From Candidatus Eiseniibacteriota bacterium (lineage in GTDB: Bacteria; Eisenbacteria; RBG-16-71-46; CAIMUX01; VGJL01), in the NCBI GenBank assembly GCA_963792585.1, contig CAWBWI010000006.1:768001-832000 (forward strand): a DNA stretch of 64,000 nt, in the 5' to 3' direction. Below, piece by piece: positions 1-64,000 of the stretch; within the stretch, counting starts at the first letter, position 1; each line of letters starts with the position of its first letter. The position numbers and the translations under genes were made by a program. The notes under the pieces are model-generated. The model searched no databases, had not been told where the DNA came from, and saw only the letters and a program-made list of their open reading frames with translations.

Positions 1-215
1 GAGGTGAGCGCAACTCGGGCGTTCCGCTCCTGAACGGAGCCGACGGACAACACAGCGATCGCGGTGATGCCGACGGCGCTCGAAGTCGCGATCAGGCGAA
101 TGCCGAAGATCCGCTTTCTCTTCGGCGGATGCGACCCGGCCGACGTACGGCCGGTCTTGCGGCCGCTTCGACGCGCGCCGCGCTCGTCGTTCAAGTCGGA
201 GTCCGTTCGTTCCAT
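1..215 (-). CDS. Partial membrane protein, possibly a HAMP-type sensor/signalling enzyme (runs off window)
   Basis: Manual translation from ATG at 215: MERTDSDLNDERGARRSGRKTGRTSAGSHPPKRKRIFGIRLIATSSAVGITAIAVLSVGSVQERNARVALT... (basic stretch then hydrophobic helix); starts 11 bp after the PorV-TPR stop. Confidence 0.55.
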   Translation of the reverse strand, partial: MERTDSDLNDERGARRSGRKTGRTSAGSHPPKRKRIFGIRLIATSSAVGITAIAVLSVGSVQERNARVALT

Positions 216-226
216 GTTTGCGCCCA

Positions 227-2290
227 TCAGTTCTTGCCCTCCAGGATTTCCCGGGTTCGGGAGAGCTGCTGCCGCGCTCCGGCGAGATAGCCGATCGCTT
301 TTTCATCGGTCGGATCCAGGCGCAGCGCCTTCTCCCAGTAGGTCACCGCGTCTTCCAGCCTGCCCGCTGCGAAGGAATCCATGCCTCCCATCAGGTACTC
401 GCGCTTCAGGTATTCCCTCACCTGGAGGTATTCCGGATCGATCGAGAAGACCAGCTCCCAATAGCGCAGCGCATCCTGTGTCCGCTCGGCCTTCATCGAC
501 TCGATGCCCCGGCGGTAGAGATCCTCGATCTCGCGCTTCTGCTGTGGTGTGATGGCCGCTTGCCGCGCTGCCGGATTCGATTCTCCAAGGGCCCACTGAT
601 TCAGCACCGGAAGGTGTCCACTCGGACCGGCATCCTTCGGCGCCGACAAGGAGCCGCTCCTGGCGCCTGCCAGGTTGCGCTCCGCGACCTCGAGACCTTT
701 GGCCGAGGGATTCAGCGCTCGCGCCTGGGCAAGCAGGTCGGAGGCCTCGTCGTAACGGCCGCGCTTCGCAAGCCGATCCGCCTGATCCAGTAGCTCGTCG
801 GTGCGCTTCCCGATGGCCTTGCGCGTCCGGTCGAGCATGGCCGCCGCTTCCCGGTCACCGGGCTCCAGCTTCAGGAGCTTCGTCAAGCGATCGCGGGCCG
901 CGGGTAGATCGCCCGCGCTGAATGCATCCAGGGCTCCCGCGAATTCGCGCTTGAGCAGCTCCGAACGCGCCGCCTTTCGATCACTCTCTTTTCGACAACG
1001 CTCGGCCCCCTGAGTGGCCATGCTGTCGTCCGGGCTGAATCCAAGAGCCCGCGTGTACGCGAGGGCGGCCTCTGCAAAGTCGCCCGTCGTCTCCAGCTCC
1101 GCGGCCTTCTTCCTCCAGCAGTCGGTTTCCATTTCCGTGACGTCCGCACGTCCGGGCGTGAGCGCTTCGACGAGGCCGAGTTGTTCGAGGGCATCGTCGT
1201 GACGACCTTCGCGGTGCGCGAGCTCCGCCGCCCCGAACAGCTCCTCCGCCCGCTCGGCCTGACGCTTCTCGTATGCCTGAGCCAGACGCGAGGCCAGAGC
1301 CTGCTCCTCGGCGAGCCGTGAGGCCACGCGCCGCTCCTCGGTCGTCGCCCCCAAACGAAGGGAAACTCCGAGCCGGTGCACCGTCCCCAGGTCGTTGTCG
1401 GCGAAAAGGTAGTCGAGGAGAACGCCGTGCCACTGGATGCCCGCTCCTGCGGTCGGCTGTCCGCCATCGAAACCGCCCCGCAAGGTGACCAACGGATGGA
1501 AACGCAGCTCGAGCCCGGCGTGGGCGCGCGGGGTCATCTCGGCGGTCCGCTCGATCTCGACCGAGGCGAGGAGCGCACCCCCGCTCAGGAACGACCGCCC
1601 ATATGCGGCGCCGAGGCGAACGCTCATCGGATCGGCGACGTTGTCCTTGTCCAGACGGAGGGTCGGCTCGACCACATTGCGGAGTGCGACACCGATTGTC
1701 ATGCCCCTCATCCAATCCTGTTGAACCCCGAGAACCGCATCGGGCCTCAGCAGGAGCCCCACATCCGCACCCATGCCGCTCGCGCTGAAGCCGGCCAGGC
1801 TCTGCTGCCGGAACTTGAAGGCGGCGCCGGCGCTCAAGCCGTCCATGAGTGTGCGGCCGTAGCCGATCGAGATCTCCGTGTCGCTCGACGTCAGATCATC
1901 GTCGTAGACGCTGTTGCGGGCGTCTCGTCCCTCGATCCCGCCGACTCCGAAGGAACGAACCGACGCGGCGGCGGTCCCCAGACGCCAGCTCGGCAGCGCG
2001 AGGGCGAAGTAGCTCTCCGTCATGTCGAGACCGTAGAGCTTGGACCAGCTCGCCTGGAATTCGCGCCGGGGAACGATGCCGAGGCCCCCGGGATTCCAGA
2101 TGGACGCGCTCGCGTCGTCGGCCACGGCCACGAATGCCCCGCCGAGGGCCAGGGCGCGATTGCCGGCGCCGTAGGCGAAGACCGAGCGGGTTCCGCCATC
2201 ATCGGCGGCGTCGACCAGCGAGGCCGAGATCGCGGCGATCGACAATCCCGCGATCAGGACGAGGATCGGTCGGAGACGTGCGCTTCTCAT
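227..2290 (-). CDS. PorV/PorQ (UPF0164)-like outer-membrane beta-barrel fused to coiled-coil and TPR repeats
   Basis: Signal peptide MRSARLRPILVLIAG..; GNRALALGGAFVAVADDASASIWNPGGL is the PorV/FadL-type N-terminal motif; barrel ends HRLGVSLRLG; ~320-aa helical TPR-like C-terminus (YTRALGFSP, YWEKALRLDP). ATGA overlap with upstream stop. Confidence 0.8.
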   Translation of the reverse strand: MRSARLRPILVLIAGLSIAAISASLVDAADDGGTRSVFAYGAGNRALALGGAFVAVADDASASIWNPGGLGIVPRREFQASWSKLYGLDMTESYFALALPSWRLGTAAASVRSFGVGGIEGRDARNSVYDDDLTSSDTEISIGYGRTLMDGLSAGAAFKFRQQSLAGFSASGMGADVGLLLRPDAVLGVQQDWMRGMTIGVALRNVVEPTLRLDKDNVADPMSVRLGAAYGRSFLSGGALLASVEIERTAEMTPRAHAGLELRFHPLVTLRGGFDGGQPTAGAGIQWHGVLLDYLFADNDLGTVHRLGVSLRLGATTEERRVASRLAEEQALASRLAQAYEKRQAERAEELFGAAELAHREGRHDDALEQLGLVEALTPGRADVTEMETDCWRKKAAELETTGDFAEAALAYTRALGFSPDDSMATQGAERCRKESDRKAARSELLKREFAGALDAFSAGDLPAARDRLTKLLKLEPGDREAAAMLDRTRKAIGKRTDELLDQADRLAKRGRYDEASDLLAQARALNPSAKGLEVAERNLAGARSGSLSAPKDAGPSGHLPVLNQWALGESNPAARQAAITPQQKREIEDLYRRGIESMKAERTQDALRYWELVFSIDPEYLQVREYLKREYLMGGMDSFAAGRLEDAVTYWEKALRLDPTDEKAIGYLAGARQQLSRTREILEGKN

Positions 2291-5200
2291 CGCACCACCG
2301 CCACTTTGCGGAGCAATCGTTGCTTCTCTCCGCCATCGGTCTGCACGACGAGCTCCGCTATGTAGACCCCGTTGACCACGACGGAACCTCGGCCGTTCCG
2401 GCCATCCCACCGCGAGGACTGATGCAACCCGGCCGGCTGGCGCTCTGCCTCCAGCAAGGTGGTCACCGCCTCGCCCCGCGACGACCAGATCCGGAGGGTC
2501 ACGAGCGCATCGGAGGGGAGGTAGTAGACGAAGGATGTCTCCTCACGCCCGGCGCCGAACGGATTCGGGAAGTTCCCGTAGCTCTCCTCCAGCGACCGGC
2601 TACTGAAAGATCCGTAGTCGGTCCAGAGGGGGAACACCTGGCCGCTGGCCGCCCTCGCCTCGATCGCGAGCAGGGCTCCCTCGGGCTGCACGATTCCGAT
2701 GTCCGCCTTCTCCCATCCCAACCGGAGCTGCGGGAATGACACGTCCTCCCGCGGCCGGATGCGGACCTCGATCGTGGCGTGCCCTCCCGGCTCCAGGACG
2801 AGAGGGCTGCTGAACACGAGCATCGACGTCGTCGAATCCGAACTGAGCTCCGCGCTCTCGGCGCGCAGCGACCCGCCCTCGTAGGCCTCGACCCGTCCTG
2901 CAGCGGCTCCCAGCGAGACCGCTGCTCCCACACCGTCGGCCGCACGGACCCGGAGGTGATCGACCCGTATCGATCCGGAACCCGGAGGCGCCGGATTGCT
3001 GAGGGTGAGCGCGGCGGCGGCGCATTCACGGCCGTCAGCGGCGATCGCCGCGGGCATCTTGCTTTCCAGCGCGATCACGAGTTCCCGCGCGGGGGGCCTG
3101 AGCCGCGTGACCCCGGAAAGGAGGGGAAGCTCCACGCCCGCATCGGGCTCGATGGCGAGCGGGGCGCCGCTGTTCGCATCGACGGCCTGTACGTTCGACC
3201 CGGAGATGGCGATCTCGAAGTACGCCGCCGGAGCGGCCGCGCGAACGCTGACGACCAATCGAAACGTCGCGATCTCCTCCGGATCCAGGATGATCCCATC
3301 GATGGGAAGCTCCACGGAGTGACGGGAGGAGTTCATGTCGGTCACCGAGGTGATCTCCCGGTCGTCCACGAAGAACCCGATCTTCAAGAGGTAGATCGAT
3401 GGATCCAGGATCGCCCGCTCCTCATTGCGGCACTCGACCGTCAGGGCGCTCGGCCGAATCCGGGAGGTTCCGGGGGTCCCCGGGTGGCGGAACGCGCCGG
3501 TCATCGCCGTGACATCACGTTCTCCGACGGTGACGACCGTGGGGAAGGCCGGGGCGGAGCGCACGACCAGGGTCGTCGCCGGCCTCTCGATGATGACCGC
3601 ACTCCCATCGAAGGGGCTGGAGAGGTACCGGGGCGGGACCGGGTTGTTCGTGTTGGCGTCCCTGATGTCGAAGGACGACTCCCCGCGCAAACGAATCCGG
3701 AAGGCGCCATGAAGGACCCCTTCCGCGATGTCTCCCGCGATCGTCAGGGTGATCGGCGTGTTGACCGGGAGGGTGAGGGGGTTGACGAACTGCAGGGCGA
3801 GCGAGTCCCCCGCGCCCGCGCCGATCGGTCGATCGATGAGGGTCTGCAGAAGTGTCCGGACACGGATCGCCCGGATCAAACTACCCGGATCCTGAAGCGG
3901 GGTCCCATCCGGGTCCACGACCTCGATCGCGAAGCCGCCGACGCGAACCTCGGACGAGATCCCACCGATGCCGATGTTCTCGAGGGTGAGGGCCAGGAGG
4001 GTCACATCCGGTTGCCCCGGCCCGACCCGCGTCGTATCGGCATCCTGCCTGGAAACCTCTACCTGGGTCGCCTCGGCGACGAGACGGGCGAGCCCCGAGC
4101 GGATCGGATAGGTGCGCTCTTTGAGGTCGAGGGTCACCGGCGCGCGGTTGGTGACATCCTCGGCCCGGAACCAGCTGCCGTCCAGGATCGTCGCCCGGAA
4201 GGTCGCCGCGGTCGCATCGGGCGAGACATCGAGCTCGAGGTTCAGTGTTGCCGGCTCGAAGGGGGTGATCACCACGGGGGTCGCGAGCGTCAGGTCGATC
4301 TCCGCGCCGGAGGTCTCGAGGCTGGACGGTCCCTTGTCGAGGAAGATGCGATTTCCTTCGCGGACCGCGATTCGGGTCAGCATCTCGGCGGGGACGATCC
4401 CCCGGCCCAGCTCATCCTCCAAGCGAATCCGCAGACCGGTCAGCTTGACGCTCGAGCCTTGCTCACCGCCGGGATTTCGGCAGGTGAGGCTGAGCGGAAC
4501 GATGCCCGTTTGCCCGCGGTTGACCGAGAATGGCGGGGTCGAGACGGCGAATAGTTCCAGTTCCTCTGCCTGCGTATAGACGTAGTGGGTTCCGCTGGAC
4601 GATTCCATGGACCGCCGCGGCAGCTCGGTCGTCTCTCCCGTTCCCTCCGCATAGCCTGTGAGACGGGCTTCGCCGGCCGTACGGGCCGTGCAGCTCCACT
4701 CGAATTGACCGGTCTCCCCCGGCGCGAGCGTCAGCGCCGATGGGCTCGGACCTTCGATGATGTCCACGGAGATTGGTCCGGGCGTCTCTACGAGGATTGG
4801 AGCGATCCCCACGATGGTTTCATCGCCCACGTTTTGAACGACCATTCGGGCTTCGAAGACCCCGCCCGCCGTGGAGGCGGCGGGATTCGTCGTCAGGGTC
4901 GTCAGCAGGGGCGCCGAACTCAGGAGAATCACTTCGGGATTCTCGAGGGGCATATCGATGGGACCATCGTTGGTCGACTGCACCGTGAGACCGTTCAGAG
5001 GTATGGCGAGCTGGATCGTGGCGTGCTGGGAGATGACATCCGCGGCCCGCACGGAGACGAAGAAACGCGCGCCGTTGAGGGGAAGGCGTTCCTGCAGCGG
5101 TCCGCTCGTCCACCCATCACCGCCCCACGTCAAGGTGCCCAGGAAGAGGTCGCTTCCGTCCATCGGGGAATAGACGCCGTCTCCCCCATCCCGCCAGAGG

Positions 5201-8200
5201 GCCACCTCTGCGATTTGGGTGGGTCCCGCCGTCCCCGTATTGTACAAACGGATGGAGTTGAGGAAGTCTTCCAGATAGCCGTTCGACGGGAGGGAGAAGT
5301 CCATTGCGACAACCGGTCCCTGGCCGGGACCCAGGGTCGCAACGCCGCTGCCGAAGTTGACGATCTGCCGCGTCACCATCCCGTCCACGATCCAACGCGC
5401 CCCGGAATCGATCGGCCACTCCGCCACGGCCCCGATCGGTTCCGCGAAGTCCAGGGCGAGCGGCTCGGCAATGGTCGCCGCGAGCGCGTCTCCGTCGGCG
5501 GCGTCCCTGGTGGACACGTCCGCGGTGAGGAAGAGGTGGCGGGACGCATGGGCCGCGATCGCGATCGCGAAACCGCGCATCACGGCCTTTCCACTCGGAA
5601 AACGCGACCGATGCGAGCCCGGGACCGTCGCCCTCGCTGTTGAAGACGCCGTCCTCCCCGTTGTCCAGGTGCAACGTCACCACGTCGCAGTCCGAGTCGA
5701 GATCGCTTCGCGAACCCGCTCCGATCCCGGAGTTGGTGAAGGTGACGCCGGTCAGCGTTTGCGGCGCGTCGTATGTGTTGGTCACGACCATGTGCAGCAG
5801 CAGAACGCCCCGGTCGCCCGGATGCACGACCCCGGGATCGATCGTTTCGGCCACGACGGTGAGTCGATTGGTCCCGGAGATGACGTGCGAGGTGGGGTCC
5901 TCGACGGCGCGATCGATGGGGCCGTCGTCGCCGGTGGCCATCCCTACGGCGACATCGGGCTCCGAAGGAAGACAGAAGCGGATCGAGCGACCTTCCCGGG
6001 CGAAACCGCTGACGTCGACGCTGGCGAAAACACGGAGTCCGGACATCGGAACCTGCTCGGAAAGCGCAGTGATCTCCCAGCGTGCCCCGGTGTTGACCAT
6101 CGATCCCAGCGCCCGGTCCTGGTAGCTCTCGAATGCCCCGTCTCCGTCGTCGACCCATATCTCGACCTTCGAGATGTCGGAACCAGGGGTGGCCGTGCCG
6201 AGGTTGACGAGATCCAGTCGGGTCAGCAGGTCCTCCTCGTAACCGTTCGGTGGGAGGGTCACGTCGAGAACGAGGTTTCGCGTCGATCCGGCGGTGAAGC
6301 TGCTCGACGGGGTCGGGTGCATCGTGATCTGGTCGGCGGCCATGCCGTCGACGACGTACGAGCCGACGGGATCGAGTGGCCATTCGGCGGACACCGATAC
6401 CGCGCGGCTGAATCCAAGGTCCTCGGCGCCGACCAGGCGAAGGTCGAACTCGTCTCCGTCGCGCGCCTCGAGCGAAGGGGCGGCCTGCAACAGAATCGAG
6501 AGCGTCTGCCTCGGCTCGATGGCCACGTTCAGGCTTCCGAACACGGCCTTTCCGTTTGCGAAGGATGCGGCGCCCAAGGGCGCGGATACGGAGTCCCGGC
6601 CCGAATTGTCGCCGCCCGCGATCATGACGTCGATTGCGCCCCAATCCTGGTCCAGCTGCGCGCGCGTCCCCGGGCCCACGGTCGTGTTCTCGAATGTCAG
6701 ACTTCTCAAGGTCTCCGGCCGTGCCGTGAAGTTGATGAGTTGGAGTCGGATGATTTCCTGGGGGGCGCCTCCGGGCAACAGCGACCGACGGATCGGCTGT
6801 TCTGCCGCGACGGTGATGACGTTGTCGCTCCCCTCGCGGATGATCAAGGAGTTGGGATTCGCGACCGCCGCGTCGACGGGACCGCCGGCCCCGCTCGCCA
6901 TCTCCAGACCGTCGTTGGGCGGCTGGGGCAGGACGAGACGGATGGTGCGGTCCGGAGCGGCGTCCGGCTGGATGTCCACGGATGCGTAGAGGCGCAGCCC
7001 CCCGATCGGGACTCCGATCGACAATCCGGCCAGGACCCATGCAGACCCGTTCCAGCTTGCGCTTCCAAGGAGGAGATCGTCCGCGCCCCCCTCGTCGAAG
7101 ATCCCGTTTCCGCCGTCCGTCCAAATCTTCATGGCCCCGATGTCGCCGTGAGGCTGCGCATCTCCCAGGTTCTGCAGCCGGATCGTGTCCAGGATGTCGG
7201 CTTCGTAACCGTTGCAGGGTGCGACGAAGTTCAACGCGAGGCGGTCGGCCTCACCGGTAAAGACCGTCGTCCCGGGAACGGGGGTGGACGCGATCTGGGC
7301 AGCGGATAATCCGCGCACGGGGAACGAGCCCGCGGGATCCAGAGGCCAGCTCGCATGCAGATTCACGGGACTGGAGAAGGAGAAGCTCTCCGCGCCTGTG
7401 ATCCGGACGTCCAGGAGATCCCCGTCCTTGCATTGATCGACGCGCTTCCGGAGATAGAGAGCACCAGGGTCGTCCCCGGATCGAGCCCAACCGCGAGGTG
7501 GGTGAAGGTGGCGATCCCGTTGCGGACCGTTGCGCGACCGAGAACCGTGTCGTCGCCGTCGCCCCCGCCCAACCCCAAGGAAAGCGAAGTCCAGTCGGCA
7601 TCGAGTTGGGCCGCGGTCCCGGTTCCCGTCGTCTTGTTCGCCACGGTCAGCCCGTTCAACGAGGTTGCGACGTCCGATGTGTTTTCCAGGGTCAAGTGAA
7701 GGATCTCGATCCCGGCGGATCCGGGGAGAAGGGTCTCTCCGGTCTGCGCCTGGCTCGTGACCCGGATCCCGGGCAGCGCCTCCTGAACCTGGATCTGGGC
7801 GGAGGCGAGGTTATTGCCGCTCGCCGGATCTCCCGGGCTTGCGTCCGTGATCGCCGCCATGTTGATGATCGTGGAGCCAGCCTCGCCGGCATCCACGGAT
7901 GCGTTGATGACGAGCGTCGCCGATGCCAGCCTCGCCAGGCTTCCCACGGTCCACTGGCCCGTGCCCATCGCGTAACCGCCCTGGCTCGGAGAACTCGACT
8001 GGTAGGTCACGCCCTGCGGAAGCAGGTCGGTAACGACCACGCCCGTGGCGACGTCGGGGCCCTGATTGACAAGGGTCAGGGTGTAGCGGACCGGATCTCC
8101 CGCCGTCGGTGTCGCGTTGTCGACGACCATTACGAGGGCGAGATCGGCGCCCGTAACGGTGAATGCGACCGATGCGGAATTGTTGCCCGTGTTCGGGTCA

Positions 8201-10998
8201 CCCTGATCCGCTTCCGTGATGCTCGCGGTATCGGTGATCGTTTGTCCGACGCCGCCCGCGTTGACCGTCGCGGTGAGGGTGAGGGTCGCACCGGATCCTT
8301 GTCCGAGGCTTCCTACGGTCCAGCGGCCGGTGCCGGATGCGTAGCTTCCCTGCGTCGCGCTATTCGAGACATAGGTCAAGCCGGAGGGAATCTGGTCCCT
8401 GACCACCACGCCCGTCGCTGCGTACGGTCCCAGGTTGGTCAGCGTGACGGTGTAGTGGACCGTCTCGCCGATGGTGGCGGTCGGACGATCCACCGACAGC
8501 GTGAGGCCCAGGTCCGCGCCTTGTACGTTGATCGTGGTGGAGGCGCTGTTGTTCCCGGATACCGGGTCGCCGAGATTCGAAGCGGAAATTCGCGCCGTGT
8601 TGACGATCGCGGAGCCGGAGGTTCCTGCATTGACGGATGCGACGAGGGAGAGGGTGGCAGTCGTCCCGACCGACAGATCGCCGACCGACCAGAGTCCGCT
8701 CCCCACGATGTAGGTGCCCTGACTGGGGGCGTTCGAGACATGCGTCAGACCGGTCGGGAGGAGGTCGGTGAGCGCGACGCCGGTGGTCGCGTTGGGGCCG
8801 CTGTTTCGCACCGTGACGGTGTAGGTCACTCGATCGCCTTCGTCCGGCGACGGATTGTCCACGGTCATCCCCACGGCCAGATCGGCCCCCGTCACATCGA
8901 TGCTGGCGGACGCCGTGTTGTTGCCCGAGATCGGATCTTCCTGGTTTGCCGCAGTGATGGTGGCGACGTTCGTGATCCTCGTTCCGCTCACGTCGGAGGC
9001 CACGATCGCCGTGATCGTGAGCGTGGCCGTAGAGCCGGCATTCAGGTCCCCGACGGTCCAGAGGCCGGTGCCGGAAACGTATTCTCCTTTGCTCGGATTC
9101 GCGGACGTGAAGCTGACGCCGGCCGGCAGGAGATCGGTAACCGCAACCCCCGAGGAGTTGTTGGGCCCGCTGTTGGCCAGCGTGACGGTGTAATGGATCG
9201 TCTCTCCGGTGCTCGGCGTGGGGTGGTCGACCGTCTTCAGGAGGCCTAAGTCCGCGCTCTGGACGACGATCGATGCGGACGCTGTGTTGTTTCCCGGGAC
9301 AGGATCGACGGGCTCCACCGCACCGATGGCGGCGGTGTTAGTAACCGTGCTCCCACCCGTGCCGACGTTGACGCTGGCGGTCAGGATCAAGGTCTCGCTC
9401 GACGTCTTGTTCAATGCGCCGATGGTCCAGACGCCTGTGTCGGGAGCATAGGCGCCGTGGCTTGGATTGCTCGAGACGAAGGTCAGACCGACGGGAAGGA
9501 GATCCGTGACCGTCACGCCCGTGGCAGCCTCGGGTCCGTTGTTGGACGCGGTGAGGGTGTACTGGATCGTGTCCCCAACGTTCGGGGTCGGCCGATCGAC
9601 CGACATGGTGATGCCCAGATCGGCGCTCCGGACGACGAGGGCTGCGGAGGCGCTGTTGTTGGCCGAGTTCGAGTCAGTCTGGTCCGCAGCGGAGACGGCG
9701 GCGGTGTTGGTGATCGTCTGTCCGCCGGTACCGGCGTTGACCGATGCCTGGATGGTCAAGATCGCGCTTGCGCCTGCGTTGAGGCTCCCGACGCTCCAGA
9801 TGCCGGTCGCGTTGGAATAGGACCCCTGGCCTGCGTTGTTCGAGACGTATGTCACTCCGACGGGGAGAGCGTCGGTGAGCGCGATTCCGGTTCCGCCGTC
9901 GGGGCCGTTGTTCAAGACCGTGATGGTGTACTCGACCGTGTCCCCGACGTTCGGATCGGATGGATCGACCGACATGGTCACCGCGAGGTCCGCGGTGGGC
10001 GGACGCGTCTCGAGGAACGCTACATAATAGTAGGACTCGGACCAGTTGTTGACGCTCGAACTCGACCCGAGCTGGAATCCGTTCGGGAGGAACTGCTGGA
10101 TGGCGTTGCTGAACCCGGTGCCGTGGTCGAGGTAGAGACTGAAGTCGCCCACCATGGCGGCCGAACGGCACACCGGCGCGCTCGTGCTCCAGGCGCCCTT
10201 CGTGATGAAGAACGAAGACTGGAACCCGACGACGGTGATGTCGCGGTTGTCGGCGGCGTTCCCGGGATAGTAGCCCGAGTGCGTGACCCCGGCCTGCTCC
10301 GCCCAGGCGACGTAGTGGAACGCCCTGCCCGATTCGTTGACGGAGTTGTCGGATCCGATCACGAATCCATCCGAGACGAAGGAACGAATCCGGTTGGACA
10401 CCTCCGCCGACGAGTCGAAGCGGAGGCTGGCGTTGCTTGCCTGGTTGCTGAAGCGCTGCCCGGCGTGTTGGGACCTATCCGGCAGGATGATCATGTAGGC
10501 CGGCTGGAGGCCCAGACCGGTGATGGTCCGGTTGCTGGATCCGTTGCCGGTATAGGATCCCACGACCATCTGACCCGATGAGGAGCGAAACGCCGTCCAG
10601 TAGTACGTGACGCCGGACGCGTTCACGTCGCTGTCATCACCGACGCTGAAACCGTCCGCATCCAGGGAGCGGATCCGTTTGTTCGAGAGTCCCGTGGCCG
10701 AGCCGAGCGGCTTCGTTGCGTCTCCGACCATGGTCGAGGTTCGCGCGACGCCCTGATCGCTCACGTTGCCCTTGATGATGACGAAGTCGGGTTGGAAGCC
10801 GAGGCCTGTGATGCTTCGAGAACTCATCCCGTCGCCGACGTAGCTGCCCGTCTTCATGACGTAGGCGGCTTGCGGATCGGCCGCAGACCGCCCTGCGCCG
10901 ACGAACAAGGCAGCGACGACCATGAGCAGGGCGACGGCGCAAGAGACGCGCCGCCCCGCTCCGACTGTTGCGCCGATGCGAGGTCGGATCTTCCTCAT
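2287..10998 (-). CDS. Giant (~2,900 aa) secreted surface protein: 3 N-terminal G-S-Y-x-G-N/D-G repeats, 6 DUF11 domains, 3 paired repeat modules, C-terminal FlgD-Ig/T9SS-like sorting domain; two frameshifts
   Basis: Joins ORFs 7363..10998, 5117..7366 and 2287..5583. Adding one G near 7426 restores ARDGDLLDVRITGAESFSFSSPVNLHASWPLDP (matches internal repeat ARDGDEFDLRLVGAEDLGFSRAVSVSAEWPLDP); removing one base near 5598 restores F.SGKAV (cf. FANGKAV). C-terminus GNFPNPF...YYLP...WDGRNGRGSVVVNGVYIAEL. Confidence 0.85.
7790..10000 (-). repeat. Six tandem DUF11 (~125 aa) Ig-like repeats
   Basis: Repeat starts ADLAVTMSVD, ADLGITMSVD, ADLGLLKTVD, ADLAVGMTVD, ADLGLTLSVD, ADLALVMVVD, each with YT.T..N.GP, D.LP.G, W.VG.L and D....NN.AS motifs. 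Confidence 0.9.
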
Positions 10999-11317
10999 CA
11001 GCTTTGAATTCGACAGCCGGTGGCGGGAACCTGAGCCGATTGCGGCTCCTTCGTGGGCGGTTGAGGCGGTGCTGCTTTTCCGGACCCGGGGACGAGTTCA
11101 GTTCAACTGCTTGTCGTGAAATGAGTTACTGGGCGTGCGCGCTCTCTGGGAGCGGGTTCGCTGGGCGAACTTCCTCGGAGGCGGCCCTAATGATTGTGCC
11201 GATCGTTCGCGTTCCGACCCGGTCCACGCCGGCAGCCATGGAGCCAGCAATGCAATTCGCCGAGGCGATCCACAGCTACCGGCACGGATGATCGGACGGG
11301 ACCTTGCGCTGCGAGCG

Positions 11318-12649
11318 CTACTTCAGCGCGAAGCGGATCGGCACGGAAACCCAGCAGGCGACCGGCTGGCCGTCGGTCGTGGCCGGCGTGAAAACCCACT
11401 GCCGGGCTGCATCGATCGCCGCATCGTTGAACGCCGGGTGACCCTCTACGGCCTCCATGACGAGAATCTGACCCACGCTTCCGCTCGCCGTGACGCGCAT
11501 GCGGAGGGTCACCGTCCCCTCGATGCCGTTCTTGCGCTCCTCGGCCGGATAGACCGGCTGGATCATCTTGACGAGAACGGGCATCGTCTCCACCTTCTGC
11601 AACTCGGCCGGAGAACCGGACGAGTCCTCTCCCGCCAGCAAGGGCGCAGGCAGGAGGGTGACTACGGCGATGAGGAGGAGAACGGCCCCCAGAATCAGAC
11701 GGTGTCGGTTCATCATCGAATACCTCCACGGACACGAGATCCGTTCGAAACGCACGCGGAGGCCGGGGCCTCCGCCCAACCCGGCAGAAAGCGGATCGAC
11801 GATCGGGAACAGGTTTCGGCGAAGGGTCGCGGCGAGGACCTTTGCGTAGGTCTCCCGCGCGAGGCCGGAACGCACCGCTTGCTCGTCACAGACGAGTTCA
11901 GCGGATTCGCACAGCCTGCGCACCACGTAGGCGACCGGCGGATAGAAGAAGAGGAAGGCGCCGCAGCAGCGCATCGCCGCCGCGCGCAATGGATCGCGCC
12001 GACGACGGTGGCCATCCTCGTGGAGGAGGAGCGCGCGCAGTTCATCGGCATCCGCGTGGTGGAGAAGCTCCGAGGGAACCAGGATGCGCGGACGGAAGAG
12101 GCCCGCGACATAGGGCAAGGATGCGCTCCGCGATGCGCGCACGGCGTGGGCGGGGATCGCCGCGCTCGCGAGGGCTGCCGTCAGGCGAGTCCGTGGCCCG
12201 CCGGGCAGTCGATCGATAGGGACGCCGTGGTCCCGGGCGGAGTGGGCGCAGTCGCGGAGGAGTCTTCGCATTCTCATCGCGAAGCCGATTCCCCAGATCG
12301 CGGTGAGCGCCACCGCGAGGATCCCGATCCAATGGACGGATGCGAGGGCGCGCGGGTCCGGGAACCCGGATGGATTGAGAACAGCGCGGACCGGCGCCAG
12401 GAGAAATCCCTCCGCACCGTGGGTCAGGCCGGCGGTCCGGGTGAGCGCAAGGATCGGCGCGCCGAGAATCGAGACGGGGAGCAGGATCTTCAGGAACGCG
12501 GCGCCCCAGAGGGCCTGGGTCGCCCGCGCGGGCGCGAAACGCATGGCCCGGGCGAGGAGGAAGATCACGAGAAGCACGATCGAGGTTTGCCACAGGTGAT
12601 AGGCCAGGCCGATCCAGAAGGCCGCGAGCCACTCGCCCAGGGGTGTCAT
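11318..12649 (-). CDS. BlaR1-like M56 peptidase fused to a TonB C-terminal domain
   Basis: TM helices; PYVAGLFRPRILVP; HEDGH zinc motif followed by RRRD; ELVCD; C-terminal PVYP...GIEGTV...AARQWVFTPA..DGQPV. Confidence 0.85.
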   Translation of the reverse strand: MTPLGEWLAAFWIGLAYHLWQTSIVLLVIFLLARAMRFAPARATQALWGAAFLKILLPVSILGAPILALTRTAGLTHGAEGFLLAPVRAVLNPSGFPDPRALASVHWIGILAVALTAIWGIGFAMRMRRLLRDCAHSARDHGVPIDRLPGGPRTRLTAALASAAIPAHAVRASRSASLPYVAGLFRPRILVPSELLHHADADELRALLLHEDGHRRRRDPLRAAAMRCCGAFLFFYPPVAYVVRRLCESAELVCDEQAVRSGLARETYAKVLAATLRRNLFPIVDPLSAGLGGGPGLRVRFERISCPWRYSMMNRHRLILGAVLLLIAVVTLLPAPLLAGEDSSGSPAELQKVETMPVLVKMIQPVYPAEERKNGIEGTVTLRMRVTASGSVGQILVMEAVEGHPAFNDAAIDAARQWVFTPATTDGQPVACWVSVPIRFALK

Positions 12650-13053
12650 GGCTTCCTCCGTCTCGGCCGCATCGTCTTCCCATCGTCCCCGTTGCCAAGC
12701 TGCTCCTCGATCGCCCGCAGGTCATCGAGAGAGATTGCCTCCATCTCGGCCAAGTGCGCGACGAGCGGTCCGCCGTGCCCGTCGAAGAGCCCGTCGATCA
12801 AACGGCGGACCTCACGACGGATCATCGTCTTGGGAGCGACCGTCGAGCGGTAGACCCACGCCCTCCCCTCACGACGGACCCGGGCGACCGCGCCTTTCTC
12901 CTCGAGGCGTTCGAAGATTTTGCGCACCGTCGAGTAGCTCGGCGCGTTCGGGAGGTCGGTCTGGACATCACGCATCGAGGCCTCGCCGCGCGCCCAGAGA
13001 CGGCGCAGGCACTGAAGCTCGAAGCGGGACAGTTCAGGTATCTGGCTGCTCAC
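12646..13053 (-). CDS. BlaI/MecI/CopY family repressor
   Basis: LSRFELQCLRRLW, YSTVRKIFERLEEKG, LIDGLFDG; GTG start after GGAGG; overlaps M56 start. Confidence 0.9.
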   Translation of the reverse strand: MSSQIPELSRFELQCLRRLWARGEASMRDVQTDLPNAPSYSTVRKIFERLEEKGAVARVRREGRAWVYRSTVAPKTMIRREVRRLIDGLFDGHGGPLVAHLAEMEAISLDDLRAIEEQLGNGDDGKTMRPRRRKP

Positions 13054-13088
13054 GGACCCTCCCTCCATCTCCCCGACCGGGGACTATC

Positions 13089-13128
13089 TGCGACATCTGT
13101 CACACATAATAGTGCGACAAGCGTCGCA
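13089..13128. promoter_or_regulatory. Tandem palindromic operators (probable BlaI sites) flanking a minus-strand -10-like TATTAT
   Basis: TGCGACA-TC-TGTCACA (13089-13104) and TGCGACA-AG-CGTCGCA (13113-13128), each one mismatch from TGCGACA-NN-TGTCGCA. Confidence 0.7.
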
Positions 13129-13281
13129 GTGTGCTCAAGCAGTTTTTGGGGGCGGGGCCGACTTTCCGGCGTTCCGCCAAGGAGCGCAGTCGGGGCTCGA
13201 CCTTCGGGCCGGCGGATGCGATCCTCCCCCGGAACATGGTTCCCCGGCCCTGGACGAGCGAACCCGCAGGCGGAGTGATCG

Positions 13282-14265
13282 ATGCAGCTCCAACGCCATC
13301 CCGGAAATCCCATTCTCACGCGAGACCACATTCCCGCCGTCACGCCGGATCTGATCGACGTGAGCTCGGTGTTCAATCCCGGCGCCGTCCGCTGGGAGGG
13401 GCGCGATCTGCTGCTCCTCAGGGTGCAGAACCGAGGGCGGGAGACGTCGATCCTGCGCGCCGTCGACGACGGGAGGGGCTCGTGGGAGGTCCATCCCCAG
13501 CCGGTGCGCTTCCGGGGAATCGAGACGATCCCGGGACCCCTCTACCACATCTATGATCCGCGGATCACGGAGATCGACGGCGCCTTCGCCATCGTATTCG
13601 CGATCGATTGCGATCGGGGCTGCCGTCTGGGAATCGCCCGCACCGCCGACTTCGAGCGGTACGACTTTATCGGCGAAATCGGAGACGAGGAGAGTCGCAA
13701 CGGCGTTCTCTTCCCCGAGCGAGTCGGGGGGCGCTATCTCCTTCTCGAGAGACCAAATCGACTCCGGCCCGATGAGGGGCCCTCGACCGGTGAGACGATC
13801 GTGCTCTCCGAATCTTCCGACCTCATCTCTTGGAAACGCGTCGGACCCGTCATGCATGGCCGGCCCCACTACTGGGACGAGCGCATCGGATCGGGTCCGC
13901 CGCCGATCAAGACTCGGGATGGCTGGTTGCACATCTACCACGGCGTGGCGACCCACTTCGGCGCGGCGAATATCTACCAGGGCGGGGTCGTGCTCCTCGA
14001 CCTCGCCGACCCCACACGGGTGTGCGCGCGAGGCCGCTTCAACATTCTCGAGCCCCGGGAGCTCTACGAAATGGTGGGACAGGTGCCGAACGTCGTCTTC
14101 CCGTCCGGAATGATCGTGGATCGATTCGATCCCGAGGGTTTTGCAGCGCCGGAGAGCCCCGTCCGCGTTTACTACGGCGCCGCGGACACGGCGGTCTGCA
14201 TGGCCACGACTACGGTCGCCGCTCTGACCGCCGCGTGCCGGGAAGGGGCGGAACATGCGTCGTGA
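13282..14265 (+). CDS. GH130 beta-mannoside phosphorylase/glycosidase
   Basis: GNPIL, VFNPGAV, YDPRIT, RNGVLFPE, GPPPIKT..GWLHIYHGV, NVVFPSG motifs; no signal peptide. Confidence 0.9.
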   Translation: MQLQRHPGNPILTRDHIPAVTPDLIDVSSVFNPGAVRWEGRDLLLLRVQNRGRETSILRAVDDGRGSWEVHPQPVRFRGIETIPGPLYHIYDPRITEIDGAFAIVFAIDCDRGCRLGIARTADFERYDFIGEIGDEESRNGVLFPERVGGRYLLLERPNRLRPDEGPSTGETIVLSESSDLISWKRVGPVMHGRPHYWDERIGSGPPPIKTRDGWLHIYHGVATHFGAANIYQGGVVLLDLADPTRVCARGRFNILEPRELYEMVGQVPNVVFPSGMIVDRFDPEGFAAPESPVRVYYGAADTAVCMATTTVAALTAACREGAEHAS

Positions 14266-15403
14266 GATCGTACGGGCGGTCTGTCTCGTTTCTGTCGCCC
14301 TGGTCACCGCGGGGGCGGCCGCCGCATTTCCAACGCCTCGAATCGAGTATGCGCCGAGCCGCTATACGTGCCGTTTCACCGCAACGCCGCCGCTGGTCGA
14401 CGGCGATCTGAGCGACCCCGCGTGGACGGCGGCCACATGGACGCAACCGTTCGTCGACATCGAGGGGAACCTGAAACCGGCCCCACGGTTCGCGACCCGC
14501 GTCAAGATGGCCTGGGACGAGCGCTATTTCTACATCGCGGCCCGGATGGAGGAGCCGGATCTGTGGGCGACGTACGAACAGCGCGACGCCGTCATCTATC
14601 ACGAGAACGATTTCGAGGTGTTCATCGATCCGGATGGCGATACCCACGAGTACTACGAACTGGAGATCAATGCGATCAACACGGTTTGGGATCTGCTTCT
14701 CCTCAAGCCGTACCGCGATGGCGGGCCCGCCGTGAACGCATGGGACATCGCGGGGCTCCGGACGGCCGTCAAGCTGGACGGGACGTTGAATGAGCCGAGC
14801 GATCGTGATGCCGGCTGGACCGTCGAGATCGCCATGCCGTGGGCGGTCCTCGCAGAGTGCGCGCATCGTCCGTCACCCCCGCGGAGCGGGGATCGGTGGT
14901 GGGTCAACTTCTCCCGCGTGGAGTGGAGGCGCGACGTCGTGGACGGCCGTTACGTCAAGACGAAGGACCCGGTGACCGGCAAGGATCTGCCGGAGAACAA
15001 CTGGGTTTGGTCGCCCCAGGGATTGGTTGCGATGCACTACCCGGAAATGTGGGGGCTCGTGACCTTCACGAAGGCCGAGGGGTCCGTTGCGGCGTACGCC
15101 GCGGGCGGTCCGGACCGACAGCCGGCAGCGGACTCGACGGCCGTCCCATCCACGGATCAGGTTGCCGCAGAAGCGGCACGCTGGACGCTTCGAGAGGTCT
15201 ATTACGCGCAGATGGAGTCGATGGAGCGCCATGGCCGGTACCAGGCGTCTCTGGAAGCGCTCCCCCTCGCGTTGCCGGCGACGGCCGTGGTCACGCTCCA
15301 GACCTGCGGGGGCGGCTACGAGGCCATCCTTCCCCTCCCGGACGGAACCGGTTCCTTTCATATTCGCGATGACGGCCGCATCCGGCTCGTCGAAACCCGC
15401 TGA
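14255..15403 (+). CDS. Secreted CBM9-like carbohydrate-binding protein
   Basis: Signal peptide; VDGDLSDPAW, WDERYFYIAA, ENDFEVFIDPDGD, WTVEIAMPW, NFSRVEW, HYPEMWG. Confidence 0.85.
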   Translation: MRREIVRAVCLVSVALVTAGAAAAFPTPRIEYAPSRYTCRFTATPPLVDGDLSDPAWTAATWTQPFVDIEGNLKPAPRFATRVKMAWDERYFYIAARMEEPDLWATYEQRDAVIYHENDFEVFIDPDGDTHEYYELEINAINTVWDLLLLKPYRDGGPAVNAWDIAGLRTAVKLDGTLNEPSDRDAGWTVEIAMPWAVLAECAHRPSPPRSGDRWWVNFSRVEWRRDVVDGRYVKTKDPVTGKDLPENNWVWSPQGLVAMHYPEMWGLVTFTKAEGSVAAYAAGGPDRQPAADSTAVPSTDQVAAEAARWTLREVYYAQMESMERHGRYQASLEALPLALPATAVVTLQTCGGGYEAILPLPDGTGSFHIRDDGRIRLVETR

Positions 15404-15454
15404 GCAAGGAGACGAGACGATCGCCGTCCGGTGATCCTGAGGAGACCCGCGAGC

Positions 15455-17473
15455 ATGGCGCTTTCCGCGTTTGATTGGGGCATCGTCTTTACCGTCCTCG
15501 GCCTCCTCGTCCTCTTCATGCTCGGCAGCAAGATCCACATGAAGAGTGTGGCCGACTTCCTGGCGGCGGGGCGCACCGGAGGACGCTACATGATCGCCGT
15601 TTCCGCGGGCGTCGCGGCCCTGGGGGCGATCACGGTCGTCGGCAATTTCGAGATGAATCTCCTCGCGGGATTTTCGATGAGCTGGTGGGGCATGACGATG
15701 GGGATCGTGATCCTCCTCGCGGCCGTCTTCGGCTGGGTGATCTACCGCTTCCGGCAAACCCGCTGCCTCACCCTCGCCCAGTTCTTCGAAATCCGCTACA
15801 GTCGGCGCTTCCGCATCTTCACGGGGCTCATCTCCTTCGTGGCGGGGATCGTCAACATGGGGATCTTCCCCGCCGTGGAAGCGCGCTTCTTCATGTACTT
15901 CTGCGGACTCCCGCCATCGTTCGTTCTCGCGGGGATCTCCTTCTCCACCTTCGCGTTGATCATGATGCTCCTGCTCTCGACCTCCCTCTGGTTCGTCTTC
16001 TCGGGCGGGCAGGTGACCGTCATGATCACCGACTTCCTGCAGGGCGTCTTCGTCAATGTCGCGATGGTGGCGATCGTCCTCTACCTCGCATTCACGACCG
16101 ATTGGACGTTGATCCAGGAATCGCTCCAGGCAGCGCCGGCGAACGCGTCGTTGATCAACCCGTACCACACGAGCCAGGTGAAGGACTTCAACCTCGCCTA
16201 TTTCCTGATCGGCGTCTTCGGCTTCCTCTACGGGACGATGTCGTGGCAGGGAACGCAGGCGTACAACGCCTCGGCCCGCAGCGCGCATGAGGCCAAGATG
16301 GGCGGCGTCCTGGGCCAATGGCGGGTCCTTCCGCAGACGGTCATGCTCCTCTTGATTCCTATCATTGCCTACACGGTCCTGAATCACCCGCACTTCGCCG
16401 GGATCGCGGAGGCGGTCGGTCGTCAGCTCCCCATGAACGAGACGGAGGCGGTGCGAAACCAGCTCAAGGTTCCCCTCGTCCTGCAGCACCTCTTACCCAA
16501 TGGACTGCTGGGCGCCTTCGTCGCATTGATGCTCTGCGCGTCGATCACGACCTACGACACCTATCTCCATTCATGGGGAAGCATCCTCGTGCAGGATGTC
16601 ATCATGCCGATACGCCGAAAGCCGTTCGCGCCGAAACAGCATTTGCTCGCCCTTCGCATGGCGATTCTCTTCGTCGCGGTCTTCATCTTCTGTTTCAGCC
16701 TCGTATTCAAGCAGACGCAGTACATCTTCCTCTTCTTCGCGCTCACGGGGGCCATCTTCGCCGGCGGTTCGGGGGCGGTCATCATCGGCGGTCTCTACTG
16801 GAATCGGGGAACGACGCGGGCGGCATGGGCGGCGATGATCACCGGCTCCACGATCGCCGTCGCGGGGGTCGTGATCCACCAGATCCGGGAAGGATTCTTC
16901 ATCAACGGGCAGCAGTTCTGGGCGATCGCGATGTTCGCCTCCTCGCTGGCATTCGTGCTCGTCTCCTTGCTTGGCCGCCGGAGGGTGTATGACTTCGACC
17001 GCCTTCTGCACCGCGGCGCCTACGCGGTGCGCGAGGAGAGCGCGGAAGGGGCGCCACCGGAGCGCGGCTGGCGGATGCTGGGGATGACGAAGGAGTTCAC
17101 CAAAGGTGATCGCATCATCTATCTGGCCAACTACGTCTGGACCTTCGGCTGGTTCGCGGTCTTCCTCGTGGGAACGATCATCAATCTGAGCCGTGAAGTG
17201 AGCGACCAAACATGGATGCGCTTCTGGAAGGTCTACCTGGGTGTGCAGATCGGGATGGCCGCGGTCACGATTGTCTGGTTCTCGGCCGGCGGGTTCTTGG
17301 ACCTTCGCGAGATGTTGCGGAGATTGAGGACGCAGGTTCGCGATCACACGGATGACGGCTTCGTGAACGAGCGCACCGCGGGCGACTCGATCGGCTTCGA
17401 ACCCGATGCCGGCGGCCGCTCCGGCTCGGATGGGATGGAGCGCGGGAAGGCGGAGGGTGAGGACCGTGGATAG
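15455..17473 (+). CDS. Sodium:solute symporter (SSS family)
   Basis: DFLAAGR..G, TLAQFFEIRY, ASITTYDTYLHSWGS, GLYWNRGT; many TM segments. Confidence 0.9.
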   Translation: MALSAFDWGIVFTVLGLLVLFMLGSKIHMKSVADFLAAGRTGGRYMIAVSAGVAALGAITVVGNFEMNLLAGFSMSWWGMTMGIVILLAAVFGWVIYRFRQTRCLTLAQFFEIRYSRRFRIFTGLISFVAGIVNMGIFPAVEARFFMYFCGLPPSFVLAGISFSTFALIMMLLLSTSLWFVFSGGQVTVMITDFLQGVFVNVAMVAIVLYLAFTTDWTLIQESLQAAPANASLINPYHTSQVKDFNLAYFLIGVFGFLYGTMSWQGTQAYNASARSAHEAKMGGVLGQWRVLPQTVMLLLIPIIAYTVLNHPHFAGIAEAVGRQLPMNETEAVRNQLKVPLVLQHLLPNGLLGAFVALMLCASITTYDTYLHSWGSILVQDVIMPIRRKPFAPKQHLLALRMAILFVAVFIFCFSLVFKQTQYIFLFFALTGAIFAGGSGAVIIGGLYWNRGTTRAAWAAMITGSTIAVAGVVIHQIREGFFINGQQFWAIAMFASSLAFVLVSLLGRRRVYDFDRLLHRGAYAVREESAEGAPPERGWRMLGMTKEFTKGDRIIYLANYVWTFGWFAVFLVGTIINLSREVSDQTWMRFWKVYLGVQIGMAAVTIVWFSAGGFLDLREMLRRLRTQVRDHTDDGFVNERTAGDSIGFEPDAGGRSGSDGMERGKAEGEDRG

Positions 17474-20400
17474 GAAGGTCGAGGAGTTGCAGCGCGTGCG
17501 GATCGAGCGCTTCCGGGATCTGCTCGGAAGAGCGGTCGTCGGAGAGACGATCCCCCTGGAGGCGTGGTGGGCGCATTGCCCCACGCCGGTGCCGATCGGG
17601 GGGCGTGCGGCGTTGGCCTACACGCCGATCGTCGAGGGAACGGTCTGGGGGAAGGAGTGGGAGAGCGCATGGTTCCACCTCAGCGGAACCGTGCCCGCCG
17701 CCTGGGCGGGAAGGAAGATCGTCGCACAGATCGACATCGGCGGCGAGGGACTGGTCCTCTCGGGATCGGGGGAGATCCTTCAGGGAATCTGCAACGGATC
17801 GGTCTTCCAGCCGGACTTCGTCCGGGACATCGTGCCCCTCAGGGAGCGCTGCATAGGTGGTGAGAGGGTCGAGTTATGGGTCGAGGGCGCCGCGAATGGG
17901 CTGTTCGGGATATTCACGGAACCGGATCCCGAGGCGGAGGCCACCAATCGGCACGGGCACTACGAGGCGGTCGCGCGGAGGATGCGCCTGGGTGTCTTCG
18001 ACGGGGATCTATGGTCGCTCTGGCTGGATTTGCGGCTTGTCCTCGGACTGCTGCGGCGATTGCCGGAGAAGAGCACGCGGCGGGCCCGGCTGCTCCGGGC
18101 GGCGGGCGAAGCGATCGATATCTATGCCGGGGGACGGAAGAATCTGTCGGCGTGCCGCGATCGGCTTTATATGGAACTGCATAGGCCCTCTGGAGCGTCG
18201 GAGGTGCGCGTGACCGCCGTGGGGCACGCGCATATCGACACCGCCTGGCTCTGGCCGGTGGCCGAGACGGTCCGCAAGTGCGCCCGCACCTTTGCGACCC
18301 AGCTCGCACTCATGCGGGAGTATCCGGAGTACGTGTTCGGGGCGTCTCAGGCGCAGCACTACGCCTTTGTCAAGGTGGCTTATCCCGAACTGTATAAGCG
18401 CGTGAAGGAGGCGGTAGCGGAGGGTCGCTGGGAGGTTCAGGGCGGCATGTGGGTCGAGGCCGACTGCAACCTCGCATCCGGAGAGTCGCTCGTGAGGCAG
18501 ATTCTCCATGGCCAGAACTTCTTCCGCGACGAGTTCGGCGTCGTTCCGGACAACCTGTGGCTTCCCGATGTCTTCGGATACTCGGCCGCGTTGCCCCAGA
18601 TCTTGCGCAAGACGGGAATGCCCTACTTCCTCACGCAGAAGATCTCGTGGAATCAGTTCAACGATTTCCCCCATACGAGTTTCCGTTGGCGCGGGATCGA
18701 CGGGAGCGAGGTCATCGCCCACTTCCCTCCGGAGAACACATACTGCAGCGCGCTCGACGCGGATACGTTGATCGCCGGCGCGGAGAACTTCCGTGAGAAG
18801 GGCTTCCTGCCCGAAATTCATCTCGCTCTTCGGGATGGGCGACGGGGGCGGGGGACCAAAGGACGAGAGCATCGAGTGGGGGCGCCGGATGGCCGACCTC
18901 GAGGGGACCCCGAGGGTTCGATTCGGGACCGCCCGGGACTTCTTCGCGAGGCTCGGCGAGCATGCCGACCGGCTTCCCGTCTGGGTCGGAGAGCTCTACC
19001 TGGAGTTGCACCGCGGGACGCTGACGACGCAGGCCGCGGTCAAGAAGGCGAACAGGAAACTGGAAAACCGGCTCCGCGCGGTCGAATTCCTCTGGTCGTG
19101 CCTCCCGCTGGAGGGTTATCCCGCCGCGCGCCTCGACGCGATCTGGAAGGAAGTCCTGCGCAACCAATTCCACGACATCCTCCCCGGCTCGAGCATCGCG
19201 ATGACCTATGAGGTCACCCATCGGGAGTATCGGGATGCGTTGGGCGGCTGCGAATCGCTGCTCGCCGACGCGGCCGACAGGCTCTTCGTGCGCGATGAGA
19301 CGGCGATCGTCCTGTGCAATCCGTTGCATGGGACGTTTCGGGGAGCGATTCCGCTTCCCGGCGGCTGGGACGGATATGAAGTTCTGGATAGGGACGGCGC
19401 GACACTCGCGGTGCAGCAGGAGGTGGACCACGCGGTGGCGCGCGTCACGATCCCCCCGTATTCATTCGCGACGCTTCGCCAGGGCGCGTCGGCGTCCGCC
19501 TCCGATGCGGAATTTGCGCACGGGGAGGCGGGGCCTGCCGGGACCGCGCACGCGGGGACGGCAACCGGGAAGTCGACGCGTGTGAATGCTGCGCGCACCT
19601 CGGGCGACCCCACTCCTCAGGAATTCGTACTCGAGAACGATCGCGTCCGCTACACGCTCGCCGCCGATGCAACAATTCGCGAGGCCATCGACAGGGGGAG
19701 CGGCCGTCCGCTCCTCGAGCCGGGTCGCCCGGGAAACGTACTGACCCTATACGAGGACAGACCCAACAACTGGGACGCCTGGGATGTCGACCTATTCTAC
19801 GAGGGCGCGGTGATCGAGACGGCGCGCGGTGTGGAGGCGACGCCGCTCCCCGGCGGCCCGGTTCGCCGGGGGCTGCGTTTCCGCCTTGCGATCGGCGACT
19901 CGGAGATCGAGCAGATCGTGTCCCTCGAGGTCGGCTCGACGCGCCTCGACTTCGATACCCGCGTCCGATGGCGCGAGCGACACCGGATGCTGCGCGTCGC
20001 ATTCCCCATCGCCGTTCGCGCCGAGTCCGCGACCTTCGATATCCAGTATGGCTTCATTCGCAGGCCGACCCACCGGAACACACTCTGGGACCAGGCCCGA
20101 TTCGAATCGGTCGCGCACCGCTACGTCGATCTCTCGGAGGCGACCCATGGCGTAGCGCTCTTGAACAACGGCAAGTACGGCCATAAGGTCCTCGACAACG
20201 TGATCGACCTGAACCTGCTGCGTTCCCCGACCTATCCTGATCCGGACGCAGACCGCGGGGAGCATCGCTTCACATACAGCCTCTATCCACACGAAGGGGA
20301 TCTCGAAGGCTCCGATGTGATCGAGCGCGCGGCGGAACTCAACATGGGCGTTCTTTCCTTCCCCGGATATGCGGTTCTAGATAAGCAGGGGGCAGTCGAT

Positions 20401-20688
20401 CTGGATATCCTGGCGCCCCCGGTGTGGGTGGAGGGCGACGGCCTCTCGATGGAGACTCTCAAGAAAGCCGAGCGGGACAACAGCCTGATCGTCCGGCTCG
20501 TCGAGACCCGGGGCCGCGCATCGGAAGGGACCCTTCACGCCACGCCGAATCGCTACACGATCTGCGAGACGAATCTCCTCGAGTGGGAGGACGGCGCCCT
20601 CGAACCGGTCGGGGGACCGATCCAGGTCGTCCTCCGTCCATTCGAAATCCGAACTTACCGGCTCCGGCCGACGGAGGTGACCCGGTGA
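17466..20688 (+). CDS. Cytoplasmic GH38 alpha-mannosidase (one frameshift near 18815)
   Basis: GHAHIDTAWLWP, WLPDVFGYS, GELYLELHRGT, NQFHDILPGS; GAAATTC has an extra A, correcting to EFISLFGMGDGGGGP. Confidence 0.9.
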
Positions 20689-21752
20689 AAATGCTTCGAG
20701 CGCTCCGTTTGACCCTGCTTGGCATCGTCCTGCTCCTCTCCCGCGGGACCCCCGCCGCGTCGGATCCGGCCACATCGGATCCCGTCGCGCCCGCGGACTC
20801 GTCCCACGTCGGTGCGCCCACCGATGTCGCCATCTTCCGGAACGCGCCGATCCTGTTTCGTTCCGACTCCACCGCAACCGGCAAGGAGCAGACGGATGCG
20901 CAGACCGGACGTCTCGTCACGGCGCAGGTCCGACTCCCCGAACTCGCCGGTCCCCATCGGATCAAGGCGCTCCTCACCGTCAAGCCGGTCCCCAAGAGCG
21001 AGCGGGAAGTCTACGACCGCTGGGATCGGGCGGGGAACATCCGCATCGCTTTGGGTGAGCGGGAGATCGAGATCGTCCGCTTTATCACATCCTATGGCGG
21101 CCGCACCGAACACGAGATCGACGTCACCGAACTCGCTCCCCTGCTGCGCGGGGCCTGCACGATGCGCGCCTTCATCGATACCTGGGTGAGCCCCGGATGG
21201 ATGATCGACTTCGCCTTGCGCTACATCCCCGTCCGGGAGTACGACAACGCCACCTGGGCGGCGCCCGCCTTCTACACCGACTCGTTCAACGCCGCGGAGA
21301 TGTCTCGCGGGAGGGACGTCCAGGTCGACGTCCCCAAGGGCCTCGCGAGGGTGGTCCTGCGCTATCTCTCGACCGGTCACTGCACCGACGGGATCGACGC
21401 CGACGAGTTCATTTCGAAGGCAAACGTGATCTCCGTCGACGGGGTGGTCGTCGCACGCTACCATCCGTGGCGGGACGATTGCAGGCAGTTCCGAGACCGC
21501 AATCCGTACACGAGCCATTGGACGGACGGAAGTTGGTCATCCGACTACAGCCGGAGCGGCTGGTGCCCCGGCGTCGAGGTCTTGCCGATGGAGATCGACC
21601 TGACGGATCACCTGACCCCAGGGAAGCACACCCTCCGATTCCGCGTGGAGGAGATGCGCCCCAAGGACGAGAAAGGGAATTACGGGTACTGGCGGATCTC
21701 GGCTGCCCTGATCGGGTGGAAGAAGATCCCCGCGCTGTGGCGCAATGAGTGA
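20685..21752 (+). CDS. Secreted peptide-N-glycosidase F-like protein
   Basis: Signal peptide; WDRAG, EIVRFITSY, EIDVTELAPLL, IDTW, TGH..DEF, RSGWCPG correspond to PNGase F WDRYA, EIGRFITPY, EIDVTDF, ETW, GH..AEW, RAGWCPG (comparison from memory). Confidence 0.8.
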   Translation: MKMLRALRLTLLGIVLLLSRGTPAASDPATSDPVAPADSSHVGAPTDVAIFRNAPILFRSDSTATGKEQTDAQTGRLVTAQVRLPELAGPHRIKALLTVKPVPKSEREVYDRWDRAGNIRIALGEREIEIVRFITSYGGRTEHEIDVTELAPLLRGACTMRAFIDTWVSPGWMIDFALRYIPVREYDNATWAAPAFYTDSFNAAEMSRGRDVQVDVPKGLARVVLRYLSTGHCTDGIDADEFISKANVISVDGVVVARYHPWRDDCRQFRDRNPYTSHWTDGSWSSDYSRSGWCPGVEVLPMEIDLTDHLTPGKHTLRFRVEEMRPKDEKGNYGYWRISAALIGWKKIPALWRNE

Positions 21753-23280
21753 TCTTCTCCCCCTGCTTCCCGAACCGGAACATGTCTACCTTTCCGGCGG
21801 AGGGATCGCTCTGCGGTCTCTCACAACCCTTCGCGTCGTTCCCGACGAACCGGCGACCCGGCATATCGGGGAGGAAATCGCCGGCGAGCTCGCGCGGATC
21901 ACCGGACGCCCCCTACTCGGGCCGGTCGGGCCTGCGGCGGGGGCCGGATCCGGGGCTTCCCTTCTGCTCACGATCGACCCCGAGCAACGCGCACTCGGCG
22001 AGGAGGGATACAAGCTCTCCGTGGGCGCGCAGGAGATTCGACTCGTCGCCGCAACGGCGGCCGGCCTTTTCTATGCGGGTCAGAGCCTCCTGCAACTCTT
22101 TCCGATCTCGCCGGCGGGCGATGCGACCATCCCCTGCCTCGAGATCGTCGATCGGCCTCGGTTCGCATGGCGCGGGATGCACCTCGATGTCTCTCGTCAC
22201 TTCTTTCCGGTGGACCGGATCCTCCGTTTCCTCGAGCTCATCGCGGCGCACAAGATCAACCGATTCCACTGGCACCTGACGGACGATCAAGGGTGGAGGA
22301 TCGAGATCCCGCGGTATCCGCGCCTCACCGAGGTCGGCGCGCGCCGCACCGAGCCGGACGGATCCATCCACTATGGCTTCTACAAGACCGAGGATATACG
22401 GACGGTGGTCGCATATGCCGCCGAGCGGCATATTACGGTCGTTCCGGAGATCGAGATGCCCGGCCATGCCATGGCGGCTCTCGCCGCGTATCCGGAGCTG
22501 TCCTGCACGGGCGGACCATTCACCGTGCCGAACACGTGGGGCATCTTCCAGGACGTCTTCTGCGGAGGAAAGGAAGAGACCTTCCGCCTACTCGGGGATG
22601 TCTGCGAGGAAGTGGCCTCCCTGTTCCCGGGCCTGTACATCCACATCGGCGGCGACGAGTGCCCGACCGCTCGCTGGAGGGACTGCCCCGCCTGTCGCCG
22701 GCGGATGACCGAAGACGGGTTGGCGCCCGCGGAGGGAGTTCCCGCGCGACCCGAAGAACTGCAAGGCTATTTCATTCGCAGGATCGCCGCGCTTCCCGCC
22801 CTGCGGGGCCGACGGCTGATCGGGTGGGACGAGATCCGCGAAGGCGCTCCTCCACCCGAGACGATCGTGATGTCCTGGCGCGGAATCGAACGGGGACGCG
22901 AGGCCGCGCAGGCGGGACACGATGTCGTCATCTGCCCCGCCGACGCGTGTTACTTCGATTCGTATCAGGGTCCGAGGGACCTCGAGCCGGAGGCCTTTCC
23001 CCGCGACGTGTCGCTCGAGGCGGTCTACGACTTCCACCCGGTGCCGGCCGAATTATCCGCCGAGGAGGAGAGCCATATCCTGGGCGTGCAGGGGAATATC
23101 TGGACCGAGCATATCTCCACATGGAACCACCTCGAATACATGGCGTTCCCCCGCACCTGCGCACTGGCGGAGGTCGCCTGGTCCCAGGTCTCCCGGCATG
23201 ATTGGAACAGTTTCCGCGACCGCCTGGGGACGCACCTGCTGCGGCTTGCGGCACGGGACGTGCGATACCGGCAGCCGTGA
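21745..23280 (+). CDS. GH20 beta-N-acetylhexosaminidase
   Basis: PRFAWRGMHLDVSRHF, HWHLTDDQGWR, PEIEMPGH, catalytic HIGGDE, GNIWTE. Confidence 0.95.
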   Translation: MSDLLPLLPEPEHVYLSGGGIALRSLTTLRVVPDEPATRHIGEEIAGELARITGRPLLGPVGPAAGAGSGASLLLTIDPEQRALGEEGYKLSVGAQEIRLVAATAAGLFYAGQSLLQLFPISPAGDATIPCLEIVDRPRFAWRGMHLDVSRHFFPVDRILRFLELIAAHKINRFHWHLTDDQGWRIEIPRYPRLTEVGARRTEPDGSIHYGFYKTEDIRTVVAYAAERHITVVPEIEMPGHAMAALAAYPELSCTGGPFTVPNTWGIFQDVFCGGKEETFRLLGDVCEEVASLFPGLYIHIGGDECPTARWRDCPACRRRMTEDGLAPAEGVPARPEELQGYFIRRIAALPALRGRRLIGWDEIREGAPPPETIVMSWRGIERGREAAQAGHDVVICPADACYFDSYQGPRDLEPEAFPRDVSLEAVYDFHPVPAELSAEEESHILGVQGNIWTEHISTWNHLEYMAFPRTCALAEVAWSQVSRHDWNSFRDRLGTHLLRLAARDVRYRQP

Positions 23281-23289
23281 TCCTGGCAC

Positions 23290-24108
23290 CTACCCCAAAA
23301 ACGCGAGCACAATTCGGTTGAACTGCTCCGGCTCTTCCATGCTCGGCAGGTGCGCCGTTCCCGGGATGATCTCGTGCCGTGCGCCCGGAATCTTCCCGGC
23401 GATCAGCTTCGCGATGTGCCGGAATTCCGCCACATCATGCTCCCCGACGAGGACAAGGGTCGGAACCGTGATTCGATCCAGTTGATCCATCGCGGGCGGC
23501 TGCAGGTCGATCTCGATCGCATCCGACACCGCTGGGCGGGAGCAATTGTTCAGCTGCATCTCTCGAACCAGCTCCCGCACCGTACCCTGGACCTCCCCCG
23601 CATCCCGGCGATCGCCATCCACCCACATCTTCAGGTTCAACTCGGTTGCCGCTACCGGATCGCCTCGCGCGAGTGCGCTCTCCTCGGCGGCGAAGAACGC
23701 CTGTACCTCCGCCGATTCGAACTCGTATCCGCCCAAGGCGGGATCGACCAGGACCAAAGCAGTGACCATCTCGGGATGGGCCAGGGCGAGGCTCAGGGCC
23801 ACGGCTCCCCCGAACGAGGCTCCGATGACCTCGACCCGATCGATTTCCAGGTATCTCAGGAGGGCAACGACATCCTCGTGGTGCGAGAACATTCCCGGCG
23901 CGATCGCGGATCGACCGAATCCCCGCAAGTCGCACCGGATGACGAAGCGCGGCTTCGAGAACTCCTCAACCTGGGGATCCCACATGCGGGAATCGGCGAC
24001 GCCGGCGTGAAGCAGCAGCAGCGGCTTTCCCATTCCTCCGGCTTCGAAGTAAATCTCGGTGCCGTGGATGGGCGCCAATCCCGCCCTGCCTTGCTTCGAT
24101 GAAGGCAC
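23290..24108 (-). CDS. Alpha/beta hydrolase
   Basis: LLHAG, DLRGFGRS, nucleophile GASFGG, GEHD, AHLPSME. Confidence 0.9.
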   Translation of the reverse strand: MPSSKQGRAGLAPIHGTEIYFEAGGMGKPLLLLHAGVADSRMWDPQVEEFSKPRFVIRCDLRGFGRSAIAPGMFSHHEDVVALLRYLEIDRVEVIGASFGGAVALSLALAHPEMVTALVLVDPALGGYEFESAEVQAFFAAEESALARGDPVAATELNLKMWVDGDRRDAGEVQGTVRELVREMQLNNCSRPAVSDAIEIDLQPPAMDQLDRITVPTLVLVGEHDVAEFRHIAKLIAGKIPGARHEIIPGTAHLPSMEEPEQFNRIVLAFLG

Positions 24109-24136
24109 ACTGCGCTCCTTTTCCTGAGCCGTTCGG

Positions 24137-24664
24137 CTAACCCAGATACCGCTCCCGAAGCACCTTTTGATGGTGGATCTCGTGGCCGGCCATGACGAAG
24201 AGGAGCGCCCGCACTGAGACCTCCTTGCCCTTGGCCGTGCCACGGCGCGGCAAGACTTCCGGCTCGAGGCTGCGGAAGAGGCGCGTATTCGCTTCGCGCA
24301 AGAGCCGAAACTCCTCCGCCAGGTCGACCAGCGCGCGTCGATCGAAGTGCGCTTCCCGCACGAAGTCATTCTCTGCGAAACCGGGGAGCGGCGTGCCGTC
24401 TCCCCGCGCGAAGCAAAGAAGCCGGTAGGCGAAGACCCGTTCGGCATCGATCAGGTGGCCGATGACCTCCTTGATGCTCCACTTCCCCGGGGCATACCGA
24501 TGCCCTGCGCGCGCCTCCGTCAATCCGGCCACGAGGCCGAGCGTGTCCCCGGCGCCGGCGGCCAAGATGTCGATCACGGAGCCGTCCGGCACCTGCCCGA
24601 CGTAACCGGCGTAGAACTCCGCGTACTCGTCCGCGGCCGGTCGGATCGCAAATGGATCGGTCAT
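24137..24664 (-). CDS. DinB family protein
   Basis: YAPGKWSIKEVIGHLIDAERVF, GHEIHH; RBS GAGGAG. Confidence 0.9.
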   Translation of the reverse strand: MTDPFAIRPAADEYAEFYAGYVGQVPDGSVIDILAAGAGDTLGLVAGLTEARAGHRYAPGKWSIKEVIGHLIDAERVFAYRLLCFARGDGTPLPGFAENDFVREAHFDRRALVDLAEEFRLLREANTRLFRSLEPEVLPRRGTAKGKEVSVRALLFVMAGHEIHHQKVLRERYLG

Positions 24665-24851
24665 GGGGTCCTCCTCGTAGATGGCCGCTCCCGTGTGCGG
24701 TCGGCAAGGGTCCAACAGTCCGTGAAGCGTATCACGACGACCCAGGGGGTTGCGCCTTCGCCGCCCACCTCCCAATCGAGCCGGCGGACGGACTCCGTGA
24801 GGAACCTGCGCCCCCCTCCGCGGTACAATGCCGGTTCCGGAAATGAGGTCC

Positions 24852-25730
24852 ATGAAACGCTGGAATCGACGGATACGCCTGATCCCAATCCTCGCCCTCA
24901 CGCTCATCGGGGGGGCGTCGTGCGCTCATGCCCCGCGGACGCTCTTCACGTCGGCTTCGGGAGATCACGTTCGGGTGCGCATGATCGCCGACGCTGAGGA
25001 GCTGATCCCCGGAGCCACCCACCGGATCGGCGTCCTGTTCGAGATGGATCCGGGTTGGCATCTCTATGGACCCACCAGGAACGACTCCGGCCTGCCGGTC
25101 CTCCTGGAGCCGAGCGCCTCCGAGGGGTTTTCACTCGGCGAGCCGCTCTGGCCGACCCCCCATCGACTCCTGTCCGAGGGGCCGGTCCTCGATCACGTCT
25201 ACGAGGATCGTGTCACGGCGATCCTCCCGCTCGCGGTGCCGCCGGACGCCCGTCCGGGAGAGAGCGTGAAGCTTCAGTGCCGCGCCTCCTGGCTGGTCTG
25301 CGGCACCGGCTGCATCCCGGGCGAAGGGGTCGTCGAGATCATTCTGCCGATCGGCAGGTCCGGCGTCCCACGAGCGTCGAGCGATGCGCGTTTCATCCAC
25401 GCCGCCGAGGGACGCTTGCCGATGCCGCTCGCGCCGTCCGCATCGTCGGACTGGGGCCGCGAGGATTGGACCATCCGGGTCCCCGGAGCCGCCGCGCTCA
25501 CCTTCTACCCGTTTGAAACCTGCGCCCCCCTGGTCGACATCATCGGCGATGCCGTGTCGAAGACCGATCGATTGCGGCTGCGGCTCGAGCCGGACGGGCC
25601 GGCGGACAGCCGGATCACCGGGATCCTCGAGGTCGCGACCTCCAACACACCGCGTTTCTACTCCATCGACTCCCACCGCCCACCGGTCGGGGCGGGAGAA
25701 TCCACCGACAAGAACGGATCTCAACGATAG
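24852..25730 (+). CDS. Secreted DsbD N-terminal-domain protein
   Basis: Signal/lipoprotein-like N-terminus; GWHLYG..NDSGLP, WPTP, WLVCGTGCIPG. Confidence 0.75.
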   Translation: MKRWNRRIRLIPILALTLIGGASCAHAPRTLFTSASGDHVRVRMIADAEELIPGATHRIGVLFEMDPGWHLYGPTRNDSGLPVLLEPSASEGFSLGEPLWPTPHRLLSEGPVLDHVYEDRVTAILPLAVPPDARPGESVKLQCRASWLVCGTGCIPGEGVVEIILPIGRSGVPRASSDARFIHAAEGRLPMPLAPSASSDWGREDWTIRVPGAAALTFYPFETCAPLVDIIGDAVSKTDRLRLRLEPDGPADSRITGILEVATSNTPRFYSIDSHRPPVGAGESTDKNGSQR

Positions 25731-25746
25731 AAAGGAACCTGCAACG

Positions 25747-26400
25747 ATGAACCTGAAGGCGCGCACCCATCTCCTCCTCCTCCTGCCCGCGCTCGCGCTC
25801 ACGGCATTTGGTTCGGCCGCCAGGGCCTCCGACGCTGCCGCTCCCGCCGTCGCGGAGGTCGGCCGGCCGGCCCCGAACTTCACCCTCAAGGACACCGACG
25901 GGAAGGAACACCAGCTGAGCAACTACATCGCGCAAGGCAAGGTCGTCGTCCTCGAGTGGTTCAATCCCGACTGCCCCTTCGTCAAGCGGCATCACGCGCA
26001 GTCCAAGACGATGGTGGACCTGAGCGCCGCGTACAAGGACAAGGGCGTCGTCTGGCTGGCGATCAATTCGGGCGCTCCCGGGAATCAGGGCGCGGGTCTC
26101 GAGCGCAACGCAAAGGCGAAGAAGGAATACCAGATGGACTACCCGATCCTGCTCGATGAATCGGGCGCGACGGGACGGATGTACGGGGCCAAGACGACGC
26201 CCCACATGTTCGTGATCGGCAAGGACGGCATCCTCCTCTACGCGGGCGGGATCGACGACGATCCCCGCGGAGCGAAGGCGGACCGCGTCAACTACGTCGA
26301 GCAGGCCCTCGCTTCCTGCGTGAAGGGTCGGCCGGTGGCGAAGAACCACTCCGACTCCTATGGATGCTCGGTGAAGTACAAGGCGATCTCAGCGATGTGA
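25747..26400 (+). CDS. Secreted redoxin (AhpC/TSA, PRX-like thioredoxin fold)
   Basis: APNFTLKD, LEWFNPDCPFV, YGAKTTPHMF, GGIDD, YGCSVK. Confidence 0.85.
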   Translation: MNLKARTHLLLLLPALALTAFGSAARASDAAAPAVAEVGRPAPNFTLKDTDGKEHQLSNYIAQGKVVVLEWFNPDCPFVKRHHAQSKTMVDLSAAYKDKGVVWLAINSGAPGNQGAGLERNAKAKKEYQMDYPILLDESGATGRMYGAKTTPHMFVIGKDGILLYAGGIDDDPRGAKADRVNYVEQALASCVKGRPVAKNHSDSYGCSVKYKAISAM

Positions 26401-26598
26401 TCCATGCCGGGCGCGGGGGCGATCGATCGGATCGCCTCCCGCGCCGGCCCCGTGGAACGATCTGCTCGCGATCCTCCAGGAAGAGCGCGTCGAGACGGCG
26501 CGCCGTGGATTCGAAGGCCCCAACCGGTTCACCTCCCGCGGTTGTTCTTTCGAAATGACCCCCGGGTGCCCCGTTTCATGGCGAGCCTCCGCCAATCA

Positions 26599-26765
26599 AG
26601 CAAAGTTGAATAGTCGAAAACGCTATTAAAGTTTGCTGTCCGATTTTGAATAGTGGAGTGCCGACAGGCACGCGACTCAACCCTGAAAAGGGCAGGTCAA
26701 CACTTGAGGGGCCTCAGACAATCCCGCGTAATCGACTCTAACTATACTGGTTAGGGGTTTGAATA
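26599..26765. other. AT-rich multi-hairpin element between convergent genes (candidate structured RNA or mobile-element remnant)
   Basis: 15-bp imperfect inverted repeat 26599-26637; hairpins GTGCC-GACA-GGCAC, CCCT-GAAA-AGGG, TGAG-GGGC-CTCA; three TTGAATA copies. Confidence 0.35.
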
Positions 26766-27851
26766 ATCGCACCACTGGGCGACGCTGTTTACGCGGACGT
26801 TCCCGGCATGGGTAAACCACCCGGCGGCGATGAGCGTCCCTCGGTGCATTGCCAGCGACGCGAGACCCGTCGATACCCACCCCGGCGCGGCTCCGTCGAG
26901 TTGGTCTCCCAGCGAAACCCACGCGGAACCGCTCCAGCGCATCACCTGATTCCTCACCTCAGCCCGCCGATGAGCGATGCGACCGCAGGCGACGAGGCGT
27001 CCGTTCTGCAGGATCAGGGAGGTGACCGTTCCGACCAGACTGTCGCCGTACGCAGTCCAGGCAAGCCCATCCCACGCGGCGATGCCGTAGAAGGTCCGAT
27101 CATCCTCGAAGCGGAATGACCCGGCGGCGTACAACCGCGAGCCGTCGCTCGCCATCGCGCTGATGTCGCCCAGGAGAGGCCTTCCTTCGTTGGTGTCGTT
27201 TCCCATGGAATGCCATGCGACGCCGTCCCACTGTGCAATATAGGGCGCGGGGACCCCATCGATGTCGACGAAGCTGCCGGCGGCGATGAGATTCGCGCCA
27301 GGCGTGCAGAGGGCGGTCGTGGCGGCGAACGCGCTCAACCTGCCGATTGACTGCCATTGCGCGCCGTCCCAACGGCCGATGACCATGTCGGAACTGATGC
27401 GCAGTCGCCCACCGGCGATGACCGCCCCCTGGTAGCTCGCGAAGGCCCAGACCCTCCGGTTGTCGAGCCCGGCGGTCATCGGTTGCCAAGAATCGCCATC
27501 CCATCGGCCAATCCACTCTTCGAAGTGCGTCCCCTCCAGCCATCCGTGCACTACCGGCCGATGATCGTGGATCAGCAGGCGGGAGACGCTCAGCGTTTCG
27601 GCCCCGACCGTCCTCCAGGCGCCGTCGCGCCAGGTCGCGAGCCCGCAGGACTGGTCCGCGCCTTCCGTAACGGCGAACGCCCCGCCGATGTAGAGCGAGT
27701 CCCCGTCGCTCGCAACGGCGTTGACCCCGCCGTCCACTCCTTGCGCGAGCGGCGACCATCCCGACACGCAGGACGGTTTCGTCGATGAGTCCTTGTCGCA
27801 ACCTGTGAAGAGCAGGAGACCGGTAACGATGTGAACCGCGAACGCTCGCAT
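26751..27851 (-). CDS. Lipoprotein with W-D-G-x-x-W beta-propeller repeats
   Basis: Lipobox LLLFTGC; about seven repeats like LYIGGAF...WDG..W. Confidence 0.75.
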   Translation of the reverse strand: MRAFAVHIVTGLLLFTGCDKDSSTKPSCVSGWSPLAQGVDGGVNAVASDGDSLYIGGAFAVTEGADQSCGLATWRDGAWRTVGAETLSVSRLLIHDHRPVVHGWLEGTHFEEWIGRWDGDSWQPMTAGLDNRRVWAFASYQGAVIAGGRLRISSDMVIGRWDGAQWQSIGRLSAFAATTALCTPGANLIAAGSFVDIDGVPAPYIAQWDGVAWHSMGNDTNEGRPLLGDISAMASDGSRLYAAGSFRFEDDRTFYGIAAWDGLAWTAYGDSLVGTVTSLILQNGRLVACGRIAHRRAEVRNQVMRWSGSAWVSLGDQLDGAAPGWVSTGLASLAMHRGTLIAAGWFTHAGNVRVNSVAQWCDYSNP

Positions 27852-27925
27852 GAAGGACCTCCGACCGCCCCATTCGGTCGAGAAACTCCTGCCGAACGGG
27901 GGAATCGAAACGCCGGACGTTCCCC

Positions 27926-29329
27926 TTACGCCACCATCTTGTCGTGCTTCCCCACGATCCGATTCAGAGGCCGCCCGATCGCCCACATCGCAACGCCCGC
28001 GCCAAGGCCGAGCAGCGTCAGGACCAGGAAGTAGGCGTCCCTCGGCATCTTCTCCCAGAACGTGCCGAGGTATCCGGACATGTAGTTGCCGAAGAAGCTC
28101 GAGAGGTACCAGACGCCCATCATCATCGAGACCATGCGCGCGGGCGCGACCTTGGTCACGAGCGAGAGGCCGATCGGGGAGAGGTAGAGCTCCCCGATCG
28201 TGAGAACGAAGGTCGTGCCAGCGAGCCAGGCGACGTTGCGGCGCGTCTCGGGCGTCATTCCCTGCGCGGCGATGATCATGATCACGTACGAGGCGCCGAG
28301 CAGGAAGCAGCCGAGCGCCATCTTCGTCACCGATGTCGGCTCCTGCTTGCGTCGCGACTGCCATGCCCAGAAGATGTTCAGGAGCGGCGCGAGGACGAAG
28401 ATCATGAGCGGGTTGAACGACTGAAACCAGGTCGACGGCATGTCGAAGCCGAGAATGTGCCAGTTCGTGTTTCGATCGGCCCAGAGCTGCATGGTGTTCC
28501 CCTGCTGCTCGTAGACTCCCCAGAAGACGATGTTGAGCGCGCAGAGGACGATCAGGGCACCGATCCTCTGCCACTCCTCGCGCGTGATCGGCTCCTTCAC
28601 CTTCGGAGCGCCGACACGTCGCGTCGCGGTCAGGTTGTCCTCTCCCAGGTGCCTCTGTCCAAGCAGATAGATCACGAGTCCCGCGATCATGCCCACGCCG
28701 GCCGCGCCAAACCCGTAGTGCCACCCGAGCTTCTGGCCAAGCGTGCCGCAGACGAGCGGCGAGAGGAACGCGCCGAGGTTGATGCCCATGTAGAAGATCG
28801 TGAACGCGCCGTCGCGGCGCGGGTCGCCCTTCGCGTAGAGGCTGCCGACCTGGGTCGAGATGTTCGGCTTGAAGGCGCCGTTGCCGAAGATCAGGAACAT
28901 CAGCGCGACGAAGAAGAGGCTCTCGATGGCCATGAGGAAGTGGCCGATCGCCATGAGGATCGCCCCGAGCACCACGGTCTTGCGCTGCCCGAGGACGCGG
29001 TCGGCGAGCATCCCGCCGAAGAACGGCGTCAGATAGACGAAGGCGGTGTAGAGGCCGTAGATCTGCGACGACAGCGGCTGGATCGCGAGCGGGCCGAAGA
29101 GCGACTCGAGCGCCCCCTTGATCGCGTTGTACCCGAGGACCTCCGCCCCGACGTCCGGCTTCAGGAAGAGGTGGTTCACCATGTAGAGGACGAGGAGCGA
29201 GCGCATTCCGTAGTACGAGAAGCGCTCCCACATCTCGGTGAAGAAGAGGACGAATAGCCCGACGGGATGACCCAGGATCATCCGGCCGGTGCCGGGCACG
29301 TAGCCTCTCCGCTCGATGGACTCGCTCAT
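27926..29329 (-). CDS. dtpT: Proton-dependent oligopeptide (POT/PTR2) transporter
   Basis: EMWERFSYYGMR (ExxER motif), FYMGINLGA, GELYLSPIG. Confidence 0.92.
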   Translation of the reverse strand: MSESIERRGYVPGTGRMILGHPVGLFVLFFTEMWERFSYYGMRSLLVLYMVNHLFLKPDVGAEVLGYNAIKGALESLFGPLAIQPLSSQIYGLYTAFVYLTPFFGGMLADRVLGQRKTVVLGAILMAIGHFLMAIESLFFVALMFLIFGNGAFKPNISTQVGSLYAKGDPRRDGAFTIFYMGINLGAFLSPLVCGTLGQKLGWHYGFGAAGVGMIAGLVIYLLGQRHLGEDNLTATRRVGAPKVKEPITREEWQRIGALIVLCALNIVFWGVYEQQGNTMQLWADRNTNWHILGFDMPSTWFQSFNPLMIFVLAPLLNIFWAWQSRRKQEPTSVTKMALGCFLLGASYVIMIIAAQGMTPETRRNVAWLAGTTFVLTIGELYLSPIGLSLVTKVAPARMVSMMMGVWYLSSFFGNYMSGYLGTFWEKMPRDAYFLVLTLLGLGAGVAMWAIGRPLNRIVGKHDKMVA

Positions 29330-29471
29330 GAGTGCGTCCCCCTCTACCCCAACCCCAGGCCCGACAAGCGACCCGCGCACGCCGTAGGAGTCTATCGGGC
29401 CGGGCGGGCAAATGCACTACCATGGAGCGTCCCGCCGGGGGGCGTCCCCGCAGCCGCAAGGAGGTCTTCGC

Positions 29472-29996
29472 ATGGATCCGCGCTATCCGATCGGCACGTT
29501 CACCGCCCCCGCAGAGTACACGCCCTCCTCGCGCGCAGGGGCGATCGGGAAGATCGCCGCCCTGCCTGGGCTCCTGCGAAAAACCGCCGCAGGGCGATCG
29601 CCGGACCAGCTCGACACCCCATACCGCGAGGGAGGGTGGACGATCCGGCAGGTGGTCCACCATCTGCCCGACAGCCACATGAACGCCTACGTCCGCTTCC
29701 GGCTGGCGCTGACCGAGGATCGCCCGGTGATCAAGGCGTACGAGGAGGCCCGCTGGGCGGAGCTCGCCGACGCGCGTTCCGGGCCGATCGAGATTTCCCT
29801 GGATCTGATCGACGCGTTGCACGTGCGATGGGTCCGGCTCTTGGAAGCGCTCGGACCGGCCGAGTTCGCCCGAACCTTCAAGCATCCCGAAATGGGCGAG
29901 ATGTCCCTCGATCGCACGCTCGCAATGTATGCGTGGCACGGGGAGCACCACGTCGGACAGATCGCGTCGCTGGCGGAGAGGATGGGGTGGCGCTAG
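29472..29996 (+). CDS. yfiT: YfiT/BstA-family DinB-fold (bacillithiol) S-transferase
   Basis: MDPRYPIG, LDTPYREGGWTIRQVVHHLPDSHMNAY, YAWHGEHH. Confidence 0.88.
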   Translation: MDPRYPIGTFTAPAEYTPSSRAGAIGKIAALPGLLRKTAAGRSPDQLDTPYREGGWTIRQVVHHLPDSHMNAYVRFRLALTEDRPVIKAYEEARWAELADARSGPIEISLDLIDALHVRWVRLLEALGPAEFARTFKHPEMGEMSLDRTLAMYAWHGEHHVGQIASLAERMGWR

Positions 29997-30048
29997 GGCG
30001 TCCGAGCGTCAGGGCATTCAGGCATCAGAGCGATCGCCCGTCCGCTCC

Positions 30049-31800
30049 TCAACCCTTCCCGATCCTCTCCAGCGCACGCCGCAATCGCGGGGCGCGGAGC
30101 ACGAGCCGGGCGTAGTCGGCCTCCGCCGCGGCCCCCTTGGCGCGCAAGATGGCGATCAGCGCGCGCTTCTCCTCTCGGGGCCAGGCCGCCAGATGCGGCA
30201 CGAGCCGGATGAGCGGACTCAGGTGCAGGAACGCGGCCCGCTCGTTCGCGGGCCAGCCCCGCGATCCCAGGGCCCCGATATCGCGCGCGACCTCGCGCGC
30301 GCAGACGGTTTCCGCCGCCGCACGATCTCCCCCGAAACGCCCCTCGATCAGACGGCTCACGGCAAGCCCGATCCCGGTCAGCGAGATCGCGCTCGCCGTG
30401 GTCGCATCGAGGTCGTCGAGATGGAGGACCACGTTCGAGCGCGCGAGCCGCTTGAGAGTGCTCCGCGGGGTTCGGTATCCCGGCTTCGCCTGGATGCGCG
30501 CGGCCTCGGCGGCGGCGAGCCTCCCGATCTTGGGATCCACGGGGCGGAATCCAAGCTTGTGATAGAACCAGAACGAGCCGGCGTCGAGCCCCTCGTCGTT
30601 CTCGTGGCCGAGTTGATAGCGCTCGACGAGAAAGACGTCACATCCGAACTGATGGTGGAAGAGCCGGATGAACTGCTCGAAGACGAACGAGGACTCCCCC
30701 TGTCGGAAGGTCGGGAAGATGTTGACCGCGATCTCCATCTGCTCGAAGAGGAGCGCGCCGACGCCGTAGCCGATCGGGATACCGTTCTTGACGACGAACG
30801 CGCCGTAGTCGGTCTCGATCGGCAGCCGGCGGTGGGGTTGCATCCCGAAGAGGACGATCCGGACGCCGCGGCCGACCGCGGCCTCGTACACCTCGGATTC
30901 GTTCGCGAGCGCGATGGGGTAGAGCTCCCGGTCGCGGACGGAGAGGGCGCAGCGGGCGAGGTCGATCCACGCGCGGGCGCGCGCGCGTGGGACGGGGCGC
31001 AGGCGCCGCATCCCCCGGCGGATCTCGCCGCGTAGGTCGTTCGTCCGCCCCCGCAACGGCTCATCGTGGAAGTAGAGGCGCTCTTCGGGCATCCGCGCGA
31101 GGGTGCGCGAGGCGGGGCCTGTACCGAGTTCCCACGTCAACGGGATGTCGAGGCCGTTGTACAAGGCTTCCAGGGTCTCGAGGGGCAGCCCTGATGTGCG
31201 CAGGCGGTCGATGAGACGGCGCAATGCGGAGGAGCGACCCCTGTTTCCACGGCCGCCCTGCGGCCGACCTCGCCCGCTCTGCCGGCTGCTTTGCCGGCTG
31301 CCCTGCCGGCTGCCCCGCCGGTCGCCCCACGAGCGCTCGAACCACGCGCGCGCGGTGAGAAGCTCATCGTCCAGAGCCGCGGTCTCGACCCATCCCGCCA
31401 CCGGCGAGAGAATCCCCGCGAGGTTGTCGCTCTCCCGCTCCTCGTATGCGTCCCAGTCGATCTCGACGGCGCCGCCGAAACGGTCCGCGAGCCAGCCGGC
31501 GATGGGAAGGCCAAACGGGTACGCATAGGTAGTTCCGGATATGCCCGTCCCGGCGAGTACGTCCCGAAACGGCGGCACCCTTCGGGCGAAGGCGCGAAGC
31601 TCCGCCTCGGCCGAGCGCATGATCCCGGGATCGTCCGGGAAGGCGCGCAGGAAGCAGAGAGCCTCATGGTACGTTTGCAGCTCTTCCGCCGTGCGGATCC
31701 TCCCGCGCCGCGCCGTGGTCAGGAGCTTCTTCTTCCGACGCGCCGCGTCGGCCCCGTACTGGGTCTTCCGTTGATCGAGCTCTTCGAGCCAACCTGGCAT
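30049..31800 (-). CDS. Hypothetical protein with C-terminal GNAT-like segment
   Basis: Long ORF with coding-like composition; YHEALCFLRAFPD, KNGIPIGYG, GSFWFYHKLGFRP. Confidence 0.7.
   Translation of the reverse strand: MPGWLEELDQRKTQYGADAARRKKKLLTTARRGRIRTAEELQTYHEALCFLRAFPDDPGIMRSAEAELRAFARRVPPFRDVLAGTGISGTTYAYPFGLPIAGWLADRFGGAVEIDWDAYEERESDNLAGILSPVAGWVETAALDDELLTARAWFERSWGDRRGSRQGSRQSSRQSGRGRPQGGRGNRGRSSALRRLIDRLRTSGLPLETLEALYNGLDIPLTWELGTGPASRTLARMPEERLYFHDEPLRGRTNDLRGEIRRGMRRLRPVPRARARAWIDLARCALSVRDRELYPIALANESEVYEAAVGRGVRIVLFGMQPHRRLPIETDYGAFVVKNGIPIGYGVGALLFEQMEIAVNIFPTFRQGESSFVFEQFIRLFHHQFGCDVFLVERYQLGHENDEGLDAGSFWFYHKLGFRPVDPKIGRLAAAEAARIQAKPGYRTPRSTLKRLARSNVVLHLDDLDATTASAISLTGIGLAVSRLIEGRFGGDRAAAETVCAREVARDIGALGSRGWPANERAAFLHLSPLIRLVPHLAAWPREEKRALIAILRAKGAAAEADYARLVLRAPRLRRALERIGKG
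31280..31321. repeat. 12-bp in-frame tandem repeat (~3.5 copies)
   Basis: (TGCCGGCTGCYY)n encoding GSRQGSRQSSRQ on the minus strand. Confidence 0.8.
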
Positions 31801-31967
31801 GCGCACCCCCCTCGACCGAATCACAGCCGATGTTCCGCCGTTCTCGATCCTAACGCATCGAGCCCCCCTAGCCCCCCGCCCCGATTCCCGATAGACTCGG
31901 GCCGCGGCGCTGCGATCGTTCGAGGACGGGTGGACCGCGGGGTGTCCGAGACACGAGGAGGTCGGGT

Positions 31968-32918
31968 ATGGGTCGGTGGAAGTTCGCGGCCGCCGCGCTT
32001 GCGGTGGCGATCCTCATATGCGGGTGTGGCGGCGGGGATAAGTCCGAGGCGAAGAAGGACACGACGAAGGGACCAACCGCCACGATCGGCGTCTCCCTTC
32101 TCACACGAACCCATCCCTTCTACCAGGATCTCGAATCGGGGCTGCGCGAGGGAGCAGCCGCCCACGGCTACGAGTTGATCGTCCAGGCGGGCGAGTTCGA
32201 CGTCGCCAAGCAGAAGGACCAGCTCGAGAACTTCATCGTTCGCAAGGTCGCGGCGATCATCGTCTGCCCGTGCGACTCGAAGTCGATCGGCACCTCGATC
32301 GCGGCGGCGAACCAGGCGGGGATCCCGGTCTTCACGGCCGACATCGCAGTGCTCGCCGAAGGTCCGAAGGTCGTCTGCCACGTCGCATCCGACAACGTCG
32401 CCGGCGGCCGCCTGGCGGCCAAGGCCGTGATCGACGCCCTCGGCGGCAAGGGGAAGGTGGCGATCATCGACCATCCCGAGGTCGAATCGGTCATCCAGCG
32501 TGTGCGCGGTTTCGAGGAGGGGATCGCCGAGGCGGCGGGCATGCAGATCGTCGCGAAGCTGACCGGGCGCGGGATGAAGGACGTCGCCTTCCGCACGGCG
32601 GAGGACATCCTCCAGGCGCACCCCGATCTCGACGCGATCTTCGGGATCAATGACGACTCGGCCCTCGGCGCCCTGGCGGCGGTCGAGAAGGCGGGCAAGC
32701 AGGGACGCATCACGATCATCGGCTTCGACGCCGTCCCCGAGGCGCGGCAGGCGATCCGCGACGGCAAGATCCACGCCGACGTGATCCAGCAGCCGAAGGT
32801 GATCGGCAGCACGACGATCCAGGCGATCGCCGACTACATGGCCGGCAAGACGGTCCCCCCATCGATCCTGATCCCCTGCGATCTGCTGACCAAGGATAAG
32901 GCTTCCGCCGACAAGTGA
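31968..32918 (+). CDS. RbsB-like sugar ABC substrate-binding lipoprotein
   Basis: Lipobox ILICGC; HPFY, ASDNVAGG, GINDDSALGA, GFDA. Confidence 0.9.
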   Translation: MGRWKFAAAALAVAILICGCGGGDKSEAKKDTTKGPTATIGVSLLTRTHPFYQDLESGLREGAAAHGYELIVQAGEFDVAKQKDQLENFIVRKVAAIIVCPCDSKSIGTSIAAANQAGIPVFTADIAVLAEGPKVVCHVASDNVAGGRLAAKAVIDALGGKGKVAIIDHPEVESVIQRVRGFEEGIAEAAGMQIVAKLTGRGMKDVAFRTAEDILQAHPDLDAIFGINDDSALGALAAVEKAGKQGRITIIGFDAVPEARQAIRDGKIHADVIQQPKVIGSTTIQAIADYMAGKTVPPSILIPCDLLTKDKASADK

Positions 32919-34413
32919 GCGGGTCCGGGATCGAGGACGCGCCGATCCTCCGCCTCACCGGCGTCGAGAAGGCGTTCCCCGGCGTACGCGCCCTGCGCGG
33001 CGCGCACCTCGAGGTCCGCGCGGGCGAGGTGCACGCGCTCGTCGGCGAGAACGGCGCGGGCAAGAGCACGCTGATCAAGGTCGTGACGGGCGCGCACCGG
33101 CCGGATCCGGGGCGGATCGAGATCGGCGGCGCGCCGGCGGCCTTCGCGGGGCCGATCGACGCCTTCACGTCGGGGATCGCCGCCATCTACCAGGAGTTCA
33201 ACCTCGTCCCCGCGTTGACGGTTCGGGAGAACCTCTTCCTCGGCCGCGAGCGGAGTCGTCTCGGCCGCGTGGATGCGACCGAAGAGCGCCGGCGGACCGC
33301 GGACGTCCTGGGCCGCCTCGGTGGAGGGGTCGATCCGGACGCCCGCATCCGCGACCTCGACGTCGCGCGGCAGCAGATCGTGGAGATCGCCCGGGCGCTG
33401 CTCGCGGATGCGCGCCTTCTGATCATGGACGAGCCGACGGCGACGCTCGCCCCGAGGAGGTGGAGCGTCTCTTCGGAATCCTCCGCGAGCTGCGCCGCCC
33501 GGCCACGGGATCCTCTTCGTCAGCCACCGCCTGGACGAGGTTGCCGCCATCGGCGATCGGATCACCGTGATGCGCGACGGCGAGACGCTCGGGACCTGGA
33601 CGGCCGCCGATCTTCCGGAAGCGAGGCTGATCGAGCTGATGGTCGGCCGCCCGCTCGGGACTTCGTTCCCCGCCCGGTCGCCCCGTCTCGGCCCCGAAGT
33701 GCTGCGCGCCGAGGATCTGCGCGGCGGCCGCGTCCGCGGAGCCTCCTTCGCATTGCGGGCCGGGGAGGTCCTCGGGATCGCCGGCCTCGTCGGCGCCGGA
33801 CGCACCGATCTCGCGCGGCTGATCTTCGGCGCCGACCGGCCGGAGGGAGGACGCCTCCTCCTCGACGGCGCGTCGATCACGGTACGCAGCCCCGCGCGAG
33901 GCGATCGGCCACGGCATCTGCCTGCTCACCGAGGATCGCAAGGGGCAGGGGCTGGTGCTCGGACTCTCCGCGCGGGAGAACTTCGCGCTTCCGAACCTCG
34001 GCCGCTGGTCGCGCTTCGGCTGGATCGACGCCGGGAAGGAATCCTCGGCTTTCATGCGCTACGTCGAGAGCCTCAACATTCGGGTGGCCGGTCCGGACCA
34101 GGCGGCGCGCAACCTCTCGGGTGGCAACCAGCAGAAGCTCCTGATCGCGCGCTGGCTCGAGAACGACGCGCGCGTCCTCTTCTTCGACGAGCCGACGCGC
34201 GGGATCGACGTCGGCGCGAAACACGAAATGTACAATCTGATCCGCGACCTCGCGTCGCGGGGCAAGGCGATCGTCATGATTTCATCCGAGCTGCCCGAGG
34301 TCCTGGGCATGAGCGATCGGATCCTCGTCATGCACGAGGGGCGTATCACGGGAGAGATCACCGACGTGGAAAGCGCGACCCAGGAGCAGCTGTTGCGCCT
34401 GGCGGTGGCGTGA
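32915..34413 (+). CDS. RbsA-like sugar ABC ATPase (about 3 frameshifts at ~33453, ~33500, ~33890)
   Basis: GENGAGKST, MDEPTATL, SHRLDEV, EDRKGQG, LSGGNQQK, DEPTRGIDVGAK spread over several frames. Confidence 0.88.
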
Positions 34414-35804
34414 CCGGCTGCGCCCCGCAGCCGGCGGGCGGTCCTTCGACCGGCTGGCGCGCGTCCATCACCCGCGCCCTCGGCCCCTACGGGATGCTCG
34501 GTGTCCTTCTGCTGCTCGTCATCCTCTTCTCGGCTCTCACGGTGCGCGAGCAGCACCCGACCGGCGATGCAGCCGCGCACGCCGTCGCCAAGAAGATCGC
34601 CGCCATGCCCCCGAGCACCGTCGTCATCTTCGCCCGCACCGGCGCGGAGGACGAGTCCTTCGCCCACAGCCTGAGGGACCGCCTGCGCGCCCGCGGCACC
34701 CCCGTCATCGGGATGGTGACCGGAGATCCAACGGACGTGAAACGCGAGATCGCCGCGCTCGCGTCGCAGCCGCAGACGGCGCTGCGGATCGCCACCCTCG
34801 AATCGTATGCGCCGATCGTCGCCTCGATCCTCGAGCAGTTCCCGGCGCTCTCAGGAGTTCCCATCCTGACGCCCCCCGCATATCGTTGGCCTACCTTTCT
34901 CTTGAAGGAGAACCTTCGAAACGTGGCCAATCAGATCGCGGTGATCGCGATCGTCGCCGTCGGGATGACGATGGTGATCATCACCGGAGGGATCGATCTC
35001 TCCGTCGGCAGCCTCATCGCGCTGGCGGCGGTGAGCGTCGCGGGGATGATCGGCTGGATGGGCGGGACGAGCGCGGGCGCGGGCGCGATGATCCTCGCCG
35101 GTCTCGGGGCGATCGTGGCCTGCGGCCTCTTCGGCCTCTTCTCGGGCTTCACGATCACCCGGTTCCGCGTGCCCCCCTTCATCGCGACCCTGGGAATGAT
35201 GCAGGTCGCGAGCGGGCTCGCGTACATCCTCTCGAAGGGCAAACCGATCTACCGGCTCCCCGACAGCTTCGTCACCCTCGGCCGATCGGCGGATCCGCTC
35301 CTCGGGATCCCGTACGCGGTGATCGTGATGGCGGCGCTCTTCGCCCTCGCCCACCTGTTGATGTCCCGGACGGTCCTCGGCCGGTACATCTACGCCGTGG
35401 GCGGCAACGAGGAGGCCGCACGGCTCGCCGGGGTGCGCGTCAAGGACGTCCTGCTCTTCGTCTATACGATTTCTGGACTGCTCGCGGGGCTCGGCGGCGT
35501 CGTCATGGCATCGCAATTCAAGAGCGGCGCGCCCACATACGGGGTCATGTACGAGCTCTACGTCATCGCGGCGGTGGTGGTCGGCGGCACTTCGCTCTCG
35601 GGCGGCGAGGGAAAGATCCTCGGAACCCTGATCGGGGCCTTCATCATTGCCGTCATCCAGAACGGGATGAACCTGACGAACGTGGAGAGCTACACGCAGA
35701 AGGTCGTGCTCGGGCTCGTGATCCTGGGCGCGGTGCTGATCGACCGGGTCAAGCAGCAACGGGGGTGGTGGCGGTGGCGGCCGGGCCGCGGGGCCGGCAT
35801 CTAG
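34410..35804 (+). CDS. RbsC-like sugar ABC permease with ~100-aa insertion after the first TM
   Basis: GGIDLSVGS, PPFIATLG, GGNEEAARLAG, VVGGTSLSGGEG; GTGA overlap. Confidence 0.88.
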   Translation: MTGCAPQPAGGPSTGWRASITRALGPYGMLGVLLLLVILFSALTVREQHPTGDAAAHAVAKKIAAMPPSTVVIFARTGAEDESFAHSLRDRLRARGTPVIGMVTGDPTDVKREIAALASQPQTALRIATLESYAPIVASILEQFPALSGVPILTPPAYRWPTFLLKENLRNVANQIAVIAIVAVGMTMVIITGGIDLSVGSLIALAAVSVAGMIGWMGGTSAGAGAMILAGLGAIVACGLFGLFSGFTITRFRVPPFIATLGMMQVASGLAYILSKGKPIYRLPDSFVTLGRSADPLLGIPYAVIVMAALFALAHLLMSRTVLGRYIYAVGGNEEAARLAGVRVKDVLLFVYTISGLLAGLGGVVMASQFKSGAPTYGVMYELYVIAAVVVGGTSLSGGEGKILGTLIGAFIIAVIQNGMNLTNVESYTQKVVLGLVILGAVLIDRVKQQRGWWRWRPGRGAGI

Positions 35805-35821
35805 TCGGAGGAGGCTGTCCA

Positions 35822-38800
35822 ATGCGGGGAATCTTGGTTTCGATCGTCGGGATCTTCATGGCGATCGCGGTCGGCACTGCTGCCGGAGCAGAGACGCCGG
35901 AGGCATTATCGGCGGCGCGGCCGCAGCTCTACGTGGTCGGCACGTCCCACTTGGACACCCAGTGGCGGTGGACCATCCAGAAGACGATCGACGAGTATAT
36001 CCCCGCCACCATGCGGGATAACCTCGCCCTCCTCGAGAAGTATCCCGACTACGTGTTCAGCTTCGAAGGGGCCTTCCGCTATCAACTGATGCGGGAGTAC
36101 TACCCGCAAGAATACGAGCGCGTGAAGAAGGCGATCGCCGACGGACGATGGCGGGTGGCCGGAAGCTGGGTGGATGCCGTCGACACGAACATGCCATCCC
36201 CTGAGGCATTGATGCGGCAGGCGCTCTACGGAAACGGCTTCTTCCGCCGCGAGTTCGGCAAGACGAGCTGCGACATCTTCCTCCCCGACTGCTTCGGTTT
36301 CGGGTACGCCCTCCCGGGAATCGCCAACCACTGCGGGATCACCGGATTCTCGACCCAGAAGCTCACCTGGGGATCGGCGGTCGGCGTGCCGTTCGACATC
36401 GGCCTCTGGGAGGGAGTCGACGGGTCGAAGCTGGTCGCCTCCATCAATCCCGGTGAATACGTCTCCCGTATCAAGACCGATCTATCTGCCGACTCCGCCG
36501 TCGTCGCGACGGTGACGAAGCAGGGCGAGACCTCGGGGCTCTATGCGGGCTTCAAGTACTTCGGAACCGGGGACGAAGGCGGCGCGCCGACGGAGGAGTC
36601 GGTGCAGTGGCTCGAAAAGAGCATCGCAGGAGCCGGTCCGGTGCTGGTGCGCAGCGTCGCCTCCGATCAGATCGCCCGCGATATCATGAGCCTTCCCGCG
36701 GCGTCTCTGGAGCGACTCCCCCGCTACAAGGGGGAACTTCTCATGACCGACCACGGAACCGGCTGCTACACATCCCAGGCGGCCATGAAGCGCTACAACA
36801 GGAAGAACGAGCGCCTCGCCGATGCGGCGGAGCGGGCGTCGGTGGTCGCCCAGTGGCTCGGATCCAGTCCATATCCGCGCGAGGCGCTGCGGGATACCTG
36901 GATTCGCTTCCTCTGGCACCAGTTTCACGACGATCTGACCGGAACGAGCATTCCCGAGGCATACGTCTACTCGTGGAACGACGAGGCGATCGCGATGAAC
37001 CAGTTTGGTTCGATCCTGAACGACGCGGTCGGCGGCGTCTCACGCGCCCTCGACACGCGTGCCACCGGAGTTCCCATCGTCGTCTACAACGCGCTCGGCA
37101 TCGATCGCGAAGACATCGTCGAGGCGGACGTGGTCTTCGAAGGGGCCGCGCCCCGTGCGGCGCGGGTCTGGGGTCCTCTCGGACAGGAGATCCCCTCGCA
37201 GACGCGCGCGAATGGAACTGGTCTTCACGTGACCTTCCTCGCCGCGGTACCGGCCGCGGGGTTCGCAGTCTATGACGTGCGCCCCTCGGATACTCCCTGC
37301 GATATCCAGACCGGTCTAAGCGCAAGCGAGGCGGCTCTCGAGAACGCCCGCTACCGCCTTCGCATCGACGCCAACGGCGATATCGCCTCGGTCTTGGATA
37401 AGCGGGCGAACCGGGAGCTCCTCGTATCCCCGATCCGACTGCAGATGATCGCCGACCAACCGTACGACTGGGCTGCCTGGGAAATCGACTACGACGACAT
37501 CATGGCGCCGCCGCGAACGCTCGTCGCCTCACCGGCCACCATCAGGATCGTTGATCACGGACCCGCCTGTTGCGCGATCGAGATCGTGCGTTCCGCCGAC
37601 GGCTCGGTCTTCCGCCAGACGGTGCGCCTCGCCGCGGGGGGCGCGGCCGATCGGATCGAAGTATCGAATGACGTCGACTGGGGCTCGAAGGGCACGCTGC
37701 TGAAGGCGGCGTTCCCGTTCACGATGGCGAACGAGAAGGCGACCTACGATCTGGGCCTGGGCACGATCGAGCGCGGGATCAACCGCAAGGTGCTCTACGA
37801 AGTCCCCGCCCAGCAGTGGGCCGATCTGACCGCCGCCGACGGCGGCTACGGCGTGGCCGTCATGAACGATTGCAAGTACGGGTGGGACAGGCCGGACGAT
37901 CACACGCTGCGACTCACCCTCGTCCGGACACCGGAAGTCAGCGAGCGCTGGAGCTGGATCAAGGACCAGCGCTCGATGGACCTCGGCCGCCACCGGTTCA
38001 CCTTCGCGGTCTGCGGGCACGCGGGAGACTGGCGCGACGGAAATATCCCGCTCGAGGCGGACCGTCTAAACCAGCCGCTCCTCGCGTATCAGGTCCCGAG
38101 TCATCCGGGTGAACTTGGCAGTTCCTTCTCCTTCTTCCACCTGAGCCATCCGTCGATCGCGGTCCGGGCGATTAAGATGGCAGAAGACGGCGACGAGATC
38201 ATCGTTCGATTGCAGGAGCTGCATGGCAAGGAGGCGCGGGCGGTCCGTTTCGACTTCGCCCGGCCGATCGTGAACGGGCGCGAGGTGAACGGAGTCGAGG
38301 ACGGCGTCGGGCCGGCGCTGATCAACAATGGCGGAATCTTCTGCTCGTTCGCTCCATACCAGCCTCGAACGTTCGCCGTGCGACTGGACGGGCCACCGAT
38401 CCATCTGGCCCCCCCCGACGCGCGCACGATCGAACTGCCCTTCAACATGGAGGGCGCCACGCTCCATGGCGTCCCGGCGACGACTCCCTTCGACGGGGCC
38501 GGCAACGCGCTTCCCGGCGAACTCCTCCCCGCCCGACTCACCTGCGGCGCCATCCCATTCGACCTGGGAGTTCCCGGCCGGCCGAACGTCCTGGCATGCC
38601 GCGGTCAGAGGATCGCGATCCCGGCAGGCGCCTTCGATCGCGTCTGCCTGATCGCCGCCGCGGTCGGCGGCGACCGGAAGGCAACCTTCTCGATCGACGG
38701 CCATCGGACCGACCTGTGGATCCAGGACTACGCCGAACCGATCGGGCAATGGGACAGCCGCCTCGCGACGGGGAGGTTTCTCGAGGAGCGTTCCGAGATT

Positions 38801-39745
38801 CTTCCCGCCTACCTCAAGATGGACCCGATCGCCTGGGTCGGGACCCACAGACACGCGAAGGATGGGAAGACCGAGGCATACGCGTTCGCCCAGATGTACC
38901 GCTACACGCTTCCGATCGCGCACGGCGCGCAGATGCTGACGCTCCCGGACGATGATCGTATCCGAGTTCTTGCGATCACCGCGGCCCATGATCCCAACGC
39001 CGCGACACGGCCGGCACAGCCGCTCTTCGATCTGCCCGGACGGACCGGAGTCCGCGTCGTCCCCGAGTCCCCGGACTTCCTGGAATCCACTCACGTCTCG
39101 ATGAGCTCCCCTAATGGGAGGGCGACCATCCGGTACACCCTCGACGGCGCCGATCCGACTGTCGATTCCCCGACATACCAGGAGCCGATCCGTATATCGA
39201 AACCGACGACCGTCAAGGCGCGGGCCTTTCTCGAGGGGATGGACTCTTCCTTCATCGCCCACGTTACCTTGAACAAGCTAACTCCACGCGCGGCGACCTC
39301 CGTCCCCGGCGCGATTCAGGGCCTCACCTGCCGCTACTACGAAGAGAGCTGGTCCAAGGTGCCCGACTTCCGGGCGCTCACGCCCGTCCGCACCATGATC
39401 GCCGATCGCGTGGCCGCGCCGGCATTCGCCCGTCAGGAGAACTACGGTCTCTTCCTGACGGGATACCTCAAGGTCCCGCGTGACGGCCTCTACACCCTCC
39501 ATCTCTGGTCGGATGACGGGAGCACACTCCGGCTGGGTGATGCGCCCCTGATCGACAACGATGGACTCCATGGCAGGGGTGAAGTTCCGGCGTCGTTCGC
39601 GCTGAAGGCCGGATTCCACCCGCTCGAGATCTCGTTCTTCCAGAAGATGGGGGACCAAGCGTTCGAACTGTGGATCGAGGGACCTGATCTGCCCCTTCAG
39701 CAGGTCCCCCCCGAGATGCTGGCGCATGCGGGGGCGGACCGGTAG
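35822..39745 (+). CDS. Secreted GH38 alpha-mannosidase with C-terminal chitobiase/Fn3-associated and PA14 domains
   Basis: Signal peptide; SHLDTQWRW, LPDCFGF, HQFHDDLTGTS; IRYTLDGADPT; WSDDGS...IDNDGLH (PA14). Confidence 0.9.
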   Translation: MRGILVSIVGIFMAIAVGTAAGAETPEALSAARPQLYVVGTSHLDTQWRWTIQKTIDEYIPATMRDNLALLEKYPDYVFSFEGAFRYQLMREYYPQEYERVKKAIADGRWRVAGSWVDAVDTNMPSPEALMRQALYGNGFFRREFGKTSCDIFLPDCFGFGYALPGIANHCGITGFSTQKLTWGSAVGVPFDIGLWEGVDGSKLVASINPGEYVSRIKTDLSADSAVVATVTKQGETSGLYAGFKYFGTGDEGGAPTEESVQWLEKSIAGAGPVLVRSVASDQIARDIMSLPAASLERLPRYKGELLMTDHGTGCYTSQAAMKRYNRKNERLADAAERASVVAQWLGSSPYPREALRDTWIRFLWHQFHDDLTGTSIPEAYVYSWNDEAIAMNQFGSILNDAVGGVSRALDTRATGVPIVVYNALGIDREDIVEADVVFEGAAPRAARVWGPLGQEIPSQTRANGTGLHVTFLAAVPAAGFAVYDVRPSDTPCDIQTGLSASEAALENARYRLRIDANGDIASVLDKRANRELLVSPIRLQMIADQPYDWAAWEIDYDDIMAPPRTLVASPATIRIVDHGPACCAIEIVRSADGSVFRQTVRLAAGGAADRIEVSNDVDWGSKGTLLKAAFPFTMANEKATYDLGLGTIERGINRKVLYEVPAQQWADLTAADGGYGVAVMNDCKYGWDRPDDHTLRLTLVRTPEVSERWSWIKDQRSMDLGRHRFTFAVCGHAGDWRDGNIPLEADRLNQPLLAYQVPSHPGELGSSFSFFHLSHPSIAVRAIKMAEDGDEIIVRLQELHGKEARAVRFDFARPIVNGREVNGVEDGVGPALINNGGIFCSFAPYQPRTFAVRLDGPPIHLAPPDARTIELPFNMEGATLHGVPATTPFDGAGNALPGELLPARLTCGAIPFDLGVPGRPNVLACRGQRIAIPAGAFDRVCLIAAAVGGDRKATFSIDGHRTDLWIQDYAEPIGQWDSRLATGRFLEERSEILPAYLKMDPIAWVGTHRHAKDGKTEAYAFAQMYRYTLPIAHGAQMLTLPDDDRIRVLAITAAHDPNAATRPAQPLFDLPGRTGVRVVPESPDFLESTHVSMSSPNGRATIRYTLDGADPTVDSPTYQEPIRISKPTTVKARAFLEGMDSSFIAHVTLNKLTPRAATSVPGAIQGLTCRYYEESWSKVPDFRALTPVRTMIADRVAAPAFARQENYGLFLTGYLKVPRDGLYTLHLWSDDGSTLRLGDAPLIDNDGLHGRGEVPASFALKAGFHPLEISFFQKMGDQAFELWIEGPDLPLQQVPPEMLAHAGADR

Positions 39746-39830
39746 GCGCGTCGCGGATCGGGTGTAGGCTCTTCCGGTCGCTTCACCGGGTGCTGAAGGC
39801 CGTACGGCGCCCAACGGAAAGGGACCCACC

Positions 39831-40763
39831 ATGCCCAAGTACCGCATCCTCAGCCTCGACGGCGGCGGCATTCGAGGCATCATCACCGCCGTGCTCTTGC
39901 AGCGACTCAGCGGTCAGCCGACCCTGTCCGGATGGCTGAACTCCGTCGATCTCATCGCCGGAACGTCGACCGGAGGATTGCTCTCGCTCGCGCTGGCCGC
40001 GGGGCTCGACCCGAAGGAAATCCGTGAGCTGTACGAAACGAAGGGAAAACAGATCTTCGACGATTCCTGGCTTGATGATCTCGTCGACCTCAGCAAGCTC
40101 CGCGGGGCCGACTACGGGATCAAGAACCTGCGCAACGAACTCCACAAGATCCTCGGCGATCGAACCCTCGCGCAGTTGCGCAAGCGCGTCCTCATCACGG
40201 CGTTCGATCTCGACAACGAAGCAGCCGATCCCGCGGATCGCACATGGAAGCCGAAGATCTTCCACAACTTTCCAGGTTCCGACAGCGACGGCGCGGAGCT
40301 GGCATACAAGATCGGAGTCTACACGAGCGCCGCGCCGACCTACTTCCCGGCCGAGGACGGTTACATCGACGGCGGCGTCTTCGCCCCGAACCCCAGCATG
40401 TGCGCCCTCGCCCAGTCGCAGGACGACCGGATTCCATCACCCCCCGCGCTCTCCGACGTCGTCCTGCTCTCGCTCGGCACGGGGACGACCTTGCAGTACA
40501 TCAAGGGAAAGACCCTCGACTGGGGATATGCCCAGTGGGCGAAGCCGCTCGTCAGCCTGATGCTCGACGGGGTCTCGGGAATCGCCGATTATCAATGCCG
40601 CCAAGTCCTGAAGGATCGTTATTGCCGCCTCGCCCCGACGTTTCCTCCGGGGACAGCGATCCCGATGGATGCCGTCGACAAGATCCCCTCGATGGTTCGG
40701 TTTGCCGGATCGGTCGATCTGAGCGCAACCGTCAGGTGGATCGAATCTCGCTGGATGCGGTAG
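39831..40763 (+). CDS. Patatin-like phospholipase
   Basis: DGGGIRG, GTSTGG, SAAPTYFP, IDGG. Confidence 0.92.
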   Translation: MPKYRILSLDGGGIRGIITAVLLQRLSGQPTLSGWLNSVDLIAGTSTGGLLSLALAAGLDPKEIRELYETKGKQIFDDSWLDDLVDLSKLRGADYGIKNLRNELHKILGDRTLAQLRKRVLITAFDLDNEAADPADRTWKPKIFHNFPGSDSDGAELAYKIGVYTSAAPTYFPAEDGYIDGGVFAPNPSMCALAQSQDDRIPSPPALSDVVLLSLGTGTTLQYIKGKTLDWGYAQWAKPLVSLMLDGVSGIADYQCRQVLKDRYCRLAPTFPPGTAIPMDAVDKIPSMVRFAGSVDLSATVRWIESRWMR

Positions 40764-40859
40764 GCATGCCGGAAGGCAGGGTCGCAAAGACCGTCCGTCG
40801 AGGGCCTATCCGCCGTCCCTGTCTCGTGGCATGATCATGCGCGGAATTGGAGGCCAACC

Positions 40860-42819
40860 ATGACCAACCGCTGGATGTCGCCCGCAGTCGCCGCCGCCCT
40901 GATCGCAACCATTCTGAGCGGTGCCATCCCCGCGGCGCCCGCGCGCGCCGAACTTCCCCCGCTGATCCCGCGGGAGGTTCTCTTCGGGAACCCGGAACGT
41001 CTGGAGCCTCTGATATCGCCCGGACGGGAGCCGGTTGGCCTATCTACGGCCCGACACGAGTGACGTCCTCCAGATCTGGCTGCGAACCATCGGGAAGACC
41101 GACGACCGGCAGCTCACGCAGGATCCGAAGCGCGGCATCTTCCATTACGGATGGACCTGGAACAACCGCGAGCTCTTCTACCTGCAGGACAACAATGGGG
41201 ACGAGAACTTCCACCTGTACATCACCAGTATCGAGACCAATGAAACGAGGGACATGACGCCGATCATGGGCGTCCAGGCGACACCGCGCGCCCTCGAACC
41301 CGATCACCCGGACGAGTTGATCGTGGAGATGAACCGCCGGGATCGATCGTTGATGGAACCCTGGAAGTGCGACCTGCGAACCGGCGCGCTCACGCTGATG
41401 GCCGAGAACCCCGGCAACGTCCGCACCTGGCATGCGGACGCGCAGCTCGCGATCCGCGGCGCGACCGTCGGGCACCCGGACGGCGGCGGCGAGTTCATCG
41501 TGCGCGACGGATCCGACGGCCCGTGGCGGACGCTGACGCCTTGGAAACTGGGCGACAAGTTCGAGCCGCTTGCCTTCTCGAAGAACGGCCGGACCGTCTA
41601 CGCCAAATCCAACATCGATGGCGACACGCAGGGGCTCTACGGCATCGACACCGCAACCGGAGATCGGACCCTGATCGCCTCCGACCCGGGCGCCGACGCC
41701 GACCAGGTCGTGATCGACCCGAGAACGCACGGGATCCAGGCCGTCTCCTTCGATCGACTGCGGCCGGTGTGGAAGGTCCTCGATCCTTCGATCCAGGCCG
41801 ACTGGGACGCGCTTACGAATGTCGCGCCCGGCAGCATGAACCTGGTGGGCCGCGACCTCGCCGACCGCATCTGGATCGTCAGGTTCGACACCGATATCGC
41901 GGGGATGAAGTACTACGCCTACGATCGCCCCACGAAGCAGGCCACCTTCCTCTTCAGCGCCTCCCCGAAGTTCGAGCAGTTCGTTCTCGCACCGGTGAAG
42001 AGCTTCGAGATCCGCTCGCGCGATGGACTGAGCCTCCCCTGCTACTTGACCCTACCGGTCGGCATCCCGTCGAAGAACCTCCCCATGGTCCTCTACGTTC
42101 ACGGGGGTCCCTGGGCGCGCGACTTCTGGGGCTTCGAGCCGAACGCCCAATGGCTCGCCAACCGGGGCTACGCGGTCCTTCAGGTCAACTACCGTGGGTC
42201 GGCCGGATTCGGGAAGTCCTTCCTCATGGCGGCCCGCAAGCAGTTCGCGGGGAAGATGCACGACGATCTGATCGACGCCGTCAACTGGGCTGTCGGAGAA
42301 GGGATCGCCGATCCCAAGCGGGTCGGGATCCTGGGCGCCTCGTACGGCGGATACGCAACGCTGGTTGGTCTCTCCTTTACGCCCGACGTCTTCGTCTGCG
42401 GCGTCGACATCGTGGGCCCCTCGAACCTGGTCACGCTCGTCGAGAGCTTCCCCGATTACTGGAAGCCGTTCCTGTCGGCTCGCTGGTACCCGATCGTCGG
42501 CGACCCCAGCAATCCAGAGGACCGCAAGGACATGCTCGCCCGCTCACCGATCACCAAGGTGGACCGGATCCGGGCGCCGCTCCTCGTCGGGCAGGGAGCC
42601 AACGACCCGCGCGTGAAGCAGGCGGAGAGCGACACGATCGTCGCGGCGCTGCGCAAGCGCGGCGTGCCGGTGGAGTACATCGTCTTTCCGGATGAGGGAC
42701 ATGGATTCGCGCGACCTGAGAATCAGTTGAAGTTCTCCGCCGCGGCGGAGGCATTTCTCGCCAAACACCTCGGCGGGCGGTTCGAGCCGGTGACGGCCCC
42801 CAAGGAGGTCGAGAGGTAG
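40860..42819 (+). CDS. S9 family (prolyl oligopeptidase/acylaminoacyl peptidase) secreted peptidase; frameshift ~41025
   Basis: PPLIPREVLFGNP, HGGPW, GASYGG, GANDPRV, DEGHGF. Confidence 0.9.
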
Positions 42820-42851
42820 GCGGGTCCTGTCAACCGCAGTCTGATTTCAAC

Positions 42852-43835
42852 TCAGGGTCGCAGGACCAGCGCCCCGCGCACCCGCCCTTGCCGGAGGGCG
42901 TCGAGCGCCTCGTTCGCCCGCGCGAGCGGGTAGACTTCGACCTCCGTCCGCACGGGCACGCGCGGCGCGAGCGCGAGGAACTCCTCGCCGTCGCGGCGCG
43001 TCAGATTCGCCACCGAACGCACCACGCGCTCCCCCCAGAGGATCGAGTAGGGGAACGTCGGAATGTCGCTCATGTGGATCCCGGCGCAGACGACCGTCCC
43101 GCCCTTCCGCACAACCCGCAACGCCGCGGGAATCAGGCCTCCCACCGGCGCGAAGATGATGGCCGCATCGATAGGTTCGGGAGGCGCTTCCTCCGATGCC
43201 CCTGTCCATTCCGCGCCCAGATCGCGCGCGAACCGCCGGCTCTCCTCATCCCCGGCGCGCGTGAAGGCAAAGACCCGCCTTTTCTGCCAGAGGGCGACCT
43301 GCGCCACGATGTGCGCGGCCGCGCCGAAACCGTAGAGGCCGAGCGTCGCCGCATCCCCCGCCGCCACGAGCGACCGATAGCCGATCAGACCGGCGCACAG
43401 CAAAGGCGCGGCCTGGACATCGGAAAACTCATCGGGGACGGGAAAACAGAAGCGCGCGTCCGCGACGGCGAACTCCGCGTACCCCCCTTGGATCTGATAG
43501 CCGGTGAAGCGCGCCCGATCGCAGAGGTTCTCCCGACCCGCCTGACAGAACCCGCAGACGCCGCAGGTCCAGCCGAGCCACGGCACGCCGACCCGCTGGC
43601 CGACCCGGGCCGGGTCGACCCCGGCCCCGACCCCGACAACCGTTCCGACGATCTCGTGCCCCGGAATGATCGGCAACGCCGGATCGGTCAGGTCGCCGTC
43701 CACGACGTGGAGGTCCGTGCGACACACGGCGCATGCATGGACTTTGATGAGGAGTTGGTCCGGACCGGCTTCGGGACGCGGAAGATCCGCATCCCGAAGC
43801 GGGCGCGAAGGAGCGTCGAGAACCATCGCGCGCAT
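42852..43835 (-). CDS. Zinc-dependent alcohol dehydrogenase
   Basis: CRTDLH, GHE, CGVCGFC...ENLC, APLLCAG, GFGAAA. Confidence 0.92.
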   Translation of the reverse strand: MRAMVLDAPSRPLRDADLPRPEAGPDQLLIKVHACAVCRTDLHVVDGDLTDPALPIIPGHEIVGTVVGVGAGVDPARVGQRVGVPWLGWTCGVCGFCQAGRENLCDRARFTGYQIQGGYAEFAVADARFCFPVPDEFSDVQAAPLLCAGLIGYRSLVAAGDAATLGLYGFGAAAHIVAQVALWQKRRVFAFTRAGDEESRRFARDLGAEWTGASEEAPPEPIDAAIIFAPVGGLIPAALRVVRKGGTVVCAGIHMSDIPTFPYSILWGERVVRSVANLTRRDGEEFLALAPRVPVRTEVEVYPLARANEALDALRQGRVRGALVLRP

Positions 43836-43864
43836 GCGCGCGCTTCCGGCTCCGGACGTGATGG

Positions 43865-46800
43865 CTACTTCTCCTTCCGGAACGACTCCCTGCTGTGGTC
43901 GGGAGCAGGGGCGAATGCCGGGGCGAGCGGCGGCTTCTCTCGATGGAGCCGCATGACTTCTACGATCGCCCGATCGAGCTGCGCATCGATCCCCCTCGCG
44001 AGATCCTGCGGGGTGTTGTCGATGTCGATATCGGGATCCACTCCGTGATTCTCGATGCCCCACCCCAGCTTCGGGCTGTACCACGCGAACTCGGGCTGCG
44101 TGAGCATGCCGCCGTCGACGAGCATCTTATCGCAGCGGATCCCGACGACGCCGCCCCATGACCGCTTGCCGATCACCGGCGCGAGCGCCCGCCGTCTGGA
44201 TCGCCGCCGGGAAGATGTCGCCGTCGGAACCGGCGAACTGATTGGTGAGCACGACGAACGGGCCGTTCAACACACGGACGGGGTAGGTGAAGACCGCGCC
44301 ATTGCGCTGCGGGTCCCACCAGATCAGCTTGCGAAGCAGCCGCTCGACGATCAGCTGGGACACGAACCCGCCGCCGTTCCAGCGGACGTCGACGACCATT
44401 CCCTCCTTGTCGAGCTGCGGGTAGAACCAGTTGTTGAACGCGACCAGTCCCCCGTCCACCATGTCGGGCAGATGGATGTAGCCGATCTTTCCGCCGGACT
44501 TCTGGGCGACGTACTCGCGATTCCCTCGCACCCAGTCGGCGTAGCGCAGGCGCGCTTCGTCACCGAGGTTCATCGGCGTGACCACGACGTCTCGCGCGCC
44601 CCCCATGTCGGGCTTCGTGTTGACCGTGAGCACGACCGGCTTGTCGGCCAGGTTCTGCGAGGCTTGCCTCGAAGGGAAGACCCGACCGAACGGCAGGTGA
44701 TTCACCGCGAGGATGTACTCGCCTTCCTTGACCCACGCCCGGCTCCTGCAGTGGCGATCGGACGTGATCGGCCGCGTCGCCCCGGTAGATACGCGTCGAC
44801 CTTGTAGACGTCGCCCTGCGCTGGAGACCTCGCCGCCAAGCAGTCCGGTGGGAATCGCTAGCGAATCCGCAGCCGGAGGTCGCCGCCCCAGACGTAGGTG
44901 TGCGAGTTCGTTGAGCTCGCCGATCATCTCGCCGATCAGGTCGCTCAGGTCGGCCCGCGTCGCCAGGCGCGGCAGCAGCGTCGCGTACTGGTCGCGGATC
45001 GCGGTCCAGTCGAGGCCCGACATCCCGGGTCCCAGAAGAAGTCACGCATGTTGCGCCACGCCTCGAAGTAGATCTGCGCCCATTCCTCGCGCGGGTCGAG
45101 GTCGATCACGACGTCGTCGAGACTGCAGCTTCGCTTCGGCAAGATCATCGGCCCGGCGGCGCGCCGGCATCGAGGACGAAGATCTCGCCCCGCTCCTTCA
45201 TGATCGCGATCTTGCGCCGCCCTTGGCCGGGAGGATCGTAGCCGGAGATCCCCTCGACGAAGGGCTTGGCCTCCCTCTTCTCGAGGTCGAATGCCATCAG
45301 GGTCGCCTTCGGCGCGGTTCGTCGCTCGCAGCGCGGCGCGCTGCTCGGCCATACCCTGATCGGGAACGAGATGTAGAAGAGCGTCTTGTCCGTGGCCGCG
45401 AGGCCGTAGTACCGTCCCGCCTCTACCGGGAGCTCGACAAACGCGATCGGCGAGACCATCGAAGTCGATCTCGACCGGCTTCGGCTTCGTCCTCCTTCGT
45501 CGTCCTTCTTGTCCTTGTCGGCCTTCTTCGTCCTTGGCCTTCTTCTCCTCCTTGGCCTTCTCGTCGCTCCTCCTTGGGCGGCAGCCCCGCGCTGTTCGCC
45601 AGCGGATTCTCCACGTCGGTCCGCAGCAGGACCATGTACGGGCGCGTGGCGCGCCTCGATGATTGTCTCAAGTCGCGCCTGTCGATCGATCGGGTTCGTG
45701 GTGCGATCGCGAGGAAGAACAGGTAGCGGCCCTCCGGATCCCAGGTCGGCGAGTCCGCTCGTCGGTGTGTAGGTCGTCACCTGGTGGATCGATCCGTCCT
45801 TCGTGTCGTAGATGAAGATCGCCCCGAGTCTGTCGTTGTTGGCGCGCTTGCGTGTAGGCCAGCCAGCGGCCGTCCGGGCTCCACGCGTACTCGCGGATCT
45901 CGGCCTGGACTCGCGGTCGACTTGCATCGGCTCTCCGCCGTCCGCCATCACGACGTACAGCGCATGGTCTGATCGCCGTAGGCGATCCACTTGCCGTCCG
46001 GCGACCAGATCGGCGGGAAGTGCCAGGCGCTCTGGCCCCGGGCTTGGTGACCTCCTTGGCCTCGCCGCGGCCCCAGGCGTCGGCCGTCCGATCTGCTCTT
46101 CGCCCGACCTCGTCGGTGACGTACAGGATCTGCTCCCCCTTCGGCTCGAAGATCGACGCAGCTCTCGCGCGCGCCGCTGCCGGGCGTGATCGGCAGGGTG
46201 ACCCCTTCCTTCTTCGCCGGGACCGAGTAGATCTCGCCGCGCGCCTCGACCGCCAGCGCGCTCGCCGTCGGGGGCGAGGGCGTAACCGGTCAGGTACTGC
46301 TGCGGATTCGGGTAGCGGGACGCGGGTCAGCGATTCGGTCGCTCGGCAGGTCGATCGCCAGCTTGCGCGCTCCTTGCCCGTGGCGGGATCGTACACGTGG
46401 ATGTCGCCGGCAAGCATGAAGACGATGCGGCCCTGCCTGTCCATGGACGGCCATCGGGCGTCCCAGGTCGCCCAGGTCGGTCAGCTGCTTGCGGTCCGTG
46501 CCGTCCGGCTTCATCGACCAGAGGTTCGCGGTGCCTCCCTGATCGCAGAGGAAGTAGATCCGCCCCTCATGCCACATCGGAAACGCGTCCATCCCCTCGA
46601 AGGTCGTGATCTGCTTGAAGTCTCCCTTTACGGGATCGCCGACCCAGATGTCGTCGGCCGTGCCGCCGCGATAGCGCTTCCAGGTGCCGCCACCACCCGA
46701 ACGGGTGAAGGCGTAGGCGCCGCTCACCGGATCGATGGAGAAGCTGACGATGTAACCGACCGGCAACTTCTGGGGATCGCCGCCCGCGGCGGGGATCTGA

Positions 46801-47234
46801 TAGAGCTCCCAATTGAAGTTTGGATGCTCGCGCCAGCTGCGGAAGAGGATCGACGTGCCGTCGGCCGTCCACCCGATCGGTTCGTCGTCGGCCGGGTGCC
46901 ATGTCAGGCGACGGGGCTCTCCTCCCTCGACGGGCATGACGAAGACGTCCCGGTTACCGTCGTATTCTCCCGCGAACGCGATCCACTTCCCGTCCGGCGA
47001 GATCTTCGCAAGGTACTCGCTGCCGGGATGAGAGGTCAGACGCCGGGCCGTCCCGCCGTCGAGCGGCGCGGTCCAGAGGTCCCCCTCCGCACCGAAAATA
47101 ACCTGGTTCCCGGAGAGTTCCGGGTATCGCAAGTACCCCGGCCCTGCCTGGGCCGGGGAGCCCGTCACGATCGCCGTCACTGCCAGAATTCCCAGAATGG
47201 CCGGCCAGCGAGCCGGGCCGCGAAGCATCCTCAT
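43865..47234 (-). CDS. Tricorn-like S41 protease, heavily frameshifted (assembly error or pseudogene)
   Basis: YLRYP..AEGDLW, WKRYRGG, EEWAQIYFEAWR, GYIHLPDM, DVRWNGGG, AGSDGD, ENHGVDPDI, DAQLDRAI across many frames. Confidence 0.85.
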
Positions 47235-47652
47235 CACGCATCCCCCTTCGATCAAAGGTACCGGGAGGGCCCCATGCCATCCCCCCGGCGGCAAGAGGCT
47301 CTGATTCTAGACGGATTTCCGGAGAATCTGTTTCAAGGAAAACCGGCCAATTTGTATGGCGGGGGGTGACAGGGATCATTCCGTATTCATGGTCTCGATA
47401 CGAGGTTGGCGGATGGACGCGCGGCCGCGACGGGACGGGATGGGACCATTCGAATTCCCCCCGGGGCCTCGGGCCTGCATCGTCTATCCTGGGCGCCAGC
47501 GCGCACCCGCCGGCCGTCGGCAGGAGGTCTCGATCGGAGAGCGGCCCCCGGCATTCGGCTCGATCCGTCGACCGGCACCACGCACGCTCCGAGAGGTCAC
47601 AATCTCCGTAAACGTCGGCGGCCGGTTCGCAGGCGTGCTTGGGGGGCATGGC

Positions 47653-48345
47653 ATGAGACAGCTAGGACTCCGGACTGGAGCGGGGCTCCGCGCCGGGATT
47701 CTCTCCGGTGTCTTGATCGCCGGTTGGGCCACGGTCCCGCCACCGGCTCTCGCCGGAAACTCCCAGGACGGCGGGATGGGAACCTCGCCGGCCGTGGGGG
47801 TGGAACCGACCAGCCTCGGGGTGAAGCAGGCGGCTCTTGTGCCCGCCGACTCGACCGTGATCTTCCCGACGGTCGAAGGATCGAATCTGGAGGGTACGCC
47901 GTATGTCCTTCCCCGCGATCTGGAAGGCCGCTGCAACCTGCTCTTCATCGCCTTCCTGAGAGAACAGCAGGAGATGGTCGACACTTGGTTGCCGGCAGCC
48001 CGCTATCTCATGGGGGTATATCCAGAACTTCGATACTACGAGCTGCCGACCATTGCGCGGCTGAATCCGGTGACCAGGTGGTTCATCGACCGAGGGATGC
48101 GGGGCGGCATCTCCGATCCCGCCGCCCGCGCCGCCACGATCACCCTCTACATCGACAAGGAGCCCTTTCGCCGAGCGCTGGGAATCGAGGGCGAGCGGAC
48201 GATCACGGTCCTTCTCCTCGACGCTCGGGGACGCGTGGCCTGGAGGACCGAAGGTCCGCGGACGGATGCGCTGACGCAGGAACTGAATCGAGCGGTCCGC
48301 CGCTGGATCCGTGACGCAAGTCCGTCCGCCGTGGATGCCCGATGA
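47653..48345 (+). CDS. Secreted conserved hypothetical protein (probable thioredoxin-like fold)
   Basis: FPTVEGSNLEG, IAFLREQQEMVDTW, YYELP, FIDRGMRGGI, LLDARGRVAW. Confidence 0.65.
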   Translation: MRQLGLRTGAGLRAGILSGVLIAGWATVPPPALAGNSQDGGMGTSPAVGVEPTSLGVKQAALVPADSTVIFPTVEGSNLEGTPYVLPRDLEGRCNLLFIAFLREQQEMVDTWLPAARYLMGVYPELRYYELPTIARLNPVTRWFIDRGMRGGISDPAARAATITLYIDKEPFRRALGIEGERTITVLLLDARGRVAWRTEGPRTDALTQELNRAVRRWIRDASPSAVDAR

Positions 48346-48931
48346 TCCCCGGCCGAGGAGCCCGATCAGGGTGAAGCAGACTCCGCCGGGCGACCCATGG
48401 GCGACCCTCGGCGCGAACGCCCTCCTGGTCGAGCTCGTATCGCACCGGCCGGAATGGGCAACCATCTTCCGCGGGGAAGCCAAACGCATCGCCCGCGCCT
48501 GCGGGGGACTTGTTCCTACCATCGAGCACATCGGGAGCACGGCCGTCCCGGGTCTGATCGCCAAGCCGATCCTCGACATGATGCCTGGAATCGCCCGGCT
48601 GGAGGACGGACCCGCCACGATCGATCCGATGGAGTCGCTCGGCTATGCCTGCAAGGGAGAACACGGAATCCCCGGCCGTCTCTACTTCGAGATGCACCGC
48701 GACGGCCTGAAGGTCGCCCACGCGCACATGTTCGTGATCGGGACCGAGGATTGGGAGCGCCATCTCCTCTTCCGCGACTACTTGCGAGATCATCCCGACG
48801 CGGCCCGTGAGTACGCGGAGCTGAAGCTGGAGCTGTCGGCGCGTTACCGCAACGATCGTCCCTCGTACACCGACGGCAAGACCGATTTCATCCGCTCGGT
48901 CGTCGAGCGCGCGCGGGATACCCGACGATGA
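48335..48931 (+). CDS. GrpB family nucleotidyltransferase-fold protein
   Basis: IEHIGSTAVPGLIAKPILD, FRDYLR, YTDGK. Confidence 0.88.
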   Translation: MPDDPRPRSPIRVKQTPPGDPWATLGANALLVELVSHRPEWATIFRGEAKRIARACGGLVPTIEHIGSTAVPGLIAKPILDMMPGIARLEDGPATIDPMESLGYACKGEHGIPGRLYFEMHRDGLKVAHAHMFVIGTEDWERHLLFRDYLRDHPDAAREYAELKLELSARYRNDRPSYTDGKTDFIRSVVERARDTRR

Positions 48932-49003
48932 ACTCCTCGGAATGCTGATCGCGGAACATCCACACTCGGATTGCAGCCGGGGCAAATCGCGACGAGCGCG
49001 CGC

Positions 49004-49243
49004 CTACCTGCGTTTGCTCTCGACGAGGCGCGCGACGGCCGTGAAGGTCTCGAAGTTCTCCGGAAGGACGTCCGCGTCGCCGATTCGGATCGCGAAACTC
49101 CGCTCGAGGAAGGCGATGAAGTCGATCATCGCGATCGAGTCGAAGGTCTTGTAGACCGGAAGGGCGGCAATATCGGGCGCCTGCGAGGCGCGCGGCGCGT
49201 GACCGCGCACGTAATCGATGATGGTCTCGAGGGTCTTGTCCAT
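49004..49243 (-). CDS. Acyl carrier protein
   Basis: 79 aa; DSIAMIDFIAFLE with phosphopantetheine Ser; PENFET. Confidence 0.8.
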   Translation of the reverse strand: MDKTLETIIDYVRGHAPRASQAPDIAALPVYKTFDSIAMIDFIAFLERSFAIRIGDADVLPENFETFTAVARLVESKRR

Positions 49244-49245
49244 TC

Positions 49246-50730
49246 CTAGGATTCCTTGAGCTTGGTTCTGTCGAGTTTGCCGTAGAGGGTCCGAGGCAAC
49301 GCATCCACGATCCGGATCTCGCGCGGGACCTTGTAACCGGAGACCATCAGCCGGCAGTGCTGGAGCATCGTCTCCGGCTCGACCGCCGCGCCCGCCTCCA
49401 CCACGACCTTTGCCCGGACCGATTCGCCCGTCACGGGGTCGGCGACGCCGAAAACCCCTGCCTCGGCGACTCCCCTCACCTCGAGAAGGACGCGCTCGAT
49501 ATCTTCGGGCGAGACCTTTTCGTTGCCTACGTTGATCACATTGCTCGCGCGTCCCGTCAGGACAAGTCGATTCCCTTCGTCGAGGTATCCCAGATCACCG
49601 GTGTGCAGCCAACCGTTCCTCAGCTTGGCGGTTGTCGCCTCTGCATCTCGCCAGTAGCCGCGCATCAGACTCGTGCCGCCCACGACGACCTCCCCCACCT
49701 CGTGGACGGGGACGGGTCGATCGTCGTCGGAACGGATCTCCATGCGGGTGCCCTGGACCGTGATTCCGACCGGATAGAATCGGGCGGGATCATCGCTTCC
49801 CTGGTCCTCGACCCAGTGGTAGCTGATGCGCGGAGAGTTCTCGGAGGCCCCGTACATATTGACGATTCGGGTATTCGGGAAGCGCTCGCAGAGCCGCCTG
49901 ACCAGACGTCCGTCGAGGAACTGCCCGCCCGACATGACATAGCGCACGCTGCGGAGATTCCAATCGGTGGGTATATCCAAGCCCAGGATAATCCGGAAGG
50001 AGGTGGGGTTCGCCGCCAACCCAGTCAGTCCATGGACGGAGCACGCCTGGGGAACGACCATCGGGAAACGCAGATAGGACGGGATTGGGAAGATCGCTGC
50101 GCCCGCCAGCGCGTGGGTCAGAAACTGGGATACTGCGTATGCATAGCAGGTCGGCGTGAATACCGCAGTCGAGTCGGACTTAGACAGTTCCAGATAACAA
50201 GCTACCGCCCTGACATTCGCCGATATTGCGGACTCGGGAAGGACCACACCCTTCGGAGCCCCGGTCGTGCCGCTGGTATAGATGATGATCGCGTCGTCCG
50301 GATCGGACGGCGCGGGCTCCGGCAAGTGTGGGAAGTGATAGAGACGGGCGTCCGCCTCGTCGGCCTCCGACACCGCCTCCGGCGTTTCTCCCACGGCCGG
50401 CTCGGCACCGGCGAGCATCCACGTCGGCTGGGCGTGAAGAAAGCAGCGCCGCTGCTCGAAGGGCGTCCACGAGGTGCCGAAGAGCACGGTCGTCGCGCCG
50501 GCCGCACGGATGGCGAGCAACCCCACGAGATACCCGGCTCCGGGATCGAGGCAGAGTCCGATGCGCGCGCCCGGCCCCGCTCCCGCTTCGGAGAGCCTTC
50601 CCGCGAGACGATCGACCCTGCGGCGCAGCTCACCGTACGTCGCGGCGTCCTTCCCCAGGATCGCGGGCCGGTCTCCGTCATCGGTTTTACCGAGGATCTC
50701 TTGATAGATGCTCGCGACGGAGACGCTCAT
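49246..50730 (-). CDS. Class I adenylate-forming enzyme (acyl-AMP/ACP ligase)
   Basis: YTSGTTGAPKG, MYGASE, TGDLG, KVSP.DIE, YKVP, LPRTLYGK. Confidence 0.92.
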   Translation of the reverse strand: MSVSVASIYQEILGKTDDGDRPAILGKDAATYGELRRRVDRLAGRLSEAGAGPGARIGLCLDPGAGYLVGLLAIRAAGATTVLFGTSWTPFEQRRCFLHAQPTWMLAGAEPAVGETPEAVSEADEADARLYHFPHLPEPAPSDPDDAIIIYTSGTTGAPKGVVLPESAISANVRAVACYLELSKSDSTAVFTPTCYAYAVSQFLTHALAGAAIFPIPSYLRFPMVVPQACSVHGLTGLAANPTSFRIILGLDIPTDWNLRSVRYVMSGGQFLDGRLVRRLCERFPNTRIVNMYGASENSPRISYHWVEDQGSDDPARFYPVGITVQGTRMEIRSDDDRPVPVHEVGEVVVGGTSLMRGYWRDAEATTAKLRNGWLHTGDLGYLDEGNRLVLTGRASNVINVGNEKVSPEDIERVLLEVRGVAEAGVFGVADPVTGESVRAKVVVEAGAAVEPETMLQHCRLMVSGYKVPREIRIVDALPRTLYGKLDRTKLKES

Positions 50731-51398
50731 GGGAAACGGAGCTCCACGGGATCCTGGTACCGGATCACCCGCCCCGGATTCCCGATCACGAAAGCATTGT
50801 CCGGAACGTCCCGCAGGACCACCGTACCCGCGGCCAGCTGCACGTTGCGGCCGATTCGAACGCCCCCCGAGCGGATCACACACCCCACGCCGCACGCGAA
50901 GTTCTCTCCGATCGTCGCAGTCGAGCCGATGACCGAACCGCCCCCGACCACGCAGTTGCGCTCGATCGTCACGTCGTGGAGGATCTTCACGCCGCTGCCG
51001 ATGAAGGCATACGGCGCGATCGTTACCTTGTTCAAGATAATCGTCCCGAAGGAGATCAACCCGCCCTCCCCGATTACGAGATCCGAGGCGGCGACGACCG
51101 ACGGCTCGATCGCCGTGATCGCCTCCAACCCGTTCTGCTCGAGGAGCGCGAACATTCCGAGCCGCAAGCCGAGATCCCCCAGGACCGGGAGCCCACCCAC
51201 GACACCCTCATCCTTCAGCCGCGGGAGAAGGTCGAATCCCCCGAGAACCGGAATGTCGTAGTAGAGCTGTCCCTGCTTCGCGGGATCCGTGTCGAGGTAG
51301 CCGACGCACGAGAACGCGGGCAGACGGCGAAGGATCTCACCGAGCAGCCGGGCCGACTGCCCTGCGCAGAGGATGACGATCGTCTTGCGGCCGGTCAC
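50727..51398 (-). CDS. NeuD/PglD-like sugar acyltransferase (hexapeptide repeats)
   Basis: N-terminal Rossmann-like domain (VILCAG, GYLD, PVLG), ILHDVTI, left-handed beta-helix, VLRDVP...GNPGR. Confidence 0.85.
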   Translation of the reverse strand: MTGRKTIVILCAGQSARLLGEILRRLPAFSCVGYLDTDPAKQGQLYYDIPVLGGFDLLPRLKDEGVVGGLPVLGDLGLRLGMFALLEQNGLEAITAIEPSVVAASDLVIGEGGLISFGTIILNKVTIAPYAFIGSGVKILHDVTIERNCVVGGGSVIGSTATIGENFACGVGCVIRSGGVRIGRNVQLAAGTVVLRDVPDNAFVIGNPGRVIRYQDPVELRFP

Positions 51399-53044
51399 CG
51401 GGTCGAGGGTCCCTCCTTGGCGTCGGCGCGGGCCATCGCCTCGTCGAGCGTTCCCTCGCTCCGGAGGATCGCATACTCGTAGCCCTCGAGCAGGCATTGC
51501 CAGATCGCGCGGTCAAGGTCGGTCGAGACCGCCACGGTCCCCCACCGGTGCTCGCCCCTCTGGAATTGCAGCGTGACGCGCACGCGCTTGCCCTTCTCGC
51601 TGCGAGAGTGAACGAAGTAGGCATGGAAATCCGAGACCGCGACCGACCCGATCCATGGATAGTCCGTCGCCAGCGCCGCGGAGAGCGCTCGGGAATGGGT
51701 CTGGACCGGGCCCTGAGCCTCCGCACCGCCTTGGCGCATCAGGTCTCCAACCGTGATCTCGACGGTGGTGCGCGTCGATCCGCCGTTGTCGGGCTTGCCG
51801 GAACTCAGCGTCTCGCAGCGCGAGATCGTGAAGGGCGCGTGGTAGATCCCGAGATGCTGGCGAACGATGAGTTCGAAGCTCGCCTCGGCGCTCTCGAAGA
51901 CGTATCCCTCGTTCTCGAGATCCATCACCCGATCGAGGATTCGCTTGAGGAGAGCCTTGTCCGAACTGCGCTCCCCGATCATCTTCGTCAACTTGTCCTG
52001 GACGTTGCTCGTCCCCGACAGCTCGCTGATCAGCATGTGGCGCGCGTTTCCGACGCTCTCCGGCGGCACGTGCTCATACGTAGAGACGTTCTTCAACACC
52101 GCGTGCACGTGCATCCCGCCCTTGTGCGTGAAGGCGGCGGGCCCGACGTACGGCTGATGGATCTGAGGCGAGAGGTTCGCCAGCTCGTCGACGAAGCGAC
52201 TCACCGAGACCAGGCGCTTCAGGCTTTCGGGACCGTCGAGCACTTCGTAGCCGAGCTTGAGCGCGAGGTTCGCGATCACCGGAATGAGGTCGACGTTTCC
52301 GCACCGCTCGCCGACGCCGTTGATCGTCCCCTGGACCTGAACCGCGCCGTGCTTGACCGCCGTCAGCGCATTCGCGACCGCGACCCCGGAGTCGTTGTGA
52401 AGGTGGACGCCGACGCGCGCGCCGGGCATCGCCGCGCGGATCGCCGCGAAGATCTCGGCCAACTCATCCGGCATCGTCCCACCGTTGGTGTCGCAAAGGC
52501 AGAGCAGCCGCGCGCCGTTGGTCGCCGCCGCCTTGAGCGTAGCGAGCGCGTACTCCGCGTTGCGCTTGAAGCCGTCGAAGAACTGCTCCGCGTCGTAGAT
52601 CACCTCACGCTTGCTCGCGGTGAGAAACGCCACGCTCTCGCCGATCATCTTCAGATTCTCGTCCAAGGAGACCTGCAGGACCTCGCGCACGTGGAAGTCG
52701 GAGGTCTTGCCGACGAGGGCGATCGCCGGGGCCTGGGACTCGACGAGGGCGACCATGCCCGGATCCTCGGCGGCGGGGATCCCCTTGCGTCGGGTCATTC
52801 CAAAAGCGGCGACCTTGGCGTGGCGGAGAGGCTGCGTGCGGATCTCGCGAAAGAAAGCGACGTCCTTCGGATTCGAGAGTGGATACCCCCCCTCCACGTA
52901 GTCGACGCCGAGGAGGTCCAGCTCCCGGGCGATGGCCACCTTGTCCTCGAGGGACAGGTTGAAGCCCAGACCTTGGGTTCCATCGCGTAACGTGGTGTCG
53001 TATATTTCGATGCGACGTCCTGGCACGATCGTTCCTTCCGGCAT
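51395..53044 (-). CDS. cimA: Citramalate synthase-like DRE-TIM enzyme with divergent regulatory domain
   Basis: YDTTLRDGTQG, EGGYPLSNPKD, CDTNGG, HLHNDSG, GERCGN, HKGGMHV, SELSG, FESAEASFEL. Confidence 0.85.
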   Translation of the reverse strand: MPEGTIVPGRRIEIYDTTLRDGTQGLGFNLSLEDKVAIARELDLLGVDYVEGGYPLSNPKDVAFFREIRTQPLRHAKVAAFGMTRRKGIPAAEDPGMVALVESQAPAIALVGKTSDFHVREVLQVSLDENLKMIGESVAFLTASKREVIYDAEQFFDGFKRNAEYALATLKAAATNGARLLCLCDTNGGTMPDELAEIFAAIRAAMPGARVGVHLHNDSGVAVANALTAVKHGAVQVQGTINGVGERCGNVDLIPVIANLALKLGYEVLDGPESLKRLVSVSRFVDELANLSPQIHQPYVGPAAFTHKGGMHVHAVLKNVSTYEHVPPESVGNARHMLISELSGTSNVQDKLTKMIGERSSDKALLKRILDRVMDLENEGYVFESAEASFELIVRQHLGIYHAPFTISRCETLSSGKPDNGGSTRTTVEITVGDLMRQGGAEAQGPVQTHSRALSAALATDYPWIGSVAVSDFHAYFVHSRSEKGKRVRVTLQFQRGEHRWGTVAVSTDLDRAIWQCLLEGYEYAILRSEGTLDEAMARADAKEGPSTR

Positions 53045-53345
53045 TTCACACCTCCCGAGAGCGGTTGCTTCATGGGAATTCGGCCGATGCTCGGGCCTCC
53101 TGAAGCCATGGCTTCCCGCCCCGGACTGTGGAGAATAGACGCCCCCGGGGGGCGCGACAACCGCGGGATCGGGTTCGCGAGGGCGGGCGGGCCTGCGGGC
53201 CGGCCCGCGGGGGACGACCCGTGGTGATCGGCCGCTCGAGGCCCGCTCGGGATCCGCGCCGGATCCGCGCGGGCACACGGCAACGACCACCGCGCCGCAT
53301 GCCACCTGTCGGACGGACCGTTCGTGCGGTAAGATTCGGACCGCA

Positions 53346-54341
53346 ATGCCAGCCAACCTGACGCCCCAATACCAGGCCGCCGAAGAGCGCTTCCGGGCCG
53401 CGCAAACGGTCGAGGAGAAAATCGAAGCGCTGCGTGAGATGCTCTCCACGATCCCCAAGCACAAGGGGACGGAGAAACTCCAGGCGGACATCAAGCGGCG
53501 ACTCGCGAAGTGCCAGCAGGAACAAGAGCAGCGCAAGAAATCGGGCGGGAGGCGCCACGACCCCGGCCATATCCCCCGCGAAGGGGCGGGTCAGGTCGCA
53601 TTGATCGGGCCTCCCAATTCCGGGAAGTCCTCCCTGCTCGCTGCGCTGACCCACGCCCGCCCGGAAGTCGCCGACTACCCCTTCACGACCTCGGCCCCGT
53701 TGCCGGGCATGATGCCTTACGAGGACGTGCAGGTTCAGCTGATCGACACGCCTCCGATGACCGGCGAGCCTTTCGATCCGCTGTTGATCAACATCGCGCG
53801 CAACGCCGACTGCCTTCTGCTCGTCGTCGACCCGAACGACCCCGAGGCGCTCGAGCAGGTCGAGCACGTGCGCGCCTTCTTGACGCGCAGCCGCATTTCC
53901 CCGATCGGACGTCCCGTGCCCGAGGAGTTCACGATCTCCGGGCGCGTGATGCACGTGCATCTGGCGCTGAACAAGCTCGACCTCGAGCCCGACGGGGAGA
54001 TCGTGACGATGCTCCACGAGGCGATCGGGGCAGACCTGCCGCTCCACCGGATCGCCGCAGCCCACGGCGCGGGCCTCGAAGAACTCAGGGGCGCGCTCTA
54101 CAGGCTCCTCGACGTTCTGCGCGTCTACGCCAAGGAGCCGGGCAAGAAGCCCGACATGGCACGACCTTTCGTCATGAAGCGGGGCGCCACGGTCCACGAC
54201 CTGGCGATGATCATCCACAAGGACATCGCCGCGAGCTTCAAGTACGCGCGGATATGGGGATCGGCAAAGTTCGACGGGCAACAGGTCGATCGCGACCACG
54301 TGCTCGCGGACCGCGACGTCGTCGAGATCCACGCGGTCTGA
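53346..54341 (+). CDS. DRG/OBG-family GTPase with TGS domain
   Basis: MPANL, PKHKGTEKL, G1 GPPNSGKS, G2 YPFTT, G4 NKLD, TGS ARIWG...GQQV. Confidence 0.88.
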   Translation: MPANLTPQYQAAEERFRAAQTVEEKIEALREMLSTIPKHKGTEKLQADIKRRLAKCQQEQEQRKKSGGRRHDPGHIPREGAGQVALIGPPNSGKSSLLAALTHARPEVADYPFTTSAPLPGMMPYEDVQVQLIDTPPMTGEPFDPLLINIARNADCLLLVVDPNDPEALEQVEHVRAFLTRSRISPIGRPVPEEFTISGRVMHVHLALNKLDLEPDGEIVTMLHEAIGADLPLHRIAAAHGAGLEELRGALYRLLDVLRVYAKEPGKKPDMARPFVMKRGATVHDLAMIIHKDIAASFKYARIWGSAKFDGQQVDRDHVLADRDVVEIHAV

Positions 54342-54400
54342 TCCAATCTCGGCGCGGGCGCTTCCCCGCACCGAGCCTCACGTAGACCGACGGCGGCGCC

Positions 54401-55081
54401 TCAGGCCGGGGCGACCTCGACGCGGCCGCCCGCGATGCGCACCCTCCCGCCCGCGATCCAGCCGATCGCTTCGGGATAGAGCTCGCGCTCCGCGGTCTGG
54501 ACCCGTTCGGCGAGCGAATCCGGAGTGTCCTTCGCGAGCACCGCGATCCGTCTCTGGGCCAGGATCGGGCCATGATCGTATTCCGGATCGGCGAAGTGGA
54601 CGGTGCAGCCGCTCTCCCGTTCTTCCGCGGCCAGGACCGCCTCGTGCACGTGGTGCCCGTACATCCCGGCGCCGCCGAAACGCGGCAGCAGGGCAGGATG
54701 GACATTGAGGACCGCATAGCGATCGAAGAACGCGCGACCCAGCCGACTCATGAAGCCGCCGAGCGCGACAAGATCGATCGCGAGCGGAGCAAGGAGTTCG
54801 ATCAGCGACGCAGTGTAGGCGTCGTGGTCGAAGACGCCGTCGTGAACAAAATCTCTGCGGGCGAGGACGCGCGTCTCGACAGCCCGCCGGCGCGCGAGCT
54901 CGATGCCCGGCACACCCTCGCGACTGCTCACGACGATCACGAGCTTCGCATCCAGACGCCCCGTACGAATGGCATCGGCGAGGTTCGCCATCGTCGTCCC
55001 TCCACCCGAGATCAAGACGGCGAGACGGAGGGTCCGAGGGTGGGACGGAAGCTGATCGGGTCGCGGGAAGGTCGTTTCCAC
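54401..55081 (-). CDS. purN: Phosphoribosylglycinamide formyltransferase
   Basis: VLISGGGT, LNVHPALLP.FGG.GMYG, GCTVHF..YDHGPI; start uncertain. Confidence 0.92.
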   Translation of the reverse strand: METTFPRPDQLPSHPRTLRLAVLISGGGTTMANLADAIRTGRLDAKLVIVVSSREGVPGIELARRRAVETRVLARRDFVHDGVFDHDAYTASLIELLAPLAIDLVALGGFMSRLGRAFFDRYAVLNVHPALLPRFGGAGMYGHHVHEAVLAAEERESGCTVHFADPEYDHGPILAQRRIAVLAKDTPDSLAERVQTAERELYPEAIGWIAGGRVRIAGGRVEVAPA

Positions 55082-55230
55082 GGTCCGCAGTCTACCATGT
55101 CCGGCTCCGTATCGCGGCCCGCGCCGGAGCGCGCCCGTGATCGAGGGCATGGCCGCGGGAGGTGCGGCGAAGAGACGACCCCTCATCCCCACCTACCCAG
55201 CCACGGGAGAGTCGTATCCGAGGGCGCAGA

Positions 55231-56766
55231 TCAGCGAAAGAAGTCCGCCGCGTGAACGACGGCCAGATGCCCCATCCCCAGCGCGAGCTTCTCGATCTCC
55301 GCGTCCTTGGCGCGCACATCCTCGGGCGCGCTGCCGCCCGAGTAGACGATCGGGGTACGACCGCCTCCCTCGAGAAGCCCCCGGATCGAGTCGGCCTGCG
55401 CGCAGACGAGGACGGCCCGCAGATTCCTGCCGTCGAGATGCGTCTTGAGGGCGGCGTTCACTTGCTCGAGGGTCATCGTATCGAGCGCCGCATCCAGCTC
55501 CGCGACGGTATCGCCTGCGCCACGATGCGCGTCGTCCATCGCTAAGCCGAGCCTTCTCTGCAGGGTCTGCTTCCACAGCCGGCTCACGTTACGCACATGT
55601 TCCCGCGAGATCTCGAACTCCTGCCGGGTCAGCCCGTCGTCGATCAGGTGGCGCAGTTCCCAGATGGCATGGCGCAGGGCGAAGGCTCCGTTCGCGGGTT
55701 GTACCGGACGGATCCAGATCGAGAAGTAGGGGACCGCGCGCCACAGGTTCGTCCTCCCGAAGCGTCCCCAGCCCTCCTGCTCGAAGTGGTCCAGATAGGC
55801 ATAGTCGCCGTAGTTCAGCCCCCGCCTCGAACGCATCTCCCTTTGCAGGCGGCCGTGGAAGGTCCGATGCTCCCCGAACGCGGTCGCCGCAACGTAGAGC
55901 GGCCAATAATCCGGATCGCCGCGCGTGACCGTGTGGGGGAAACCGATCGAGATCGCCGTCGAGCGGGCCGCTTTGTCGATCAACAGGACATCAACTCCGG
56001 CGGGCGGGGGCGCCGTGAACGACCGGACCCGGGCAGGGAGCGGTCCATCGGGAAGTTCCGCGAGGTCATCGCGGACGCGCGCGGCGAAATCCGCGTCGTA
56101 GCTGCCGGCGATGCCCACGTGGACGAGCGGACGGACCATCATCCGCCGGTGGAATCCGCGAACGTCTTCGGCATGGATCGCGTGCAGCCCCGACTCGGTG
56201 CCGATCGCCGCGTGCTCCCAGGGCGTCCCGTGGAAGAGCTGTGACTGGAGCGCCTCTTTCCCGAGTCGCTCGTCTTCCGTTGCCTTGAGGTCGTTGACCA
56301 AAGAACTCAAGGTTGCGTCGCGGAGTCTCTCGATGTCCGTCGACTCGAAGCGCGGATGGAACACGGTCTCCCAGAAGATCGGGTAGAAGGCCGGGAGGTC
56401 TTCCTTTCGCACCCGCGCGCTGAAGACCGTTGTTTCGCGGTCGACGTGGACCTCGATGGAGGCCGCCATCGGGTAGAGTCGCTCGGCAACCTGAGCCTTC
56501 GTGAGGTCGGATGTTCCCCCTTCGGCCGCCGCGCGCATGGTCAGATTGCACAGGCCGAGTCTTCCGTCCGGATCATCGACCGAACCGGTCTCCACGACCA
56601 CGCGCAGCGCCACGGTCGGCGACTCGGCGACCGGAATCTCGACGATCTGCGTGCCGACAGCCGTTTGGGCCGATGCCGCCGCGGCGGGGAGCGACGACAC
56701 GAAGAGAGTCGACACGAGGAGAGCCGACACGAGGAGAGCGAGCGCGATCGGCAACATCCGCTTCAT
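55231..56766 (-). CDS. M16 peptidase non-catalytic subunit
   Basis: GSVDDP.G, no HxxEH, R..RGLNYG; ATGA overlap with partner. Confidence 0.85.
   Translation of the reverse strand: MKRMLPIALALLVSALLVSTLFVSSLPAAAASAQTAVGTQIVEIPVAESPTVALRVVVETGSVDDPDGRLGLCNLTMRAAAEGGTSDLTKAQVAERLYPMAASIEVHVDRETTVFSARVRKEDLPAFYPIFWETVFHPRFESTDIERLRDATLSSLVNDLKATEDERLGKEALQSQLFHGTPWEHAAIGTESGLHAIHAEDVRGFHRRMMVRPLVHVGIAGSYDADFAARVRDDLAELPDGPLPARVRSFTAPPPAGVDVLLIDKAARSTAISIGFPHTVTRGDPDYWPLYVAATAFGEHRTFHGRLQREMRSRRGLNYGDYAYLDHFEQEGWGRFGRTNLWRAVPYFSIWIRPVQPANGAFALRHAIWELRHLIDDGLTRQEFEISREHVRNVSRLWKQTLQRRLGLAMDDAHRGAGDTVAELDAALDTMTLEQVNAALKTHLDGRNLRAVLVCAQADSIRGLLEGGGRTPIVYSGGSAPEDVRAKDAEIEKLALGMGHLAVVHAADFFR
56696..56740. 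repeat. 15-bp tandem repeat x3 inside the signal peptide
   Basis: GACACGARGAGAGYS x3 encoding ALLVS-ALLVS-TLFVS. Confidence 0.8.
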
Positions 56767-58103
56767 GGCTTCGCCTCCTTCCCGACGAGGGTGACCGTGA
56801 TCGTTCGAAGCGGGTCGAGATAACGCTCCGAGGTCTTCATCAGATCCTCCGATGTCACCGAGGCGACGTTCGCGTAGTGCCGTTCGATGCTTCCTGCATC
56901 GCCCGTGAGCGATATGAATTCCGATAGCCTCCACGCGACGCCTCCGGAAGTTTCCAGCGTCAAGGCGAGGGAGGCAAGGGCCCGGCGCTTGGCGTCCTCG
57001 AGTCGCCTTCCTTCGACCGGCTGTTTGGCAACCTGCGCCACCGTGGAGAGGATCCTCGCGCGCACGCTGTCCAGTGCGGAGACCCGCCGAAGGTGCGCCG
57101 AAACGATGAACAGACCCGGATCGCGGGTCCGCTCGAAGTTCGCGCCGATCGACTCGGCCACGCCGCGATCGAGCACGAGATCTCGGTAGATCTCCGATGT
57201 CTCCCCGAACCATAGGTCGCGGATCAACTCGAGGGCGGCCGTCTCCTTCGTCGATTCATCATATGCCGGGGCGCGGAAAGAGATGTCGATCACCGGTCGC
57301 GTCGGGCCTTCCCAGGTCAGGTCTTCACGGACGGCCCCCGCCAACGGCGGTTCCTGCTGCACCACCGGAACGGGGCCGCCGCGCCGCCAGCCGGCATACT
57401 GCTCGCGGACGCGCCGCTCGACGTCGTCGGGATCGAAGTCCCCGGTGACGAGGATCACACACGATTCGGGACGGTAGTAGTGATCGTAGAAGGCGAGCGA
57501 GTAGTCATAGCCGTTGGGCATGCCGCGCACGTCCGCCTCGTAACCCATCGTCGTGTGCCCGTAGGTGTGCTTCTTGAAGGCGAGGGCGGACCGGGTCTCC
57601 TCGATCATCGTTCCCGGATCTCCGCGTCCGATCGAGAACTCGCCCAGCACGGCTCCGGCCTCCTTCTTGAACTGCTCCTCCGTGTAACGGAGGTTCATGA
57701 ATCGGTCCGCTTCCATCTCGATCACCTGAGATAGACCCGACGCGGGGAGTGTCATGTAGTAGCCGGTCATGTCGTTGCCGGTCGACGCATTCCCGTCGGA
57801 GCCCAGCATGTCGAGGACCCGCGCGTATTCCGTCTGCGGAAACTTCGGCGTGCCGCGAAACATCATGTGCTCGAAGAAGTGCGCGTAGCCGGTTCGCCCC
57901 GGCTCCACCTCATTGCGGGACCCCGCCCGCACGATCGTCTCGTAATTGACCACTCCGGGTGTGGGCATCTTCACCATGACGAGGCGAAGCCCGTTCTCGA
58001 GCGCGGCCGTTCGAATCGGGTAGGGAAGCACCTCCCCACGCGCGCGCGGGGCGCGGGCAGAAACCGCGATCAACAGGACCAACAGGCCGACGATGCGCCG
58101 CAT
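56763..58103 (-). CDS. M16 zinc peptidase catalytic subunit
   Basis: Signal peptide; GSRNE, AHFFEHMMFRGT (HxxEH), NAST. Confidence 0.92.
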   Translation of the reverse strand: MRRIVGLLVLLIAVSARAPRARGEVLPYPIRTAALENGLRLVMVKMPTPGVVNYETIVRAGSRNEVEPGRTGYAHFFEHMMFRGTPKFPQTEYARVLDMLGSDGNASTGNDMTGYYMTLPASGLSQVIEMEADRFMNLRYTEEQFKKEAGAVLGEFSIGRGDPGTMIEETRSALAFKKHTYGHTTMGYEADVRGMPNGYDYSLAFYDHYYRPESCVILVTGDFDPDDVERRVREQYAGWRRGGPVPVVQQEPPLAGAVREDLTWEGPTRPVIDISFRAPAYDESTKETAALELIRDLWFGETSEIYRDLVLDRGVAESIGANFERTRDPGLFIVSAHLRRVSALDSVRARILSTVAQVAKQPVEGRRLEDAKRRALASLALTLETSGGVAWRLSEFISLTGDAGSIERHYANVASVTSEDLMKTSERYLDPLRTITVTLVGKEAKP

Positions 58104-58244
58104 GAACCCCCCTTTCGCGGGCGGGGGGCGGAATCCCGGCGGGCCGCACGGCCCGCGACTGCCCCGGTCACCCACATGGACATGGAGGAGCGTACTCGGA
58201 ATACGCTGCATAGGAAAGCAAGACAAGCAGTTGAGAGATTTTCG

Positions 58245-58284
58245 TTGACGTCTTTGACTTGCTGTACTATTCTGTACTAGTACA
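58245..58284 (+). promoter_or_regulatory. Sigma70 promoter overlapped by a YtrA-type operator
   Basis: TTGACG (58245) -17 bp- TATTCT (58268); perfect TGTACTA-N8-TAGTACA inverted repeat 58263-58284; RBS GAGGAG follows. Confidence 0.8.
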
Positions 58285-58297
58285 TAGAGGAGCAAGC

Positions 58298-58711
58298 ATG
58301 CGCTATCTCATAATCGACACGCAAAGCGCCGTTCCGGTCTATCTCCAGATCATGGAGCAGGTCCGCACGCGCGTGACCGATGGCGACCTCCCGCCAGGAT
58401 CGCCCATCCCCTCGGTACGCCAGATGGCGACGGACCTCGGGATCAACCCGAACACCGTCGCCAAGGCCTACATGCTTCTCGAGCGGGAGGGAATCATCCT
58501 CACGGTGCGCCGTCGCGGGACCTTCGTATCCGAGATGGCCCTCGCCCGAGCCCGGCAATCGCTGGATGCTCGAATCGACACCACCGTCGATCGGATCGTC
58601 GACGAGGTCGTCGCGCTCGGGATCGACAAGACACAGCTCCTCGCCGCACTCCGCCGTAAGCTGGGCGGCAGACCTTCCGACGACGACCCTACCGGAGGTA
58701 CGAAGCGATGA
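58298..58711 (+). CDS. GntR family regulator, YtrA subfamily
   Basis: PVYLQI, PSVRQMA..LGINPNTVAKAY..LE.EG, GTFV; short C-terminus. Confidence 0.92.
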   Translation: MRYLIIDTQSAVPVYLQIMEQVRTRVTDGDLPPGSPIPSVRQMATDLGINPNTVAKAYMLLEREGIILTVRRRGTFVSEMALARARQSLDARIDTTVDRIVDEVVALGIDKTQLLAALRRKLGGRPSDDDPTGGTKR

Positions 58712-59610
58712 AGATCCCCCTTCTCTATTTGACGATCTCGCTGCAGGTGGTGGCGTTCCAGCTCATCTGGATTCGCATCAACCGCCGCCTCCCCGATCTG
58801 CTCATCGGCACTCCGACAATGCCGGAGCCGACCGCGCGCCGCGTGGCCGCCTTTCGAGAGCGCACCGGCCGGACCCGCATCCTCCTCGGCGTCCTTTACC
58901 TGATCCTGGCCGCCCTTGCCGCGTTCGTCGTGCCGCTCGATCTCGGCCACCGCAAGCTCGCGCTCGGCGTGATCTCCCTCCTGTCGAGCGGAACCCTCGT
59001 CGGGGGATTCGTCTCCGATGTGCGGACGGTCAACCGGTTCCGGACGGGCCTGCCCGACCCGCAGGTGCGGGTCGCGGGGCTGAAACCCCGCTCCATCTCG
59101 CTTGCCTACCCCCCTGCGTGGGAAGCCCTCCCCATCGCCCTCATCCTGGCGACGCTCACGGCGACGGTCTGGGCAATGCACCATGGCGTCCTCGAGTTCG
59201 GGGTCCGCGTATTGGCAAGGCCCACCGTCCAGATCTTCTATTTCCTCATTACCATGGCCCTCACGGTCTTTCAGGTCCGATCCGGTTCTTGCCTGACCTG
59301 GAGGGCACGGAACTTCCAGGTCTCTCCCGATCAGGCTCTGGCTCTCTCCGAGAGGATCAACCGCCGGGAGATTCTCTTCCTGTTCTACTGCCGCGTCGCG
59401 ATTGTCCTCATGCTCGGGGTCGGGCAGACACGGATCATCCGCGAAGCGATGGGGCATCCCCGCTCGACGATCCTCGAGATCGCCGAGGGCGCCATCCTCC
59501 TGGCGCTCCTCGGTCAACTGATCATCCAATTGCTGCGGCATCCCATTCGAACCATGAGAGCGTCCGCCCCGCTCGGCGATGCGGACCGGAGAAACGGAGG
59601 CGCCTCGTGA
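58708..59610 (+). CDS. Multi-pass membrane protein of unknown function
   Basis: About seven hydrophobic segments; ATGA overlap with the regulator. Confidence 0.7.
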   Translation: MKIPLLYLTISLQVVAFQLIWIRINRRLPDLLIGTPTMPEPTARRVAAFRERTGRTRILLGVLYLILAALAAFVVPLDLGHRKLALGVISLLSSGTLVGGFVSDVRTVNRFRTGLPDPQVRVAGLKPRSISLAYPPAWEALPIALILATLTATVWAMHHGVLEFGVRVLARPTVQIFYFLITMALTVFQVRSGSCLTWRARNFQVSPDQALALSERINRREILFLFYCRVAIVLMLGVGQTRIIREAMGHPRSTILEIAEGAILLALLGQLIIQLLRHPIRTMRASAPLGDADRRNGGAS

Positions 59611-59733
59611 ACAGGTCCTCTCCCCCGCCGCCGCTTTCCTTCAGTGAGAAGGTCGGCCGGCCGAAATCGTGTATGATTTCGTGTTCGCAGAAATGAGTGA
59701 CGGTACACGGCCGCGCCGAGGAGAGGAGGGGCC

Positions 59734-61101
59734 ATGCCCGATCGACGGATTGACCTGACGGAGCGGGAGATTCCGCGCCAGTGGTACAACATTGTGCCCG
59801 ACATGCCCGTGAAGCCGCCCCCTCCGCTGCATCCGGGGACCGGACAACCCATCGGCCCCGAGGCGCTGACGCCGATCTTTCCGATGGGACTGATCCTGCA
59901 GGAGGTTTCCACTGACAGATGGATCCCGATTCCGGAGGAAGTCCTCGACGTCTACCGCCTCTGGCGGCCCACCCCTCTCTTCCGCGCGGACAGGCTCGAG
60001 AAGGCCCTCGGAACCCCGGCGAAGATCTACTACAAGTACGAAGGGGTCAGCCCCGCGGGAAGCCACAAGACGAACACCTCGGTTCCGCAGGCCTACTACA
60101 ACATGAAGGAGGGAGTGAAGCGGATCGCGACCGAGACCGGCGCCGGGCAATGGGGATGCGCGCTGGCCTTCGCCACCCAGAAGTTCGGCTTGGAGTGCAA
60201 GGTCTACATGGTGCGCGTCTCGCACGATGCCAGAAGCCCTATCGCCGGTCGATGATGCGGACCTGGGGCGCCTCGGTCGTCGCCAGCCCGTCGAATGAGA
60301 CGGCCGCGGGGCGGAAGTTCCTCGAACAGGACCCGAACAACCCCGGCAGCCTCGGCATCGCGATCAGCGAGGCGGTCGAGGACGCCGCGACGCGCGAGGA
60401 CACGAAGTACGCCCTCGGCAGCGTTCTGAATCACGTGCTTCTGCACCAGACCGTGATCGGACTCGAGGCGAAGAAGGCGTTCGAGAAGACGGGCGATTAC
60501 CCCGACGTGGTCATCGGATGCACCGGCGGCGGCAGCAACTTCGCCGGCATCACCTTCCCGTTCCTCGCGGACAAGTTCGCGGGACGCAAGATCCGCATCG
60601 TCGCCGCCGAACCGGCCTCCTGCCCGAGCCTCACGCGCGGGGAGTTCCGCTACGACTTCGGCGACACGGCCCAGACGACGCCGCTCTTGCCGATGTACAC
60701 GCTCGGGCACACTTACATGCCGCCCTACGATTCACTCCGGGGGTCTGCGCTACCACGGGATGGCGCCGCTGGTGAGTCAGCTCGTCGCGAGCAAGCTCGT
60801 CGAACCGGTCGCCTACATGCAGACGGAGTGCTTCGATGCCGGCGTTCTCTTCGCCAGGACGGAAGGGATCCTCCCCGCGCCGGAGTCGATGCACGCGATC
60901 CGCGCCACCCTCGTCGAAGCGGAACGTTGCCGCAAGGATGGCAAGGCGGAGACGATCCTCTTCAACCTCAGCGGCCACGGGCACCTCGACCTCGCCGCCT
61001 ACGACGCCTACTTCGCCGGCGAGCTCGGGGACCATGCCCTCGCCCAGTCCGACCTCGACGCCGCGATGGCGGCGATCTCGGGCCTGCCCAGGATCACGTA
61101 G
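59734..61101 (+). CDS. trpB2: TrpB2-type tryptophan synthase beta-like PLP enzyme (frameshifts ~60227 and ~60727)
   Basis: [44 protein letters not shown]. Confidence 0.9.
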
Positions 61102-61207
61102 GCGGAAGCCCGTAGGAGCGACGGCTCCGGGCCGCCCTCCGGGCGCGGTCCGGAGCCGGATCCTTAGTTGCCCCGCCCCGACAGTCTGGGGATAATCCGT
61201 CCAATGC

Positions 61208-62256
61208 GTGGATCGGAGCTCCTTCACAGGATCGGAGCAGACGAGACGGGCCGGCGCGCCGCCGCAGGCCCACGGACAGCTCCTCCCCGTCCTGGCACTG
61301 GTGTTCCTCTTCCTGCTCTGGTCGAACTCGTTCCACGCCATCGCCTACCTGCGTCGGTCGGTGGGGGCGTGGGACCTCGTCGTTCTTCGCTTCGCTCCGG
61401 TCGCGGTCTTCAGCCTGACCTGGATCCTCCTGCACGATCCGCTCCACAACCTCCGGATTCTGATCGAGAACCCCGTTCGAATCGCCCTCTTGGGGCTCTT
61501 GATCGTCCCGATCTACAACGTGCTCCTCAACTGGGGTCAGGGTCAGGTGCCGGCGGGGACCGCCTCGCTCCTGATCGCGATGAACCCGTTGTTCACCTAC
61601 GCCCTCGCCCTGGTGATCCGACAGGAGCGGCATCGCCTGAGGAAGTCGGTCGGGCTCATGCTCTCCTTCACGGGCGTCTATCTCCTCCTGATCCAACAGG
61701 GGCGATCGTTCGGGCCGGGCTACGGGCTGCACGCGCTGTCGGTCCTCGCGGCCCCTCTCTCGTGGGCGATCGCGACGATCGTGGCCAAGCCTCTCGTCAC
61801 CCGAGAGTCGCCGCTTGGGGTGACCTATCTCTCGCTCGGCGTCGGATCGATTCCGTTCCTGCTGATCGCCCCCTTCGACCACACGCTGCGGGTCGCGATC
61901 GGCCGCTTCACGCTCGAGGATTGGTTCGCGATCACGCATCTCTCGTTGATGTGCACCATCATCGGCTTCGCGATCTGGTACGCCTCGCTCCGGAGGCTCC
62001 CCGCGAGCAGCGTGGCGGCCTTCGTCCTCCTGAATCCCCCGATGACGATCGCATTCGGCCCCCTCTGGGGAACCGACCAGCCGACCTCATCCGTGATCGG
62101 GTTCGGCGCGTGGATCCTGGCCGGCATCATCCTGAGCACCTGGAGGATCCCCGATACCGTGACGAACGCCGGAAACGCCGTGCTCGGCGTATTCGACTCG
62201 ATCGAACCGTCGATGCGGCATGTTCGGGATCGCTTCCGGGGAAACCCAAGAAGTGA
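61208..62256 (+). CDS. EamA/DMT family transporter (3' end likely frameshifted)
   Basis: Ten TM segments, LRF and P..T motifs; one extra G in GGGG near 62240 would end it at GKPKK*. Confidence 0.8.
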
Positions 62257-62281
62257 TCCTCTCGATCGGACCGAGGCGGTC

Positions 62282-63822
62282 ATGAGCCAGTCGGCGGTCC
62301 GCGAGGTATCCCGCGGCGGCTTCTACCTCGGGCTCGAGCAGCTCACGCATGATCGTGGGCGGCGTCTTCTACTCGATCGTCGTCCTGCGAATGCTCGGTC
62401 CCGCCACGTACGGGATCCTGAACCTCGGGCAGGCGGCGATCGGGCTCGCGGGCGTGCTCACGACAAACGTCGAGACTTACCTCGAGCGCTTCGTCGCGGA
62501 GCTCGACGCCCGCGGCATGGCGCGCGTTCTGCGACCCCTCGTGCGCGAAGATTCTCGTCGTCAAGACGCTGCTCGCGATCGCCGCGGGGGTCCTGATCGT
62601 CCTCCTGTCCGACACGATCGCCACAGCCTACGGCTACCGCGACCTGCGCCGCCTCCTCCCCGTCCTCGCCCCGCTCGTCCTGCTGGAGGGCGCCTACATG
62701 GTCCTGCGGACGACCCTCTTCGGTCTGCAACGCTTCCGCTCGATCTGGATCGTCGCGCTCGCGAACAACTTCATGAAGCTGGTCATCGTCGTGATCCTCT
62801 GGCGGATGCACGAAGGGGTCGTCGCGCTCGTCGCGGGGATCGTGCTCGTGCAGGCCATCACCGTCGCCGGACTCGCCCTCCTCTGCATTCGCTATTTGCC
62901 CCGTGAGCCGGTTGTGGAGAGCGATGTCCCGACGCACCGGAAGATCTGGGGATACGTCTTGCCCTTGTTCGGCGCGCGCGCCTTCTTCCTCTCCGGCCAG
63001 CATCTCAACCGACTGATTCTCGGCGCGCTGCTGTCGGCGAGCGAACTGGGTCTCGCCGCGTTCGCCTTGATGACCCTCGAGCGCTTCATCGCCCTCGCGG
63101 GATCGATCCCCAATGCGCTTCTGCCGACCCTCTCCAGACTGCGCGGCGAGGGGCGCGAGGACGCGATCGAGCAGGTGGTGACGCAAGGCTACCGACTGGT
63201 CGCCGGTCTGGCCGCCGCGATGACGATCGGCATCTACTGCCTCGCCCGAGAGATCACGCTCATCACCGGCGGCGGGGAGTTCGTCGGCGCGATCCTGCCC
63301 CTGCAGGTGCTCGCCCTGATTCCGCTCTTCCGCACGATGCAGCAGCCGATCAACATGAGTTTCTACACGTACGAGAAGACCCGGACGGTCTTCTGGCTCG
63401 CCGGGCTGAAGTTCGCCGTCGAGCCGATCCTCTACCCGCTCCTGATCCCGCGCTTCGGGATTGCGGGCGTGGCCCTCGCGAGTCTGCTCTCTTCCGTCGT
63501 CGTGTTCGGGCCGACGCTCTCGATCGGCGACTGCCTCTTCCCACGCACGGCATCCGAACGGCGCCGGGCGACCCTGACGGCATGGGCGATCAGCGGCGCG
63601 ATCCTTCTCGCCGCATTTGCAGCCGGACGCCTCCGGGAACCCTGGCCGGGACTCGCTGCCCGCGGGCTCGTCCTGCTCGCCGGTCTCGGGGCGATCGTTC
63701 TGCTGGGTCGCCTGATCCGCGGCGACGACCTGCGCCGCCTCGCCGAGGCAAGCCAACGCGCCCGGATCGGCCGCGTGCTGCGGGCGAGCGCCGGGCTCCT
63801 CGATCGGGTGCACGGGGGCTGA
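62282..63822 (+). CDS. Wzx-like oligosaccharide flippase (frameshifts ~62348, ~62545)
   Basis: RGGFYL.., RMLGPATYG, LLPTLS, LIPRFGIAGVALA; many TM segments. Confidence 0.8.
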
Positions 63823-63847
63823 CGTGCGCGCCGGCGCCGCTGCCGTC

Positions 63848-64000
63848 ATGATCACCCGGAGCGCCCGCCGCGAGGATGTATCATGGTCCGCATATGCGGT
63901 CCCGTCTTCGGTGGCCGCCGCGCGGGTGATCCAGGACGTCCACTGGGCCTCGGACGTCGTTGGCGCCGCCATCCTCGGAATGGGGATCGGGTGGATCGTC
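63848..64000 (+). pseudogene. C-terminal fragment of a PAP2 phosphatase
   Basis: MITRSARREDVSWSAYAVPSSVAAARVIQDVHWASDVVGAAILG carries motif C3 (R.....HW.SDV..G) but there is no room upstream for motifs C1/C2. Confidence 0.55.

Follow-up and report, generated by a model that had tools for sequence, protein, structure and literature searches.

The N-acetyltransferases of bacillosamine and perosamine synthesis (PglD, PerB and VioB) use acetyl-CoA. For other acyl groups on the amino sugars of surface glycans, carrier-dependent routes, in one case with a ligase, have been proposed. Passages of PMC12208996 and PMC3441752 state that in Vibrio cholerae O1 the RfbL/WbeL ligase activates a hydroxy acid, 2,4-dihydroxybutanoate, putatively on the RfbK carrier. 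In Flavobacterium psychrophilum the PglD homologue WfpG is predicted, according to a passage of PMC6519341, to acylate UDP-bacillosamine from the WfpD carrier, on which ketosynthases and a reductase build the chain. Moreover, N-malyl amino sugars are recorded in excerpts of PMC3210612 for polysaccharides of Pseudoalteromonas, Vibrio vulnificus and Shewanella.

The four-gene cassette analysed here shares with the Vibrio system a ligase and a dedicated carrier, putatively for N-acylating a 4-amino-4,6-dideoxy sugar of a surface glycan, and with the Flavobacterium system a PglD-type enzyme and a glycan-specific carrier as acyl donor, which is a prediction in both cases. It differs in the acid, which would be a branched hydroxy-diacid from a Claisen-type synthase. 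In the RfbK/RfbL tetronate system reductases make tetronate for perosamine, whereas no reductase lies in the unit in the window or in five complete relatives, and the cassette would work alike without being a member; unlike in Flavobacterium, the ligase would load an acid already synthesised in free form. With the PglF-PglE-PglD-PglC pathway, PerB and VioB the cassette shares a two-domain left-handed beta-helix enzyme with an aligned His, and PglF-, PglE- and PglC-like partners occur in the same genomes. Unlike PglD, PerB and VioB, however, the cassette acyltransferases form a distinct clade, which travels with a ligase and a carrier and has GQS in place of the GGH motif. A citramalyl sugar would resemble the N-malyl sugars as an amide of a hydroxy-dicarboxylic acid, presumably also C4-linked to the amino sugar, but its extra 2-methyl group requires a dedicated synthase. 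The logic of activation, carrier loading and acylation is therefore already known, and it is the source of the acid that appears to be new. In the openly available literature searched, subscription journals and carbohydrate databases being outside its scope, no report was found of a citramalyl glycan or of this gene set; PMC2700814 gave no citramalate passage and the main text of the SugarBase preprint no malyl or citramalyl passage.

The window, i.e. the whole 64,000-nucleotide stretch of DNA that was analysed, belongs to the assembly of a Candidatus Eiseniibacteriota bacterium (GCA_963792585.1, hereafter G000), which is 84% complete, so that absences from it are provisional. The source organisms are uncultured. 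All four open reading frames of the cassette are open and intact and lie on the minus strand (Table 1), flanked by a GrpB gene in convergent and a gene for a TGS-domain GTPase in divergent orientation. The initial annotation had described them as a tightly coupled unit, and re-reading the junctions bore this out: cimA and the acyltransferase gene overlap in GTGA (51398-51395), with the AAGGAGG motif upstream, the acyltransferase and ligase genes overlap in ATGA (50730-50727), and the carrier gene follows the ligase gene after a 2-bp gap (TAG-GA-ATG). No G+C shift was seen at the cassette, the promoter scan gave 0 sites against 0.6 expected, and terminator-like sites numbered 2 against 2.0 expected. 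Repeats in this stretch are unremarkable. Five RNA-library runs contained a small share of matching words; in them the entire stretch, with its intergenic parts, is evenly covered by contigs from a relative of about 93-94% similarity, and therefore the matches were not taken as transcription.

Table 1. Features of the cassette, with positions in the window
Feature	Position	Strand	Description
Citramalate synthase (CimA)	51395..53044	-	549 aa; TIGR00977; conserved in the catalytic and accessory parts, degenerate in the C-terminal regulatory domain
PglD/PerB/NeuD-type left-handed beta-helix N-acyltransferase	50727..51398	-	223 aa, GTG start; His141 conserved
Stand-alone adenylate-forming (ANL) ligase	49246..50730	-	494 aa; invariant Arg301 after YGxxE motif
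Stand-alone carrier protein	49004..49243	-	79 aa; Ser36 in DSI motif
AAGGAGG ribosome-binding-site-like motif	51408..51414	-	Within the 3' end of cimA, upstream of the overlapping GTG

Of 40 relatives, 6 also have the unit. The conserved synteny anticipated for it was recovered, as the four-gene order is identical in five of the six CimA-holding relatives and is cut by a contig end in the sixth. Since this order is shared and all four genes are under purifying selection, the arrangement is not due to chance. None of 79 other CimA loci has the acyltransferase or the carrier gene. In G023, G027 and G038 the cassette adjoins genes for a DegT aminotransferase and a PglC-like transferase, and in G038 it lies within the exosortase locus. 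In the four genomes of family f1 (G000, G001, G004 and G005) it is distant from glycan genes, and the link between cassette and glycan is there one of gene-content complementarity only. A metagenome set added 12 loci, many of them short, with CimA visible in only three. One CimA-ligase-carrier locus of this set sits within a PglF-DegT-PglC locus, and another, on a contig of 30% G+C, adjoins NeuB and a cytidylyltransferase; members of the ligase clade also occur without a visible CimA (L146, 13 kb; L150, 17 kb). In sister loci a NifV-like synthase or a LarA-like racemase takes the place of CimA.

The cassette CimA shares with the housekeeping enzymes a score above the TIGR00977 citramalate synthase cut-off (565 bits, cut-off 450) and the DRE-TIM catalytic motifs (TTLRDG, HxH, CDTNGG), which are invariant across 14 aligned sequences. 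In contrast to them, the cassette copies have lost the C-terminal regulatory motifs GPVNAL and DYKVR, kept in 0 of 9 cassette CimAs and in 72 of 73 others. Of the family-conserved positions, the catalytic part retains 890 of 945 and the regulatory part 165 of 351. According to a passage of PMC9860122, the CimA of Leptospira is subject to isoleucine feedback, and the cassette enzymes, judged by their motifs, are likely free of it. In quick trees the cassette copies lie together on the same side of a branch and group with CimAs of Planctomycetota.

The ligase comprises PF00501 and PF13193 in a two-domain fold, with the P-loop, the YGxxE and TGD motifs, the hinge GR and the C-terminal Lys motifs of ANL enzymes. 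In amino-acid-activating A domains an Asp binds the alpha-amino group. An Ala of the ligase aligns with this Asp in the FD motif of LgrA, unlike in the amino-acid-activating (DltA/NRPS) type. Oxalyl-CoA synthetases head both the fold and the sequence searches at 26-27% identity, no solved ligase being closer than 27%; this ranking was too distant to serve as a substrate guide and was dropped. In the representative-protein search with the ligase profile, multi-module NRPS proteins swamp the matches. The profile matched 0 of 5 single genomes and 0 of 401 genomes in each of two phylum-wide searches, centred on Acidobacteriota and on Desulfuromonadales, where three candidates were scored per genome and the zeros are no evidence of absence. 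The ligase clade alone does not fix the acid, because a sister locus in G008 pairs a related ligase and acyltransferase with a NifV-like synthase. The carrier has no Pfam match and matches NCBIfam ACP models below cut-off only. Its model (pLDDT 93) has a carrier-protein fold; the best fold matches, of which none reaches E <= 0.001, are to carrier proteins, specifically those of natural-product synthesis. Ser36 stands at the start of helix II, as in acyl and peptidyl carrier proteins, and is invariant in 10 of 10 sequences. A gene of the AcpS family is present.

The acyltransferase matches the TIGR03570 NeuD/PglB/VioB model over its full length at 129.9 bits, below the cut-off of 160.8. Among solved structures it is closest to PerB and VioB, two amino-sugar N-acyltransferases; it aligns with PerB from end to end and has both the N-terminal nucleotide-sugar domain and the beta-helix. 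His141, invariant in 17 of 17 sequences, corresponds to the His that is substituted in the mutant entries of PerB, the catalytic His of PglD/PerB enzymes. An Acidobacteriota protein is a fusion of the cassette acyltransferase and ligase clades. The complex predicted for the acyltransferase trimer and the carrier passed weakly, scoring 0.57 where the best of three controls reached 0.00; this is a range (scores <=0.60) in which only 18 of 157 solved complexes passed, along with both of the 2 mismatches (of 215) that did so. Between runs at least 97% of the contacts coincide, and the partner pLDDT is at least 86; the prediction may nevertheless echo known structures, because LpxD-ACP-type complexes have been solved. 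The exosortase glycosylation locus of G000 (G000:C1, about 755-778 kb) has PglF-, PglE- and PglC-like genes and no PglD, and the only full-length PglD-type gene of this genome is that of the cassette. The PglF-like gene of G000 lies at C1:756360-759029, the DegT gene at C1:769023-770210 and the PglC-like gene at C1:770207-770944. The loci of G000, G004 and G005, and a 5 kb piece from G001, contain DegT and PglC and no PglD, carrier or ligase gene, while those of G023 and G027 are without DegT and PglC, both of which adjoin the cassette instead. PglF-like genes were found in all 5 cassette genomes searched and also in G000 and G038. PglD/NeuD matches over the cut-off occur in 17 of 41 genomes and in none of the seven CimA-cassette genomes, which are kin and not independent.

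On this evidence we consider it somewhat probable that the cassette makes citramalate, loads it onto the carrier and N-acylates a UDP-4-amino sugar for a surface glycan. CimA would condense pyruvate with acetyl-CoA to citramalate, and the ligase would activate this acid with ATP, putatively through the C4 carboxyl by analogy with 4-malyl amides, and load it onto the carrier. The acyltransferase would then transfer the citramalyl group to the 4-amino group of a UDP-4-amino-4,6-dideoxy-N-acetylhexosamine of bacillosamine type, replacing the usual acetyl. The PglF-like dehydratase and the DegT aminotransferase encoded in the exosortase-linked locus would supply this sugar; once acylated, it would be passed by the PglC-like transferase to the lipid carrier, where it would begin the glycan. 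The acyl-tailoring role proposed initially thus gains support from the conserved synteny, the amino-sugar neighbours in relatives and the improbability of an isoleucine role, while we infer the chemical steps, from keto acid, carboxyl and acceptor to the final glycan.

That an ordinary isoleucine-pathway enzyme merely adjoins an acylation module by chance is already largely refuted and hardly credible. The label of a paralog given to this CimA was wrong, since the search for a second, canonical copy found no other CimA or LeuA in the 84%-complete assembly. Being the only CimA does not make it housekeeping: to be the genome's sole cimA had been named as grounds for refutation, which holds to the letter but has no force, given that no downstream branched-chain pathway was found. 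In a search for LeuC, LeuB, acetolactate synthase and IlvD, IlvD occurred in none of 41 genomes of the class (control 14/14), and the other three gave nothing over cut-off in the 5 cassette genomes tested (of 7). IlvC is present, and aconitase- and dehydrogenase-family genes exist below cut-off, which would favour an isoleucine role; against it, CimA occurs in only 6 of 40 relatives, each time with the acylation module, and in copies that share one side of a branch and have lost the regulatory motifs. The cassette CimA can therefore not readily serve isoleucine synthesis. With no branched-chain pathway found, pyruvate would be the keto acid at hand.

This also bears on an unlikely variant with the same amino sugar, in which the acid is another 2-alkylmalate (e.g. 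2-ethylmalate) or a modified citramalate, dehydrated or present as an imide on the sugar nitrogen. Family scores cannot give specificity within the LeuA superfamily; H154Q in 6 of 9 cassette CimAs, at a position invariant in 73 others, could shift it, and E26L is found in 9 of 9. The sister cassette is served by the NifV-like synthase, and in L149/L151 a second ligase, a carrier and a LarA-like gene follow the cassette. The score and largely conserved catalytic part of CimA, the availability of pyruvate, and the lack of any tailoring gene within the four-gene unit in five complete relatives argue for citramalate itself. It is quite unlikely that the citramalyl group goes to another acceptor, whether a hydroxyl, a precursor of a nonulosonic acid or the amino group at C3 of a diamino-uronic acid. 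An N-malyl group is reported on 2,3-diamino-glucuronic acid in the excerpts of PMC3210612, G000 has a dehydrogenase-aminotransferase pair of diamino-uronic acid type (C1:1110080-1112322), and the ligase clade adjoins Neu genes in L141, L144, L145 and L150. However, G000 also has a separate short WbpD-like acetyltransferase (C6:990903-991508; by eye, 36% identity), and gave no match to NeuB, NeuC or cytidylyltransferase with one query each; the two-domain acyltransferase is nearest to 4-amino-sugar enzymes, and the PglC-like neighbours indicate a first sugar. A small-molecule product, or acylation of a lipid, protein or amine, is improbable. Such a role would fit the isolated cassettes of the four f1 genomes, ligase and carrier genes without evident glycan genes in L146-L148, and the natural-product carriers among the fold matches, but three of the six relatives and seven of the 12 metagenome loci have glycan genes nearby, and the PglD gap and the retained nucleotide-sugar domain likewise speak for a glycan.

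If the citramalyl reading is true, a branched acidic hydroxy-diacid would be a new acyl group for bacterial glycans, made by a four-enzyme route that could be rebuilt in vitro. Such a route would allow a direct test of acyl transfer from a carrier to a PglD-type enzyme, which is only proposed in the passages of the Vibrio and Flavobacterium papers. A citramalate synthase likely without isoleucine feedback could also aid citramalate production, and such CimAs would be counted in annotation as isoleucine genes where the isoleucine pathway was not found. More tentatively, and at rather less than even confidence, the cassette may belong to a hitherto unrecognised modular system, in which a chassis of ligase, carrier and acyltransferase is combined with swappable acid-makers drawn from central metabolic pathways. 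In one version the acyl group would be set by a CimA clade free of feedback, which descends from a single recruitment of a planctomycete-like enzyme, and in others by the NifV-like synthase or LarA-like racemase. Such a system would diversify bacterial surface glycans through N-acylation in bacillosamine and nonulosonic-acid pathways, and may place citramalyl- and homocitryl-type sugars on exosortase-sorted proteins.

The four genes which the initial annotation described as a tightly coupled unit, encoding a citramalate synthase (CimA), a PglD/PerB-type acyltransferase, an adenylate-forming (ANL) ligase and a stand-alone carrier protein, lie intact at the claimed positions on the minus strand, and the GTGA overlap, the ATGA overlap and the 2-bp gap between them were confirmed in the sequence.

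Cassette genes and other genes recognised in the window
Feature	Position	Strand	Remarks
CimA	53044-51395	minus	intact; TIGR00977 565 vs cut-off 450
Acyltransferase	51398-50727	minus	intact; whole-length TIGR03570 match below cut-off, 129.9 vs 160.8
Ligase	50730-49246	minus	intact; PF00501 and PF13193
Carrier	49243-49004	minus	intact; without Pfam match
Mannoside-use genes	13282-23280 and 34886-39745		GH130, CBM9-like, sodium:solute symporter, GH38, GH20, long GH38-PA14 protein
GH38 gene	17406-20688		apparent frameshift
Tricorn-like protease	43865-47294		apparent frameshift
TrpB-like gene	59734-61101		apparent frameshift
Polysaccharide flippase-like gene	62349-63822		apparent frameshift; 9 kb from cassette; no further glycan gene recognised after it

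The apparent frameshifts, also seen elsewhere in this genome (G000), are likely sequencing indels. Homologues of the mannoside-use genes lie near the cassette of the relative G004.

A cassette-type CimA is present in six of 40 relatives (54-88% identity). The proposed synteny proved to be conserved, as five of the six carry all four genes in unchanged order and the sixth ends, with its contig, inside the acyltransferase. At 79 other CimA loci no acyltransferase or carrier match was found, and ligase matches occurred at four, all weak (23-31%). A search of 206 genomes of the phylum gave the acyltransferase clade in seven, always adjoining a DRE-TIM synthase (six CimA, one NifV-like). For 15 of the 23 best CimA matches on contigs of at least 4 kb, a ligase or acyltransferase of the clade comes from a contig of equal length, which hints indirectly at linkage. 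Measured against three relatives, dN/dS was 0.07-0.12 for the catalytic part of CimA, 0.10-0.35 for the other three genes, and higher, 0.18-0.53, for the CimA regulatory part. The cassette is real, conserved and under selection.

The label of paralog does not suit this CimA: no further CimA/LeuA turned up in the 84%-complete assembly, and the one remaining HMGL-like match is, from its sequence and neighbours, an HMG-CoA lyase. IlvD was found in none of the 41 genomes of the class, including 30 near-complete ones (positive control 14/14), and LeuC, LeuB and acetolactate synthase gave nothing above cut-off in the five cassette genomes tested of seven, where weaker members of these families exist (controls passed: 9, 9 and 14 of 14, respectively). 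IlvC exceeded its cut-off in 30 of 41 genomes (in G000 at C3:1160409-1161326) and, since IlvD was not found, probably serves a different function in these genomes. GPVNAL and DYKVR, motifs of the regulatory domain, are retained in 0/9 cassette CimAs vs 72/73 others, with six of the 79 other loci left out because they contained stops or matched over too short a length. Of the positions conserved in the family, the catalytic part retains 890 of 945 and the regulatory part 165 of 351. Judging from the role of the domain, as outlined in PMC9860122, these motifs may serve isoleucine feedback. Both are missing in 30 of the best 32 CimA matches in the searched protein collection, and the next 88 all retain at least one. 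In quick trees the cassette CimAs form one side of a branch (support 99 for whole proteins, 92 for the catalytic part alone), adjoined by Planctomycetota enzymes. The cassette CimA is neither paralog nor housekeeping enzyme, the latter role being highly improbable.

In three relatives the surroundings of the cassette suggest glycan synthesis. In G023 and G027 it has a PglC-like transferase on one side and a DegT aminotransferase on the other, with glycosyltransferases around it. In G038 an O-antigen-ligase-like gene, DegT and PglC come before it, all within an exosortase locus that also contains PglF-like, Wza-like and Wzc-like genes. The exosortase locus of G000 (C1:755-778 kb) holds PglF-like, Wzc, exosortase, O-glycosylation-ligase-like, DegT and PglC-like genes, and no PglD, carrier or ligase was found in it; the loci of G004 and G005 and a 5 kb piece from G001 have the same content. 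Those of G023 and G027 are without DegT and PglC, which adjoin the cassette instead. PglD/NeuD exceeded its cut-off in 17 of 41 genomes and in 0/7 CimA-cassette genomes, where the sole full-length match is the cassette acyltransferase (the G001 copy is cut); as these genomes are kin, this is a pattern and not a statistic. For other PglD-type genes, 19 surrounding loci were retrieved; a carrier was detected in six of them by tblastn and in four more by eye, and three additionally contain a ligase together with a LarA-like gene. Read most simply, the cassette would supply the N-acylation step in a pathway of the bacillosamine type. A second ligase of G000 (C1:1997287-2001791), 50% identical to a glycan-locus ligase of G002, adjoins two NAD-synthetase-like genes, identified by eye.

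The acyltransferase is nearest to PerB, VioB and a pilin glycosylation protein, and its His141 corresponds in the alignment to the His that is substituted in two mutant entries of PerB; its clade has GQS/T in place of GGH and stands well apart from other PglD-type genes (support 99). The carrier, modelled with pLDDT 93, has carrier proteins as its top fold matches, none at E <= 0.001; its Ser36 is invariant in 10/10 aligned sequences, and an AcpS-family gene is present in the genome. The predicted complex of acyltransferase trimer and carrier (0.57 vs 0.00 for the best control; contact agreement of 97% or more, partner pLDDT of 86 or more) weakly supports their pairing; it adds little, because similar complexes are already solved and because 18 of 157 solved complexes scored at this level together with both passing mismatches of 215.

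The whole route is somewhat favoured over its alternatives taken together. CimA would condense acetyl-CoA with pyruvate, likely free of isoleucine feedback; the ligase would adenylate citramalate, probably at C4, and load it on Ser36-phosphopantetheine; the acyltransferase would move the group to the 4-amino sugar that PglF and DegT produce; and PglC would start the glycan. The ligase has Ala at the Asp position of amino-acid-activating domains and an Arg after YGxxE (15/15 aligned, 65/65 collected sequences), presumably in the substrate pocket, where it could accommodate a second carboxylate. LarA-linked ligases share this Arg, which thus does not single out citramalate. Use of another or modified acid is unlikely, though the foremost alternative. 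The sister cassette of G008 (L120:7010-11632, contig C57) combines a PglC-like gene and carrier with a NifV/homocitrate-synthase-like enzyme (TIGR02660 338.8, below cut-off 462.9), an acyltransferase and a ligase (48% and 43% identical to those of the window). Glycosylation loci with ligase, carrier, PglD-like and LarA-family racemase-like genes were also recorded (L121:7180-12182, L122:5512-11139, L130:5413-14549), and in such LarA-type loci of G002 and G003 a carrier domain is fused to the C-terminus of the aminotransferase.

Sixty-five ligase clusters passed 1e-100, some named from Phaeospirillum tilakii and Rhodospirillaceae. Also among them, a 725-aa Acidobacteriota protein (P0297) fuses this acyltransferase clade, in a first domain 50% identical to the acyltransferase of the window, with this ligase clade, and a cassette-type CimA (P0371) comes from a contig of equal length. 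A metagenome scan gave 12 loci, with glycan neighbours in seven, none evident in three (L146-L148) and two too short; a non-glycan product appears improbable. CimA was seen in three (L142, L151, L141) and not in L146 (13 kb) or L150 (17 kb). In L151 it accompanies PglF, DegT and PglC, and the ligase translation runs on into L149. In L141:3133-11857, on a contig of 30% G+C, CimA, ligase and carrier precede NeuB, a cytidylyltransferase and DUF4910, with an AAC(3)-family acyltransferase at the place of the beta-helix enzyme. A different acceptor is rather unlikely; in G000 one query found no NeuB, and the 3-amino branch there may rely on a WbpD-like gene of its own.

The logic of the cassette is already known from RfbL/WbeL and RfbK, described for tetronate on perosamine in PMC12208996 and PMC3441752, from carrier-to-UDP-bacillosamine transfer by a PglD homologue, a prediction in PMC6519341, and from the 4-malyl amides on amino sugars listed in PMC3210612; in these sources the ligase, carrier and PglD logic is apparently proposed, not reconstituted. 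No report of a citramalate synthase in glycan acylation, or of a citramalyl glycan, was found in the open-access literature searched. Most probably the cassette serves to tailor a glycan, and its source of acid appears to be new.
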